Made by a program: the position numbers and the translations under genes
Shown: positions 1-64,000 of the stretch, piece after piece
How the letters are laid out: each line of letters begins with the position of its first letter
Position numbering within the stretch: position 1 is the first letter of the stretch
Notes under the pieces: generated by a model
What the model saw: only the letters and a program-made list of their open reading frames with translations
Database searches by the model: none
Told to the model about the DNA's origin: nothing
NCBI GenBank assembly: GCA_907165135.1
Contig: OU015567.1
Location: 6,758,001 to 6,822,000 of the forward strand
Length of the DNA stretch: 64,000 nucleotides
Origin: Oikopleura dioica
Lineage: Eukaryota; Animalia; Chordata
Direction of reading: 5' to 3'

Positions 1-744
1 CCCGCCGACCGAGCTCCCGCGCGCTTCTCGCTCTTTTTCACTCTCACTCTTCAGCTGGTTTAATTTTTCGATTATCGTGATTTTTGTACACGAACTAATC
101 TTTTATGCTCTTTCATCTCCATTTCTTAAAATTTTCATAGCTTATTGCAACGCTGAGTTAGGGCGAAAACATCGGCGCTCGATTTCAAGTGTACATAAGT
201 ACTCGAATTATTCGGATTGACACTTCGAGACTACCCTCATTGAAAAGCCCGTGCCTTCTTGCATAAGGCTTACTTATTGAGATTTTATTATAATTTATGC
301 AGCTCTCGTAATCGAGCGGTAAATAAAGGTTGTTCTGACCAGCGCAGCGGGAATCCCGCGCCAACAGTGTAAACTGCCCGTGTTTCACGCCGAGCGCTCC
401 AGGTAACCCGCATTAATCCCACGATAATCGGATAAGTAAACTCTTCCGGGAAATCTCAATAAGTAGGCCTTATGCAAGAAGGCACGGGCTTTTCAATGAG
501 GGCAGTCTCGAAGTGTCAATCCGAATAATTCGAGTACTTATGTACACTTGAAATCGAGCGCCGATGTTTTCGCCCTAACTCAGCGTAGCAATAAGCTATG
601 AAAATTTTAAGAAATGGAGATGAAAGAGCATAAAAAGATTAGTTCGTGTACAAAAAATCACGATAATCGAAAAAATTAAACCAGCTGAAGAGTGAGAGTG
701 AAAAAGAGCGAGAAGCGCGCGCGGAGCTCGGTCGGCGGGGTCCC
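1..744. mobile_element. Non-autonomous TIR element (MITE family A, Kolobok-like TTAA/GG ends); left end cut by the window edge
   Basis: ~290-bp inverted arms (1-~290 vs ~453-744) ending GGGGTCCC followed by TTAA at 745-748; near-identical copy at 21380-22132 in opposite orientation. Confidence 0.88.
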
Positions 745-748
745 TTAA

Positions 749-1146
749 GGGGGTAGAAACAGCTTTTTCCGAAAAGGGCGATTTTTCACCGGCGCTACAG
801 ACAAGAGAATCTTACATTTTCAAATTTTCTCTTCAGGTTTAGATAGATACATCTTAGATCTAAGAACATCTCTCTCGAAATTTGTTTTAGTCATCGAATT
901 TTTGAGTAAGCGGGCTCAGAAGCAGCTCATCTCTCCGAAATTCTCGATTTTCGCAAATTTTTAAACACGTATATCTCAAGTCCCCTGATAGTTAAACAAA
1001 TTTCATTCACATTTTTGTGAAGCTCAATCCTTTTTCTAGGAACATTTATGAGGAAATTTCGTGAACATAAATTAATCTTTAAGAAGACATAATATGTTTT
1101 CTTCTATATAGCTGCATTCCAAGATCGAGAAAGCTGTTTCTACCCC
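749..1146. mobile_element. MITE family B abutting family A and sharing its TTAA
   Basis: TTAA-GGGG(G)TAGAAACAGCTTT ... AAAGCTGTTTCTACCCC-TTAA (TTAA at 745-748 and 1147-1150); no ORF. Confidence 0.8.
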
Positions 1147-1559
1147 TTAACGTGAAAATCTTATTGCAGGAAAATCGTTTTTCCGGAAAATCCTCTTTTC
1201 CTTTCTTGAAGGGAAGAAAATAGATCCCACTGGTCATTTTGGAAATGAGAATCTATCGTTTTGTCAGAGAAATGAGCAAATATTTGGTGTTGAGCGCAAA
1301 TGTAGCTAAAAATTGAATTCTGAGAGTTGCCTATTTAGAAAATTAGAGAAAGTAAGAATGAGTGAGAATTGTTTACTTGGAGCGGAGGAGTTGTTCTCCA
1401 TGGCCGATTTCCAAGAGACGGGAGATACGGGGCAACTTCTAGCGCCCGACCTGACAAAAAGGGATAAGAATAAATAATCGTAATAACGATGAGTAGTTGT
1501 TGATTTTTATGGCGCTTAAAAAGGGAAAATATGGAGAGTAAAGCCTTATCCACGCATAG

Positions 1560-2228
1560 ATTTGTCTCAGTATTGGTACAGAGAAGATACGCAGGACGCA
1601 TTGATCAGAGAAATTCAACGGCTAGTAGAGTTGGGATTTGAAACTTCTAAAAATTGAAGAAATTTTTCTTTTAAAAATCTCGTGCAGAAAATGACGAGCG
1701 CGCTAGAATCGATTTTCTGCAGAATGGAGAAGATCGCCCCAGACTTGATGAAAAATGCAGCTTGCTAGAGTTCGATAGGCGTTTTCAAGTGTACGACAAC
1801 TTCTACTTCTACGATCTGAACTTTCCGCTCGCCGACGAAGTCAAAAAGTTAGAAAAGAAGAGCTTTGACGTGATTTTGACAGATCCACCTTTTTGGCTGG
1901 AAGAATACTTGAATAAGTTATTCGAGACGGTGGATTATTTGGCAAAGGATGAGGCGAAAGTGCTGGTTTGTGCGGGGCCGCCGATGATTTCTTTTATGGA
2001 AGAAACGAAGGGTTTTACAACTTGCCCGTATAGCTAGGGATAGAAACAATGAAATAGTTTGCTCATTAGTGGCCTTTTCTCCTATCCTCTTCCTACAGAC
2101 CGACGTACGAGAGGCGCCTTTCAAAATATCCATCAAATCAGAGCCGCTGCTACGTTAATTATCCTCTTGAATGTTCGAGTGTTTTAGCCTCTGATAATTG
2201 TAGGGACGAAATCCTTTTTGACGAGTAA
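1560..2228 (+). CDS. EEF1AKMT1: EEF1A lysine methyltransferase 1 (N6AMT2)-like, multi-exon, 5' end uncertain
   Basis: Exons encode DLSQYWYREDT, LLEFDRRFQVYDNFYFYD, FDVILTDPPF and RCYVNYPLEC, matching the family motifs LSQFWY, FEYDxRF, DPP and RCYxNY. Confidence 0.8.
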
Positions 2229-2260
2229 CGAAAATAGCGCTTGAAAATGTCGAATTTAGA

Positions 2261-2968
2261 ATGGAGAGGCTCTATCGGACAAATGGGAGAAAGTGCTTTA
2301 TTGGAATTTTCCCCAAAGATTTTTCAAGCGTTAGTGGAACTGGAGGACGACTAGAGAATTTGTTCAATAATAAGGATGATGTAAGATGTCTTTTTGAATG
2401 AAAAAGGAGACGTGTTTTTAAGGAAACCTTGCGTACTTCTTTCAAGTCTCAAGGATACTACACAAAACTCTCCCAGAAGAATCAGATCAAAACTCGCCGG
2501 GTTGTCGAATTCATCGAGCAAAACGCCGCGGAGTTCGAAACAGTTGGAGACGTTTCAAGAGTTGTCGTCTACATCTGTACTCATGGCTTCTCGTCCCAAT
2601 ACGGACAACATCTGTATTTCAGCGATGGGCATATTTTGATGGACCACCTGCTACGCCCTCTTTATGATTGCCCTGGTTTGGTGAATGTTCCACTTTTGGT
2701 CATTCTGCACTCCTGCCGCAAGTACAAGGAAGATTCAAGCATTGCTGAAGCAAGTTACAGATTTGCAGAAAATCGTCAAATCTGGCAAGATCGAGTTGCC
2801 CACTCAAAAGTCGATGTCGGTTTCGTCTTTTCAGCCGACGAGAATAAATATGCGCTTACTTCTTTCAATGGAACTTCTGATTTTGCAAGCAAGCTGGTTC
2901 ACGAATTCGAGAACAACGATGATATCTTCCGCGCTACGTCTTGTTTGGGGCTTCGGCACTCCTATCGG
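2261..2968 (+). CDS. Caspase-like domain 1 (5' half of a gene interrupted by the foldback element)
   Basis: ATG 2261, GT-AG intron 2381-2422; VYICTHGFS (catalytic His-Gly) and LVILHSCRK (catalytic Cys); p10-like VGFVFSADENKYALT...SDFASKL. Confidence 0.8.
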
Positions 2969-4061
2969 TAGGCTTACCGCGGTGTTTTCTATTTTTCAGG
3001 CTCTTTTGAAAAATCTCCCCATACTTTCAGAACATATGCATCAAGACAAGCCTTGAAAAACTGCACTTGCAGAATTTTCGATATGAGTCATCTTACCCCC
3101 TTTTTTGGGGGATTTTTAGCAAGAAAAAAAGCACTAGTTTGATTAGAAGCGGCTTTTGAGTGCGTGCTAGATCGATTTTGATAATTTGATGCCTACCATG
3201 TGAAAGATAAGCGCAAGATGCATCGATACATATGAAATTTATTATTGCGGAGTACTTCCTTCATATGATTCTAGAGCTCCAAAGTTGACGCAAGCAGCCA
3301 GATACGAAAATCCAATATTATCAACTTCTGATATAAGCATGCTATGATGATGTTTTATAGCTCAAATTGAAGCTTATAAATTACTGAACAAAATGGAGTG
3401 GTATTTTTGACCAGCCGGTTGTGCTTCCGGTTCGTCGCGGTTCATACCCGGAAATAGGTCAAAATGTAGAAATATGTATATCAAATGAATTAATTTTCAA
3501 CAGCGAATCTTTTGAACATATTCAGAAGTTCAACCGCCCGGTTATTATTGCGGTTCATGGTGGTTCATGGTGGTTCAAGCGCAGAAATGAACAAAATAGC
3601 AGCAATATGTATATCAAATTGAAACATAAATTAAGAACATTCATAAAATCATTTAATAAGCCCGAACCAACCGGTTGTTCTCCCGGTAAATGGCGGTTCC
3701 AAACGGTTCAAGCCGGTTCAAGCTAAAAACATGCTCAAAGTGGTTCAATATGGTTATCAAATGTATTCATTTACAATAGCAAAGCTTTCTAGCATATAAT
3801 GAAATTCAACCGCCCGGTTATTCTTGCGGTTCATGGTGGTTAATCGTGGTTCAAGCCCAGACATGAACAAAATAGCATCAATATGCATATCAAATTGAAT
3901 CTTGTATTAAGTACATTCGTCGAATCATTGAATAAGCCCAACCCAACCGGTAACTCTCGTGGAAAAAGAAGGTTTCTGACGGTTCAAGCCGGTTAAAGCC
4001 GAATATATGCTCAAAGTGGTTCAATATGTATATCGAATGAATGTTTATTAAAAAGCACGTA

Positions 4062-4288
4062 GTGTTTTGGGCCACCTTGGCGCTCGACTAAAAACAGCCA
4101 TATTTTTTGATTTTGTTTTTGTTTTCCTCAGTTAGCAATTTCACACTGCTCTCTCAACATAAAAGTATTCTTTTTCCTCTGTTCCTTTTCGTTCATATTT
4201 ACTTTATTATCCTGATGAAGTTTATCCAATAAACGAAAACGTTTGATACAAATCATATGATCTATTAACGAAGTCAACAAAAAAGATA
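4062..4288 (+). mobile_element. 227-bp insertion in the left foldback arm, probably a Penelope-like retroelement fragment
   Basis: Absent from the mirror arm; flanked by 13-bp direct repeat TAAAAAGCACGTA (4049-4061, 4289-4301); T-rich; contains a hammerhead motif. Confidence 0.6.
4208..4248 (+). ncRNA. Minimal type I hammerhead ribozyme motif
   Basis: TATC-CTGATGA-A-GTTTA-tccaa-TAAAC-GAAA-ACGT-TT-GATA: conserved core, 5-bp helix II, palindromic ACGT in place of helix III, 4-bp helix I. Confidence 0.55.
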
Positions 4289-4401
4289 TAAAAAGCACGT
4301 ATTTTGAAACTTTAACGAGATCCGGACGCGTGGTAAAACACTGAATATGTGCAAACCGCCCGGTTTTAATCGATTTTGTCTCTTTAAACGGGCAAACATA
4401 A

Positions 4402-6984
4402 GGGGAGGCAAGGCCCGTTTATACAATTCAGTCTGAGACGGGGCCAAGCCGACCCGAAGGAGAGGCCAGGCCCGTTTATACAATTCAGTCTGAGACGGGG
4501 CCAAGCCGACCCGAAGGGGAGGCCAGGCCCGTTCATACAATTCAGTCTGAACCGGGGCCAAGCCGACCCGAAGGGAGGCCAGGCCCGTTCGAACAATTCA
4601 GTCTGAGACGGGGCCAAGCCGACCCGAAGGGGAGGCGAGGCCCGTTCATACAATTCAGTCTGAGACGGGGCCAAGCCGACCCGAAGTGGAGGCCAGGCCC
4701 GTTCAAACAATTCAGTCTGAGACGGGGCCAAGCCGACCCGAAGGGGAGGCCAGGCCCGTTTATTCAATTCAGTCTGAGACGGGGCCAAGCCGACCCGAAG
4801 GGGAGGCCAGGTCTGTTTAAACGATTCAGTCTACGACGAGCCGAAGCCGACCCGAAGGGGAGACCAGGCCCGTTTATTCAATTCAGTCTGCGACGGGGCC
4901 AAGCCGACCCGAAGAGGAGGCAAGGCCCGTTTATTCAATTCAGTCTGCGACGGGGCCAAGCCGACCCGAAGGGGAGACCAGGCCCATTTATTCAATTCAG
5001 TCTGCGACGGGGCCAAGCCGACCCGAAGGGGAGGCCAGGTCCGTTTAAACGATTCAGTCTGCGACGAGCCGAAGCCGATTCGAAGGGGAGACCAGGCCCG
5101 TTCAAGCAATTCAGTCTGCGACGGGGCCAAGCCGACCCGAAGGGAGGCCAGGCCCGTTCATACAATTCAGTCTGAGACGGGGCCAAGCCGACCCGAAGGG
5201 AGGCCAGGCCCGTTCAAACAATTCAGTCTGAGACGGGGCCAAGCCGACCCGAAGGAGAGGCCAGGCCCGTTTATACAATTCAGTCTGAGACGGGGCCAAG
5301 CCGACCCGAAGGGGAGGCCAGGCCCGTTCATACAATTCAGTCTGAACCGGGGCCAAGCCGACCCGAAGGGAGGCCAGGCCCGTTCATACAATTCAGTCTG
5401 AACCGGGGCCAAGCCGACCCGAAGGGGAGGCCAGGCCCGTTCGAACAATTCAGTCTGAGACGGGGCCAAGCCGACCCGAAGGAGAGGCCAGGCCCGTTTA
5501 TACAATTCAGTCTGAGACGGGGCCAAGCCGACCCGAAGGGAGGCCAGGCCCGTTCATACAATTCAGTCTGAACCGGGGCCAAGCCGACCCGAAGGGAGGC
5601 CAGGCCCGTTCGAACAATTCAGTCTGAGACGGGGCCAAGCCGACCCGAAGGGAGACCAGGCCCGTTTATTCAATTCAGTCTGCGACGGAGCCAAGCCGAC
5701 CCGAAGAGGAGGCCAGGCCCGTTTATACAATTCAGTCTGAGACGGGGCCAAGCCGACCCCAAGGGGTGGCCAGGCCCATTCATACAATTCAGTCTGAGAT
5801 TGATGATACAATTCATCCGTCGCAGACTGAATCCTTTAAACGGACCTGGCCTCCCCTTCGGGTCGGCTTGAATAAGGGAGGCCAGGCCCGTTTATTCAAT
5901 TCAGTCTGAGACGGGGCCAAGCCGTCGCAGACTGAATTGAATAAACGGGCCTGGTCTCCCCTTCGGGTCGGCTTCGGCTCGTCGTAGACTGAATCGTTTA
6001 AACAGACCTGGCCTCCCCTTCGGGTCGGCTTGGCCCCGTCTCAGACTGAATTGAATAAACGGCCCTGGCCTCCCCTTCGGGTCGGCTTGGCCCCGTCTCA
6101 GACTGAATTGTATGAACGGGCCTTGCCTCCCCTTCGGGTCGGCTTGGCCCCGTCTCAGACTGAATTGTTTGAACGGGCCTGGTCTCCCTTCGGGTCGGCT
6201 TCGGCTCGTTGCAGACTGAATCGTTTAAACGGACCTGGCCTCCCCTTCGGGTCGGCTTGGCCCCTCTCAGACTGAATTGTTTGAACGGGCCTGGTCTCCC
6301 CTTCGGGTCGGCTTCGGCTCGTTGCAGACTGAATCGTTTAAACGGACCTGGCCTCCCCTTCGGGTCGGCTTGGCCCCGTCTCAGACTGAATTGAATAAAC
6401 GGGCCTGGCCTCCCTTCGGGTCGGCTTGGCCCCGTCTCAGACTGAATTGTTTGAACGGGCCTGGCCTCCACTTCGGGTCGGCTTGGCCCCGTCTCAGACT
6501 GAATTGTATGAACGGGCCTGGCCTCCCCTTCGGGTCGGCTTGGCCCCGTCTCAGACTGAATTGTATAAACGGGCCTGGCCTCCCCTTCGGGTCGGCTTGG
6601 CCCCGTCTCAGACTGAATTGTTTGAACGGGCCTGGTCTTCCCTTCGGGTCGGCTTCGGCTCGTTGCAGACTGAATCGTTTAAACGGACCTGGCCTCCCCT
6701 TCGGGTCGGCTTGGCCCCGTCTCAGACTGAATTGAATAAACGGGCCTGGCCTCCCCTTCGGGTCGGCTTGGCCCCGTCTCAGACTGAATTGTATGAACGG
6801 GCCTGGCCTCCCCTTCGGGTCGGCTTGGCCTCGTCTCAGACTGAATTGTATAAACGGGCCTGGCCTCCCCTTCGGGTCGGCTTGGCCCCGTCGCAGACTG
6901 AATTGAATAAATGGGCCTTGCCTCCCCTTCGGGTCGGCTTGGCCCCGTCTCAGACTGAATTGTATAAACGGGCCTTGCCTCCCC
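4402..6984. repeat. 57-bp GC-rich tandem satellite in two head-to-head arrays (~24 units forward, ~18-19 reverse)
   Basis: Unit GGGGAGGCCAGGCCCGTTTATACAATTCAGTCTGAGACGGGGCCAAGCCGACCCGAA; orientation switches at ~5800-5924; gives 19-aa periodic spurious ORFs. Confidence 0.95.
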
Positions 6985-8179
6985 TTATGTTTGCCCGTTT
7001 AAAGAGACAAAATCGATTAAAACCGGGCGGTTTGCACATATTCAGTGTTTTACCACGCGTCCGGATCTCGTTAAAGTTTCAAAATACGTGCTTTTTAATA
7101 AACATTCATTCGATATACATATTGAACCACTTTGAGCATATATTCGGCTTTAACCGGCTTGAACCGTCAGAAACCTTCTTTTTCCACGAGAGTTACCGGT
7201 TGGGTTGGGCTTATTCAATGATTCGACGAATGTACTTAATACAAGATTCAATTTGATATGCATATTGATGCTATTTTGTTCATGTCTGGGCTTGAACCAC
7301 GATTAACCACCATGAACCGCAAGAATAACCGGGCGGTTGAATTTCATTATATGCTAGAAAGCTTTGCTATTGTAAATGAATACATTTGATAACCATATTG
7401 AACCACTTTGAGCATGTTTTTAGCTTGAACCGGCTTGAACCGTTTGGAACCGCCATTTACCGGGAGAACAACCGGTTGGTTCGGGCTTATTAAATGATTT
7501 TATGAATGTTCTTAATTTATGTTTCAATTTGATATACATATTGCTGCTATTTTGTTCATTTCTGCGCTTGAACCACCATGAACCACCATGAACCGCAATA
7601 ATAACCGGGCGGTTGAACTTCTGAATATGTTCAAAAGATTCGCTGTTGAAAATTAATTCATTTGATATACATATTTCTACATTTTGACCTATTTCCGGGT
7701 ATGAACCGCGACGAACCGGAAGCACAACCGGCTGGTCAAAAAATACCACTCCATTTTGTTCAGTAATTTATAAGCTTCAATTTGAGCTATAAAACATCAT
7801 CATAGCATGCTTATATCAGAAGTTGATAATGTTGGATTTTCGTATCTGGCTGCTTGCGTCAACTTTGGAGCTCTAGAATCATATGAAGGAAGTACTCCGC
7901 AATAATAAATTTCATATGTATCGATGCATCTTGCGCTTATCTTTCACATGGTAGGCATCAAATTATCAAAATCGATCTAGCACGCACTCAAAAGCCGCTT
8001 CTAATCAAACTAGTGCTTTTTTTCTTGCTAAACATCCCCCAAAAAAGGGGGTAAGATGACTCATATCGAAAATTCTGCAAGTGCAGTTTTTCAAGGCTTG
8101 TCTTGATGCATATGTTCTGAAAGTATGGGGAGATTTTTCAAAAGAACCTTGAAAATCGAAAAACACCGCGGTAAGCCTA

Positions 8180-9183
8180 CCTATCGGGAAAGATTCAACG
8201 ACCCTGAAGAAGAGGGTGGCACGGATCAGTTCTATCCCCATTCAAAGAGGAAGAAAGCTGCAATTATAATCACATTGGGCGAGTTTGACAGAGAGAGAGA
8301 TTTCAAAAATGCTGATGTTGAAAGAGAAGGTAAAGCTTTTTTTGAAATTTCTTTGGGACCTATGATTTTTGTAGAAATGAAGAAGCTTGTAAAACAAATG
8401 GACTACGACGTCATTGCTTCCAACAAGACCTATATTACGCTTGAAAGTTGCCAGAAATTCATCCACAATTTGATCGAAAATAGCTTCCAGCACGGCCACG
8501 AATTCAATTCAATCATGCTCTATTTGAAAACACACGGGAGCTGGGGAAAGAAGGGCCAGATTGTCCATTTTTCGAACGATACGCAAATTCCGCTTCTTGA
8601 CTTGCTCCAGCCCTTCAACCAAGGACCTCTTAGAGGTAAAAAATAGAACTCCATCTAGTACTGCTAATCTTCTCTTTTCAGCAATTCCGAAAGCTATCTT
8701 CGTTGAAGCCTGCCAGGGAGAAACGAAAGAGACGGAGGGCATTAGATTAGGTCAGACGCACCTAGGAAGCAGCGAGCCTCGACATCATATGCTGAATACA
8801 ATTTTCTTCAAAGCAACAACAGAGAGAACTCTCTCTGTTACGCCAGAAGATCCTGAAGGACTCTCGCCTTTTACTGAAGGAACGGGGTCATTGAAATTTA
8901 CTTTTGGATATATAGAAATTTTTCATTTAAAAAACCTCGGCAAGCTCTGAAAGACATCGTCAACGAAGCACTTCTCAACGACGAAGACATCAACGCCTGG
9001 GACTTGTCGTGCAAACTCACGGAGAAAATGTCGTCAATAGAACCAGTCAGGCACCCGGCTCCAGAACGACTACATATTAATCCAGAATACGCTCTGAAAT
9101 TCGATAAATTCCTCCTGTGCCAAACGGATACGACGCTCACCAAAAACCTCAAAATCTTCAACAACACTCGATATCCTTATTAG
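8180..9183 (+). CDS. Caspase-like domain 2 (3' half of the interrupted gene)
   Basis: FYPHSKRKKAAIII, LYLKTHGSW (His), intron 8636-8681, IPKAIFVEACQG (Cys), SPFTE, GA-AG intron 8880-8944, ...TTLTKNLKIF...PY stop at 9181-9183. No ATG of its own after the insertion. Confidence 0.82.
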
Positions 9184-9340
9184 TGATTATTAGTTGATTT
9201 ACTGCTGCATAAAGTTCAATCTTCTTCAATCATTCTGTATTATTTTCTGTATACTTGAAAATTGCTAATTCCGATAAAAGTTCCAATAAATTTCATTCTC
9301 GATTCTTGATAACAACGATTTGAAAATAAGTCTAGTTAAG

Positions 9341-10454
9341 ATGGGAGACTACTACGACGTTCGCGGAATGAAGAGAATTCTAGCGATCTCGGTGGGCGAG
9401 TTCAACGCTCTTGACCCACTTCCGAACAGTCAAATTGATAAGGTAGGGGAAATGTGAGTGCTGAGGCTAAAACTGAATCCAGGAGCTCATCTTGAGGACG
9501 TTTTCCAGGCTCGGTTTTCGACCGACGCAGGAAAAAGAAAACACCTTGACAGCTTTGGACGCAACGAAGTTGATCGCCAAATTCTGTCAAAAGTTCGAGT
9601 CCGAAATGCCTATCAAGCCGATGAAATGCCTCGCTATCTACCTCAAGTCCCACGGCGGCATTGACAAGAAGGGAACAGTCGTGTACTTTAGGGATCAAAT
9701 GGTGCCGCTTTGGGATTTGTTGGACCCGATTCTGAAGCACCCGTGCTTAGAGGGAGTGCCCAAAATAGTCATCTTCGAAGCCTGCCGGTAATTAAGAGTG
9801 CGAATTCGTAACTCATGAAAAATAGAGGCCAGAATGCGCAATTCCGCAGAGCAGGGAACGATGGAGCGAAGAATGAAAACCCTAGAATGCCAGTTCACAG
9901 GAGAGTGGACACCATTCTTTTGCCGCCTCGCCAGAGGGAGAGTATGCCTACACCTGCGTCGATGAGAAAGCATCGCCATTTACGGAAACCTTCTGTGAAG
10001 CTCTTGATGAATGTCCAAGGTTAGAGGATTCAATATATTTTACATGGCAACAAGGCTCTTCTTTTTAGTCAAGACGTCTACGACCTCTCTCACACGATCG
10101 TAGAACGACTGAGACACAAACCAATTCTAATGACTGACGGAGACACTCCAATCCAGTACTTCATGGCGCCCTGCACTGAGACGAGTCTCACTAAACGACT
10201 ACGGTTGTACACTCCCAGGTTCAGTTCACGAGAAAAAGCAGTAATTTCAACTGATCGCTTTTAGTAAACAAAGCAATGGATACATGCCCGCTGCTGGTTT
10301 TCAAAGAGCCGCTTCAACTTCCAGTATGGACGATCAATTGTCTTCATTGATGGAACAAATCAAATATCTGCAAGGAGAACGCGAGAAACTGATCACTGAG
10401 AATCAGAATCTCCAACTTGATCTCAACAATCTACGGCGAAATACTTCAGCGTGA
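9341..10454 (+). CDS. Prodomain-less caspase-like protease 3 with C-terminal leucine zipper; one -1 frameshift in a T run at ~9917-9921
   Basis: MGDYYDVRGMKRILAIS, IYLKSHGG, VPKIVIFEACR|G, AASPEGEYAY, SPFTETF, TSLTKRLRL; intron 10219-10264 leads in frame to a heptad-Leu exon. Confidence 0.82.
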
Positions 10455-10780
10455 AGCCTTCAACTCTTACAATCGCTCTGTAAAGAATTTTTTGATAAAA
10501 AATATTGTGCCTTCTGTTCAACAGATTAAGTTAAAACTCTTTTACTGACCTTTCTACTTCAACTCACAATCATCGAGCAGATGCAGTAGATTCTCTGCAA
10601 CCTTATTATCTCTCTATCTCTTCGGATGCAATCCCATTCATTTACTGTCTTGATGGATGTCTGTATTATAGCCGATTTTATTCCGAAAGTTCCCATACTT
10701 CTTTATATTTCGACTTCCCACTTCGAAATTTGAGTTTGAATTGAATTAATTCAGCCCTATTAACCACTTTGCTTCCAGAA

Positions 10781-11731
10781 ATGGATGAGGAGAAGTACTG
10801 GTATGATACCGACACGTCTCAAGATGAAAGCATAAAGAGGCTGTTAGCAATCTCAATTGGCGATTTTCAGAACGAATGGCTACAAAGCCTGCCATCAGCA
10901 GTTATAGATAGGGTTCGTTTTTCGTTCACAGTGGAGTAATCATAGAATGGTTTTAGGAGCGAGTCGTTCGGACATTTTCAAAGCTCAATTTTCGCCCTAC
11001 GCAAGAACGCTTGTCAATGCTGACGAAGGCCGACGGGCGGAAGTTGATTCTCAAGTTCCGTGAGAAATTCAAAGACGGAATCGAGACTAAATGCTTGGTG
11101 ATTTATCTAAAATCTCATGGTGGACTTCATCCTCACAAAGGCACGATGATATATTTTTCGGATGAGGCAATGCCCCTTTGGGATTTGCTTGAGCCGCTCT
11201 TGCAATTGCCACAATTGCAGGGAGTGCCCAAAATGGTCATTTACGAGGCTTGCAGGTAAAACCAAATCCAACTTCCGGGCTCAAAAGTAAAATATTCAGA
11301 GGCGAAAATGCTCAATATATTACTGCAGGAGTCGCCACACCAACAACTCCAGTTGCATATGTCCATCGTCGAATCGATACTATTTTATTCGCGGCTTCAC
11401 CTGAAGCTGAAATGGCTGTCGCTGGTTATGAGAATGAGGTGTGTTCTCCTTTTACTGATGCTCTCTGCAAAACACTGTTGGAAAATAAAAGGAACGGGAT
11501 CGTCATCGTCTTTTCTCGACTAGTACTGTAAGTATGATATTCTGATCCCAATCAAGCCAGGATGTGTTTGATTTGGGCATAAAAGTCACCAATGACCTCC
11601 GAAAAGCGAATTTACCAGTGAGGGAGGCAGATGGCACGATCCACGCATGGGCACTGGCTCCTGTGATGGAGTCGTGTTTGACGAAACACCTCCGACTGAT
11701 GCATCCAAATGAGGAAGCAAAGTATGGCTGA
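10781..11731 (+). CDS. Prodomain-less caspase-like protease 4 (close paralogue of 3)
   Basis: IKRLLAISIGDF, IYLKSHGG, VPKMVIYEACR|G, ILFAASPE, SPFTDAL, ESCLTKHLRL; intron positions match protease 3. Confidence 0.85.
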
Positions 11732-12002
11732 GTTTCAGCTCCTTCGCTCTGAATTCCATCGCTCAAAAATTCAAATTGGCCATTCGAGCCCTCTTCCTGA
11801 TGCTCTCTTTTTCTACATGCAAACTTCATTCATTGAAAACTTCGTTCAAACTATTTCAATCATTCTTATCTTCTCCTCATTGTGTACAAAGAAATAATCT
11901 AAGTCTGTGATTTCTTTCCTCAAGCATCGACCCAAGCTCAAAACAGTTCCAAACTAAATTATTCCTATCCACGTTTATTTCCAATAAGAATCAAAAGAAG
12001 CC

Positions 12003-12899
12003 ATGTTATCGGACGCACAGCCTTCAACCGAATTTATCCGGGACGTGATTAAACGAGCAGTTGTCAAAATGGCTCTCAAGCTCGAATACGACCACATCGA
12101 GCCCGACGCTCTCGAAACTCTCGCTGAAATGTTCCTAACGACTCTTGGGAATATTGGCTTCCAAACGAAGGAATTCACTGAATTGGGGTCGCGAACCGCC
12201 GCCACGATTAATGATGTTCTCTCTGCCACGGTTGAACTTGAAATTGACCTGCCAGAAAGCGTAAAGAATATTTTGGAAAAGAACCAAGATTATCCGCTTC
12301 ACAAGAAAGATCGAATCGTAAGGAGTGAATTCTGAAATCACTTTTGAAAATCAATATTCAGGAACAAGCTCATATTCCCGACTCGCCAGCTGTCAAAGCG
12401 ATCGCTCCAAGAAAAGAACACGCGCCCCATATCAACGATTTTATGCCCATCTTCCCTGAACCGCATACCTACGTCACCACTGGTTAGTTTCATCTTTTTT
12501 CTCCTATCAATGGCTTTTTCAGCCGCTTTTTGTAAAAACGCCCATCATGAAGAATTTGAATCGACAAAATTACAAGCGCTTGAAAAAATCCGCGACGCGC
12601 AAAACTCTCTTTCCAAATTTGTTTCAAAAACTGCTCGAGGAAGAGGAAGAACTGCCATAATCAAGTATGAGAGCTGCTTTCTCTTGACATTAACATTGTT
12701 AAGCCTGATACCAGCAGATGATTCGACCGGTATAACGACGCCATTGTCGACGGATATCTCAGAATACAAAGCGATAAACGTCAGCGAACAGCACGAATGG
12801 GTTACGACTCCGAAAATTCCAAGTGTAAGCGAAAATGCGACTCTGGAACAAATCAGTCAAAATCCTTTCGTAAAGCCGCCGAAAAGAGCGAGAATGTAA
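12003..12899 (+). CDS. TAF8: TFIID subunit 8 (BTP histone fold plus TAF8_C)
   Basis: ALETLAEMF...TELGSRT...DV histone fold; FMPIFPEPHTY motif; C-terminal NPFVKPPKR basic motif; two short introns. Confidence 0.88.
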
Positions 12900-13024
12900 A
12901 TTTTCCTTCATTTCAAATAATAAACTTTGATATTCAAAAATTTACAAAAAAAAAACTTCAAGCGCATATTTTTATATTTTGTGTTTGCTCTTGCTTATCA
13001 GTTGTGTTTGTCTTATCAGTTCTA

Positions 13025-14900
13025 CTAGAAGCAGGCAGTGAAAAAGGCTAGAGGCTCATCATCAGGCCAGATTTGTTTGTTTTAACTTTGAGAAGCTTGA
13101 CATCCAGCTCAGCTCTTAGATCTCGGTAATTTATCTTTTTTTTTGGATCATCACGTTTCATGAAATTACTACTTTCTTAAAAAGATGATCCGTTCCAGCG
13201 TTGTAAACTTGACGAACTGGCCGGATCCATGTCCCATATGAGATGGAACCTGGCGAAGAGCTGTTGGGCAAGGATCTTCCTCGATTGTTGTATTCGCCTC
13301 TAGGCCCGCTATTCCTGACAATCCAGGCATCTATTGACGGGATAGAATGAACCTTTTTAATGCAAAATACAATACGGACACTTGCTGACAAGACGCTATG
13401 AATACTTAAACTTAATGAACCCTTTTCTATTGCTAAACCGTCCCCAAGTCGCTTCAAAGTCTTTCTCGGCCAATTTCTGTCCATCGCCGAGTACAGTCAG
13501 CGTCCACTGGACGTCTATCTGACTATGGCCAGAGTCAATTGACAGATGCAAGTAAATCCCGAGCCAGCGACACCTGAACGATTTTTTTTATATTGGCGAA
13601 ATAAATCTTAATCCTAATCAACCTGTCTGCCGCGCTGTATTCGTTGCAGTATTCCAGCCACATTGGCACGCTGGCCATAGAGAACGTGTTCGAAGCCACT
13701 GAAACAGTTACAGTAAGAAACTGCCCTTAATCGTGCATCTTAAAATTGGCCAAAAGGTTTGTGGAAAAACCTATCAATTTAATATTTCATTCGACCCCTT
13801 TTTCGGAAGAAATTCTAAGCTAAGATCAATTGAGAGACTCTAATTAGACACGAGCTCGATCGAAAATAAAGGTTCATTTGGTTTTTATTGTCGAATAGAG
13901 AATAATAAGAAGCGCTGGAGAATAATCAAAATAGAAGCTCACCAGAATATTTGACGGCGACCAGATTGACATCGAGATCAAAGGAGATTTTCTTTTCGCA
14001 TAAGCGCTTTCGGATCATTCTTTTTCAAGGTTTCTTATTGTTTAATACTCGACTGATAATCAGGTCTAAGAGAACGCTCCTGTATCGCCGAACGAGCTCT
14101 GCTTCAATACATCCTTGAGGAATCGGCGCTGAATCTTCTGGGAAGCGAAATTTGTCGAGCAAAATCAAAGAGAGAACGGTGTCTTCATCCTCGAGCTTTG
14201 GAAAATCGTCAAGTAAGCAACAAAGAGCATCGTTCAAGTCGCTCGTTGTAGCTTTGCTAATCCCTTCTTTGTAAACCTCCAACAGGCGCGTTTCCAACAA
14301 GTGCTCGGTCACCATCATTAATTGCAAAACCTCGACCGGTTGATGGGACATTTTGCTTTTCAACGCGTCAATTATGCTTTCTTGTAGCTTCTCGTTGTCG
14401 ATAAAATGCGTGAAGTCAAAGAGCTTGATTAGCTCCAACGTCGAGGGATTCCGAGACAGGCCATAAATAAAATCGCCGAATAACTTGAGAATATTTATAT
14501 CGAAATATTTGAATTCGACGATTTTTCTGTTTTCGAATTCTCGCTGTAAATAATTTTTCTCTGGGCTTTGGATAAATAAAAGTATGATCGGCCCAAGCCA
14601 GACGACTTCCGAAGACTTTTAGGTGATCCCAAAATGATTTTTAACCCGGCAAAGATAATTTTTGAGACATTCTCTTTGTTGATTTCAATCCATAAGAACT
14701 AATTTGGCCTTCTTTATATCTCTCTTTTTCATCTTCGACAATATCTAGCAACATGTTTCTATCGAGCATTTTTGCTTCGGGAAGACAATTTGTAAGGGGA
14801 AATTTTGAATGTTGATTTTTCAGGGTTGGAGAGGATATACATTTCTGCTAAGCTCAGGGCAAGAACGTGCGTTGGAGCGCTGCCAGCCCCGTGCCCATCT
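13025..14900 (-). CDS. BTB/POZ - BACK-like - MATH-like protein, multi-exon, boundaries approximate
   Basis: VEFKYFDINILKLFGDFIYG (BTB C-terminal helices), helical region in ORF 14025-14438, and SNTFSMASVPMWLEY/WLGIYLHL/VQWTLTVL/TWG..FI (MATH-like strands). Confidence 0.55.
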
Positions 14901-14940
14901 GCTCGACTTCCAACTTATTCTCTAAGGAGTCAGAAAAACG

Positions 14941-15267
14941 ATGCGCTACGATGGTATAAAACGTTGTTTGTGTTTTGCTAAAGAAACAAATTTATTTGAA
15001 GGATTGTCGGCGCAATTTGGCGCATCGGAAGACGGCGTAAAGGAGTTTCAAGCAGATGATATTCACGGCCACTTGAGCATCAAACTTGGACAGAGCTTTG
15101 AAGATGTTCAGGTCATGCTGCAGAACAGAATTATTTTCTTCATCTTTCTTCCCTTTCTCTTCCTCTACTCGACACTTTTGTGGCTTTCCGTGGACTGGAT
15201 TGGTCTAGGAAGAAGAATAGTCAATGGAAATCCGGAGCTGGATGCTTCGAAGCCCGTCAAAATATAA
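14941..15267 (+). CDS. Possible small protein with one hydrophobic segment (108 aa ORF)
   Basis: ATG-initiated ORF with IIFFIFLPFLFLYSTLLWL and AATAAA 10 nt after the stop; no recognisable family. Confidence 0.25.
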   Translation: MRYDGIKRCLCFAKETNLFEGLSAQFGASEDGVKEFQADDIHGHLSIKLGQSFEDVQVMLQNRIIFFIFLPFLFLYSTLLWLSVDWIGLGRRIVNGNPELDASKPVKI

Positions 15268-15324
15268 TTTGTATATTGAATAAAACGAATATTTATCATA
15301 AACAGTTTATTTTATGACATAAAA

Positions 15325-17835
15325 TCAATAACTAACCTCTTGCTGCACTGTTTTTTCTTCTTCATTTCCTTTTTGCAAAACGCTGTCAATGGGCTTTGAA
15401 TCATCAAAAACTTCGGAATATTTGATAGTCTGTGGGACCCCGAGCTCGTCATAGATTGTAAGAGTATTTCTATGGTAACAAGGAAGATGATTTAGCTTCA
15501 ACAAACATTCTCTATCTTCGATATCAGATTTCTCGAACAGTTCAATGATTTCTTTTGGTAATGGTTTGTGAGTGAGAGTGATCGAATAAGCCTGTGGAAT
15601 CAGGTACCATTCGTTCGTTTTCATCTCAGCAAGGTTTTCATTTACGAGACGCATGAATTTTCCATCTGCATCAGAGTAGATGAAACACTGTTTATCAGGA
15701 CAATATTCCATCATTTCGTCGGCAGCATAATAGGACCTTGATTTTGGGATTTTGAGCACAGGTGTGTCAACCGAGACTTGTGTATTTTGAAGAATGTACT
15801 CGTCCTTTTCAATTCTATCTAGCACCATTTGGTGAAAGTATACCTCGTTCGACGATGGGTTCAAACGAGCAGCAGTAACAGTAAGAGGACGAGTGAAAAT
15901 GAAATTTTCGTTGAGAAGAACTACATGTACATGTTTTGAAGTCATTAATTTTTCGTTTTTCCTTACCTTGTTCACTTGTAAATGTTGCAGATAAGATCGG
16001 TTTTTGTGAAGCACCAGCTTTATTTTTCGAGGAACAAAGACTTCTTAGGATATCCCAGCCACTTGGATGCATAATAGTTTCTGTTGACAGGCGATCAAGG
16101 AGAAGCTCAATTTCAGTGACTTGTAAGTCCTTTTCTTTCTCAACCGGGTTCAAGTTTAACCCGGAAAGACTCCTCGGATAAATGACCATCGTCAAGACTG
16201 TTAAAATTTTCTCAAGAGTGAACTCGTTTTTGGTGTCTTCAAATCCAAGATCAGTTTTCATTGCATGTTTTATCAAAGTTGCTACTGAGATTGGCACGCA
16301 AAGATCCGTTTCTTTTTGGTCGAGAAAGTGTCTCGTCAAATTTGTCATGTTTTCAGCAACGGATTTGTCCATGACTCTTTTCAAAGAAGACATTTTCCTT
16401 GATTTTGTAATATTTTCATCATCCAAGCATAGGCTAGAAATCGTGCTCGCAATGGAGACAATGGATTTAGTATTTCTCATATCAGAAGGGTTAGGACCAT
16501 CTGGGCTTTTTCTGTCAATCAGCCATTCTGCATTACAATCCTAGAAAGATTATTTTCAGAAAGAAAAAACAAATTTTTTATCAGATCAAACCTTCAATAT
16601 TTGTTTGATTGACTCTTTTTCGTCTTTTTTTATAGGTTTGTACATAAGAGTCCACGCCGTTTTCCAATCACAGAAAATGAGCGTCCATAAATTTATTTCA
16701 GGCACAGTAGTATCTCGTCCAGATAATGACAAGAGCTGGTAAGAGGAAGAAAATCCTGGGGTTCCACGTTCTTATTCAATTTTAAAAAATTATTTTTTGA
16801 GTTAACTTACTTAGATTTTGCGCGCTTGCGAATTGATTACCAATTCTCGCATAACCCATCAATTGGAAAAATTCTCTTCCCGACCAGCCATAATATTTTG
16901 AATTCATGCAGTCAACTGTACCGAAATCTATTATTTTGCAAACGCCTTCAGAAATCAGAATATTTTCTGGTTTCAAATCATGATGGTTAATGCCAATATC
17001 TTCGAGGTATTTGTAGCCATTCAGTATTCCGATAGCAATTTTCTTTCGTTCTTCTATATCTATGAGTTCGTTCTTCAAAAGCTCTCTAAGATTTGTATCG
17101 CATTTTTCCATTATAGTTATCCATCCAAGACAGTCGCTGAAAGTTTCATCTTCTTCGAAGTAAAACCCGAAATGAGCGTAATGCTTGATTACATTTTCGT
17201 GGTACGGAATAATTGTCATTGGAGTGTTCTCTTCGTCTATTTTTTCGCTCCTTTCTGCAGAGATTTTCGCGATCTCAAAGTCTTCAATTTTTTATCATTC
17301 TTTGTTTTGCTGACGATTTACCTGATGAAAGTGATAAATTCGCCTCTATATTAAGCTCAAAATTTTCCGTGAATAAAAATGGATCAAAGGGCTGGATCCG
17401 AACAGCGACCTCGAGGTCATCGAACTTGTCGCTAAAGACAATTGCTTCGCCTCCTTCTGCCAAGATTTTGGTCGACTCATCATAAGACCAAGCTCCAGTT
17501 TCTTCCTTTAAATCAGAATAATAGTGCATCTTATCTTTTAATTCCGGACATTTCTTGAGAATAGCAATTTGATATGGTGTCATCTTTACAATACGGATAT
17601 TGAGACGCTCGATATGTTTAATATATAACTGCAGATTGTGTGCTGTAAAAACCACAGCAAACCAGCCGGAATATAGATAATAATTCTCTCTTCCAAACAT
17701 TCTATCAACTGACAAGAGCAAACGACACAGGTTCGTTCTGCTCGAAGTTCTCGACAAACCCTGCTTGTCTGTAGTTGTCCACCATTTTATCAACTTGTCT
17801 CTGCTGAGCTGTTCTGGCTGAATAGGAGGACTCAT
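15325..17835 (-). CDS. Divergent protein kinase fused to a C-terminal papain-like (clan CA) cysteine protease domain
   Basis: Kinase: LAEGGEAIV, VAVRI, HENVI, HHDLKPENIL, IIDFG, GTPGF. Protease: DQKETDLCVPIS (Gln..Cys spacing of papain), FHQMVLD (His), YILQNT (Asn). Four short introns. Confidence 0.75.
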
Positions 17836-18042
17836 TCGGCATCAATTATTAATAAAAATCTTTCTTGAAATTGAAGAATTTTCTGACAATTCTGGCATTT
17901 TTAAGACCTCTCCTTATGATCAAATATTTGCAAGGATGTGATTTTTGCAATCGGGCAAATATTATAGACGCGTGTCAGAATTTTCCAATTCGGAAATATT
18001 TATTTATAATCAACAAGTATTGACGCGGCAGAGTCTGGGCAA

Positions 18043-21000
18043 TTAGTTTTCGTTTTTAAGCTTGAGTTCGTTCATGAACTGAATTGTACAGAGGGAACTT
18101 ATTACATCATCAGTAACGTTGGAAAGGTCTTCGAAGTTAGATATGCGCTTGTAGCCAAAGTTGAGCGGAGAGGAAGCCATTTGCACGAGCTCGTTTTCAT
18201 TGGCATCGCCAATTCCAATCGCCATTACTGCCGACTTTGATTTGAGATCGCGCGCTGATGCAGAAATATCATCTTGCGATTCGCCGTCGGTAATGACCAG
18301 CGTCACTGTTGGAACTTCCCTTCTAGCGCCGTATGTTGGGTTGAGAAGATAATCAGCAGCGTAGCCGAGAGCTTTGCCTGTCCGAGTTCCAGAGCCGGAG
18401 TAGTTTATTGCGGAGATGGCGGCGAGAATTTCAGATTTTGTGTTGAAAGTATCGAACCAAAGGACTGGTGAGACTTGGGAGTTGTATCGTAGAACAGCAA
18501 TCTAAAAGGAAATATGAAAAAACGGCTAGAAGAAAAGGGCTTACATGAGTGAGGGTTTCACTGATCGTGAAATTGCTGACAATATCTCCGACGAAAGAAG
18601 TGATGAGGTCGAAATTCTCCTCGCCGATCGACGAAGATGAGTCGATAATAAAAGCCAGGTCCACAGCAACATTATCTTCGCAGGGAACAAAACTGTCGAA
18701 GACGCAAAACTTCAACCTGTCAACAAGCTGGTTCACCAGCTTGATCAAATTATCTTCAAAAAGTGACATCAGACTGACAAATTCAAGAGGAACGGAGTTG
18801 CCGTCGTCGATGATCTGAATTAAAGAGGAGATTAGCCGACTTGAACTTTCGAAGTTGAACTTACCGGAGGACCGATGAGATCAGCTTTTTCGAGTTGAAT
18901 AAACTGCGCAACAAAGTTGAAGAAGAGTGGATTGGGCAAGTCCGAGTTTTGGATTTGAATAATTGACGTGGGTCTTGAATTTTCTCTGGCAGCGAAGAAA
19001 TCGTCCAGATTCATGTTTTCGACGGACTCGTCAGCGAATGCATCATCGAAGGAGTTATCCGAGGAGGAGTCGTAGATGATTCGAACGTTTTCGCTGTCAA
19101 CAAGTTCAGCAAACTTGAAAATTGTTTTTTCCCCGATAAGAAGTCTTTCGACAACGTTTTCAATGAATTTCTTGATGTACGAGCGCTCATTTCTATCGAC
19201 AAGTGGATCTGTAAGAATGAAGATGTTCGATTCGTCTGAGCATTTTGGCACACATTGTGGCGGTGGAGTGAGCCATTCTCCATAGACTGGGTCGCAGAGA
19301 GCTTCAGATCGGCCAATTAGGTAGTGAGAGTTTATGCAGGAGAACTCGCAGGCGTTGTTGAAGCAAGATGTGATAGTTGTTTCGTTATCGACTGGGCAAG
19401 ATTTCGGACTGAAGGAGTCTCCGCGGGCGAAGTCGAAGTCTGCGAAAGATGTTGTTTCTGATTCAGTTGTGGTTGTTGTGGGAAGTTCCGTCGACGTTGA
19501 AGTAGTTGTAGTAGTCGAAGTCGTTGTCTGTGGAGTTGTCGTGGTCGTGGTTGTGGTGGAGGTCGTGAAAGTGGTGGTGGTGGTGATGGTCGTCGTCGTT
19601 GTCGTCGTGGTGGTGGTGGTAGTGGAGGTAGTCGTTGTCGTTGACGTCGTTGTTGGTGTTGATGTAGTCGTGGAAGTTTTTGTTGTAGTTGAAGTTGTGC
19701 TAGTTGTTGTCGTTGTAGTAAGAGTGCTAGTTGTTGACTTAGCAGTTGAAGTTGTTGTTGACGTTGATGTTATAATAGCGGTTGTTTCTAAAGCTTTTGA
19801 GATTGATGTAGTGCTTGTTTGAGACGTTGTAGTCGTAGTTGTAGATGTAGTAGAAGTTGTTGTTGTTTCACATTGTCTTGGTGTTCTGCAAGGGAAACGT
19901 CTAACCGAGTCTCCAGGACAGTCACCAACGCCTTCTCCACAAGTTCGTTTCCGAAGTCTTGTTCCGATTCCACAAGTGACTGAGCATTCGCTTTCATTCG
20001 TCCAATCTGACCACGTTGCGCACTTGTCCACTTCGCATTGCTGAGCTTCTGCCGTTTCGCCTTTGCAGTCGCTGCCAGGAGAGCCGTTCATACACGTTCT
20101 CTCTCGAGTTTGAACTCCTGGACCACAAGAGGTCGAGCAACTTCCCCAAACAGTCCATTCAGCCCAGAAAGAACAAAGAGGGATTTTCTCGCAATCTCGA
20201 GTTTCTAGTGATTCCCCTTTACAATCGTCGGTATTTCCATTTTGACATGTGCGGGAGCGAGTTTGCGTCGTTTCATCTTCTTTCTTTCTACAACCAGAAG
20301 GACAGACGGACCAGTCAGACCACTGGCTAAAGTAAGGGCAAGGGACCAACACGCATTTTTTAATTTGCTCAGTTTGCCCATCGCAAGTGTCAGTTTTTTT
20401 GCCGAGATGATCCAAGCAGAGTCTTGATCTAGACTTTGTCCCCCGCCCACAGGTTTTTGAACACTCCGACCACTGCGACCAATTTTCGAACTTCGGGCAG
20501 ACGAACGAGTTGCAAGTTATAAATGACTCGTCTTCGACTTTATCCAAGATTTCTTTCGGGATACCAACGAATCTTCCGCCGCCGCAAGAAGTGCTGCATT
20601 GAAGAGATCCACTAGCCCAGCTTGACCATTCGGACCAGATTATTTCCTCGGAGCTTTTCAGGAAAACTGGGACACATTCTCTTTCGATCACACATTCTCT
20701 GCTTTCTTCCCATTTCCCGGGGCAAGATAGAGACCCTTGCTCAGCTCCACGGCAACGCCTTTGTCTTCGGGTCACTCCTTCTCCACATGTTGCAGAGCAT
20801 GGCTCCCAGCTCGACCAACTCGACCAGCCAGGTGCTTCCACACAAGCTTCTTTCATTGCTGCGGCAATCTTCTTTGCAGTTCTCGGAAGTTGATAAGCGT
20901 TGTTTATTCGAATGGCAAGTCGCTCACTAGGATCGGAAGCCATTTGATTGAGAACTCCCATAGGAATGTCAGTCCCGATTCCGATGGCAACAACAGCTAC

Positions 21001-24000
21001 GTATCGATTCTTGAGACGAGCAGCTGCTTTTTCAGCTTCTTGAGAGGGAACTCCAGAAGTTACGATGACAAGAATATCTGGAGCGTAGTAGCGATCACCT
21101 CCGTAGCCGTGCAAGAAAACGTTCGAGCCAATGAAATCGATTGCTTTCGCTGAAAAAATCAGTTGAAATCATGGAAGAAAATGCTGAGTCAATACCTGTA
21201 TTGAGTCCTGCGCCGGTTTTAGCGAGAGGATTATCCTGAATAAGTTGCTTGATGTATTTATTCGAGAGCGAATCGCGCAGGTCCCATTTTATCTGCGGCT
21301 CCGAGTGATGCTCCACTACTGCAAGTCGCGTCTCATTCAATCCTAATTAAGCAAATTTGAATAATCTCGTATCAATTAAGGGACCCCGCCGACCGAGCTC
21401 CGCGCGCGCTTCTCGCCCTTTTTCACTCTCACTCTTCAGCTGGTTTAATTTTTTCGATTATAGTTATTTTTTGCACACTAACTAAACTTTTTATGCTCTT
21501 TCAAATACATTTCTTAAAATTTTCATAGCTTATCGTTACGCTGAGTTTGGGCGAAAACATTAGCGCTCTCTTTCAAGTGTACATAAGTCCTCGAAATATT
21601 TGGATTGACACTTCGAGACTGCCCTCATTGAAAAGCCCGTGCCTTCTTGCATAAGGCTTACTTATTGAGATTTCCTGGAAGCGATTATTTATCTGATTAT
21701 CGTGGGATTAATGCGGGTTACCTGGAGCGCTCGGCGTGAAACACGGCTATTTTACACTGTTGGCGCGGGATTCCCGCTGCGCTGGTCAGAAGAACCTTTA
21801 TAAACCGCTCGATTACGAGAGTTGCATAAATTTCTATTACATCTCAATAAGTAAGCCTTATGCAAGAAGGCACGGGCTTTTCAATGAGGGCAGTCTCGAA
21901 GTGTCAATCCAAATATTTCGAGGACTTATGTACACTTGAAAGAGAGCGCTAATGTTTTCGCCCAAACTCAGCGTAACGATAAGCTATGAAAATTTTAAGA
22001 AATGTATTTGAAAGAGCATAAAAAGTTTAGTTAGTGTGCAAAAAATAACTATAATCGAAAAAATTAAACCAGCTGAAGAGTGAGAGTGAAAAAGGGCGAG
22101 AAGCGCGCGCGGAGCTCGGTCGGCGGGGTCCCTTAAAGGTCGAGTTACCTATGTTAAAATTCCGCAAAAGTGCAGTTATGAAATCAGCATAGTTCTCAAG
22201 ATGGCCGGGTGTGATGTCGTTGGAAGTGTCGAAAAGAAGCACAATGTCGGATTTCGGACAAACTGAAATATAAATTAAGCTTTCAAAAAATAAGAAAAAA
22301 TATGATGAGATGAGAATGTTTTGCGTTTTGTCAATTTAGAAAATCACCACTGTTATGTCAGTAACTGCACCAATCACCAAATGAATACCCTCAATCATTT
22401 TATTTTTTGCAACTGGTCGGTCGGGAAACAAGCCATAGTTGTTAATTATGTTTTCGAATCTTGTCCGAACATCGCCGTCAAAGAATGTGTTTGTATTTTG
22501 AAGATCAATGTCGATGTTGATTTCATTATTGTCACAAGGTGGAAGGTCGCATGACTTCTCCATGTCTAGCTTTATGAAATCAGTGCCGTTTGTGTAGCAG
22601 TGGCCAGCGTCGATATCATCTTGATCGCAGGCGTTCCAGCCAAACATGATCCCATTTCCTTTTCCACAAGTTACAGCGTTTAATTCTGGTATGCATGTTC
22701 GTAGAAACTCAGCTAGTAGTTTATCATCTTCCTTTAGCTCTTGAATTTTTGTCCATTCTACGTTGCCATTGAGTCTTCTGCTCGATCTCTCTTCACTTTC
22801 AATTTCTTCGGAGCTCTCAAAAAAGCCATCTTTTTCTTCGAATTTTTGGACTTCTTCGGCTTCTTCTTCCTCAAATTCATAAATCGGCTCTTCAACCTCC
22901 TCAAAACTAGAACCTTCGTCAAACAAGGAATTGGGAATTCTTTTTGAAGCTTCCAATCTATTTTGAGCTTCTTCATTCGCTTCGAATGTGACATCAGAGA
23001 CCAATATGCTCGGACAAGGTTTTCCAATGTTACAAAATTGTCTTTCTACGAGCTCTCCATTACAGATCGTTCCTTCTGTGCTTTCTGTAAGAGCATCGGT
23101 GCAGGATCGTTGCCGAAGCTTTCTAGGCTTGGTCGACATTGTAAATCCATCGAAGCAAGTATGCGTGCATGTTGTCCATTCAGACCATTCGGAGAGAATA
23201 TCACAGGGCTCGTTTTCAAAGCATTCCCGCTCTTCAACTGCTTTTTCTTCTGGGTCTTTTTCGAGGCATTCATCTTCACCGCCGTTTTTGCAATCTCGGA
23301 CTCTCTTTTGAATTCCATCGCCACAAGGAGTCGAGCAATCCGACCACTGCGTCCAGAGCGCCCACTCGATACATGGAGGCAAGTCACAAGATTTTTGCTT
23401 GAAGCTTTTATCATCGCAGCCTTCATCGCCAACTCGTCCGTTGATACATCGTCTCGCAGAAGTGGTCATTTGGTTTCCGCAAATTTCATTGCACTCTGTC
23501 CACTCAGACCATTCTTCCCAGTATGGGCATTCTTGCTCGTTGCAGGGATCATTTTGCGAAGGTTCTTCTGTGCATCCCGCTACTCCGAATTCGCCATTCA
23601 AACATTCCCGAACACGAGATTTTGCACCAGTACCACAAGATTTAGTACAAGCGCTCCAGTCTTCCCATTGCGCCCATTTTGGACAGAGTCCGCGGAAACA
23701 GTCTTGGAATTCGATTCCTTCGCCTGGGCATTCTCCGATTTCTCCAACACACTCTCTCGTTCTTGATCTTTTTCCATTCCCACAGGTGACTCCACATTCG
23801 CTGAAATCAGACCACTGGCTCCACTCTTTACAAGCTTCAGTGTTGCATTTTTCGTTGTCGACAACTTCTCCATTGCAGCCGTTGTCGCCCGGTTTACCAA
23901 AGAGGCACTGTCGATCACGAATGCGTACGCCACCGTTGCATGTTTGAGAACATTCCTTCCACTCGCTCCATTCATCAAAACGCGGGCATTCCCTAGAATT

Positions 24001-27000
24001 GCACTCGTCAACTTTTTCACTAGCTCCGGGGCAGAGTGCGTCAACACCGGCAATGCCATTCATACATTCGCGCTTCATTTTACTCTGTCCACTACCGCAT
24101 GAGGCAGAGCACGGGCCGTCACGTGACCATTCAGTCCAGCCGGCGCATGCTTTCACCATGCATTCCTCAAACATAGTAGCGTTTCCTTGACATTCAGGGG
24201 AAACACTTGGGATACCATTGACGCAATCGCGAAATTGAAAAGTCACGCCCTTGCCGCAAGTCGAAGTGCAAGCTGTTTTCTCTGACCACTCTGTCCAATA
24301 CGGGCAAATATTTTTCTCGCACTCTTGTGTTTCACTATCTGGACCAAGGCAGCCAGGATCGCCTTGATTTCCAAAGATACAGTTTCTACTTCGAGTTTGA
24401 ATCTGTGGATCCTCTCCTGTCGGGGTACAGGTCAGAGAACAAGGACTCCATTCTGTCCAAATATTCCAAAACGGACAGCTTTGCTGATTGCAGCTTTGGC
24501 TTTCACTTGCATCGTCGTCACAGCCCGCTTCGCCAAGAACACCGTTGATGCAGTCGCGAGTTCTTGTCTCACTTCCGCCTCCGCATGTTTTTGAACACGG
24601 TCCGTAATCGCTCCATTCTGTAAATTCCGGACACGGTTGACTGTTACAGGGAACAGTCTTGACCGTTTCCCCTTCGCATTCATGCTCGCCAGGGATGTAA
24701 TGCACGCAAGTACGAGACCAGGCTGATCTCCCATCGGGCCCGCAAGATGCAGTGCACTCTGATTTAATCCAATCGGTAAGATACGGGCACGGATGAGTGT
24801 TGCAAGACTCAGTTTGCGATTTCTCATCCTCGGAGTTGCAGCCCAGCTGACCCCAACTACCATTTAGGCAAGTTCGCTCGCGAGATCTTTCTCCTCCAGA
24901 ACATGTCGCAGAACACTCGGTCCACTCTCCCCAAGTTTGCCAAGTCGGACAAAGGCCTTCGTCGCAAACGCCTCGTTGTTCACTTCTTTCGGGGCCGCAA
25001 TCGCCTGGGCGCCCATGCATGCATCTTCTTGTTCGAATCTTTTCTCCGACAAGACACGATTGAGAGCATTGAGACCACTCGCTCCAGTTGCTCCAAGTTG
25101 GGCATTGCTGCATGTTGCAGAATTTCATCTGCTGCGGCGAGCCTGGACAATCTTCGGTTTCGCCGTGGAGACATTCACGTGATCTCATATGCGCGCCTCC
25201 TCCACATTCAACACTGCAGTCTGACCACTTTCCATACTCAGACCAAATCGGGCACGGAACTCGATTGCATTCTCGCATTTTAGTTTCTTGGCTCATATCG
25301 TCACATTTTGACAAGTCGGTCGTTTTACACCGTCGTGACACAATCGTGATTCCAGTATCTCCACATGTAGCAGTGCACTCTCTAATTTCAATCCAGTCTG
25401 ACCAAGATGATGTTTGAATCGCGCCCCAATCATCAAAAGTTGAGATCAAATTTCTTTGCCCTCTTTTACCACTGCTTGAATTCTGATTAACAATTGTCTC
25501 GGAAGGTTCTGGTGGTTCTTCAGTCGTTCTTATACTCGCCGATTCAGCTGTTTCTGGTGATATAAAAGTAGATTCAGTGGTGACGGAAGAAGTTGGTGAG
25601 GTCATTGATGATGCTGAGGTAAAAATCGAGCTCGAAAATGTTGGCGAAATTGTTGTCGATGTAGTTGTTTCTTCTGATGTTTCAGGCTGCGTCTTTGCTG
25701 ATACTCGATATTCTGAAACGTTGCCAGAACAACACTGTCTTGTTCTCCTTTCAGTATCGTAAGATATCCCCATCCACTGGCTCCATTCTGACTGAGGAGG
25801 ACAGTCTTCATCGAACTGAAAAAGCGCGTAAATCTACAACCATCTTTCTGCTCATCTCTACCTTACACGCGTACGACTCAAAGTTTACACAATCACTCTG
25901 ATCGCACGATTTAGAGCGCTGTAATCTGCTCGTGGCCGCGAGGCTCCACTTTGTCCATTCTTGCCAGCTGCCGGAACAAGTGCACTGCGCCTCCTTAAAA
26001 AAGTACATTTAGAAAGGCGTTCTAGCATTTTTTCGTATACTGACAGTCTGTTTGATGAGCTCAAGTTGATTTTCCGCGGATATTGCTAATTTTTCATCGT
26101 ATCCATCAATTGACAGTTCTCGGACTCGATTTTGTGTGCATTTTTCTTCATCGCAAGTTCCAAACCATTCTGTCCAGCTGGTCCAAGATGGGCATGTTTC
26201 AGGAGAACAGTCTCTTTCTTCAGTTAAATCCCCTTCGCAGTCAATTTTCTCATTATTTTCGCATGTTCTTGTTCTTCTTATGACTCTTTCATCCATATCA
26301 ACAATCCAGTCGCTCCACTCAGTGAGTTTCGGACAGTATTGAAGCTCACATATGAATATATCATCCCTCGGCCCAATGCACGATGGGAAGCCTGGCGCTC
26401 CATTGATGCAGTTGCGGTTCCGTTTGAAAGTTTTAACGGGCCGCGCGTCGCCAGCCGGATTATTCCCTTCGAGCCCGGAGCTCTCTGATGCACCTGAATC
26501 GCGTCCTTCTTTCATTTCTTCCGGCTCAGGATCTTCGAGAAGGCTCCATTTAGACCAGTCTGACCAGACTCCGCAATGGTTGATTTCACAGTCAATTAAT
26601 TCTTCAGCGGCACCGACGCATTTTGCATCTGTATCGCCGAGAATACAGCTTCGACTTCTCCTAAAATTTCCAGGACCAAGGTAAGCTTCCCAATCGGAAA
26701 AATCAGTCCACTTCGGACAGTTGACATCTTCACAGCTTTCCAGCTCGACTTCTGGATCATCACAGTCATCAGAATTGTAGCAAGCGACGCGCTCTCGATA
26801 AATTCTCGCTTCCGCTTCTTGATGCTGCCATTTCGACCAACTGGTCAATTTTCTTTGCTTTGTCGACTCTCCCTTGCATAGCAAAGGCTCTTCTCCAAAA
26901 CAGTTTCTCACTGCAGACTGCGTGTATTCATCCACAGCATTCCAACTAGACCAACTCGTCCAGGATCCACAAACGCCGAGCTTTGAACAATCTTTGCGCT

Positions 27001-29570
27001 CGACTTTGTTCAAGTAATTTCCGCAAAGAGCTCGTATTCTCACAGATAATTGATCCTGACATAAAGACACTCGTTTATAGACGGTTCCGGTGTCTTCATC
27101 TTGGATTTTAAAAGCTCCTGTGTGTGTGAGGCTAGAATTATTATCTCCTCGGAGGAGGTATAAAAAATCTTGCTCTAAAAACCCTTTCCTGAAAGAGCCT
27201 CGTCAACTTTCCAACTTGACCAGCCAGAAAGATAAGGGCACTCTTCAGGGCAAGGTACAGTCTCATGAGCTTCTCCATTACAGTCAAATTCGGATAAACA
27301 GTCTCTCTGTCTTTGAATGTTATTTTCGTCCTTGTGAAATTCCCATGAACCCCATTCAGACCAAAGTATGAGCGGTGAATCCACTAATGATAGTAATGAT
27401 GATATGATGTAGTTACAAAAATGACGATAATTTTTAACAAAATGAAATGATTGTTATGAAATGTTTGGAAAGAAAAACTTACTGCAAGGTTGATTTTGAC
27501 ATTCCTCTGTCTCTTCGGATAAGCCATCGCAACCTGCAAATTAGATTTCAGCCGATGCAGGTGATATTGTATATAAATACCTTGCGAAAAATTATAAGAC
27601 GGGTAATTACCGGATTTAGAGCAGTTGCGCGATCGTGAACGTGTTCCTGGACCGCAATCTTCAGAGCACTCTGACCAGCTTCCCCAATTTGACCATTCTG
27701 GAGCGCAAAAGCCGCTTATTTCTTGTTTTGAATTTGTAGCTTGGAAAATAAAAACAGTACTTTTTCATCAAATCAAACAAGTTCCTAAGACAAATCTTCT
27801 GCTGAACCGAGTCTCCTTCGCACGTAGCTTCGCCAGATCCGCCACAACTTCGCGTTCTCTTCGTTGTGCCGGGACCGCAAGAGACCGAGCATGGCTCCCA
27901 AGACGCCCAATCCGTCCATACTGCGCAGATAATCCCGGAATCGCATGGGATTACTTCTTCAGCCTCTCCATCGCAGTTTCCGTTTGAACAGGTTCTTCTC
28001 CTTGACTTGTGACCAACAGAACAAGTAGCAGTGCAAGGACCGAACTCGGACCAGGAAGACCAAGTTGGACAGCTAGCTGAGTAGCAATTAGATGTTTCTT
28101 TAGCTGAGCCTTGGCATTCTTGCCCTTCTGGACACGATCTGTAGCGGGATTTTTGCCCAACGCCGCATGAAGTTGAACAAGCTCCCCATTCTTCCCAGTC
28201 AGCCCATTTTGAAGGACTGCAAGCTCGTTGAAGATCGCCATCTTCGCATGGCTTGAACATGTAGTTCTTTCCTATGCAATTGCCTTGACCAGGCATTCCA
28301 CCGTTGCAGCCTCGAAATCGCTCTTGCTTCCGGACTTCGCAGTTACAGTCGTGCCAGCCAGACCAAAGATACCATTCTGCTTGCACCTGCGGAGCAGTGA
28401 TTCGACGTGGAGTTGTATAATTGACCGGACGTCTTGTAGTGCTCCTAAGTGTAGGAGCTGGAGCGTAGGAAATAGTAGAGCACTTGTAGTCCCTCCGAAA
28501 GCATTCATTCCTGCTCTGGTCCCAGCAACAGCCGACTAGTTCACAGCCAGAAGGCGATGTTTCCGGACATTTGCTTCGATAGCCTGGGCGGGCGGTACAG
28601 CACTTTTCTATCGTTGGAAGCTTCTTGCTGTTGCTGTTGTTAAATATGCTTGTTGATGATGATGATGATGTTGATGGTGGTAATTTGGCCACCGGTTGGA
28701 AGACTTGAGGGCGGGAAATATAAGTTTTTGGACTTTTTTGAATTAAAAAATTGTTCAAAAAATGATAATGAAAGCTAATGTTATCGACTTGGTGTTTGAC
28801 AAATTCTTTTGGTTGATTTTTGAATTCGTTTCTTGAAGGAGAAAATGAAGTAAGTTGAGGTTTTTCGCTGATAAATTCCAAACAGAGGGGAGGAGAAGGG
28901 TTTGCGCATCCTTTGCGCTCTGTACATTGAAGAATATTTGCTGAAAAAAGATGGTAGGAGGGAATGATGAAATTATGCAAAACGAACCTTGGAGGATACA
29001 TGTGCTGCAGCCGACAGCTCTGACTTTACAATTTGTCGGGAATGAAGAAGAGCAACAGAGCTTGTCTTTGTTGCTCAATGAGGTCATGGTGTTTTTATCT
29101 GCTCTCCGGAGCTTGTGTTCACACACCAGCAGTATTTACCGCTGCACTGTTTTGGCAGGAAATAGCCGTACTCGTCGCAGTCAGGGGTGTGCTCGTTGCT
29201 TTGTCTTGAATGGGATGAAATTCTGACAAATTTTTTTGTGCCGAAATCGCCATGAAAATTGCCGTAGATTTATTTCTCGTGGCTATATAATTCACTACGT
29301 TAAAACCTACTTTAGCGCTCTAATTTAAGACCCCCCTCCCTTATGACTTGAATTGTTACGTAACAATTAAGGTGAACTTCTGGAATGTTGCAATTTGTTG
29401 CAAGTCAAAATAGTACCAGCACGGCACTAAAGATAAGGCGCTCCGAAATCAATCACGTCTAGTTCCTGTTTTCATCCCTTTGCCTGATCATCCACCAATT
29501 CCAGGGGACTTTTTGGAGCCTCTGGCGCTTCGCTGTGCACGGTGGAGTCGATGGGTTGACTCCATTTTCT
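18043..29570 (-). CDS. Giant extracellular protein (~3,000 aa): thyroglobulin-1, trefoil-like, dozens of TSP1 repeats, VWA, Thr-rich mucin stalk, sushi/CCP, further VWA domains; 5' end not located
   Basis: Repeated WSxWSxCSxTCGxG..R.R.C motifs in ORFs 27661-29001, 26009-27070, 22336-25773 and 18832-21114; PDCDEYGYFLPKQCSGKYCWCVN (TY); DIVLLFDTS and DLAFIIDSSSSIG (VWA); poly-Thr at ~19380-19865; CPVD...C..SHYLIGRSEALC...W..PPPQC (CCP). Confidence 0.85.
21380..22132. mobile_element. Complete 753-bp MITE family A copy in an intron of the TSP1/VWA gene
   Basis: TTAA(21376-79)-GGGACCCCGCCGACCGAGCTCC...GGAGCTCGGTCGGCGGGGTCCC-TTAA(22133-36); ~290-bp inverted arms; splits a VWA domain between exons ...NFNIG| and |LNETRLAVV. 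Confidence 0.92.
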
Positions 29571-31929
29571 AGGAAAGGTTAATTTGTGTCGCCAATCCGG
29601 CTTAGCGTCGCCATTTACTCTCAGAACTTCGCGATTCATTCATTCGCCATTTCATCAAAATTTGCTTGACAGATTAGAGCAAATTATATAAAAAAAAGTG
29701 TCAGAAAAGCAGTATTTTTTTTCTAAAATCTGCTGCTCAAGTTCAAGTCGTAGCACATTTTTGAGGTTCATAACGAGCATGTACGCGGCATTTCTGCTGA
29801 TTCCAACAAAATTATACGAATTTCGCTTTTGCCAAAAATAAACGTTATGAAAGTTCTAGCGCCGATTTGATTACAGTTATCTCATCTCAGGGAGGAGCTT
29901 CTTGTTAACAACGTCAATCAAATTCCACGTAAACTTACGAGATGATGAGGATGATGTCCAGAAGGCGCTAACTTCATTCTGTAGCGCTAGAATTAGAAGA
30001 CTTCTTTTATACATTCACTATTTTTTTCTTCGTTTCTTCTTTTCTTCGTTTTCTTATCTCTTATTTCTTTCTATTTTTCCCTCTGTTTTTGATCAAGAAA
30101 AAGTACGATGCAACGAGAAAAAGGTTCAAAAAAGGTCTCTTGACTCGGTATTAGGACGTAATAAGTTGTTGCGTGAAACGACCACTCGACGGGAAAACTG
30201 GGGGGTTGTCTCGGGCGCCATCACTCTAGCGCGGCGCAAATTCTACCGCGTGTTCTTCCCGTAACACATCTGTTCCACAACAAAGATCAGTGCCGCCGTC
30301 AATTGAACATGTTATGGCATTCAATAAAGCGATATTTTTTGATGAAATGGAAACGCGGAAGTGACACTTAGTATAACGACTTTCTCGAGGGTGTAAATGA
30401 TACTGTATTTATTGGATTTTACAGTATCAGAAAATAAATATTTGTAGTATGAGCTTTCGTTTACAGTTAGGGTTAGGGTTTGAACACCATTTTATCACAT
30501 AAATGGAGTAGAATTAGAATAAGAGATAGTGAACTTTTTCCACTTCAGAATGATCAAGTGTTTGACACTTCTCAAATTCTTGTCAAGCTCCTTATGCTCA
30601 GTTTACTAAGTTCGTAACAAGCGCATCTAATATCATTAAATGATCCTCTTTTTCATATTTCTCAGCCTCGTAACTATAGAAAATCGAAGACTGTCAAAAT
30701 CTCAAAAGAATTTTTGATGATCAAATAGATCGAAAATAGTCCGAGAAATTCCAAAGTAGATATTTTGCGCTTGTTTATTTTGAAGACAAAAAATAACTGG
30801 ATTTTTCTCGTATCCCTTCGCATTTCCTGCGTGATCGACTATTTACTGTAAACTTCATTCATTTTGGAATCTGATACAATCAACTACCAGCTGGTGAAAA
30901 GAGAAAAATCGCGGTCATTTTCCGATAAGTTCTTTTAGCCAGCTCTTGAAGCGTAAATGCCCGCAACTTCCGCCTTATTCCCTTTGATAAGCTGAAGGCC
31001 CAACCACTACTTTAATAGATAGTCCTTATATTTCGTCAGCAAAGAGAGACAGTGTTTCAGTAATTCTAGCGCGTCGCACATCCGTTTTTTCTTTATCGCG
31101 ACGCAATCTGCTGATTTATTTGACCAAAGCGATTCCAATAAAATTAATTCGACTCCGGTTTTTTGAAGATTTCGGGAAATCACACGCTATAAAATCATAA
31201 TAACTGGCACTTTGGTTGATTTTATGTGATTTGGGAGATCAAAACTTTGATTTCTGCATCTGTTCGAACAATTCGAATCCTTCTTTTTTAGTCGTTACTT
31301 TTTTATGCGTGGGAAAATCTCATTTCTAAAGCAAAATTCTGTGCACTTTTTTTTTTGATGAATTATTCTGAATAATGATGCTTCATTGACTTGCTCGGTA
31401 TTTTCAGCGGTATCAAACAGTCATTTGAAGATTTCTTTTGATTCTTTGAGGCTCAATTTTGACCGCAATTGACCATGAATTTGCATAACACGGTTTTCTG
31501 GACCTCTCGCCGTTAAGATTTTAATTACGTCCCCTGAAGTAGCCGCTCAACCCTGCTTGTTCACGTCTGAATCCCAAATGACGAAATAAATACAGTAATT
31601 GATCCTCGTTTTGGAATCCTTTTCGACCGCCCTTGAATCCCAAAATCTACGGTATCCGGTCATAAAGCCACAATGTTTTATTGAAAGATTTTTTCGTAAT
31701 TTAAAATAAAAGGTCGTCGATAGCATGGTAACCAGTAGAACAAGTGCTGCAAGAGCAACGAAAGCAGAGTAGGAAGCAAATTGCGATGGACCGGAAATGA
31801 AACTTCGATGCTAAAAGATTCGATAAAATTTTGAGGCCAATCTCTTTGTAGAAAAGCAGTCTTCCTTGATTTCAAAATCACAATTTATCTGATAGAGGAT
31901 ATACATGCAATTGTATTTAGTAGTCCACA

Positions 31930-32100
31930 ATGATAGTTACCTGACAGAAACTCCCAGTAAACTCATCAAGGCATCTGCAAATCTGCACTCCATCAACTAT
32001 CTCCGAAAATCCTCCATTTAGGCAGTGAAGTTGTCTAGGCATGGTTATTCTCAATTTAGCCTCGTTGTCTTTTGGATGTTTCGTAGAACTGATGAAGAAC
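31930..32100 (-). other. Isolated EGF-like exon; parent gene unresolved
   Basis: HCLNGG...ICRCLDEFTGSFCQ followed by a GTAAC donor. Confidence 0.5.
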
Positions 32101-32416
32101 ACAACGCATCCAGTGCTTTTTATAGAGGCGCGAGTATACGCCAGGCGTGCGACGTAATCTACTACGTAAACGTAGCGTTAGAATAATTCATTATACGGAG
32201 AATTCTTCGAGAGGAAAAGTTGATGACCCCATTGTCGGAATAATTTCAAGTATTAGCAACAAAAGAGTCCATACTTTCGATTCCTAGTCATGAACTATAT
32301 CATTTTGAAGTGCATATAAATAGCTATTGCTTTTATCTTTTAAGCCAACTATTATTTTATTTCAACTTTAGTAGTAACATCGATGGACAGGCATTGATTT
32401 ATCATTTTTTCACTGT

Positions 32417-33349
<933 letters not shown>

Positions 33350-33621
33350 CGTGCTTCTTGGCCGTATTCTCAGTAAGTATTTACTCTGAAATAAAAATAT
33401 TGAATTTATGCCGCGATGAATAACCACTCCGCGAAAAAATTGCGATTTTTGTCGCGCAGAAATCAAAAATCAGAAAAACGCTGATTCGCAATAATGATTG
33501 TTTGGCTCTCTCTTTTTCTTTTGCTGTTTTTATAATTTTTTAGTCTCTTGGGGGTGTTACATAATTGATAGTTTCGTTCTCGTCATTATTATTTTTCTCA
33601 TTTCAAAGTATCGATCGAATA

Positions 33622-34585
33622 TCAGGGATTTCCTAAAAGGAAAAAGACAAGGAAGTAATTTTGGCCGCACGTAGCCCCCCGGGGCGCATCGAATCTGGCT
33701 CGAGGCGAGTGTGACTTGTCTCTCGTGAATTTCTCCTCGTGAACGATTTGAAAGCCAAAAGCGTCGCTGACAAAAACAGCGGAGGATACGTGAGCTCCTG
33801 TGGCGAAGAATAATCTCTCTTTAGATACAGTCGCGTGCTGAAAATGAGTCTTATTCAAAATCAATTCAGAAGAAAGAAATTCGTACGAAGCTGTTAGAAA
33901 ACACGCTCGATGGGTGTTGCATAACTGTGTATTACATAAGAACTGTATGATTTATGAGCCCTGTCGTCTACTTTATAAAATCCTTATTTTCAGATAAAAT
34001 ACGGAAAGTCAAAAAGAAAGAAGATTTTCATTGTATAAGTTTCTCTAACTCTTCTGATTTTATGGCGCAAAATAAAGGCCAGAAGAAATGCTAAAAAACA
34101 TCGTAAATATATTTTTGACGCCGGTGGTAATTAGTAAATTTTGATTTCTGGCGAGTAGACTTACCCTACTTTTACTTTTTCCCTTATTTCAATTCTCGAA
34201 AGTAGCGCTCTGTATTCACCTTTGCGAGGATGAAAGTGAAAAGGCCCCGAAATGACCATACTCGAGTTGAAGTCGTCTTGCGATCGCTGTCGGTCCCATG
34301 GGACTCTTCTTGTTGTGCCTCCTCCCTGAATGAAATGAGAGCTGTATCGTCACGTGACACGAACCTGTCGGAAAGATCACTGTCCGACGCGTCTGATAGA
34401 ATCGTACAAGAAAGATCTGACCCAGACGCATCCGAAAATGCCGAGCAATTACTGTAACTAATCCCTGCGTTTTCAAACTCAAACTGTCATTAATATACTG
34501 TAGCTCCAATTCTTTGAACTCGCAGTCCCTTCGATCTCGATCCCTTCTTCTTAAAAAGTCTCTCTACCTTCCTTTCCTTTCTCGC
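33622..34585 (-). CDS. Possible three-exon gene of unknown function
   Basis: ATG exon at ~34585, Ser/Asp-rich exon ~34220-34460 ending at AAG|GTGA, exon ~33690-33835; splice phases not fully reconciled. Confidence 0.25.
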
Positions 34586-35009
34586 TTTCAATCATTTTAC
34601 AAGAAGATCCGGCGCATTTTATAATATCAAGCCGACAAATTGTGGGAGCCGCTCGGGGGTAAGTGGCCTAGCTAGTATCATCAACTGCTCCATTCATCCG
34701 AATGAATAACAACGTTTTCAACAGCCCCGTTCAAGGGCAGAATTTCCCACTCTCTCTCTTTCTCCACTTTATCTTTATCTTCCCACCTGACAAAGAAAAC
34801 AATAATTCTTTTTCATAAACTGAAGTTCAATGAAAAAATAGTCATCTAAAAAAGCTGCGAGAGAGTTAAATTTCTTATTGAACTCTTCAATTATTACTTC
34901 AATTTAGATAACAGTGTGGCAAAACATATTGTAAAAAATCCACTTCGAATATTCATTTAGAATTTTTTATATATTTTCTCTCAATCAATGACTGGTGCAA
35001 ACAGATTAT

Positions 35010-35200
35010 TTCTTTTTATTCTGGAATGAGCTGAATCGTGTAAGCAGTAGGAAAGAGGTACCACTTGTTCTCCTCCATGTTTCCGAACTCTTCGTTCACC
35101 AATTTGCATTTTATTCCATCTTCTTCCAAAACGGTGCTTGAGGTCGTGTTGTTTATGTAACAGATGTGTTCGTGGTTGGTGTAGTAGGTAGGTAAAATTC
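35010..35200 (-). pseudogene. 3' terminal fragment of a kinase-papain paralogue
   Basis: ...CKLVNEEFGNMEENKWYLFPTAYTIQLIPE* aligns with LVNENLAEMKTNEWYLIPQAYSITL of the 15325-17835 gene. Confidence 0.65.
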
Positions 35201-35658
35201 AAAATCAAAATCATTGAATGAGTGTGCGCTTCGCGCTTGAATTGAAGGAAACTACTTCTTGGTATACTTTATTGCATATTCTGTCCAAAATAATAAGAGT
35301 TACGAAATTTAAAATAATTTTTATAGTAAAAAAAATCTGAATTTTTGTAACTGCGTTACAAAATTGTAACGGCGTTACAAAATTTTGCATTTCATGCACC
35401 CTACAATACACTCAAAAGGGTCGAGAGGCCGGGTTTTTTTAAACGATTTCATTCTCATATTTTTAGTCAATTTACAATTGGCAAATCGGAAGTATTGAGT
35501 AATGGAAGATATATTCTTAGCAACCTTGAAGTTCATGAGGTACTGAGGAACAAACAGGGTCGTTTCATTCTTAAATCCATTATAATGGGTCGTTGGGGGG
35601 AGGAGGGTTTAGTTATCAAAAAGGTTAGAAGAGAGCAGAGGAACAAAAAAGGTTCGAC

Positions 35659-35855
35659 CCCCACGAGCAGACAGAAACCGAAGTCATCTTTGCACGCCGT
35701 GAGCAAGCCTTTCCTTTTCTGAAAAAGGGGTTTTAAGAAAGAGGGGGTGAAGGGAAGAGAAAGAGGGGGCGTAAAGAAGAGAGGTTGAAAAAGGTCGGGC
35801 CCCCACGAGCAGACAGAAATCGAAGTCTTCTTTGCACGCCGTGAGCAAGCCTTTC
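35659..35855. repeat. Two 55-bp direct repeats spaced 142 bp
   Basis: CCCCACGAGCAGACAGAAA(C/T)CGAAGTC(A/T)TCTTTGCACGCCGTGAGCAAGCCTTTC at 35659-35713 and 35801-35855. Confidence 0.85.
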
Positions 35856-36057
35856 ATTTTTCGAGATATAAAGGGTTTTAAAGGGGGTCTGATCATCAAA
35901 CTTTTATGAAGAAGTTGGTCCTAAATTAAAGGTTGATCCTGATATTATTTCAGTGATTTATTTTCTTGATTATCCCCTGAGAGAATTTGATTCTTCATTT
36001 AAAAATAGACCAAACTCGGTCTCCAATCAGAATACGAGAAAAGGGGCGCTAAAGACA

Positions 36058-36290
36058 AAAATCCACTCCATCCGCTCAAAATCCACTCCATCCACTCAAA
36101 ATCCACTCCATCCACTCAAAATCCACTCCAAAGTAGATTTCACAGGTTGGAGTGGAGTGGAGCGAATGAGTGGATACTAAAAATATAGGCTGAGGGAGTG
36201 GAGTGGAGTGGATCCACTCCGCTCACGCTCCACTCCACTCCGCTCAAAATCCACTCCATCGCTCAGCAAAATTGGAACCCTGGGCTCCAC
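36058..36290. repeat. CCACT/AGTGG-based 20-bp tandem repeats and hairpin; probable foldback/MITE fragment
   Basis: AAAATCCACTCCATCC(A/G)CTC x3-4, then GAGTGGAGTGGAGTGG...CCACTCCACTCC; ends ...GGAACCCTG. Confidence 0.6.
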
Positions 36291-36337
36291 ACTCCTAAAA
36301 AACCAAAAATTACAAAAAAGACAAATCAAGGGGGCGC

Positions 36338-36593
36338 ACTGACTATGTCAGGAATGTCAGGAATGTCAGGAATGTCAGGATTTTTCAATTTAGGGGTATA
36401 AGATGTGGGAAATTATTCCAAAAAAAATTTTTTTCGAGCAGTGAGAGTTGGGCCCCGCCAACCCAATGAGTTTTCTACCAGAAAATGCATGCGTAAGGGC
36501 CTTTAGGCCCTTATACATGCCCAATATCGTCGAATCTTTTTTTCCTGATTTTGGCCAAATCCTGACATTCCTGACATTCCTGACATAGTCAGT
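36338..36593. mobile_element. 256-bp MITE whose TIRs are built from a 9-bp ATGTCAGGA repeat
   Basis: ACTGACT(ATGTCAGGA)x4 at the left end and the reverse complement with 3 units at the right end; no TSD detected. Confidence 0.7.
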
Positions 36594-36629
36594 ATCCTCC
36601 AAATCAAGCTCTTACTTCAACAATTTCAT

Positions 36630-37517
36630 CTATTGCTTTTCTTTGACGACTATCGAGTGGTTGGTAAAGAAGTGTCCACGCAGTTTTCCAATCGCAGAAA
36701 AGAAAATAATAAAGATTATATGCAAAATAACCATCTCCAGTCGCGCCTTGAGCATGAATACTGAATCCTGGCGTCCCAGCAGCTTCATTTTGTAAAAATT
36801 TAAATTCTCAAAAAACTTACCTAGGGCTAAACATTTTTTGTATTTTGATCCTCTTCTGGCGTACCCCATTCTTCGGTAGCCTTCTCGTCCGGTATCTTCC
36901 ATAACGAGCCCGAAGTCGATAATTTTCGGAATTCCACCAACAATCAAAATGTTTTCTAATTTCAGATCGCGATGCCAAATTCCACGACTCCACAAATATT
37001 CATGTCCATCCAAAATTCCACTCGCGATCTTCTTTCTAGTTTCTAGACCAATTTTTTCTTCCTTCAACAAACTCCTCAAATTCTCCTCTCCTTTTTCCAT
37101 GATCGTAATCCACCCCAAACAATCTTTTCTTTTCTCGTCTCTGCCGTGAAACAGCTCAATATTGACAAAGTTGTAAACAACGTTCTGATGGATGGCATTT
37201 GATTTTCGCACTCTGATGATCCTTCGTTTTCCGATTCTTCTTTTGCTGGTTCAAATTCTCAAAAAACCTTTAAAATATATTTCAAGCCCGTTTTAACCTT
37301 TCGAAAGATGTATCTCACAAGTAAAACCGTCATTTTCAAATTCCTCGGTAAAAATAAACGGATCAAAAACCTGCACTCGCACAACTACATCAAAACCGTC
37401 GAAATTTTCAGCTAGAACAATCGCTTCTCCTCCTCGCGAAAGCAGCTTCTCTTCCAAATCTTCATCTAATTGCCAATCACCAGACTCTTCCTTCAAGGAA
37501 GTTCCTTGATCTCCCAT
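36630..37517 (-). pseudogene. Kinase half of a second kinase-papain gene; papain core exon missing
   Basis: LLSRGGEAIV, VVVRVQ, DCLGWITIMEK, WHRDLKLENIL, IIDFG, GTPGF, CDWKTAWTL; same intron positions as the 15325-17835 gene; downstream sequence is repeats until the 35010-35200 tail. Confidence 0.7.
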
Positions 37518-38087
37518 CGTCCAATCTTCTCATCAATAAGAGACGGCTTTTGTTCAAGAATTACTTTTTGAAATTCTGACTGCTCAAACTCCTCAAGTTT
37601 TATATCATCCCTGTTGTAAATCGTTCCACGGCCTTTTTTATCAAATTTTATAAATTAGCTGCAAGAGAGTTTATTATTAAATAGTCTTGGAAAAAAAATG
37701 TAAATATCTGAGAAATAATTGAGAACTTCTATCTATCAAAAAATAATTCTAAAGAGCAGTAACGAAGAGAAACAAACGAGTCGATTAAATAGCCGCATAG
37801 GTAGTATACTGTGCTGGTGAAATTATTTGATTGATGATACAAAATGACATTGAAGATGAAAATGATTCCAGCCAGTCAGTTCGTGAGCTCCCCAGAATAG
37901 CCAGCAAGAAAGACCTTCACAGAAAGGTAACTTATGTTCGCTCATAGAATGAGGGATGAAGGATGTTATTCAGAAACAGTTTACAAGGCAAAACAGCTGG
38001 AAGAATCTCTCTCTTGCATGATTTATTATTTAAATTTTCCAAAATCTAAAATTCACTGCACAACTTTTTTATAACTTAAAAATGTCT

Positions 38088-38290
38088 TCAACTGCTTGAT
38101 TTTACAACATATTCTGGAATAAGCTGGATGGTGTAAGCAGTAGGATGATGAAATTACTTGTTTTCCTCCATGTTTCCGAACTCTTCGTTCACCAATTTAC
38201 ATTTTATTCCGTCATCTTCGAAGATCGTGCTTGATGTCCTGTTGTTAATGCGCCAGATGTGACCGTAGTCGGTGTAGTATAGATTCTTTT
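38088..38290 (-). pseudogene. 3' fragment of a third kinase-papain paralogue with an in-frame stop
   Basis: VLRIPQKNLYY...CKLVNEEFGNMEENK*FHHPTAYTIQLIPE (TAA where the paralogue has TGG). Confidence 0.7.
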
Positions 38291-38641
38291 GCGGAATGCG
38301 GAGGACTAAAAGAGGCTCATTTAATAGTTGCATGAAATACGATTCTCCTTCATATGATGCTAATATTTGATCAAATGACTTGAGCCAAAGCCAATTTATA
38401 ATTAACGAAAACTAGAAAAAACTCATTTCTATGGATCTTGCATGAATGTTTATAAATAATTATAGTTTGCCAAACGTTTTTACTTGGAAACTGCGAGCCG
38501 CCTGCAATCTTGGTTTTCTTGAAAAAAAAACAAACAATACCGAAATATGGCCGAAATTATGATTTTTTCAAAGAAAGTTTTTCAGAGGAAATCGCCGAAC
38601 AGAGAAAATTTGAATCCAATTTGAAATTTTGACAGTCGAGC

Positions 38642-39659
38642 TTAGGCGCTTCCGCACTTCATTTGCTTGAGTTTTCGGGTGACGAGCATTTGTCGCTGTC
38701 GCTGGATGAGTCTGGTCAATTTGATTGGATCGTAGTCGGCGTCGGGCATGCAGACGAAAGAGTCGGTGAAGGAGATGAGAGAGGCGAAAAGGCCATTCAA
38801 TTCCTCGCAGGCGTCGGCGGAATCGACTGGTGCGACGAAAGTGGTGTGGTCGTTCGAGCCAGCGGGGTAGGTGCAGGGATCGGTGGAAGACAAGGAGTTG
38901 AGCTTTTGCATCTTGGCGAAGAAAGCGTTGAATCGAGCGACCTTTTTCGAAGCGAGGACAGAATTGGCGCCGAGGCCGGGAAGAGCAGCGTAGAAGTCGT
39001 CGACACGGACGGCAACGTCGGTGGCAGCGGCGTCGATCTGCGCCCAAGCATCGGCGGGAGTAGGAGCGGCATCACCCGTTTCGGTTCCAGCGCCGCCGTC
39101 AAACACGATGTCGATCTCGAAGCCTTTGTACTGCATCATTCCGTCGGCGTTGAAAGTGATCGTCGCGGTGTTTCCAGTGACAGTTCGCCTTGTAAAACCA
39201 TTTCTGTTTATTTCGACACCAGTGCGTGGACTGAGAGAGTGTTCCTTCCTTGCCGACGCGGCAACGTCTCGTTTTCGTCGAAGAGTGCTGGGATCGGAAT
39301 AGCCACAGTACCTCGCTACGTTACCTGACCCATCGATGATCTCGAGATAATCGTACGAACAATTATAATTATATTCAACGGCAAATTTTTCGCGACCAGA
39401 TCGAACTCCGTGACCGACGAATCCAGCAAGACGTTCCAGGTACACACCATGTCGGCGTAATAGTATGGGCCAATCATGGGAGGGACGATCGTCTGCTCGC
39501 TTGTAATCGTTCCGCCGCATGTTATACCGTGGGAGCTGGCGTAGTCGCCATAAGAGACATACGAGTCATAGGCGACGGCGGAAGCAATGAGGCTCTTGGC
39601 GACGAGGATCTTAACAAAATTATCATTTTTTCATTTTTCTTTACAAGATTTACCTTCAT
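38642..39659 (-). CDS. Secreted CUB-domain protein with internal RRKR and a Cys-containing helical C-terminal domain; -1 frameshift in an A/T run at ~39385
   Basis: MK|ILVAKSLIASAVA signal; CGGTIT...PYYYADMVCTW...F(A)VEYNYNCSYDYLEI...YCG...ITFNADG...KGF. Confidence 0.85.
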
Positions 39660-41134
39660 TCTCGTCCCACTTTCAGATTTTTAATCAGCTTGTCAGACTC
39701 GTTTTTGAATCTGAATTCGATCGAATCCGCCGCGTTTTTATGGGCCATGATTCTTGAGCTGTCGCGAGCGGGCGATAGTAAGCAAGTAAGGTACTTTCAC
39801 GAGCGGTTCCAAACGCGTTGCCAACCAGGCTTGTCTAGTTAGAAAACAAAGTGTAGAAGAGAAAATAGACAGCAAATGAGTAAGCAATTCAGTCAGTGCA
39901 TTTTTGATGAAATGTATAAATTTTAATCCAAATTAAAAATATTAACGCTCTTTCAGACCCTGACTCTGATTTTCCACACAGACTCGTCAGCGAAAAAAAA
40001 ATACAAAAAAATATTGATTTTTCTTGTTCAAAAATTCTCTTTATCAAATATGGTGTTTATAGAAATTTCCATTACCGAAGAAAAAAAGCTGAGGGAAACG
40101 GTCGGCTACAATAGCCCGTTTATTCTTTACAAAACTGAATGTAAAAATTTGTCTCAGAAATATTTACTTAGCGAATAATCGAGAGACTTTACTTGATACC
40201 CCGGTGCGCCTGGCCCTATTTAAAGAGAGGTGGATTCCCGCTGAGTTTTTGTGCGCAAACAGATAAACAGACCGATTTTTATCATCAATATTGTCTTAAT
40301 GCGACTCAATGAATTTTTTCTTATATAAAAAAACACGAGCTTTTTAATGAGCTTAGTTTTATTATGAAATCGATAATATTTGAGGCACTTTAGTGGGCTT
40401 GAACTTGAGCTTCTGTGTACCGCTGTAACTCTCCTCCAAAATAAGCTAAAATAAATATTCGAATTGATTTAAAAAGAGGAGAAAAAGTTACGTATGTCTA
40501 CTAATTTTCATGAAAATTCAAGCATTTTGAGCGAGTCGATCGGCGAAGATGAGTGTTGTGCGCGCTCACAAAAATAAGGTCAACTTTGAGCGCTAGAAAA
40601 AGGGGTTAACCATGAACATTTTATAATTTTTAAACGTTTCCACGGCGGTTCAAGCGATTATCTAAATTTCTGTTAAATTAGAATTTTGATATCTATTCTA
40701 CTTCTTCCCAAAACTAAACGTCGAAAATTTCCGATTTTGGGGCTTTGAAGCGCCGCGCTCATCACTTTTCGGCACCGGAAGACGGAAATAAGGTTTTTCC
40801 GGGGTTTTCGAACACGCTGAATTAATTTAACTATAAATAAACTTGATTGGAAAAATTTTACACTTTTGTCTAAATTGGATTAAATTTGTCCTAAGGAAAC
40901 TGTTCCATTTATGTTGCATCTCTTCAAATTTCAAGGCGCAAAAATGATGAATAGCTTGAAGACTCGGCGTCCCTGGCAAAAAAATAGACTGATAATGAAC
41001 GCCAACTTGGCGAATATACGATTATGGTGTAAATACTGACTCCAATTAGGCTATAAACATGGAACGCAAATTTACGAAAGAACATCGATCGACTAAATCG
41101 AGGTCAGTCTATTTTTTAATTTCTCGTCTTTTAA

Positions 41135-41888
41135 GGGTGTCCCCAACGATCGAGGCCGAGATTGTCTAATTCGGTGACTCAAATTTTTCTTTTTATTTAG
41201 GAAATTCCGATTCCGAACCATTTTTTAGATCTTCAATATCTGTTAAAATATCCATTGTCTGAGGATCATTTTTATATATTTTGTCAAGGGAGTTACGCCA
41301 CGTGATGACCCGTGACAGAGCTCTGAAAGTGGCTTATTTTGACCAAAAAATTTACTTAGAAAAAATTCGCGAAATTTTTGACTTTTCGAAGTCGACAGAT
41401 TCATATGAATGAGGGCTCTATAGATAGCTTATACAAAGCTGAATCAGTAAAAAATAGTTTCGATGGAATATTTAGCTACTTAGAGGCGCTACAGAGCATA
41501 GAAAGTCTTAAAAATAGACAAAATCAGTCGAAAAAGTTTTTGTAAAGAAAAAATCTACAAACTTTGACAACATCAGATGCCTGTACTAGAGGTTGTAGTT
41601 AAGGGTACAAGAAAGGTTTTAAGAATAAGATCGGTGAAATATATCAGAGGGAAAAAAAGTAGATCGACTTTGAAAATGACCCAAAAGTGGTTTTTTCGCG
41701 ACTATCAATGTCTTTAGGGTTATTTTTAGAGGTGATTGAATTACCGTGATTCGCCTTTTAAAATTTAATTTCCATACTAGAGATTGCTCATAAAAAATGG
41801 GCTTCAAAAAATGCCCCTCACTTCTAAGATAGCTAAGCCCGAAAATAAGTAGTTCGAGCTCAAAGTTGGCCAAATCAGGGGGGATCCC
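41135..41888. mobile_element. 754-bp TTAA-flanked non-autonomous element with short imperfect GGG..CCC termini
   Basis: TTAA-GGGTGTCCCC ... GGGGGGATCCC-TTAA (41131-34, 41889-92). Confidence 0.55.
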
Positions 41889-41892
41889 TTAA

Positions 41893-42168
41893 TGGTAGAA
41901 CATCAAATCGAACCGGCGCGCCTCGCTCGATCAGCGCCCCACCGTGACCTACTTTTCAGAAAACCGTAACTTCTGTCACTTTCTCCTATTTTTTAGCTCA
42001 CGATTTCGCTAATTTTCAGTATGCAAGTAGAGAAGGCTTCAATCATCTACACTCAAAAGAAAGTTTGTAAATAAGTTTATCCTTTCAGAAGTTACGGTCT
42101 TTTGAAAAGTGGGTCACGGTAGGACGCGGAACGAGCGAGGCGCGCCGCTTCGAAATGATGTTCTACCC
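41893..42168. mobile_element. 276-bp MITE with ~75-bp imperfect TIRs, TTAA-flanked
   Basis: (T/G)GGTAGAACATCA..TCGAA.CGGCGCGCCTCGCTCG...CGAGCGAGGCGCGCCGCTTCGAAATGATGTTCTACCC-TTAA. Confidence 0.85.
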
Positions 42169-42172
42169 TTAA

Positions 42173-42246
42173 CCCTACGACGACAAACCGAAATTTCACC
42201 CACCGATGACAATTGTGCCATATATGGCAAATTTGTCGTCGTAAGG
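42173..42246. mobile_element. 74-bp piggyBac-like mini element
   Basis: TTAA-CCCTACGACGACAAA ... TTTGTCGTCGTAAGG-TTAA. Confidence 0.75.
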
Positions 42247-43119
42247 TTAAAAGTCTTCGCCCCTGTATTATAGGATTTTTTAGGAGAGTTCATTAGGCTA
42301 AAAATCCAAATCTTTAAAAAAAGTGGTATTGGAATACCTAAAAACCTTTGGGGGATCCTTAGAAGCTTCATTTTCTTCATAATTAACCAGATTGTTTACG
42401 ACAGCAAGTGTCGCAAGCACAAGTACCACACCGTAAGCAAACCAAGGTATATTATGGCTCGCCACGGGCACGTTCAGCGTTCCAAATGAACCCCCGCGTC
42501 TAGTGTTAATTTAACACTGTTAAACATTTCGACTTTGTCTAAAATTTAGACGCGTCAGCCTAAGTAGAAGAATTTTGATTTTTTTGTTATTTGTTGCGCA
42601 AAATCAAATATTGGATATTTCATTACCGCCCTGCGCTGCGTAATATTCGTTGATTTGATCCTGGTTGAAATGAGTCTGTATTGCTTGTCCTTGTCCTGCC
42701 ACATGAAAATGAAAACAAGAACACTGAATATCACTCATATCTTTTCATAAAACTTTGGACACCATAGACTATGGTCCATAGTTCAATGAAAAAAGCAATT
42801 AGTTTAGTTGCATGAGAGTTTATTATTAAATAGTCTTTGAAAAAATGTAAATATCTGTGTAAAAGTTGAGAACTTGAGATGAAAATTTTGCATTTACAGA
42901 GGCAGAAATTCAAGCAATTCGAACTCGCTATCTATCAAAAAACAAGTCTAAAGAGCAGTAACGAAAAAAGAGAAAAACAAACGAGTCGATTAAAAAGCTG
43001 TATAGGTAGTATACTGTGCTGGTTAAATTATTTGAAGGTAACGAGTCGACAGCTCGTCCGAACCAAAAGAACTAGTGTTATCAGGCTAGAAATAGGAAAA
43101 AACGAGATCTGGGAACAAG

Positions 43120-47508
<4,389 letters not shown>

Positions 47509-48423
47509 CCTCGCTTCGAGGGAATGTTTCAATTCCGCATCTGAATTTATCATAAACATCCGGCATCGATTTTTCAAACAAATTAACTTTTTTTTTCATT
47601 CAGTGAACAAGTCGGAATATTTTGAAAAGGGGTTTTCAAAAAGGGGTTCTTATTTTTAATATTAGGTAGTTCAGGCTCTGAAAAATGATATAACAGTAAT
47701 AATTATTTATAATGCTGAAATACGTGGAAAATAATAGTAAAAAGAAAAGAGTGATAGGGAAACGGTAAAAGTATTGAATTCTAAAAATATGTGCACTTTT
47801 ATGTTTTTTGTTCATAAGTACGCAATCTCATGGTTTTGGTGACATTGAACTAAATAGCAAATAGTAAAAACGCGTAAATACATAATAATCGTAATAGTGA
47901 AATAGTAAAAATAATAATTGAAGCATTATTTAATCATTTGTAACAATAAAAATCTCAAAATCGAACAATAGAAGTTGATATTTGCCATTTCCTCAAACCT
48001 GCTAAAGCTCTCGAACTCGTAGATCTACCAGTACTTCGCATCATGAAAAAATTGCAAATTCGTATGTAAGAAAGTTGGAATTTCTAACTTATTTTCGAAG
48101 AAGATCTATTTTCGTCATCTTTATATAGAGAAAGAGAATGAGGGCGCTGCCTTATGGATGCCGAAATAAAAATTCTCATCGTTCAAGCGACGTAAGAAAT
48201 CGTCAAGATCGCTCCAGATCAATTGGTATTTATGAAGCATAGCGCTGAGAAGACTAAGCGTTTGTTTGCTTAGGGCAGGAATTTTGCCCTCTGCTTCTTT
48301 GTCAAGTAAATTTTATGATTGTTTTGATGACTTAAACTTTCACTAGCTTTGTTTTTTCATTCATCAAGAACGATTCTGATGTAATGATTTCACGCAAAGA
48401 ATGATTGAATACCGGAGAAGAAA

Positions 48424-48534
48424 GGCTCGGCAACCTGTGAGGAAAACCTGAATCAGGGTCTGAGAAATCTGCGCGGCTAGTCATTGAAGATCTTTCAGAC
48501 CCTGACTCAGGTTTTTTACACAACTTCTTGAGCC
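48424..48534. repeat. Short inverted-repeat element (CAGACCCTGACTCAGG family), copy 1
   Basis: ~40-bp arms GGCTCGGCAACCTGTGAGGAAAACCTGAATCAGGGTCTGA / TCAGACCCTGACTCAGGTTTTTTACACAACTTCTTGAGCC. Confidence 0.7.
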
Positions 48535-49125
48535 CAGCTGAGTATCAGACCTTTTCCTGCAGAATTACTGTAAGTCGTGCATGATTGAGCTTTCCGAAAA
48601 TGAGGAAATCATGTGAATAAACTTGATATCTTCCGATATCGTCAGAAGTTGTCAGAATACAAAGAATTGAGTAACTAAGTTGGTTTTTATTCTATACATT
48701 TTGACATCTCTGCTTCTTTCTTTTTGACGTCTTTTGCGAATTGCATAAATCTTACAAAATAAGTTAAGTTTAGGAAGAATAAAACAAAATTGAAGATCTT
48801 CATCTAACAATAAGATGAGACATAAAATTAAAAGAAGAAGATAGAAAAACTCGAATAGCAAGTTTAAGAAGCAAGTACGAACAAGCAAGTATCTTTATAA
48901 GTATAATTTTTACAGGTACATGGAACTTGTGGCTTTTTGAAGAACATCGTACATTTTTTCTGTCGGGAAACTAGAATGGGAGTATCCACAAAATAATGTT
49001 TACAAGCACTGTCTGAAAAAGGGATCGACAAATCTTTCCTTTATGATAAATATATTTACACAAGAGGACTTCTGCTATAATGTCGATAAATAGTCTGAAT
49101 GACGTCCTGGTTGAACGAAATTTGA

Positions 49126-49270
49126 AGCTGGGGTCGGCTTCCTGTGTGAAAAACTTGAGTCAGGGACTGAAGAAGCCGCGTTACAAAATTACTTTTCCAC
49201 TACATGGCTTTTCATCTAAGATGTTTCAGACCCTGACTCAGGTTTTCTACACAGGTAGCCGAGCTCAGCT
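49126..49270. repeat. Short inverted-repeat element (CAGACCCTGACTCAGG family), copy 2
   Basis: ~46-bp arms with an unrelated ~52-bp spacer; single arms also at ~39952 and ~56379. Confidence 0.75.
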
Positions 49271-49566
49271 TTATTTTTCTATTACCAGGACGGTATTTCG
49301 ACTACATATAGTCTTTATGATATAGACATTTCAGAAGATGTTTTGTGTGCCAATTGTATGAATAATGAAACCTCCATTTTTCTTAAAAAATTTAAAGTTT
49401 ACATTATCGTTGATCCCGTAACAAGGCAGTAAGACACATTATTGACGTCGCCAGATATATAAACTTATATAATAATACTTTGAAGATATTGAGGTGAATA
49501 TTCTGCTCCTCAACGGGTTTCATTTGACTAAAAAGGGTTTAAAATTCATGTCGGAGGAATATTTTC

Positions 49567-51765
49567 TTACGGAATGTTGCCGTTTATGTAGGGCTTGTCT
49601 TCTAGCTTCGGGAAGAAGCCGAAGTTGGAGAAGTGGTTGAGCATGAGCTCTTTGCGCGACCAAAGCGCCATGAGTTTTTCTTTGACACCGTTTGTTTTAT
49701 ATTATCCACCCGTTTTTTGAACCCCTCTAGAAAAGGGATGAGGACATCCTGAGATTATTTTAACCCCCCTACGCCACAGAATAGACCTTTACCTCTTATT
49801 TTAGCTGCATTGAGGCACTGTATGATGCCTGTACTCCGAGTCCATAGACTCCCCAAAAGGGGTCAAAATGAGCGAAATCGGGTTTTTCCGGCTTAATGAC
49901 GTCATAAGTCAAAGAACATGTGACAATAACTTTCTCTAAGTACCCCTACGCCACAGATCAGACCCTAAGCTACATTCTGGTACTTTAGGGAACCCTCTGT
50001 GATAACTGTGGTCGGAGAGCATAGACTCCCCAGCTTGGGTTAATATAAAACAAACGGTGTCTTTGACATTTTCTTCGGACATGTCAGGTTGAATGTCAAT
50101 GACGGTGAAATGAATGCGAACAGTTTGCGCGTTCCCGAGCCACCAGTTCCACAAGCATGCTTCTTTTTCGTTTTCGTAGCAGAGAGTTGCGTCGATTATC
50201 TTTTTGAAATTGGCGCTCTAAAATTCCGCGTTATCATTGGCCGATTAAAATAAGTTACTTTTGCGGCAGTGTAAACGCCCAAATGTCGGGGATAAGTGAC
50301 GTAAGAGAGGTGAGGCAGGCCGTTTTTCGTGGCAAATTTGTTCGAAGCTTGAAGTCGTTTGTATCGGAAGCCGCCTTCTGGAAATATCAGGAGCCAGTTT
50401 CGCAGTTTGTCAGAAGTCTTGGTGAAGTTAGTTTTGCAGTATTCCGCCAAGCGCTGAAGAAATCCGTTAGTTTTTGCTCAAAAAGTCTTTCGAGTCGACG
50501 GGAGGGTATAAAAAGCGCTGCTCTCCTGTCCAAGCTCAGAAAAGAGATTCAAAAAGACCCAAAATGTCCTCCACGAGCAAAGTTTCTCCAACTTTATTTG
50601 ATGAAGAGAACGACTTTTCAGAAAACGTCCAGAACCTGGAAGAACGCTACTTGAAAAACGAAGGTATTGAGATAACATTCTTAATCTTGTTATTACGTTT
50701 CTTTTTAGAGGAAAATCACAAGCGCTGTTTGGAAAATTTGGAGCAGCAAATCAGGCTCCTTGGCGAGGAAAACTTGAATCTCCGCACAACCCTTTTCGAT
50801 TTGAAAGAAGCTCAGAAGCGTAAAAAGGCCGAAATGGAGGAGGAGCGAGGTAAGAAATATACGAAAAAAGCCGATGAAAGTAAAAATTACAGGTCGAAAG
50901 AAGAATCGGAATTCTGAGAGGTACAGTGCGCCTGTCATTACATCTCGACCTCCAGGGGACCGATGCTACGGCTGCAACCAAACTTTGCCTGAAGATAAAG
51001 CTATACAAGTAAGTCAAAAACAGGAACAATCTAACCACTAATCACTGTTTTAGGAGATGCTCCTCAATACCCAGGGCTTCATCCGACCCCAAGAACCTGT
51101 CGCCTTTCGAAAACCAAAAGCCAAGAAAGAAAAGCGTCGAACTATGCTCTAGTTTTTCCCACTGAAACTTCCTGTAGCTAGGAAATAAAACAACTCACGG
51201 CTAGTTCATGTTCTTTGATATTCTCTGGGTCGCAGGGCGCAGCAAATCTGAACTGCTTGGCATCGGCCTGTTGCCAAATGAAGAAGTCGTCGTGACCCAA
51301 GCAGACCCAGCCGAAACTCGACAGTTTAAAAATCGCGTCCATAATCCAAGTAACAGCGCCTTGCAGCCCTTTGAGCGTTACTAGAGGCCACATGAGGGCA
51401 GAAATGTCGCAGGTGTTTTGATGATTCGCTACGAGAATGCATTTTTCATTCACCAGCTCTTCCAATTTCTCGTACTAAAAAAAACTGTTCTCTTCGTTGA
51501 TTTCAAAATGTCTTACATCGCCGGAGACGATCATCTTCCAGCCATTTTCAAAGCCCCAGGAGGAGCAGAAGAAGAAAGTTATGTGGTACAAGTTCCTTTC
51601 TATCGTATCAAAGAGCTGCTTATCCACACATTTGATCGGCAAGGCGCAAATATGAAGACACCAATAGCCGAAGACGCCAGTGATGTTATTCAACGCCACC
51701 CAGAGGAACTGCAAGGTCGCGATCGGAACTCGCAACCATGGATTCGATTTCAGCTGTACTAACAT
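49567..51765 (-). CDS. LPGAT1: Lysophospholipid acyltransferase (LPGAT1-like); last exon interrupted by a transposon
   Basis: VANHQNTCD (NHx4D), WIMDAIFK, LIFPEGGF, VTYPR; terminal LMALWSRKELMLNHF...FP. Confidence 0.82.
49686..50059. mobile_element. 374-bp MITE with 19-bp TIRs (CA...TG) and 7-bp TSD, P-superfamily-like
   Basis: TIR CACCGTTTGTTTTATATTA; TSD TCTTTGA at 49679-49685 and 50060-50066; internal ~176-bp-spaced direct repeats CCCCTACGCCACAGA...CATAGACTCCCCA. Confidence 0.85.
50564..51165 (+). CDS. Small coiled-coil protein (CCDC92/CCDC74-like N-terminal coil) nested antisense in an LPGAT1 intron
   Basis: ATG 50564, three GT-AG introns keeping frame, EENHKRCLENLEQQIRLLGEENLNLRTTL; stop at 51163-65. 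Confidence 0.6.
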
Positions 51766-52056
51766 TCTTCTAAAAACAGTCTTTGAAATTCGGGCTTTTC
51801 GTTGAATTAAAGAAGAGAATAGTGTTGAATTCAATTAACGAAAGAGGAGGTAGTAGCAAGGAAGTAGAGTAGTAAAGAAAGGAGATCATCACTGTTGTGG
51901 CAAGATACAGTAACGAACAAATCGCTGAACCGTGCTTCCTTTCGATTTATATTTTTACCTTAGTTTTCTAATTAGAACAAAATGCTCTATAAATAATTTT
52001 TGAATTGAAAAGGCGTTACTTTGTGCACCAAAAATAGAATCCAAAGAGTTGAACTG

Positions 52057-53906
52057 TCAGTACGTAAGATCAAACTGGGATAAGACATTTTTAAGTGCAT
52101 CTAAATCTTTGACGTGTGAATCGTCCGGCACGCTCGCCGGCTTATTAGGTAAAATATTAATACTGTGCATTCCAACCCGTCTGGGCCCGTGGAAATCTTT
52201 CTCTACGTCGTCGCCAATGTGGACAGCTTTTTTGGGGAGCAAAAAAAAAAAGAGTATTTATCTTTTGGGTTGATTGCTTGGGCGTTTTTGGGAGGGAGGG
52301 CAATTATGTTTTATTAGCGCGAAGATTTAAATGGATGGAGCTGAAATTTAAAGCAGCTTGGTTCAGAATTGACGCAATAGAATTCAAAGAGGATCTTGTA
52401 TGTAAAAAAACAAAGAAAAAATTTAGAAAAAAGAGAGTAAATTGAACAAACAACTCTTTTTTGACGTTTGTGAATTATGAATGAACAATAGACGCGTAGT
52501 GAATAATAAATTATTAATGATTCAATAAAATTAAAAAAGTCTATTGAAAAATTGAAATTCTCCCTTTCCTTCGCTGGGCTCCTTGATACCGGCTACTTCC
52601 AGGCAGCGAATGTACGCTTGCGCTCTCGGTTTCTCGAGGCCCGTCTCGGCGGAAGTCAAGACAAAGTCGAAGTGGTGATAAATTCCCAGCTGCTGGAGGT
52701 GCTTGTGGAGCCTCTCGTCGCCGTTGGAATAAATACAAGTCTTCGTTTTGGAGCGATCGATACTTTCGAGCAAATCGGTGGCGTTCTCTGATTTAGGGGT
52801 ATCTATTTAGCGAATTGAAGAAGAGACCAGAACATCGCGCCATCCTATTTTCACTACTGAAACGGCGGAGAAAAAAAATAATGTAAAAAGAAATGTGGAC
52901 GTAGTAGTAAATCACCACTTTAGTGATTATTTGCTAGCGCAAATATTTGGCGAATATTTTCAAGGAAGTTCGTTGTAGAATAGACTGTCTACAAGTCCCC
53001 TTTCCCAGAGCCAAATATGGTAGGAATAAATATTTGTTCCGGGATCTTGGAGACAACGAAGAGTACCCCATTTCCTATTAATTCGTAATCATAAGCGTGG
53101 TAAATGTACTGAAATGCTTCTTCTAGCTCTTCTTCTGTCGTTTCTAGCTCTTTGATTCACAATATGAAAATTCAAGGTTGACATTGTCAAGATTCTTGAT
53201 ATGAAGATTTTGAAGTTTTCGAAATTTTGAAAGCGCATATTCATTCATGTAGAATGATTTGCCCCTCTCCGGAAAATGATTGAGCAGTTAAAAATTTGAA
53301 AAGCTTGTAAAATTTTAAATTTTGCTTGTTTGAAAATCGCTTCAACAAAAATTCCTTTTGAATGCCTCCTAGTTCAAGATTTAAAAAGTGCGAATCCTCC
53401 CTTGATCCACAAATGGCCTTGTCGTCTCTTTAAAAACACGTCTCCATATTTCCTCAGAGGTCTTCTGGGTATAAAAGCCATAAGCAGGGTGCTTCTTCAT
53501 GATCTCTTTCCTTGCATAGGAAAATTGCCTGTTGACGGCCTCTTCTGTGACGCTGGAAATCGTGTTGATCGTGTGCAGATCAAGCGTTCTTTTCAACAAC
53601 TTTTCACATTCATATTCATTTCAAAAATAGAACAACAAATTTTCGAGAAAGAGGCAGGTTTTTCGGCCGATATTTTTTCGATAATCGATGAGGGCCGCTA
53701 AATCATACCGTCACGTGGCCAATTGGCGGCCCCCCTTGCCTCCCGCATGGAGGATAGTTCAGTGAAAAGCCCCTTGCCTTAGGTACTGCTGACCAACTGA
53801 GCCTAGTATAAGCTGTTTGAAAGGAGCGGGGCGAGCTAAGGGGTGCTGTACCTGAGATTCGGATCAGCGTGTCCAATGCATCAAATGAGACCAACCGAAA
53901 AGCCAT
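52057..53906 (-). CDS. HDHD3: HAD-like hydrolase
   Basis: LVSFDALDTL (motif I), IYSNGDERL, TSAETGLEKP, VHIGDDVEKD..GPRRVGM; one GC-AG intron. Confidence 0.85.
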
Positions 53907-54275
53907 GATCTTCAAGAACTGCCTTCAATCAACAAAAATCAGCAATGACTTTCACAATAATATTTTTTATAAAAAAAAGCCAAAGAAAATTTATTGAAGA
54001 GGGTACAGGAAAATATTGCAAAACGAGCAGAACAGTCGTTATCACCCCAGAACATAAAAATTAACAAGAAGGGAAATCAATTTTTTCAAGAAACTTTTTT
54101 AAATAATCGATGAACAGAGGAGGGATTTGCTTGCAAGTGTAAAAAATATCAGTTGTTCCAGTACAGAAAAAGTGAGTTAAAAGTTGGTTAAGATTGATGC
54201 TAGTTTTTTTCTCTTCTTCATTAATTATTTTTCCTATTTTTTCACTCCGAGGAGGAATTTTCACCGGCGAAGTTT

Positions 54276-54905
54276 CTAAACCATTGGATGACTTTCGTAC
54301 TTTTTCACCAGTGAACTAAAGAAAAGAATCGAAAGATTAAGGCTACCACCACGGGAAAAAGCTCTTACCTAATTCCTGGTAGATTCAAAATGTTTCCCAA
54401 AACCGGGATTCTTCTGATAAACGAAATTGCAACCGGCAAGAATCCAGAAAAGAGCACGAAAAAGCCATAGAACTCAACGCACATTCCAATAAATGGCCAG
54501 CCGATGAGGACCAAAAAGATTCCAAAGAAAAATGCAGCTGATCCTTTCATCTTGGACATATTATGTGGCTGCCAGAAGAAATTGAGAGTCCGACCGAGTC
54601 CAATCAGGAGACAGAGGCCGGAAAGAAACTTGGAAAAAGGTCGAAAGAAAATTCATTTTTTTCTTCAGTATTAGCATTACTAATACTGTATTACGCCTTT
54701 AATTGAGCGTAGACGCTCTCTATTTTGCGACCCTTAGCATAACATTTCCAAGTCCGAGCAAAACTCTGTCGAGAAAGAGAAACAGACCCATCACCAAAAA
54801 GGCCCATCTTGAAAAAGAAAATTAATCCTTTTTCTCTCAAAAATTTACCTACCCAAAGATAACAAGGCCGAGGCCAATTTTCTGCAAATCTGTCAACTCA
54901 AACAT
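54276..54905 (-). CDS. GOLT1B: Got1 vesicle transport protein
   Basis: LTDLQKIGLGL, FLDRVLLGLGN, GLGRTLNFF, FFFGIFLVLIGWPFIGMCVEFYGFFVLFSGF, RRIPVLG. Confidence 0.9.
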
Positions 54906-55143
54906 GTTCCTTTCTTTATTTTCCTGAAGAAAAAAGGTGTTAGAGAAATATTTCTTTATTTTCAAGAATGTTTAATCAAGGCACAGTACGTTTTTTCGAG
55001 CGATAGAAGTATTTGTTCTGAACAGAAGTAAAACAATCGTTTTTGAACTTAAATAATTAAAGAGGCATTTTTCGTTTTTGAACTTAGAAGAAATGTTTTT
55101 TTCGAAGAAAAGGTCCCGTTTTAGCGGAGAATAGCGATAGTAT

Positions 55144-55771
55144 TCATCGTGGAAAGGGTTTTATTGCGGTTTTGTAGCTCGTGCGTCACTTGGCTCTAGA
55201 AAAAAAAGGTTGGAATCGATGGGAGGGCAAAAAACGGGCTTACTTGTATCCATATGACAGTTTCTAACAGGACACCGTTTGGGTTAAATTCACGCGCGAG
55301 TTTTTTGGTCAGATATTTGTTGAGGTAGGTGTTCACATTATCAGAAAGGCCACTGCAGTTGAAGGACACTCGGGGCGCTTCTAGGGACGGATATTGATTT
55401 GGCAGCTCTAGGTGGATCAAAAGCTCGAATTCACCATCTTCACATTTTACTAACAACTTGATTGAAAATGATTAAAGAGAGGAAAGAGCTTACTTGGAGA
55501 TTCTAGCTCTAAATGAAGCCCACTGGAGTTTCCGTTTTCGTCAGACAAAGATTCTCTCAGGCTGCAGATATCTATCGAAATTGTTGAAAAAGTAATCACG
55601 AAAAAAAACCCTACCGATAGGACTTGGGTTCAAATAGCAAATCTTAAAATGCGGCAGATAGGATTCAATATCTCGAATTTCCTCCACTTGCGACTGCGTA
55701 TCGTTCAGTCCCAACGCTGCATCGAAATTGAAGTGATCTGCGTGCCCAAATTGCGAGAACGATCTCTCCAT
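55144..55771 (-). CDS. RWD-domain protein (RWDD2-like)
   Basis: QVEEIRDIESY, LLIHLELPNQYPSLEAP (YPxxxP motif); three introns. Confidence 0.7.
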
Positions 55772-55869
55772 CTCTGAACGTAAAAATTGCTGATCTCTTC
55801 TTTTAGAAAAAAAGAGGCAACTGGGCAGACTTCAAATTTACAAATTGGATCAAACTCAAGCTCAGTGGG

Positions 55870-56812
55870 GTAACCCCTCTTTGAGTAATTGATCCTGATT
55901 CTGAAGAAAGTCAGAGTACGATTGTTCTAAATCCTGGTCTTTGTGTCTGTGCAGCTCCTTATTGTCCTCGGCAAATTCTCTCGCGCTCCTGAAGAGGTCA
56001 AGTAAGAACTCTGAGAAAAGACTGAAAGAGAGATTTGACTTACGCAGGCCCTTTTAAAGCAACAATGACGAGCAGCAGCCAAACATAGAGCCACACGAGC
56101 ACATCTTGTGCATATAGATTCACTTCTTCATGTCGTCTGACATTCTCAACGAGCTCCGTCAAGACGTAACGTCGTAGCGAGCGTTCAGAATATTGATTTA
56201 TCCACGTATAATGAGCCCAGATTGCCGAGCGGTATTTGTCCAGTTCTGAGCGGTATGCAATGTCGTCAACGTAATAGTTACTGTATAAATTCGTCATTTC
56301 TTCGAGCGTAGCTTCACGACCGGTGGAAACTTTGAATTCTGAAGAAGAATTTTGGAGTTTGTGTCTTTTCATTAAAGGGCTTTCAGACCCTGACTCAGGT
56401 TTTTTGCAAAGGTTACCGAGCCTAAAACGGTACCTAGTTGAAAACGTAAGAGACCATCTTCATCCAGCTTTCTCAAATAAAAATCATTCCTTTCCAACTC
56501 CTTCTGATAAAGATAATTGGCGCCGTAGAAGCTCCCAACAAAAGACGCAGCAAAGCCAAATCGTCGATGCTCGCGATAAAGCCCCTTGAAAGGGTAGAAC
56601 TTTCTCAGCTGATAAGCAGCGATTGTGAGGCAAGAAGGGATGATGATCGTTTTCAGCGTTTCGTCAATCTTTCTTGAGACGACGAAGTCCAGTTCGTCTG
56701 GCCGAAGAGCTGGGATTTGACAGGAATCAGCGTCGGGGAGTTTTATGAACTTTTCAGCGCGTTCTTTTGATTCTGCTTTTTTAGTTTCGAACCACTTTTT
56801 AATCTCTTCCAT
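55870..56812 (-). CDS. Unknown protein with hydrophobic segments, multi-exon, 3' structure uncertain
   Basis: ATG directly after a TTTTAG acceptor; exons joined in frame by intron 56339-56433; no recognisable family. Confidence 0.5.
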
Positions 56813-56895
56813 TCTAAAATCCTCAAACTCATTTTCATTCTCAATGTGAATCTACAGATACATTCGAGCAATTAGTTAAAATCAGTTCCATCATA

Positions 56896-58928
<2,033 letters not shown>

Positions 58929-59349
58929 CTTCCACTTTGCTCAATTCTGAAAGCTGCCTTTTATATTTCGTTTCTGCATGCAAACTGGAACGCATGAAAT
59001 CAAGGAAGAGAACTCTGGTGAAATATGGTATATTTTTATTTTAATTGCCAAAAGAAAGCTGCTTCCAAAGAAAAACTTTCTTATCGACTTTCATGAGCTC
59101 AAATAACTTTCTGGTTATGTTCTGGTTTAATTCAGTCTAGGCAGGACATTTAGCTAAAGAGAGATCGCTGTCAGTACACGATTATACGACGGCAGGTGGT
59201 GAAGGGTAGAATTTTTCTTAATTTTTTTTTTTGATGATGAATGGACGGCTTTTGGCTTCTTTTTGGTCAGGCGGGAAAGAAAGGGGGAGAAAATTTTTTG
59301 TGGAGTTAACTGATTTCGTAGGAGCGGGCGGCCAGAGAGATCATCATTC

Positions 59350-61054
<1,705 letters not shown>

Positions 61055-61457
61055 TCTACAAAGCAAGGAGGATGAATTTAATAATATTATCTTGAGCTGA
61101 AAATTTTAATTATAAAAAATATTTTTATCATCTTTATGAGTTTCAATAACGGTTATGTCTTCTTATTTCATATTTAGTTTCTCAAAGAAGAGCCAAAATC
61201 GGTCAAAATTCTGGCCAGAAAGTCTTTCACCTAAAAATCGGTGGCTTGGAAACTGAGGCAGCTCTGCGTCGCGCGATCTGATTGGGTGGATTCGAGCTGA
61301 GTCAGATTTACTCCGCGCGCCTACGGTCTTTCCTTCGCGTAAATTCAGGATCAAGCCACTGTTCTCCAGGGCTACAGGTGGCGGCAGAGAGGATTTGTCA
61401 AGGAAGGAAGATTTCGTAGAGAAGGAAAAGGGAAGATTTATTTGAAAAAGAAAGAAG

Positions 61458-62362
61458 ATGGATCCGAGATTTCAAGGAATATGGAAGTTGGCGGTCGAGT
61501 CGATGACAGAAGATCCGACTACGGAGACGGATTTGAGCTCCAGATCTGCCGAGGTACGCTCATTCTTTCGGATAATAACCGGGCAGCTTTGCAAGTTTCT
61601 AATAATATCTCTAGGAGTTAAAATGGCTGAAAGAAGTTATGGACAAAATCGGCAAGGACCAAACAAGTGACGTCGACCTGATGCTTGAAGCTTTGAAAGA
61701 CGCCAAAGCGGGGACGGAAATTGCTGATAACCTTCATGCCGCAGCGGAGTTTTGTGAAGACATCGACTTCGCAGAAGTGGCGGTAAATAATGGACAAGCA
61801 ATTGGAGTCGCGCTGAAGTACATTCCCTTCAAGGACGGAGAAATACGCGCGGCAGCGGCGAGGTTGCTAGCTGCCATCAGCCAGAACAACGAGAAGGTGC
61901 AAGAGAAGACGGTCACGTGCTTGAGCTTGTTGCTCAAAATTGCTTCGGAAGAGAAAGAGGCCGGAGCGTTGCGATTTCAGCTTTCTGCAATTTCTGTAAG
62001 TCGCTTTTTCGGTAATTTGATGATGATTTATGTTTATTTAGTCGACTGCCCGGTACAACAGAAAGTCGATAAAGCAGTTCTTCGATTTGAACGGAATCAA
62101 ACTCTTGGAACAAGTACTGACTGACTTTTCAAGTGACAACAAAGTGCTTTCCCGAGCAATTTTCATGGCGACCTGTTTCTACCAACAGTGCGATATTGTG
62201 CTGGAAGAAGAGGCTGGAAAGACTGTAGATGATGGAATAAAGAAAGAAGAAATCAAAGAATTGTACACAAAACACTCCATTTTTGACAAAGCTGCTCAAT
62301 TTGTGAAATCGAATGACTGTAATCTCTCTGAAAACGCTTCAAACTTGCTCAAGCTCAAATGA
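61458..62362 (+). CDS. HSPBP1: Hsp70 nucleotide exchange factor, HSPBP1/Fes1-like
   Basis: ELKWLKEVM, FCEDIDFA, EIRAAAARLLAAISQNNEKVQ, LSAIS armadillo-type motifs; two introns. Confidence 0.7.
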
Positions 62363-62568
62363 CAATAGATACACTGATAAAATGAAACTAAATCAAGTAA
62401 AACTGAATCATATGCAATGACAAATCGAAATAATCAAATGAAACTGGTTCATAATAATCAAAATGTTTGTTGAACTAACCGTTAAAAGATTAGTAAATAA
62501 ATAAAATATGAAGTGAATAAAGGAACATCGTTCGATAAACAAACTTCCTCAGACTGGTTTCGTAAAAA

Positions 62569-64000
62569 ATGCCGAGCGCCGCAGCAAAGAAGAAGGCCGA
62601 GCGCAAGAAGCAGCTTGAGAAGGAGCGAATGGCCAAGAAGCTCGGCAAGAAGGAAAACGACGAGGAAGAAGAGGCCGAAACCCAAGAGGAAGAGAAGGTC
62701 TGCCCGGTTGGGAAAGTGACAGAGAAAGTGGGAGAGCTGAATGCGAGAGGCACATCTGGTGTTTTGTCCAGTCCGGCGCTCTCGGCTGATATTCATATTC
62801 ACAATTTTACCATGTCCTTCCACGGGAAAGTATGCTACCTCCTTCTTCCCCTTTTCATCATCTTTTTTAGGTTTTGTGCCAAGACACAAACTTCGAACTC
62901 AACAATGGAAACCGATACGGTCTTCTGGGAGCCAACGGCTGCGGAAAAACGACCCTGATGAAAGCCCTGGCCGAGCAGGATATTCCTCTTCAGAAACATA
63001 TTGATATCTTCTACCTAAGTCGGGAAATGGAAGCGTCGGATAAGACACCACTCGAGTGTGTCCAAGAAGTCGATGAAGAACGAACGCGGTTGGAAGAGGA
63101 AGTTGAATGGATGATGACGGAGGATCCTGAGAATCCACGTCTCAATCAGGTATGGAATTGAGAAGGTGTGACGGCCTAACTGTTTAGATTTACGACCGTC
63201 TGGACGAACTCGATGTCGACAAAGCTGAAGCCAAAGCAGCGCGCATCTTGACCGGTCTGGGCTTCACCGCGCAAATGCAAAAGAAAAAGCTCTCAGATTT
63301 CTCTGGTGGTTGGAGAATGCGTGTCTCGCTCGCTCGAGCGCTCTTCCTCAAGCCGTACTTGATGTTGCTGGATGAACCGACGAATCACTTGGATTTGAAC
63401 GCCTGCGTTTGGCTCGAGCAAGAACTCAAAACTTACAAAAACATTTTGGTACTGATCTCGCACTCGCAGGATTTCCTCAACAACGTCTGCTCCAATATCA
63501 TTTACATGACCCAGTCGAGGATATTGTACGTACTTTTCCATCCCTCATCTTTGTTTTCAAGTCCCTTTTAGGCAGTTCAGCGGCAACTACGACACTTTCA
63601 TCCAAACACTGACCGAGCAGCAAGAAAACCAAATGAAGAAATACTCGAAAGAACAAACCGACATCGCGAAGATGAAAGAATACGTCGCTCGCTTCGGTCA
63701 CGGTTCTCGAAAACTCGCCAAACAGGGAAAGTCCAAAGAAAAATTGCTGAACAAGCGGCTGGCCGAAGGGCTCACTGAAGCTGTTTACAGAGAGAAGACC
63801 GTTTCCTTCAAGTTCAATAATGTCTCCTCGCTGCCGAGTCCGGTCATGATGGTGCAGGGCGTGTCCTTTAGGTATAATGAAACGACGCCTTGGATTTATG
63901 ATAACTTGGAGTTCGGAATGGATTTGGATACGAGAGTCGCTCTTGTAGGACCTAATGGTGCTGGTAAATCTACTCTTCTCAAGGTAAAACATCGCCAACG
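62569..64000 (+). CDS. ABCF2: ABC-F ATPase 2, 3' end beyond the window
   Basis: [79 protein letters not shown]. Confidence 0.95.

Follow-up and report, generated by a model that had tools for sequence, protein, structure and literature searches.

What defines the caspases is that they cleave only at sites with aspartate at P1, a restriction that depends on three invariant residues. The pentapeptide around the catalytic cysteine reads PFCRG in Drosophila DRONC and SACRG in C. elegans CSP-1, both of which retain both S1 arginines. The paracaspase MALT1 has MCRK as its active-site block and Leu359 in its loop L1, and decoys usually lose the catalytic dyad. In terms of position, Arg87/Gln184/Arg233 of caspase-7 approximately correspond to Asp365/Asp462/Glu500 of MALT1, and the putative S1 pocket of the metacaspase TbMCA2 comprises helix-1 Asp95 and Asp211 of loop L4, the latter at the Cys-2 position (PMC4357240). 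The pockets of larvacean caspases are not described in the open literature searched, and there the string EACRG occurs in no caspase paper, its matches being neurofilament papers only.

Gene architecture and caspase ancestry

The window analysed here, a 64,000-nucleotide stretch of the larvacean Oikopleura dioica (contig OU015567.1), contains a cluster of four Peptidase_C14 domains (Table 1). Exon-by-exon searches with the Pfam profile (PF00656) recovered single exons of copies 1, 3 and 4 (E 6e-10, 3.4e-7 and 1.2e-6) and gave no match for copy 2. A profile built from canonical caspases only scored copies 1, 2 (spliced), 3 and 4 at 69, 60, 83 and 69 bits, as against a maximum of 5.9 bits for 200 shuffles of each copy, bearing out the initial annotation of four caspase-fold domains. 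The splice models place the four domains in three genes rather than four: a two-domain, transposon-split gene A, which unites domains 1 and 2 (copies 1 and 2), and genes B and C, which encode copies 3 and 4. The starting ATG of gene A is immediately preceded by an AG, and its domain 1 lacks approximately 45-55 C-terminal residues of the caspase fold. In gene C the positions of introns 1 and 2 are confirmed by a spliced orthologous transcript contig (L005/P0078), which reads ...DKSQDVFDL across the site of the third intron; the intersubunit linker of copy 4, as modelled, contains no Asp. The absence of a CARD or DED prodomain reported earlier holds, as strand 1 follows 10-21 residues after the start of each model, and in full-length relatives Pfam searches recovered C14 and no other domain.

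Table 1. Positions of genes, exons, pocket residues and inserted element in the window
Feature	Position	Strand	Remarks
Domain cluster	2261-11731	+	four Peptidase_C14 domains
Gene A exon 1	2261-2380	+	start codon; domain 1 strand 1 and loop L1
Gene A intron 1	2381-2422		42 nt, GT..AG (splice model)
Domain 1 Leu34	2360-2362	+	caspase-3 Arg64 column
Domain 1 helix-1 Asp39	2375-2377	+	
Gene A exon 2, left part	2423-2968	+	domain 1; Pfam C14 E 6e-10
Domain 1 His94	2582-2584		
Domain 1 His136	2708-2710		Cys-2
Domain 1 Cys138	2714-2716		
Domain 1 Thr186	2858-2860	+	Arg207 column
Target duplication	2961-2968 and 8180-8187		8 bp, CCTATCGG
Foldback transposon	2969-8179		5.2 kb, within gene A coding exon
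Gene A right part	8188-9183	+	linker and domain 2
Gene A right-part exons	8188-8329, 8375-8635, 8682-8886, 8916-9183		introns of 45, 46 and 29 nt, all GT..AG
Domain 2 Phe261	8302-8304		
Domain 2 Glu267	8320-8322		
Domain 2 His323	8533-8535		
Domain 2 Glu365	8705-8707		Cys-2
Domain 2 Cys367	8711-8713		
Domain 2 Thr410	8840-8842		
Gene B (copy 3)	9341-10454	+	splice model
Gene B exons	9341-9442, 9483-9787, 9826-10019, 10069-10218, 10265-10454		last exon: C-terminal coiled coil
Copy 3 Leu27	9419-9421		
Copy 3 Asp33	9437-9439		
Copy 3 His91	9651-9653		
Copy 3 Glu133	9777-9779		
Copy 3 Cys135	9783-9785		
Copy 3 Thr	9952-9954		Arg207 column
Gene C (copy 4)	10781-11731	+	intact
Gene C exons	10781-10912, 10957-11255, 11300-11527, 11557-11731		exon 3 alternatively 11300-11491, with 11492-11556 (65 nt) then read as a GA..AG intron
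Copy 4 Leu37	10889-10891		
Copy 4 Asp43	10907-10909		
Copy 4 His98	11116-11118		
Copy 4 Glu141	11245-11247		
Copy 4 Cys143	11251-11253		
Copy 4 Ala185	11421-11423		

The element that splits gene A is a foldback transposon with the termini TAGGCTTACC...GGTAAGCCTA, arms that are complementary at 99-100% and tandem repeats in its interior. It opens with TAG, which terminates the domain-1 frame, and excision of the element together with one copy of the target duplication yields a single frame of 513 residues. It is multi-copy in the DNA runs (depth 2151 vs approximately 100), in which several different flanks start at 8179-8184. P0001/L001, L003 and L004 lack it, these three relatives reading straight across the site. 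At its end the transposon leaves an in-frame ATG, and the split gene A might represent a case of gene fission through insertion.

Copy 3 shows a 1-nt frameshift in the assembly, one T being missing from the run at 9918-9921; a metagenome contig of 94% identity (L002) has T5 against T4 in the assembly and is in frame. Two contigs from the DNA runs (X1 and X3) have two inserted letters in 9702-10394, one of them displayed. The frameshift is probably an assembly error, and the interpretation of copy 3 as a pseudogene was rejected, as the polymorphism pattern and the in-frame L002 both stand against it. Relative to L002, positions 10219-10264 show an intron-like divergence (7 differences and 1 gap in 46 nt), and the coiled-coil exon has only 3 differences in 187 nt. 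A C-terminal coiled coil is also found in the relatives P0011 and P0025.

Profile searches of the PDB recovered caspases along with a few weak, unrelated chains. The AlphaFold model of a member of the clade, P0069 (pLDDT 88.6, pTM 0.87), had only caspase-7, -3, -9, -8 and -6 and Sf-caspase-1 among its top 50 Foldseek matches, with a TM-score of approximately 0.85 by target for caspase-7 and -3. Neither MALT1 nor a metacaspase is among the listed PDB sequence matches or the Foldseek top 50, and a PDB search with a relative of the "L/D" type (P0009) again recovered neither. Related rows have DRONC and CED-3 among their sequence matches, and word-indexed searches for annotated homologues returned unnamed metagenome and transcriptome ORFs only. 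In a tree built without para- or metacaspase outgroup sequences, and with weak deep support, the copies fall into a group of low support together with caspase-like proteins displaying R/Q/R at the three S1 positions, the nearest relatives (P0025 and P0018) being canonical in this respect. Identity is 51% between copies 3 and 4 and at most 22-25% between domain 1 or 2 and any other row, and domain 1 is the most divergent row of all (end branch 3.19). Sequence and modelled fold thus indicate that the proteins are caspase-derived, of the C14A lineage and fold, in agreement with the ancestry first proposed; having lost the S1 triad, they cannot be classed as caspases by the Asp-specific functional definition.

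Conservation and transcription of the cluster

The cluster is under strong purifying selection, with dN/dS of 0.08-0.11 relative to L001 (0.10 for domain 1 and 0.08 for the right part of gene A) and pN/pS of 0.04-0.18 relative to L002. In copies 2 and 3 and exon 2 of copy 4, every one of the 15 allele differences listed falls at a third codon position (5/5 in the right part of gene A, 8/8 in copy 3). A relative at 50-68% protein identity displays the same pocket residues and the same gene order, namely a methyltransferase, the two-domain gene, copy 3, copy 4 and a Bromo_TP gene. Given this shared order and pocket, and the divergence of the paralogues themselves, the sequences argue that the cluster is old, and not a recent product of the lineage-specific tandem expansion that had been suspected. 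Orthologues in relatives are transcribed and correctly spliced, as P0007 is a metatranscriptome sequence and L005/P0078 a spliced contig without introns 1 and 2. Two oligo-dT RNA-seq runs with the same species label gave 6-8 partial reads of <95% likeness, with no mapping at a likeness of at least 88% and none on the neighboring housekeeping-type Bromo_TP gene; these reads probably come from a diverged lineage and are uninformative on expression here.

The S1 pocket and its predicted specificity

The dyad motifs of domains 1 to 4 are THG/HSCRK, THG/EACQG, SHG/EACRG and SHG/EACRG, and none of the four domains, nor any orthologue seen, has lost the His-Gly or the Cys. Based on HMM alignments and published structural equivalences, the columns of caspase-3 Arg64/Gln161/Arg207 are occupied by L/H/T, F/E/T, L/E/T and L/E/A, confirming the earlier manual alignment in which the triad was replaced in every copy. 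Depending on the placement of a 2-residue insertion the Arg207 column of copy 4 is A or Y, and never Arg, and a 2-residue gap similarly sets the Arg64 column of domain 1 to L or N. An Arg 3 residues upstream of this Leu was considered as a substitute S1 arginine and rejected, its position being unconserved in L003. Loops L1 and L5 contain no conserved Arg/Lys in any copy, and in copy 4 neither pocket loop has any Arg or Lys. A helix-1 Asp or Glu is retained in the domains; the canonical caspases aligned all share the Asp, which is by itself non-discriminating. The helix-1 Asp is followed by Lys/Arg in copy 3, copy 4 and P0069, and in domain 2 there is a Glu and then an Arg. In domains 2-4, two of the three MALT1-type acidic positions are acidic, the third, in L5, being Thr/Ala.

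Similar pockets occur in relatives, with orthologues of several diverged lineages among them: L/E/T in P0069 and P0077; H,A in domain 1, F,E,T in domain 2 and L,E,T in both copies 3 and 4 of L003; and the same or similarly non-basic residues in L001, L004 and P0078. Of the 41 caspase-domain rows, 13 have no Arg64; none of these has Gln161 or Arg207, and Asp/Glu stands at Cys-2 in 9 of them. On supported branches this three-position co-variation reduces to just 1 independent pair, which leaves its test without statistical power.

These features suggest that the proteins are very probably catalytically active and probably cleave after a residue other than Asp. The Cys-2 Glu and the conserved helix-1 Asp together correspond to the two acids found in MALT1 and the metacaspases, and by this analogy Arg/Lys would be favored at P1. 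As to the "hydrophobic or basic" specificity initially put forward, the evidence appears to lean towards basic, given the Cys-2 Glu in three of the four domains, the retained helix-1 acid and the pocket loops without conserved basic residues. The account that we judge to have a slightly better than even chance is that of active caspase-derived proteases whose Asp pocket was converted to an acidic, Arg/Lys-directed S1. Herein, the basic Arg/Gln/Arg arrangement would have given way to a pocket with no basic residue, with the additional Cys-2 Glu in three of four domains; loss of both arginines would bare the helix-1 Asp/Glu, at the position of MALT1 Asp365 and TbMCA2 Asp95, and this acid together with the loop L4 Glu, at the position of MALT1 Asp462 and TbMCA2 Asp211, could render the pocket net acidic and thereby direct cleavage after Arg/Lys rather than Asp. 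Domain 1, with His at Cys-2 and a short C-terminus, may differ, or may regulate domain 2 as its partner. Given the tandem domains of gene A and the C-terminal coiled coil of copy 3, activation would probably proceed by forced dimerization and not by CARD/DED recruitment. Against the Arg/Lys reading are the Thr/Ala at the L5 position, where MALT1 has the acidic Glu500, the His instead of an acid at Cys-2 of domain 1, and the presence of a Cys-2 Glu also in legumain, which cleaves after Asn; the interruption of gene A by the transposon in the assembly likewise counts against this account. A broader version, namely that a conserved animal clade within the true caspases convergently rebuilt the acidic, Arg/Lys-directed S1 of para- and metacaspases and is activated via tandem domains or a C-terminal coiled coil in place of CARD/DED, is tentative and falls somewhat short of even chances.

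Alternatively, the enzymes might be active with a merely de-charged pocket that accepts a neutral, small or hydrophobic residue or Asn at P1, the Cys-2 Glu being buried or paired with the Arg/Lys that follows the helix-1 acid in three domains. The Thr/Ala of L5, the Leu/Phe of L1 and the Lys/Arg after the helix-1 acid in copies 3 and 4, P0069 and domain 2 would be in keeping with this, as would the zwitterionic, Asn-specific S1 of legumain, which is made of other residues (PMC4357240). However, an acid at Cys-2 in 9 of the 13 rows without Arg64 is what would be expected if the charge matters, and L1 and L5 are devoid of a conserved basic residue, so that we regard this alternative as rather unlikely. 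Even less probable appears a retained Asp/Glu specificity with other residues standing in for the lost arginines: domains 1 and 2 have Arg/Lys close to loop L1, and copies 3 and 4 as well as P0069 have a conserved Arg-Arg before strand 5, but the L1 basic residues shift their position in L003, the pocket loops of copy 4 offer none, and the Cys-2 Glu would repel a P1 carboxylate.

It is also conceivable, if improbable, that the domains are cFLIP-type pseudo-proteases or scaffolds, which use the fold for binding or regulation with a non-catalytic dyad. Domain 1 is C-terminally shortened and highly divergent, and relatives contain tandem active/inactive pairs (e.g. P0020, whose domain 1 has S/S for H/C); yet the dyad is invariant in the four domains and all orthologues seen despite saturated synonymous divergence, unlike in most decoys. 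An origin from an old para-/metacaspase-like C14 lineage, in which the arginines were never present, would account for the L1 Leu and the Cys-2 acid, which is the para-/metacaspase state (e.g. MALT1 Leu359), and could hide behind the weak deep support of the tree. However, all listed sequence and fold matches, a few weak unrelated chains apart, are to true caspases, the GVPK-x4-EACRG and SPF blocks are the GKPK-x4-QACRG and GSWF blocks of caspases, and the nearest relatives have R/Q/R, making this origin very improbable.

The joint loss of the triad with the dyad kept under purifying selection would provide a natural experiment on P1 specificity within one fold, and copy 4, as a single intact, short and prodomain-less gene, makes the idea of an Arg/Lys-directed S1 directly testable. 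With their deviant pentapeptides such genes would, as predicted, be missed by surveys based on QACxG, and missed or miscounted in apoptosis inventories derived from them.

Comparison with known caspases, paracaspases and metacaspases

The effector caspases of MEROPS C14A (caspase-3, -6 and -7, Sf-caspase-1 and DrICE) provide the best sequence matches, and the top-50 fold matches are all caspases. With them the proteins share the His-Gly/Cys dyad and the GxPK-x4-xACRG block, a short N-terminus lacking CARD/DED and the p20-linker-p10 order. In contrast to their Arg/Gln/Arg, the S1 here is L(F)/E(H)/T(A), QACxG is replaced by HSCRK, EACQG, EACRG and EACRG, and there are 5-6 additional residues after the His-Gly and 2-3 in loop L5. 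Also unlike the effector caspases are the tandem-domain gene, the C-terminal coiled coil in one protein and the linker without Asp in copy 4.

The pocket itself is partly reminiscent of MALT1 (C14B), with an S1 without a basic residue, an acid at Cys-2 (Asp462 in MALT1, Glu here) and the counterpart of helix-1 Asp365; similarly, the SCRK of copy 1 resembles the MCRK of MALT1. MALT1 however has Glu500 in L5, where Thr/Ala is found here, and the death and Ig domains of type 1 paracaspases are missing, Pfam recovering C14 only. The positions of the acidic pair of TbMCA2 are likewise acidic here, though sequence and fold matches reveal no detectable closer relationship to metacaspases. As in DRONC and CSP-1, Gln161 is replaced within an otherwise caspase-type active-site block; unlike in those two proteins, which keep both arginines, all three S1 positions are changed together. 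If the proposed Arg/Lys-directed pocket holds true, the cluster would encode a natural "caspase that is not an aspartase".

Organization of the protease genes

Three protease gene models were built, all in a region of eukaryotic character with GT..AG introns of 29-49 nt: gene A, which encodes domains 1 and 2 (copies 1 and 2), gene B (copy 3) and gene C (copy 4). Between window positions 1500 and 12400 they form, together with their methyltransferase-like and Bromo_TP/TAF8-like neighbors, a string of five genes on one strand, separated by intergenic stretches of 158-327 nt. In each of the three protease genes an AG sits 0-2 nt 5' of the start codon. L003, a 14.5 kb metagenome contig of a relative whose proteins are 50-68% identical to those of the window genes, shares this gene order (methyltransferase, two-domain gene, coiled-coil copy 3, copy 4, Bromo_TP), and L004, another relative's contig, keeps part of it. 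This five-gene string is suggestive of an operon-like arrangement and of spliced-leader trans-splicing.

Features of the protease locus, in window coordinates
Feature	Coordinates	Strand	Remarks
Methyltransferase-like gene	upstream of protease cluster		Pfam PF10237
Gene A	2261-2380, 2423-2968, (foldback), 8188-8329, 8375-8635, 8682-8886, 8916-9183	+	two C14 domains
Foldback	2969-8179		inverted repeat, 5.2 kb
8-bp direct duplication	2961-2968, 8180-8187		flanks foldback
Gene B (copy 3)	9341-9442, 9483-9787, 9826-10019, 10069-10218, 10265-10454	+	
T run in copy 3	9918-9921		T4
Intron-like segment in copy 3	10219-10264		46 nt
Gene C (copy 4)	10781-10912, 10957-11255, 11300-11527, 11557-11731	+	intact, 277 residues
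Variable segment in copy 4	11492-11556		65 nt
Bromo_TP (TAF8-like) gene	downstream of protease cluster		Pfam PF07524

The Pfam Peptidase_C14 model matches individual exons of copies 1, 3 and 4. A canonical-caspase HMM, trained on 18 canonical caspase domains and nothing else, scored the spliced domains at 69 (domain 1), 60 (domain 2), 83 (copy 3) and 69 bits (copy 4), against at most 5.9 bits for shuffled controls (200 per domain), and the His-Gly and Cys columns are aligned in all four domains. These results bear out the four caspase-like domains with an intact catalytic dyad that were proposed in the initial annotation.

The foldback element and irregular reading frames

The coding sequence of gene A is interrupted within an exon by a near-perfect inverted repeat (arm complementarity 99-100%) with the ends TAGGCTTACC...GGTAAGCCTA, flanked by a direct duplication of CCTATCGG. 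Excision of the foldback along with one copy of the duplication restores domains 1 and 2 to a single frame of 513 residues, and the element is missing, with an uninterrupted junction, in three relatives, namely P0001/L001 (84% protein identity), L003 and P0004/L004. The DNA runs contain the element end in multiple copies (depth 2151 as opposed to about 100), and several distinct flanks start at 8179-8184. As the element opens with a TAG codon in the frame of domain 1, this domain would stop at the foldback in the present assembly, while an in-frame ATG for domain 2 is available at 8125 within the foldback end; the insertion may thus have split the two-domain gene into two. The 8-bp target duplication and the TAGG... 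termini, on which the classification solely depends, point to a hAT-like element; the ORF lists contain none that would encode a transposase. Since no Rfam family was matched at gathering thresholds in window 1-14000, a candidate hammerhead ribozyme at 4062-4288 is not backed by this search.

The frame of copy 3 is broken in the window and unbroken in L002, a marine-metagenome Illumina contig, which has five T residues in place of four in the T run. Relative to the window, L002 has exactly two insertions in the copy 3 interval, both in homopolymers: this +T and a +A at 9817 (A5 vs A6). Short-read DNA contigs X1 and X3 from the same organism likewise have two added letters in this interval, of which only the +A is displayed, and elsewhere equal the window. 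Assembly error is the likeliest explanation of the frameshift; the window assembly probably contains homopolymer errors at both sites, and therefore other frameshifts in this genome are equally suspect. Further downstream, the intron-like segment shows 7 differences and 1 gap in comparison to L002, a divergence typical of introns, with a stronger donor (GTAAGT) in L002, as against 3 differences over 187 nt in the heptad-rich exon that follows 10264. This coiled-coil exon is present in L003, and C-terminal coiled coils are likewise found in the relatives' proteins P0011 and P0025.

In copy 4, the variable segment is missing from both L003 and the spliced transcript L005, which read ...DKSQDVFDL. 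It would be either a non-canonical GA..AG intron or 36 coding nt followed by a GT..AG intron of 29 nt. The other haplotype has indels of 1 and 2 nt here, and the segment may be a recent intron gain.

Selection and expression

Against L001, domain 1 has a dN/dS of 0.10 and domain 2 one of 0.08, and copy 3 differs from L002 (94% identical DNA) by 16 synonymous and 3 non-synonymous changes. Heterozygosity is high in the DNA runs, two of which contain two haplotypes, and going by the gene models all 15 of the 15 listed haplotype differences in the coding parts of copies 2 and 3 and of copy 4 exon 2 fall at third codon positions. Neutral evolution, which would have counted against the reading of the initial annotation, is contradicted by these observations.

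The relatives derive from sources that include marine metagenomes and Tara. Some of them give evidence of expression: P0007 comes from a metatranscriptome, and L005/P0078, a contig with the copy 4 orthologue, is spliced at introns 1 and 2 in exact agreement with the gene model. In L005, about 430 nt of unrelated sequence (positions 1-430) replace the start of exon 1, which could be explained by a chimeric assembly, by a polycistronic RNA that had not been processed, or by a different 5' end. RNA runs labeled with the same species name are silent on expression of the protease genes, as their reads failed to map even on the neighboring gene.

Origin of the family and its putative specificity

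Profile searches against PDB recovered an ancestral effector caspase, Sf-caspase-1, DrICE and caspases-6, -3 and -2, besides a few weak unrelated chains. The AlphaFold model (pLDDT 88.6, pTM 0.87) of P0069, a full-length, transcript-derived relative, retrieved true caspases as all 50 of its top 50 Foldseek matches. MALT1 and metacaspases are absent among the sequence and fold matches listed, also with P0009, a relative of the 'L/D' type, as query. A tree of 41 rows unites copies 3 and 4 with P0069 in a supported clade (99/89), which groups weakly with P0025 and P0018 (R/Q/R in the columns of caspase-3 Arg64/Gln161/Arg207) and P0011 and P0016 (R/Q/C); domains 1 and 2 have very long branches and an unsure placement. 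Canonical caspases are the most plausible ancestors of the family. The short introns, the AG next to each start codon in a same-strand gene string, the marine-metagenome and Tara relatives and the high heterozygosity fit a larvacean such as Oikopleura; if so, this is a lineage from which all Bcl-2 family genes have been reported absent (PMC8998228).

The S1 columns, which correspond to caspase-7 Arg87/Gln184/Arg233 (PMC4357240), were read off the HMM alignment with the canonical R/Q/R caspase P0017 as ruler. They hold L (or N)/H/T in domain 1, F/E/T in domain 2, L/E/T in copy 3, as in P0069, and L/E/A (or Y) in copy 4. The earlier manual alignment of these positions stands, because the alignment has no gaps between strand 5 and the Arg207 column and copy 3 retains the Gly and aromatic residue of loop L5. 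The equivalent residues of L003 are also non-basic (H and A in domain 1; F, E, T in domain 2; L, E, T in both copies 3 and 4). In all four domains the Pro of the caspase xPG motif is replaced by Glu, and relative to caspases they carry 5-6 extra residues after the catalytic His-Gly.

These pockets could be read in several ways. Retained Asp specificity is one rival, disfavored by the finding that the four domains share no conserved Arg or Lys in loops L1 and L5, that both loops of copy 4 are free of such residues, and that the L1-adjacent basic residues of domains 1 and 2 are shifted or gone in L003. Loss of catalysis is another, disfavored by the aligned dyad; a third would have a neutral or Asn-type S1 pocket, with the polar or hydrophobic residues of the Arg64 and Arg207 columns in its favor and the recurrent acid at Cys-2 (two residues before the catalytic Cys, the Gln161 column) against it. 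Among the 41 rows 13 lack Arg64, and all 13 have also lost Gln161 and Arg207, with Asp/Glu at Cys-2 in nine, though independent events are too few for statistics. Many unnamed metagenome proteins have 2-3 tandem caspase domains, among them P0009, P0010, P0014, P0020, P0023, P0026, P0028, P0030 and P0039. Leu, Met or Thr in the Arg64 column is combined with a D-x-C-R/H active site in P0009, P0026, P0040, P0015, P0012 and P0037, and the same pocket conversion therefore recurs beyond the clade analyzed here.

The favored reading is that P1 preference would have switched from Asp to Arg/Lys, given this pattern of triad loss and the acidic residues of domain 2, copy 3 and copy 4. The start of helix 1 has Asp in domain 1 and copies 3 and 4, and Glu in domain 2. 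In MALT1, Asp365 (helix 1), Asp462 (L4, Cys-2) and Glu500 (L5) occupy structural positions similar to the caspase triad, and the metacaspase TbMCA2 has Asp95 (helix 1) and Asp211 (L4) (PMC4357240). Thus, MALT1 and TbMCA2 share acids at helix 1 and L4, and domain 2, copy 3 and copy 4 are acidic at both positions, without a basic residue.

Follow-up and report, generated by a model that had tools for sequence, protein, structure and literature searches.

Does a caspase-like gene of the chordate Oikopleura dioica end in a leucine zipper and, if so, could the zipper pair protease molecules as prodomains do in other caspases? These questions are raised by the window (the whole 64-kb stretch of DNA analysed, contig OU015567.1 6758001-6822000), which carries four tandem caspase-like copies at positions 2400-11731. 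The third copy had been predicted from its sequence to acquire a zipper-encoding last exon by splicing. Initiator caspases dimerise through N-terminal death-fold prodomains and the induced-proximity mode of caspase activation has until now been linked to death-fold domains at the N-terminus and to adaptor platforms. A natural caspase-family enzyme that brings along a C-terminal zipper of its own would be a simple test case for pairing as a control of activity. The setting would be a chordate with a stripped-down cell-death toolkit.

Structure of the zipper-bearing gene

The exons of the window gene were searched individually and were joined only to check reading frames; the contiguous reference was the cDNA of an orthologue (L011, described below). 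The host genome searched comprised 64.3 Mb in 19 contigs. The features of caspase-like gene 3, the zipper-bearing copy, are as follows.

9341-9442, forward strand: exon 1, the translation of which begins with ATG
9443-9482, 9788-9825 and 10020-10068, forward strand: introns 1-3, GT-AG
9483-9787, forward strand: exon 2, core of the large subunit, containing the catalytic His (SHG) and Cys (FEACR-G); Pfam Peptidase_C14 match above cut-off (E 4e-6)
9826-10019, forward strand: exon 3, covering the inter-subunit loop and the beginning of the small subunit; its two halves are in different frames as assembled
9918-9921, forward strand: site of a 1-nt frameshift in exon 3, a run of four T where relatives have one base more (DTIL-F, then AASPEGE)
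10069-10218, forward strand: exon 4, the last caspase-fold exon (..MAPCTETSLTKRLRLY..), which aligns to the C-terminal end of caspase-7 chains
10219-10264, forward strand: intron 4, 46 nt, GT-AG, phase 2
10265-10346, forward strand: linker part of exon 5, with little conservation outside the Y-M-(P)-A-x-G motif of 10281-10298 (alignment A5)
10347-10433, forward strand: leucine zipper of exon 5, in which Leu occupies five heptad d positions and Asn one of the core a positions
10452-10454, forward strand: TGA stop codon
10455-10624, forward strand: at least part of the 3' UTR, from metatranscriptome contigs, with a conserved 18-nt motif at 10544-10561

All introns of this gene are of the GT-AG type with lengths of 38-49 nt. 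Exon 4 ends at 10218 in phase 2 (..ACT CCC AG) and intron 4 extends from the GT at 10219-10220 to the AG at 10263-10264. The AG left by exon 4 and the T that opens exon 5 at 10265 form a serine codon, from which the open frame continues as KQSNGYMPAAG... for 62 more codons to the TGA, giving an exon of 63 codons. Hence, the 46-nt intron predicted to join the caspase exon in frame to the zipper was exact. If intron 4 is not spliced, the window frame meets a stop codon at 10262-10264. The neighbouring paralogue 4 (10781-11731) was said to lack the zipper and it does, stopping eight codons past the equivalent point.

The last exon encodes a leucine zipper

The leucine codons of the zipper begin at 10347, 10368, 10389, 10410 and 10431, that is, at every seventh residue, exactly as the original prediction had it. 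With these leucines at the d positions of the heptad, the a positions are occupied by Leu, Ile, Arg, Asn and Leu. Five heptad leucines arose by chance in only 0.028% of shuffles of the tail's own residues (P 2.8e-4) and no second five-heptad leucine run is found in any of the six frames of the 64-kb window. AlphaFold2 assigned low pLDDT and no secondary structure to residues 1-17 of the window tail and modelled residues 18-61 as a single helix with pLDDT values of 92-98 over most of its length. The tail therefore combines the properties expected of a leucine zipper or two-stranded coiled coil: leucine at d for at least four heptads, mostly hydrophobic a positions and a continuous helix. Pfam searches of the window gave only sub-threshold matches to coiled-coil families and no bZIP match at E values up to 1. 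A search of the genome with the zipper exon found neither a second copy nor an obviously complementary zipper, the sole other match having an E value of 0.235, and owing to this uniqueness the paralogues give no help in testing the splice.

The zipper exon is joined to the caspase exons in an orthologous mRNA

Of three raw RNA runs of the species, none had a read that fell within 9200-11800, a result that says nothing on expression or splicing. An oligo-dT plankton metatranscriptome gave short contigs that match 10479-10624 with zero differences and cover the 3' UTR only. L011, a 1180-nt environmental contig from a sister Oikopleura lineage (lineage B), was recovered from JGI metagenomes by scanning for exon 4 as a pattern. 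The first 31 nt of L011 occur 53 times in the genome (51 exact copies and two with one mismatch; controls gave 0) and are missing from the genomic sequence ahead of the gene, which marks them as a spliced leader. The leader is joined 1 nt before the caspase ATG rather than at the zipper exon. In the window an AG (9339-9340) directly precedes the ATG at 9341 and is likely to be the spliced-leader acceptor of the window gene.

Alignment of L011 with the lineage-B genomic contig L016 gave five exon blocks with one mismatch overall, separated by four gaps of 42, 38, 41-42 and 42 nt, the last of which is the zipper intron. As all four introns have been removed and a spliced leader is present, L011 is a mature mRNA. 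It has a single ORF (33-968) encoding 312 residues, in which the caspase domain (residues 14-255) is followed by the linker and zipper (residues 262-312). Intron retention and a separate zipper transcript had been named as outcomes that would count against the original prediction; the orthologue gave neither, because L011 lacks the intron, has one ORF and carries its leader at the caspase ATG. Environmental contigs are able to settle splice questions of this kind in Oikopleura.

The junction and the zipper core are conserved in four lineages

An exhaustive protein search with exon 2 gave five proteins, all of which were ORF fragments of Oikopleura-like contigs or distant matches, and one of these more distant homologues (P0004, 225 residues) ends before the caspase/zipper junction. 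A protein search with the 312-residue orthologue gave no match within the length range searched. The contigs of the ORF fragments, L010 and L016, belong to lineage B. Their DNA is about 65-75% identical to that of the window, and the order of genes is shared as well, with copies 2, 3 and 4 followed by a Bromo_TP gene. Exon 2 of the window gene is 74% identical to that of the orthologue. Two further contigs were L018, which represents lineage C and is 78% identical to lineage B, and L017, a Tara Oceans contig 94% identical to 9627-11297 of the window with a tail nearly identical to that of the window and the C-terminus RRNT.

Intron 4 is found at the identical codon and phase in all four lineages, with lengths of 46 nt in the window, 45 nt in L017 (GTAAGT..TTCAG), 42 nt in L016 and 44 nt in L018 (GTGAGG..TTAAG). 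Without splicing, exon 5 is out of frame (the 46- and 44-nt introns) or a stop codon is met inside the intron (the 45- and 42-nt introns), whereas the spliced frame is open in four of four cases. Only splicing preserves the frame. Between the window and L017, intron DNA is 84% identical and the flanking exons are 95-98% identical. In comparisons of the window with lineage B, synonymous sites were saturated (pS 0.8-0.9; about 0.86 in the zipper core). All parts had a pN of about 0.2, and the value for the 31 aligned codons of the zipper (0.20) equalled that for the caspase exons.

The zipper core, EREKLI(T/L)ENQNLQLDL, is invariant in the four lineages apart from the T/L position. The window, with an extra heptad, has five leucines at d positions, lineage B has four and lineage C has three. 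Hence, the five heptads originally described are a property of the window lineage, whereas the sister lineages retain only three or four leucines at d. In those lineages Ala or Gln replaces the terminal d-position Leu and two a positions are polar. A chance ORF in a 3' UTR was considered as the origin of the zipper and was ruled out by the conservation, the pN/pS values and the heptad statistics.

In the orthologue the zipper exon is spliced to the caspase gene. By comparison of sequences the same splice probably occurs in the window genome, where 10265-10454 would be the genuine final coding exon of a lineage-specific caspase-family gene of Oikopleura. Such an exon would illustrate the gain of new coding sequence past the old stop position in a tandem gene family. 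The large sequence searches yielded relatives in Oikopleura-like contigs and none elsewhere, and the zipper-tailed caspase is so far restricted to the Oikopleura dioica species complex.

A caspase domain with no prodomain and an altered substrate pocket

The L011 protein matched Pfam PF00656 (Peptidase_C14) with an E value of 1.2e-22 and 81.2 bits (cut-off 21.4) over residues 14-255, which align to positions 4-232 of the 233 in the profile, and hence the match spans the whole domain. Exon 2 of the window alone gave 27.1 bits. The window, L017, L011 and L018 all have LKSHGG and FEACRG, which align to the SHG and QACRG of caspase-7, so that both the catalytic His and the catalytic Cys are in place. 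The best matches of L011 among solved structures were caspase-7 chains (E 8e-8), the alignment ending at residue 261, at the end of the chain, and the ESM Atlas confirmed the caspase family. AlphaFold2 modelling of the full-length orthologue from a seven-row alignment gave a mean pLDDT of 49.9, which was too poor for a fold search. The genome that holds the window contains 12 Peptidase_C14 exon matches in about eight to nine loci.

As the caspase domain of L011 begins at residue 14, there is no N-terminal death-fold prodomain. A six-frame, exon-by-exon scan of the genome, which has low sensitivity, gave no match to CARD (PF00619) or DED (PF01335) at E values up to 0.1. The substrate pocket also departs from that of typical caspases. 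The active-site pentapeptide (9777-9785) is EACRG rather than QACRG, Glu having taken the place of Gln. Opposite the Arg of the caspase-7 SWR motif, the alignment has Val in the window (9940-9960) and Asn in lineage B. The set of residues that confers an Asp-specific S1 pocket (R179, Q283 and R341 of caspase-1, the first Arg being left out of the alignment) is not found. The altered pocket suggests a specificity other than for Asp, in which case the activation rules of Asp-specific caspases may not transfer to this protein.

The assembled copy has a frame break in exon 3

As assembled, the caspase ORF and the zipper of the window gene do not lie in one continuous frame. At the break, exon 3 reads GAC ACC ATT C TTTT GCC, and the motif across the site has 28 nt in the window and 29 nt in six related copies (L017, L016, L018 and all of the paralogue-4 copies), with the relatives and paralogue 4 reading DTI(L/F/M)FAASPE in one frame. 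The frames upstream and downstream of 9918 differ by one, the downstream frame being that which fits the donor at 10020, exon 4 and the zipper. Our reading of the window sequence found no alternative intron that restores the exon 3 frame without loss of a conserved strand. Owing to the break at 9918-9921, the assembled copy cannot make the fusion protein. The claim that the zipper forms the C-terminus of a caspase-like protease therefore stands for the L011 orthologue and for the junction in four lineages, but not for the window copy as it was assembled.

No second defect was seen in copy 3, which has canonical splice sites throughout and an open frame for about 147 codons past the break. L017, 94% identical to the window, has an intact frame, and downstream of the break it differs from the window by 12 synonymous and 0 non-synonymous changes over 82 caspase codons (7 and 0, respectively, in exon 4). 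This pattern indicates that the downstream codons of the frameshifted copy are still under purifying selection. Given the intact frame of L017 and the 12:0 ratio, either the assembly is in error at this homopolymer or the copy is a null allele of very recent origin, and the assembly should be flagged for a probable single-base error or null allele in copy 3. We consider an assembly error the probable explanation. A real, recently broken allele in the sequenced individual (a 1-nt deletion at 9918-9921) is the less probable of the two, though it deserves serious consideration, and would mean that no zipper protease is made from the window copy. The count of 28 nt against 29 nt in the six related copies is what a deletion would give, and loss of one copy should be tolerable in a family that is tandemly duplicated and lineage-specific. 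Against a broken allele are the homopolymeric nature of the site, the lack of any further defect and the synonymous character of all the downstream changes. A broken allele would be compatible with the other readings of the locus considered below.

Proposed role of the zipper

The catalytic dyad, the variable linker and the conserved C-terminal helix with its zipper core describe a caspase-fold protein that lacks a prodomain. The caspase domain runs to the caspase-7 end point; after it come a flexible linker, 20-27 residues long, and a helix, about 30-40 residues long, that contains the zipper core. In the model we propose, the zipper would form a parallel two-stranded coiled coil, and this coil would hold two protease domains together, thereby providing the proximity that CARD or DED prodomains on adaptor platforms give to initiator caspases. 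A parallel dimer is favoured by the polar residues Asn and Arg at core a positions and by the lack of like-charged g/e pairs. In caspase dimers the two C-termini leave the central antiparallel strand pair in opposite directions; by this geometry a linker of 20-27 residues should be long enough for both C-termini to meet in a parallel coil. When a complex of two window tails was predicted, the score was 0.24, below the mark of 0.32, which neither supports nor opposes binding. The coil may be weak or partner-dependent, given the three or four leucines at d and the two polar a positions of the sister lineages.

The Bcl-2 family has been lost in Oikopleura (PMC8998228). Given this loss, the failure to find CARD or DED domains and the lack of a prodomain, a built-in zipper is a plausible substitute for a platform, and by analogy it seems reasonable that the zipper might stand in for a death-fold prodomain as a dimerisation or adaptor module. 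Taken as a whole, the model of a last-exon zipper that pairs a prodomain-less protease through a parallel coiled coil, with the assembled copy being an error or a recent null, is in our judgement evenly balanced between right and wrong. More tentative is the broader proposal that Oikopleura replaced the adaptor-platform route by a C-terminal zipper that dimerises a prodomain-less caspase-fold protease with a non-Asp (probably basic-residue) specificity. If this holds, the protein would be a "forced-dimer" caspase that evolved naturally.

Instead of pairing the protease with itself, the zipper could anchor it to a different coiled-coil protein, whether adaptor, inhibitor, scaffold or cytoskeletal partner, or determine where in the cell it is placed. 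A short core, Arg and Asn at two of the four a positions and Ala or Gln for the terminal d leucines of the sister lineages are typical of zippers that select partners, and the conserved Y-M-(P)-A-x-G in an otherwise free linker hints at a second contact or a processing site. We nevertheless think docking rather unlikely, in that the genome search found no second or obviously complementary zipper and the g/e positions do not forbid homodimers. It is highly improbable that the zipper ORF is a small gene in its own right, lying downstream in an operon, with trans-splicing at 10265 and translation from the conserved Met at 10284: the Met of Y-M-(P)-A is invariant in the four lineages and Oikopleura does use spliced-leader trans-splicing (the 53 genomic copies of the leader), but L011 contradicts this reading in that its leader is at the caspase ATG and the mRNA is uninterrupted through the zipper, the spliced frame is kept despite introns of 46, 45, 42 and 44 nt, and in the window an out-of-frame ATG at 10276 lies ahead of the Met.

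Comparison with known caspases and zippers

The Oikopleura protein with its proposed zipper pairing shares features with several known systems and differs from each. Executioner caspases 3 and 7 (MEROPS C14A) have the same SHG His and ACRG Cys, both subunit regions and the same domain end. Unlike them, the Oikopleura protein has no N-peptide or prodomain, has Glu for the Gln of QACRG and has the S1 Arg replaced, and it extends 50-63 residues of linker plus zipper past the end of caspase-7. The MALT1 paracaspase and the metacaspases (C14B) have in common with it the caspase fold, a non-Asp (acidic) S1 pocket and extra C-terminal parts; however, its sequence similarity is to the C14A caspases. 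The C-terminal part of MALT1 is an Ig-like domain, not a coiled coil.

The zipper itself resembles those of bZIP proteins and GCN4 in having Leu at every d position over four to five heptads and, in a central a position, a buried Asn. Unlike a bZIP protein, the Oikopleura protein has no basic region, as the residues that precede its zipper (..AASTSSMDDQLSS) are not basic. Engineered fusions in which the GCN4 zipper replaces the CARD of caspase-9 force dimerisation, the zipper of these proteins being N-terminal. Such fusions also place a zipper on a caspase domain that lacks its prodomain, whereas the Oikopleura zipper is natural, C-terminal and conserved across divergent lineages.

The closest parallel in proposed logic is with the initiator caspases (caspase-8, caspase-9, CED-3 and Dronc). 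Their activation proceeds through proximity-induced homodimerisation (PMC5123071), in which a non-catalytic module pairs the protease domains. The module of the initiator caspases is an N-terminal CARD or DED that needs an adaptor platform, whereas that of the Oikopleura protein is a C-terminal coil that could act without a platform. The original prediction did not recognise this architecture among described caspases, and in the literature searched we found no described caspase with a C-terminal leucine zipper.

Other features of the locus

Many of the genomic 31-mers that match the spliced leader stand in close head-to-head pairs. The Y-M-(P)-A-x-G motif (10281-10298) is the sole part of the linker conserved in the four lineages and could be a processing or docking site. 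In L017 a 5-nt insertion (818-822, corresponding to window 10442) brings the stop codon two codons earlier, to give ..RRNT in place of ..RRNTSA; this earlier stop argues that the extreme C-terminus past the zipper is unconstrained.

In paralogue 4, the window segment 11492-11556 has to be read in one of two ways: with a GA-AG intron of 65 nt, the product being ..ENKSQDVFDL.., or with a GT-AG intron of 29 nt together with a 12-residue insertion. The paralogue 4 genes of lineages B and C read ..KSQDVFDL.. with no intron at the matching site, and the 65-nt GA-AG option coincides in position and phase with intron 3 of copy 3. This segment is probably a non-canonical intron retained in one lineage and lost in the others.

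The 3' UTR of the lineage-B cDNA is at least 209 nt long. A stretch of 18 nt, ACTGACCTTTCTACTTCA, is identical (18/18) between 10544-10561 of the window and 1741-1758 of the lineage-B contig L010 despite the saturation of synonymous sites, and a shortened form is found in lineage C. The conservation of this motif suggests that it may be a regulatory or RNA-binding site.

Follow-up and report, generated by a model that had tools for sequence, protein, structure and literature searches.

A predicted kinase-like and papain-fold fusion protein in Oikopleura dioica, from a multigene family known from this species and from marine metagenome fragments

A gene that joins a kinase-like domain to a domain of predicted papain fold, in a single polypeptide, was found in the genome of the chordate Oikopleura dioica. 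The window analysed here, i.e. the whole stretch of 64 000 nt that was examined (contig OU015567.1 of assembly GCA_907165135.1, positions 6,758,001 to 6,822,000 of the forward strand), contains this gene at 17835..15325 on the minus strand. The architecture and the fold class, that is, a kinase joined to a papain-fold domain, can be assigned with high confidence. The interpretation favoured for the locus as a whole, with somewhat better than even confidence, is that it represents an intact, constrained member of an Oikopleura-only multigene family, in which the C-terminal domain would be an active thiol hydrolase and the kinase-like domain would have a regulatory or recruiting role.

The gene consists of five exons separated by GT-AG introns of 67, 40, 51 and 46 nt (introns 1 to 4, respectively), which together give a single frame of 769 aa ending in a stop codon at 15327-15325 on the minus strand. 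All five exons are open, and the splice sites are intact. An earlier, sequence-only reading had described the locus as an atypical kinase fused to a papain-fold cysteine protease. All of the motifs quoted in that reading were found on the minus strand within 15325-17835; they are spread over four exons and three reading frames, and they fall into one ORF only via the GT-AG introns. Two in-phase donors are present in exon 2, at 16810 and 16840. The shorter form, with the donor at 16840, was rejected, since the family homology continues through 'GNQFASAQNL', which favours the GTAAGT donor at 16810. Database searches were run for each exon separately, and the joined 769-aa model was used for frame and coordinate checks only. 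The coordinates of the exons and of the other features discussed below are collected in Table 1.

Table 1. Features of the kinase–papain-fold gene and of related sequences in the window. Positions are those of the window. Conservation was counted in an hmmalign alignment of 200 family sequences.
Feature	Position	Strand	Remarks
Exon 1	17322..17835	-	ATG at 17835; GT donor at 17321
Exon 2	16811..17254	-	Kinase core; GTAAGT donor at 16810
Exon 3	16592..16770	-	AG acceptor 16772-16771; GT donor at 16591
Exon 4	15967..16540	-	Kinase end, linker and helical half of the papain-fold domain
Exon 5	15325..15920	-	AG acceptor 15922-15921; beta-sheet half of the papain-fold domain and tail
Gly-rich loop EGGEA	17457-17443	-	Exon 1; start of the kinase N-lobe
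beta3 'VAVR'	17400-17398 (Arg)	-	Exon 1; Arg146 replaces the canonical Lys
Catalytic loop HHDLKPEN	16985-16962	-	Exon 2
DFG	16928-16920	-	Exon 2
GTPGF	16765-16751	-	Exon 3; activation segment
Gln454	16318-16316	-	Exon 4, within DQKETDLCVPIS; kept in 156/160
Cys460	16300-16298	-	Exon 4, within DQKETDLCVPIS; exactly 6 residues after Gln454; kept in 156/160, Ser in the remaining 4
YPRS	16180-16169	-	Exon 4
SGW	16063-16055	-	Exon 4
His600	15834-15832	-	Exon 5, in FHQMVLD; kept in 40/42
Asn616	15786-15784	-	Exon 5, in YILQNT; 16 residues after His600; kept in 38/41
C-terminal tail	15564-15328	-	About 80 aa, beyond the usual end of the family; only in this copy
Broken paralogue	36616..37496	-	Kinase exons with VVVRVQ, WHRDLKLEN and AAGTPGF; tblastn with exons 1-3, 41-57% identity
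Exon 5-like fragment (...DGIKCKLVNEEFGNMEENKWYLFPTAYTIQLIPE)	34998..35189	-	tblastn with exon 5, 39% identity, E value 1.8e-7
Second exon 5-like fragment	38121..38366	-	tblastn with exon 5, E value 4e-4

Exon 2 matched the Pfam Pkinase model (PF00069) with an E value of 8.2e-15 (55.3 bits, as compared with a cut-off of 31.7). Kinase sequences from the PDB matched this exon in 548 cases at E <= 0.001; the best of these matches were generic (p38, JNK and PknG, with E values of approximately 1e-9). The activation segment and C-lobe, including the family motif FCDWKTAW, are encoded in exon 3. The Asp, Lys and Asn of the catalytic loop are retained in the window protein, as is the Asp of DFG, and the patterns HxDxKxxN and D[FY]G were present in every family member seen. 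The term 'atypical', applied to this kinase from the sequence alone, proved apt: in spite of the clear Pkinase match, the beta3 Lys is replaced by Arg, and no APE motif is present, its position being occupied by GTPGFSSSY. Given these two departures, the domain may be either a pseudokinase or an unusual kinase. The beta3 Arg is invariant in 19 aligned N-lobes of the family and was present in every O. dioica member seen, whereas the most divergent relative, from metagenome contig L003, contains AFKI (with the beta3 Lys) and GTPGFASPE. Since this relative keeps both, the departures seen in O. dioica (Arg for Lys, and no APE) are derived within the O. dioica clade. In the mammalian pseudokinases KSR1 and KSR2, too, the beta3 Lys is replaced by Arg. 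Like them, the window kinase keeps the catalytic loop and DFG while having Arg at the VAIK lysine; it differs from them in that no specific sequence relationship is observed and in that KSR has no protease domain.

The assignment of the C-terminal part of the protein rests on four residues and on a predicted fold. Gln, Cys, His and Asn were all present in the order and spacing known from papain, in agreement with the claim that had been made for them. The corresponding residues of papain are Gln19/Cys25 and His159/Asn175, so that the spacings Gln-x5-Cys and His-x15-Asn are the same in the two proteins, and the hydrophobic-x-x-(K/Q)-N-(S/T) strand of the papain family is found in the window domain as well. 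The last strand of the domain is WYLIPQAYS, in exon 5. Sequence searches gave no indication of a known peptidase family. The last 330 or so residues of the protein matched no Pfam model and no sequence of solved structure: exons 4 and 5 had no Pfam match at E <= 1, and a phmmer search of the PDB with the same two exons returned nothing. Among 25 family members, no peptidase model of Pfam, including PF00112 (Peptidase_C1), was matched at E <= 0.1, and a profile built from the 19 sequences of an alignment designated A2 found no peptidase in the PDB. Scores in the ESM Atlas feature search with exon 4 were 0.85 or lower and thus uninformative. The region ahead of the papain-fold domain, consisting of the kinase and the linker, had no match to an I29 prodomain; the linker itself is approximately 70 aa long and conserved, and model confidence there is low.

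The fold was predicted with AF2 on a paralogue (P0062, residues 63-369) using alignment A2. This paralogue is 42-54% identical to exons 4 and 5 of the window copy. The model had a mean pLDDT of 64 and a pTM of 0.67, with values mostly between 70 and 90 in the core (residues 75-307). Used by itself on this model, Foldseek returned nothing that reached E <= 0.001; its weak rows included cathepsin B, C39 and NTAQ1. When the model was compared by VIA-align with 48 161 PDB representatives, the best 50 rows were all clan CA papain-fold enzymes, among them xylellain (Z 9.8), cathepsin B (9.4), Der p 1 (9.3) and the C39 domains of PCAT1 and ComA (Z approximately 9). A second look with VIA at the top Foldseek chains again placed clan CA enzymes in all of the best 50 rows, with ficin and ervatamin at Z 9.9, cathepsin S at 9.8 and papain (1pad) at 8.9 over 152 residues. 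These Z values are only moderately above the background of 7-8 stated for the tool, and it is the complete uniformity of the lists, together with the coverage of the whole core, that makes the fold call convincing. Shape matches in the ESM Atlas were to C39, C39_2, C1, C70 and BtrH_N clusters, mostly C39 and C39_2. A comparison of the predicted structure with clan CA had been proposed as a check in the sequence-only reading, and its outcome, for the paralogue model, was papain-like.

In the model, Cys77 is the first residue of the central helix (77-92), while a beta hairpin carries His218 on one strand and Asn234 on the next. The VIA range for papain starts with model residue 69 on chain residue 17 and that for cathepsin B with model residue 70 on chain residue 22; if the first nine residues are ungapped, Gln71 and Cys77 fall on Gln19 and Cys25 of papain and on Gln23 and Cys29 of cathepsin B. 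Not all members of clan CA are proteases; enzymes of other kinds and scaffolds without activity also belong to it. That the protease domain is catalytically active is a tentative proposal, to which rather less than even confidence is attached.

Comparison with known systems places the domain nearest to two families. The two-lobe fold of the papain family (MEROPS C1, clan CA; papain, ficin, cathepsins B, L and S, and xylellain) is common to the P0062 model, at Z 9-10 and an rmsd of 3.1-3.8 Å over 150-160 residues, and the model shares with this family the order Gln, Cys, His, Asn and the location of the Cys at the start of the central helix. Unlike the papain family, the window domain is fused to a kinase and has no detectable sequence similarity to papains (Pfam PF00112 and the PDB profile were negative), and the protein lacks a signal peptide, an I29-type prodomain match and the conserved disulphide pattern. 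Phe is found where Trp follows Asn-Ser in papains, and the sheet lobe is some 40 residues longer after the Asn. Peptidase C39 and C39-like domains, from the bacteriocin ABC exporters ComA and PCAT1, are statistically tied with the papains (Z 8.8-9.0, rmsd approximately 3.0 Å over 126-128 residues), and they likewise are cytosolic papain-fold domains joined to another enzymatic module. They differ from the window domain in being bacterial and approximately 130-150 aa in length, in having Asp as the third residue and in cutting double-glycine leaders, and no sequence similarity to them was observed. The likeness to effectors of the AvrPphB/YopT type (C58), which act on kinases, and to other protease–kinase signalling pairs is no more than an analogy, a papain-fold protease and a kinase both figuring in signalling or defence; in those systems the two are separate proteins of different organisms, whereas here they are parts of one animal polypeptide.

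It is apparent from the relatives that the fusion is not peculiar to the window copy. In one of them (L001), an uninterrupted ORF of 367 aa takes in both the kinase C-lobe motif FLFCDWKTAW and the whole of the protease-like domain, with a Pfam-positive kinase ORF just upstream and a GST gene downstream. Since this unbroken ORF joins the last part of the kinase to the protease domain, the fusion is real. In L003, the most divergent member, a papain-fold domain again follows a kinase ORF. In addition, 12 full-length gene models from O. dioica, between 638 and 795 aa in length, contain the kinase motifs and the Gln/Cys motif in every case (12/12), and the His/Asn motif was found in nine of the 12. 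The claim that a kinase and a papain-fold domain share one polypeptide is therefore upheld by the continuous ORF of L001, the layout of L003 and the 12 gene models.

The extent of the family was determined in two ways. A HMMER scan of 1.84 billion protein representatives with exon 4 yielded 59 matches. One of these, P0057, is an ankyrin-repeat protein and was set aside as spurious; the other matches examined belong to the family and are for the most part short fragments. With a profile, 232 proteins were found, and among the 120 matches listed all were from O. dioica or were marine metagenome fragments. The family is known, then, only from these two sources. As shown in Table 1, the four papain-type residues are kept at 93-98%, although the family sequences otherwise differ by 50-65%. 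Retention across so divergent a family, together with the papain-like predicted fold, places the motifs beyond chance. The triad is equalled in conservation by the non-catalytic motifs YPRS and SGW (specifically, PRS and GW), which means that conservation does not, by itself, prove catalysis.

An orthologue of the window copy was identified on metagenome contig L002, the DNA of which is 81% identical. Comparison of the two gave a dN/dS of 0.16 for exon 4 (dS 0.57, over 525 nt) and of 0.21 for exon 3. The introns are 64-71% identical, with indels, and both the donor and the acceptor of intron 3 are kept in L002 despite a 9-nt indel. Low dN/dS values alongside introns that diverge with indels indicate, at the level of sequence, that the lineage of the window copy is under purifying selection.

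Exon 1 also encodes an N-terminal region of approximately 120 aa that is specific to the family and conserved in it. The part of the protein encoded by exon 1 aligns with the N-termini of 18 family proteins, and GGEA, V, R and D are invariant in that alignment. An AF2 model of the N-terminal region had a pLDDT of 69. The best VIA Z was 4.8, with heterogeneous rows, and Foldseek found nothing with this model; cystatin/latexin-like rows (Z 2.8) were rejected as noise. The N-terminus of the window protein itself, MSPPIQPEQ..., contains no hydrophobic signal-like stretch, as had been stated for this copy, and a cytosolic location would fit it. Many paralogues begin with a hydrophobic stretch (e.g. 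MLEFSILAILATCIAGMIQIA) that is absent from the window copy, and for this reason some members of the family may be membrane-anchored. At the other end of the protein, the tail had no match to any family member, Pfam model or PDB sequence, and neither Pfam nor the PDB revealed a UBA domain, or any other related to ubiquitin, within it. Its feature score of 0.97 to DUF3684 clusters in the ESM Atlas, with low recognition, is a lead only.

Related sequences are also present elsewhere in the window (Table 1). A three-frame reading of the paralogue at 36616..37496 revealed stops in its N-terminal region. No match to exon 4 was found there by tblastn; the Cys-bearing exon is missing, and repeat-rich sequence is present instead. 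The exon 5-like fragment at 34998..35189 is probably the remnant 3′ end of this broken paralogue. The second such fragment, at 38121..38366, contains an in-frame stop within '...MEENK*FHHPTAYTIQLIPE' and is a piece of a pseudogene. A caspase-like cluster is situated at 2261-11731, with other genes or ORFs between it and the kinase–protease gene, and gene density is high. Around the intact gene, terminal repeats of 18 nt or longer were looked for in direct and in inverted orientation, and none was detected.

Four RNA runs were searched for transcripts, namely three bulk oligo-dT runs, of which 56-59% was read, and one single-cell run, of which approximately 4% was read. No reads fell on the window copy, and none of the runs listed contained the stretch. 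The only matches were partial, at 90-95%, over two short kinase stretches, and they came from other genes.

The data presented above bear on several other explanations of the locus. One of them, that the exon model has mistakenly merged a kinase gene with a separate protease gene next to it, would accord with the failure of the RNA runs to give reads across this copy and with the 51-nt intron that parts exons 3 and 4, read-through of which would end exon 3 in a stop. Exon 4, however, opens with the last conserved segment of kinase and linker (DCNAEWL...), and in every relative this segment directly continues the kinase; neither a start codon context nor a promoter gap is found between the two parts. 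With the unbroken ORF of L001 and the conserved splice sites of intron 3 in L002, these observations make such a misjoining extremely unlikely. It is equally hard to credit that a transposable element carries the gene as cargo, or that the gene has a functional link with the caspase-like cluster, which lies at a distance of 4 kb. The family is large, with copies both scattered and clustered across the genome, and the cluster does lie in the window, but terminal repeats of 18 nt or more are lacking around the gene, the neighbours of relatives are unrelated (GST in L001), and in such densely packed DNA other genes or ORFs come before the caspases. The tie to the caspase cluster suggested by the sequence-only reading accordingly found no support. 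The terms 'switch', 'defence' and 'linked to caspases' are speculation.

A further possibility is that both domains are dead, forming a scaffold of pseudokinase and pseudoprotease, or that this copy is a silent, recently decaying paralogue of a functional family. The absence of transcripts in the four RNA runs, the replacement of the beta3 Lys by Arg, the loss of APE and the clearly broken paralogues in the same window are in keeping with this, and the unique tail of some 80 aa could reflect a lost stop codon. Against it are the five open exons with intact splice sites, a dN/dS of 0.16-0.21 relative to an orthologue at a dS of approximately 0.6, with introns that diverge faster, and the retention of all four papain-type residues, the Asp, Lys and Asn of the catalytic loop, and DFG; the RNA result, moreover, comes from only about 56-59% of the bulk data (three runs) and about 4% of the single-cell data. 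Loss of function, in either form, is on balance improbable. A little more room is left for the view that the papain-fold domain is active and is not a conventional endopeptidase, being instead a deubiquitinase or Ubl isopeptidase, an amidase, or a transferase of the acyl- or transglutaminase type, to which the kinase-like domain delivers substrates. UfSP, ATG4, ZUFSP, phytochelatin synthase, the PeiR isopeptidase and a CdiA toxin do appear in the structural lists, at Z 6-8, and the protein has no signal peptide, prodomain match or C1 sequence signature of classical papains. On the other hand, it is endopeptidases of C1 and C39 that score best, papain has the same Gln-x5-Cys and His-x15-Asn spacings, and the tail of the window copy contains no UBA or ubiquitin-related domain; such an activity is, overall, rather unlikely. 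Finally, the family might represent a kind of effector in appendicularians that has so far gone unrecognised, a single chain for signalling or defence in which nucleotide binding or residual phosphotransfer by the Arg-for-Lys kinase-like domain gates a cytosolic papain-fold protease; it would have expanded and diversified to take the place, in this lineage, of innate-immune or cell-death pathways. This, too, is regarded as improbable.

Under the favoured interpretation, i.e. that of an intact and constrained family member, the C-terminal domain would, on the model, act as a thiol hydrolase (a peptidase or isopeptidase) using Cys460 and His600. The kinase-like domain, to judge from its motifs, would serve mainly as a nucleotide-binding regulatory or substrate-recruiting module and not as a robust phosphotransferase, and both domains would act on cytosolic targets.

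A literature search turned up no report of an animal polypeptide that combines a kinase with a papain-fold peptidase, and no publication on this family was found. The kinase and papain folds are both well known, and the peptidase domain has diverged too far to be detected by any family model; alignment A2 could be used to define a new Pfam or MEROPS family. The derived change from Lys to Arg, seen against a relative of ancestral appearance, provides a natural experiment in the conversion of a kinase into a regulatory module. Dozens of copies of the gene are present in a chordate with a very compact genome. Taken together, this copy number, the retained catalytic residues and the purifying selection suggest that the family is likely to be important for the biology of Oikopleura.

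The most divergent member of the family of kinase/papain-fold fusion proteins is found on metagenome contig L003; its coordinates and those of features in the window are collected in the table. The kinase of L003 is canonical-looking, with a β3 Lys in AFKI, followed by HLDLKLSN, DFG and GTPGFASPE. Its protease motif, PHAVTLYFEDQNEFVIKNS, is far nearer to the papain signature than are the corresponding motifs of the O. dioica copies. The contig may derive from another appendicularian.

Features of the window and of the divergent relative
Feature	Coordinates	Strand	Remark
Most divergent family member	L003:116-2412		marine metagenome
Large gene or ORF set	18043-21114	-	directly upstream of the kinase-protease gene
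Unique C-terminal tail, 82 aa	15328-15573	-
137-aa ORF	14025-14438	-	~900 nt downstream of the kinase-protease gene
Tandem paralogue, decayed	34998-38366	-
Readable kinase exons	37496..36616	-	decayed paralogue
Repeat-rich sequence, short tandem units	between 36600 and 35200		inside decayed-paralogue region
Exon 5-like fragment	35189..34998	-
Exon 5-like fragment with stop	38366..38121	-

It is apparent from the alignment of family N-termini (A3) that many paralogues, among them the database proteins P0190, P0191 and P0192, begin with a hydrophobic stretch of 18-20 residues followed by basic residues, MLEFSILAILATCIAGMIQIATSKRE. Such a start resembles an N-terminal membrane anchor. The stretch is absent from the window copy in the same alignment. 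At the other end of that copy, the 82-aa tail scored 0.96-0.97 (language-model features, low recognition) against clusters annotated DUF3684 or DUF8348, a likeness that had no Pfam support; these clusters are eukaryotic, with rotifers and fungi represented. A possible GT donor (GTTAGT) is situated 9 nt upstream of the tail's stop codon, which makes a further exon conceivable.

The large upstream gene or ORF set is on the same strand, approximately 200 nt from the start codon of the kinase-protease gene; so short a gap would fit a candidate Oikopleura operon with trans-splicing. A Pfam search with the downstream 137-aa ORF returned no match; this ORF may be a gene of its own or another exon. 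Read by eye, the ORF translations of the upstream set contain segments that resemble VWA, repeats of thrombospondin type-1-like character and an extended mucin-like region rich in Thr/Ser.

In the decayed tandem paralogue, stops occur in the N-terminal region and the Cys-bearing exon is missing.

Reads from three bulk RNA runs matched two short parts of the kinase, positions 16956-16997 and 17101-17132 of the window, at 90-95 %; beyond these stretches the reads continued as dissimilar sequence, for which they gave a consistent consensus. At least one related kinase gene is therefore transcribed in the samples from which those runs were obtained.
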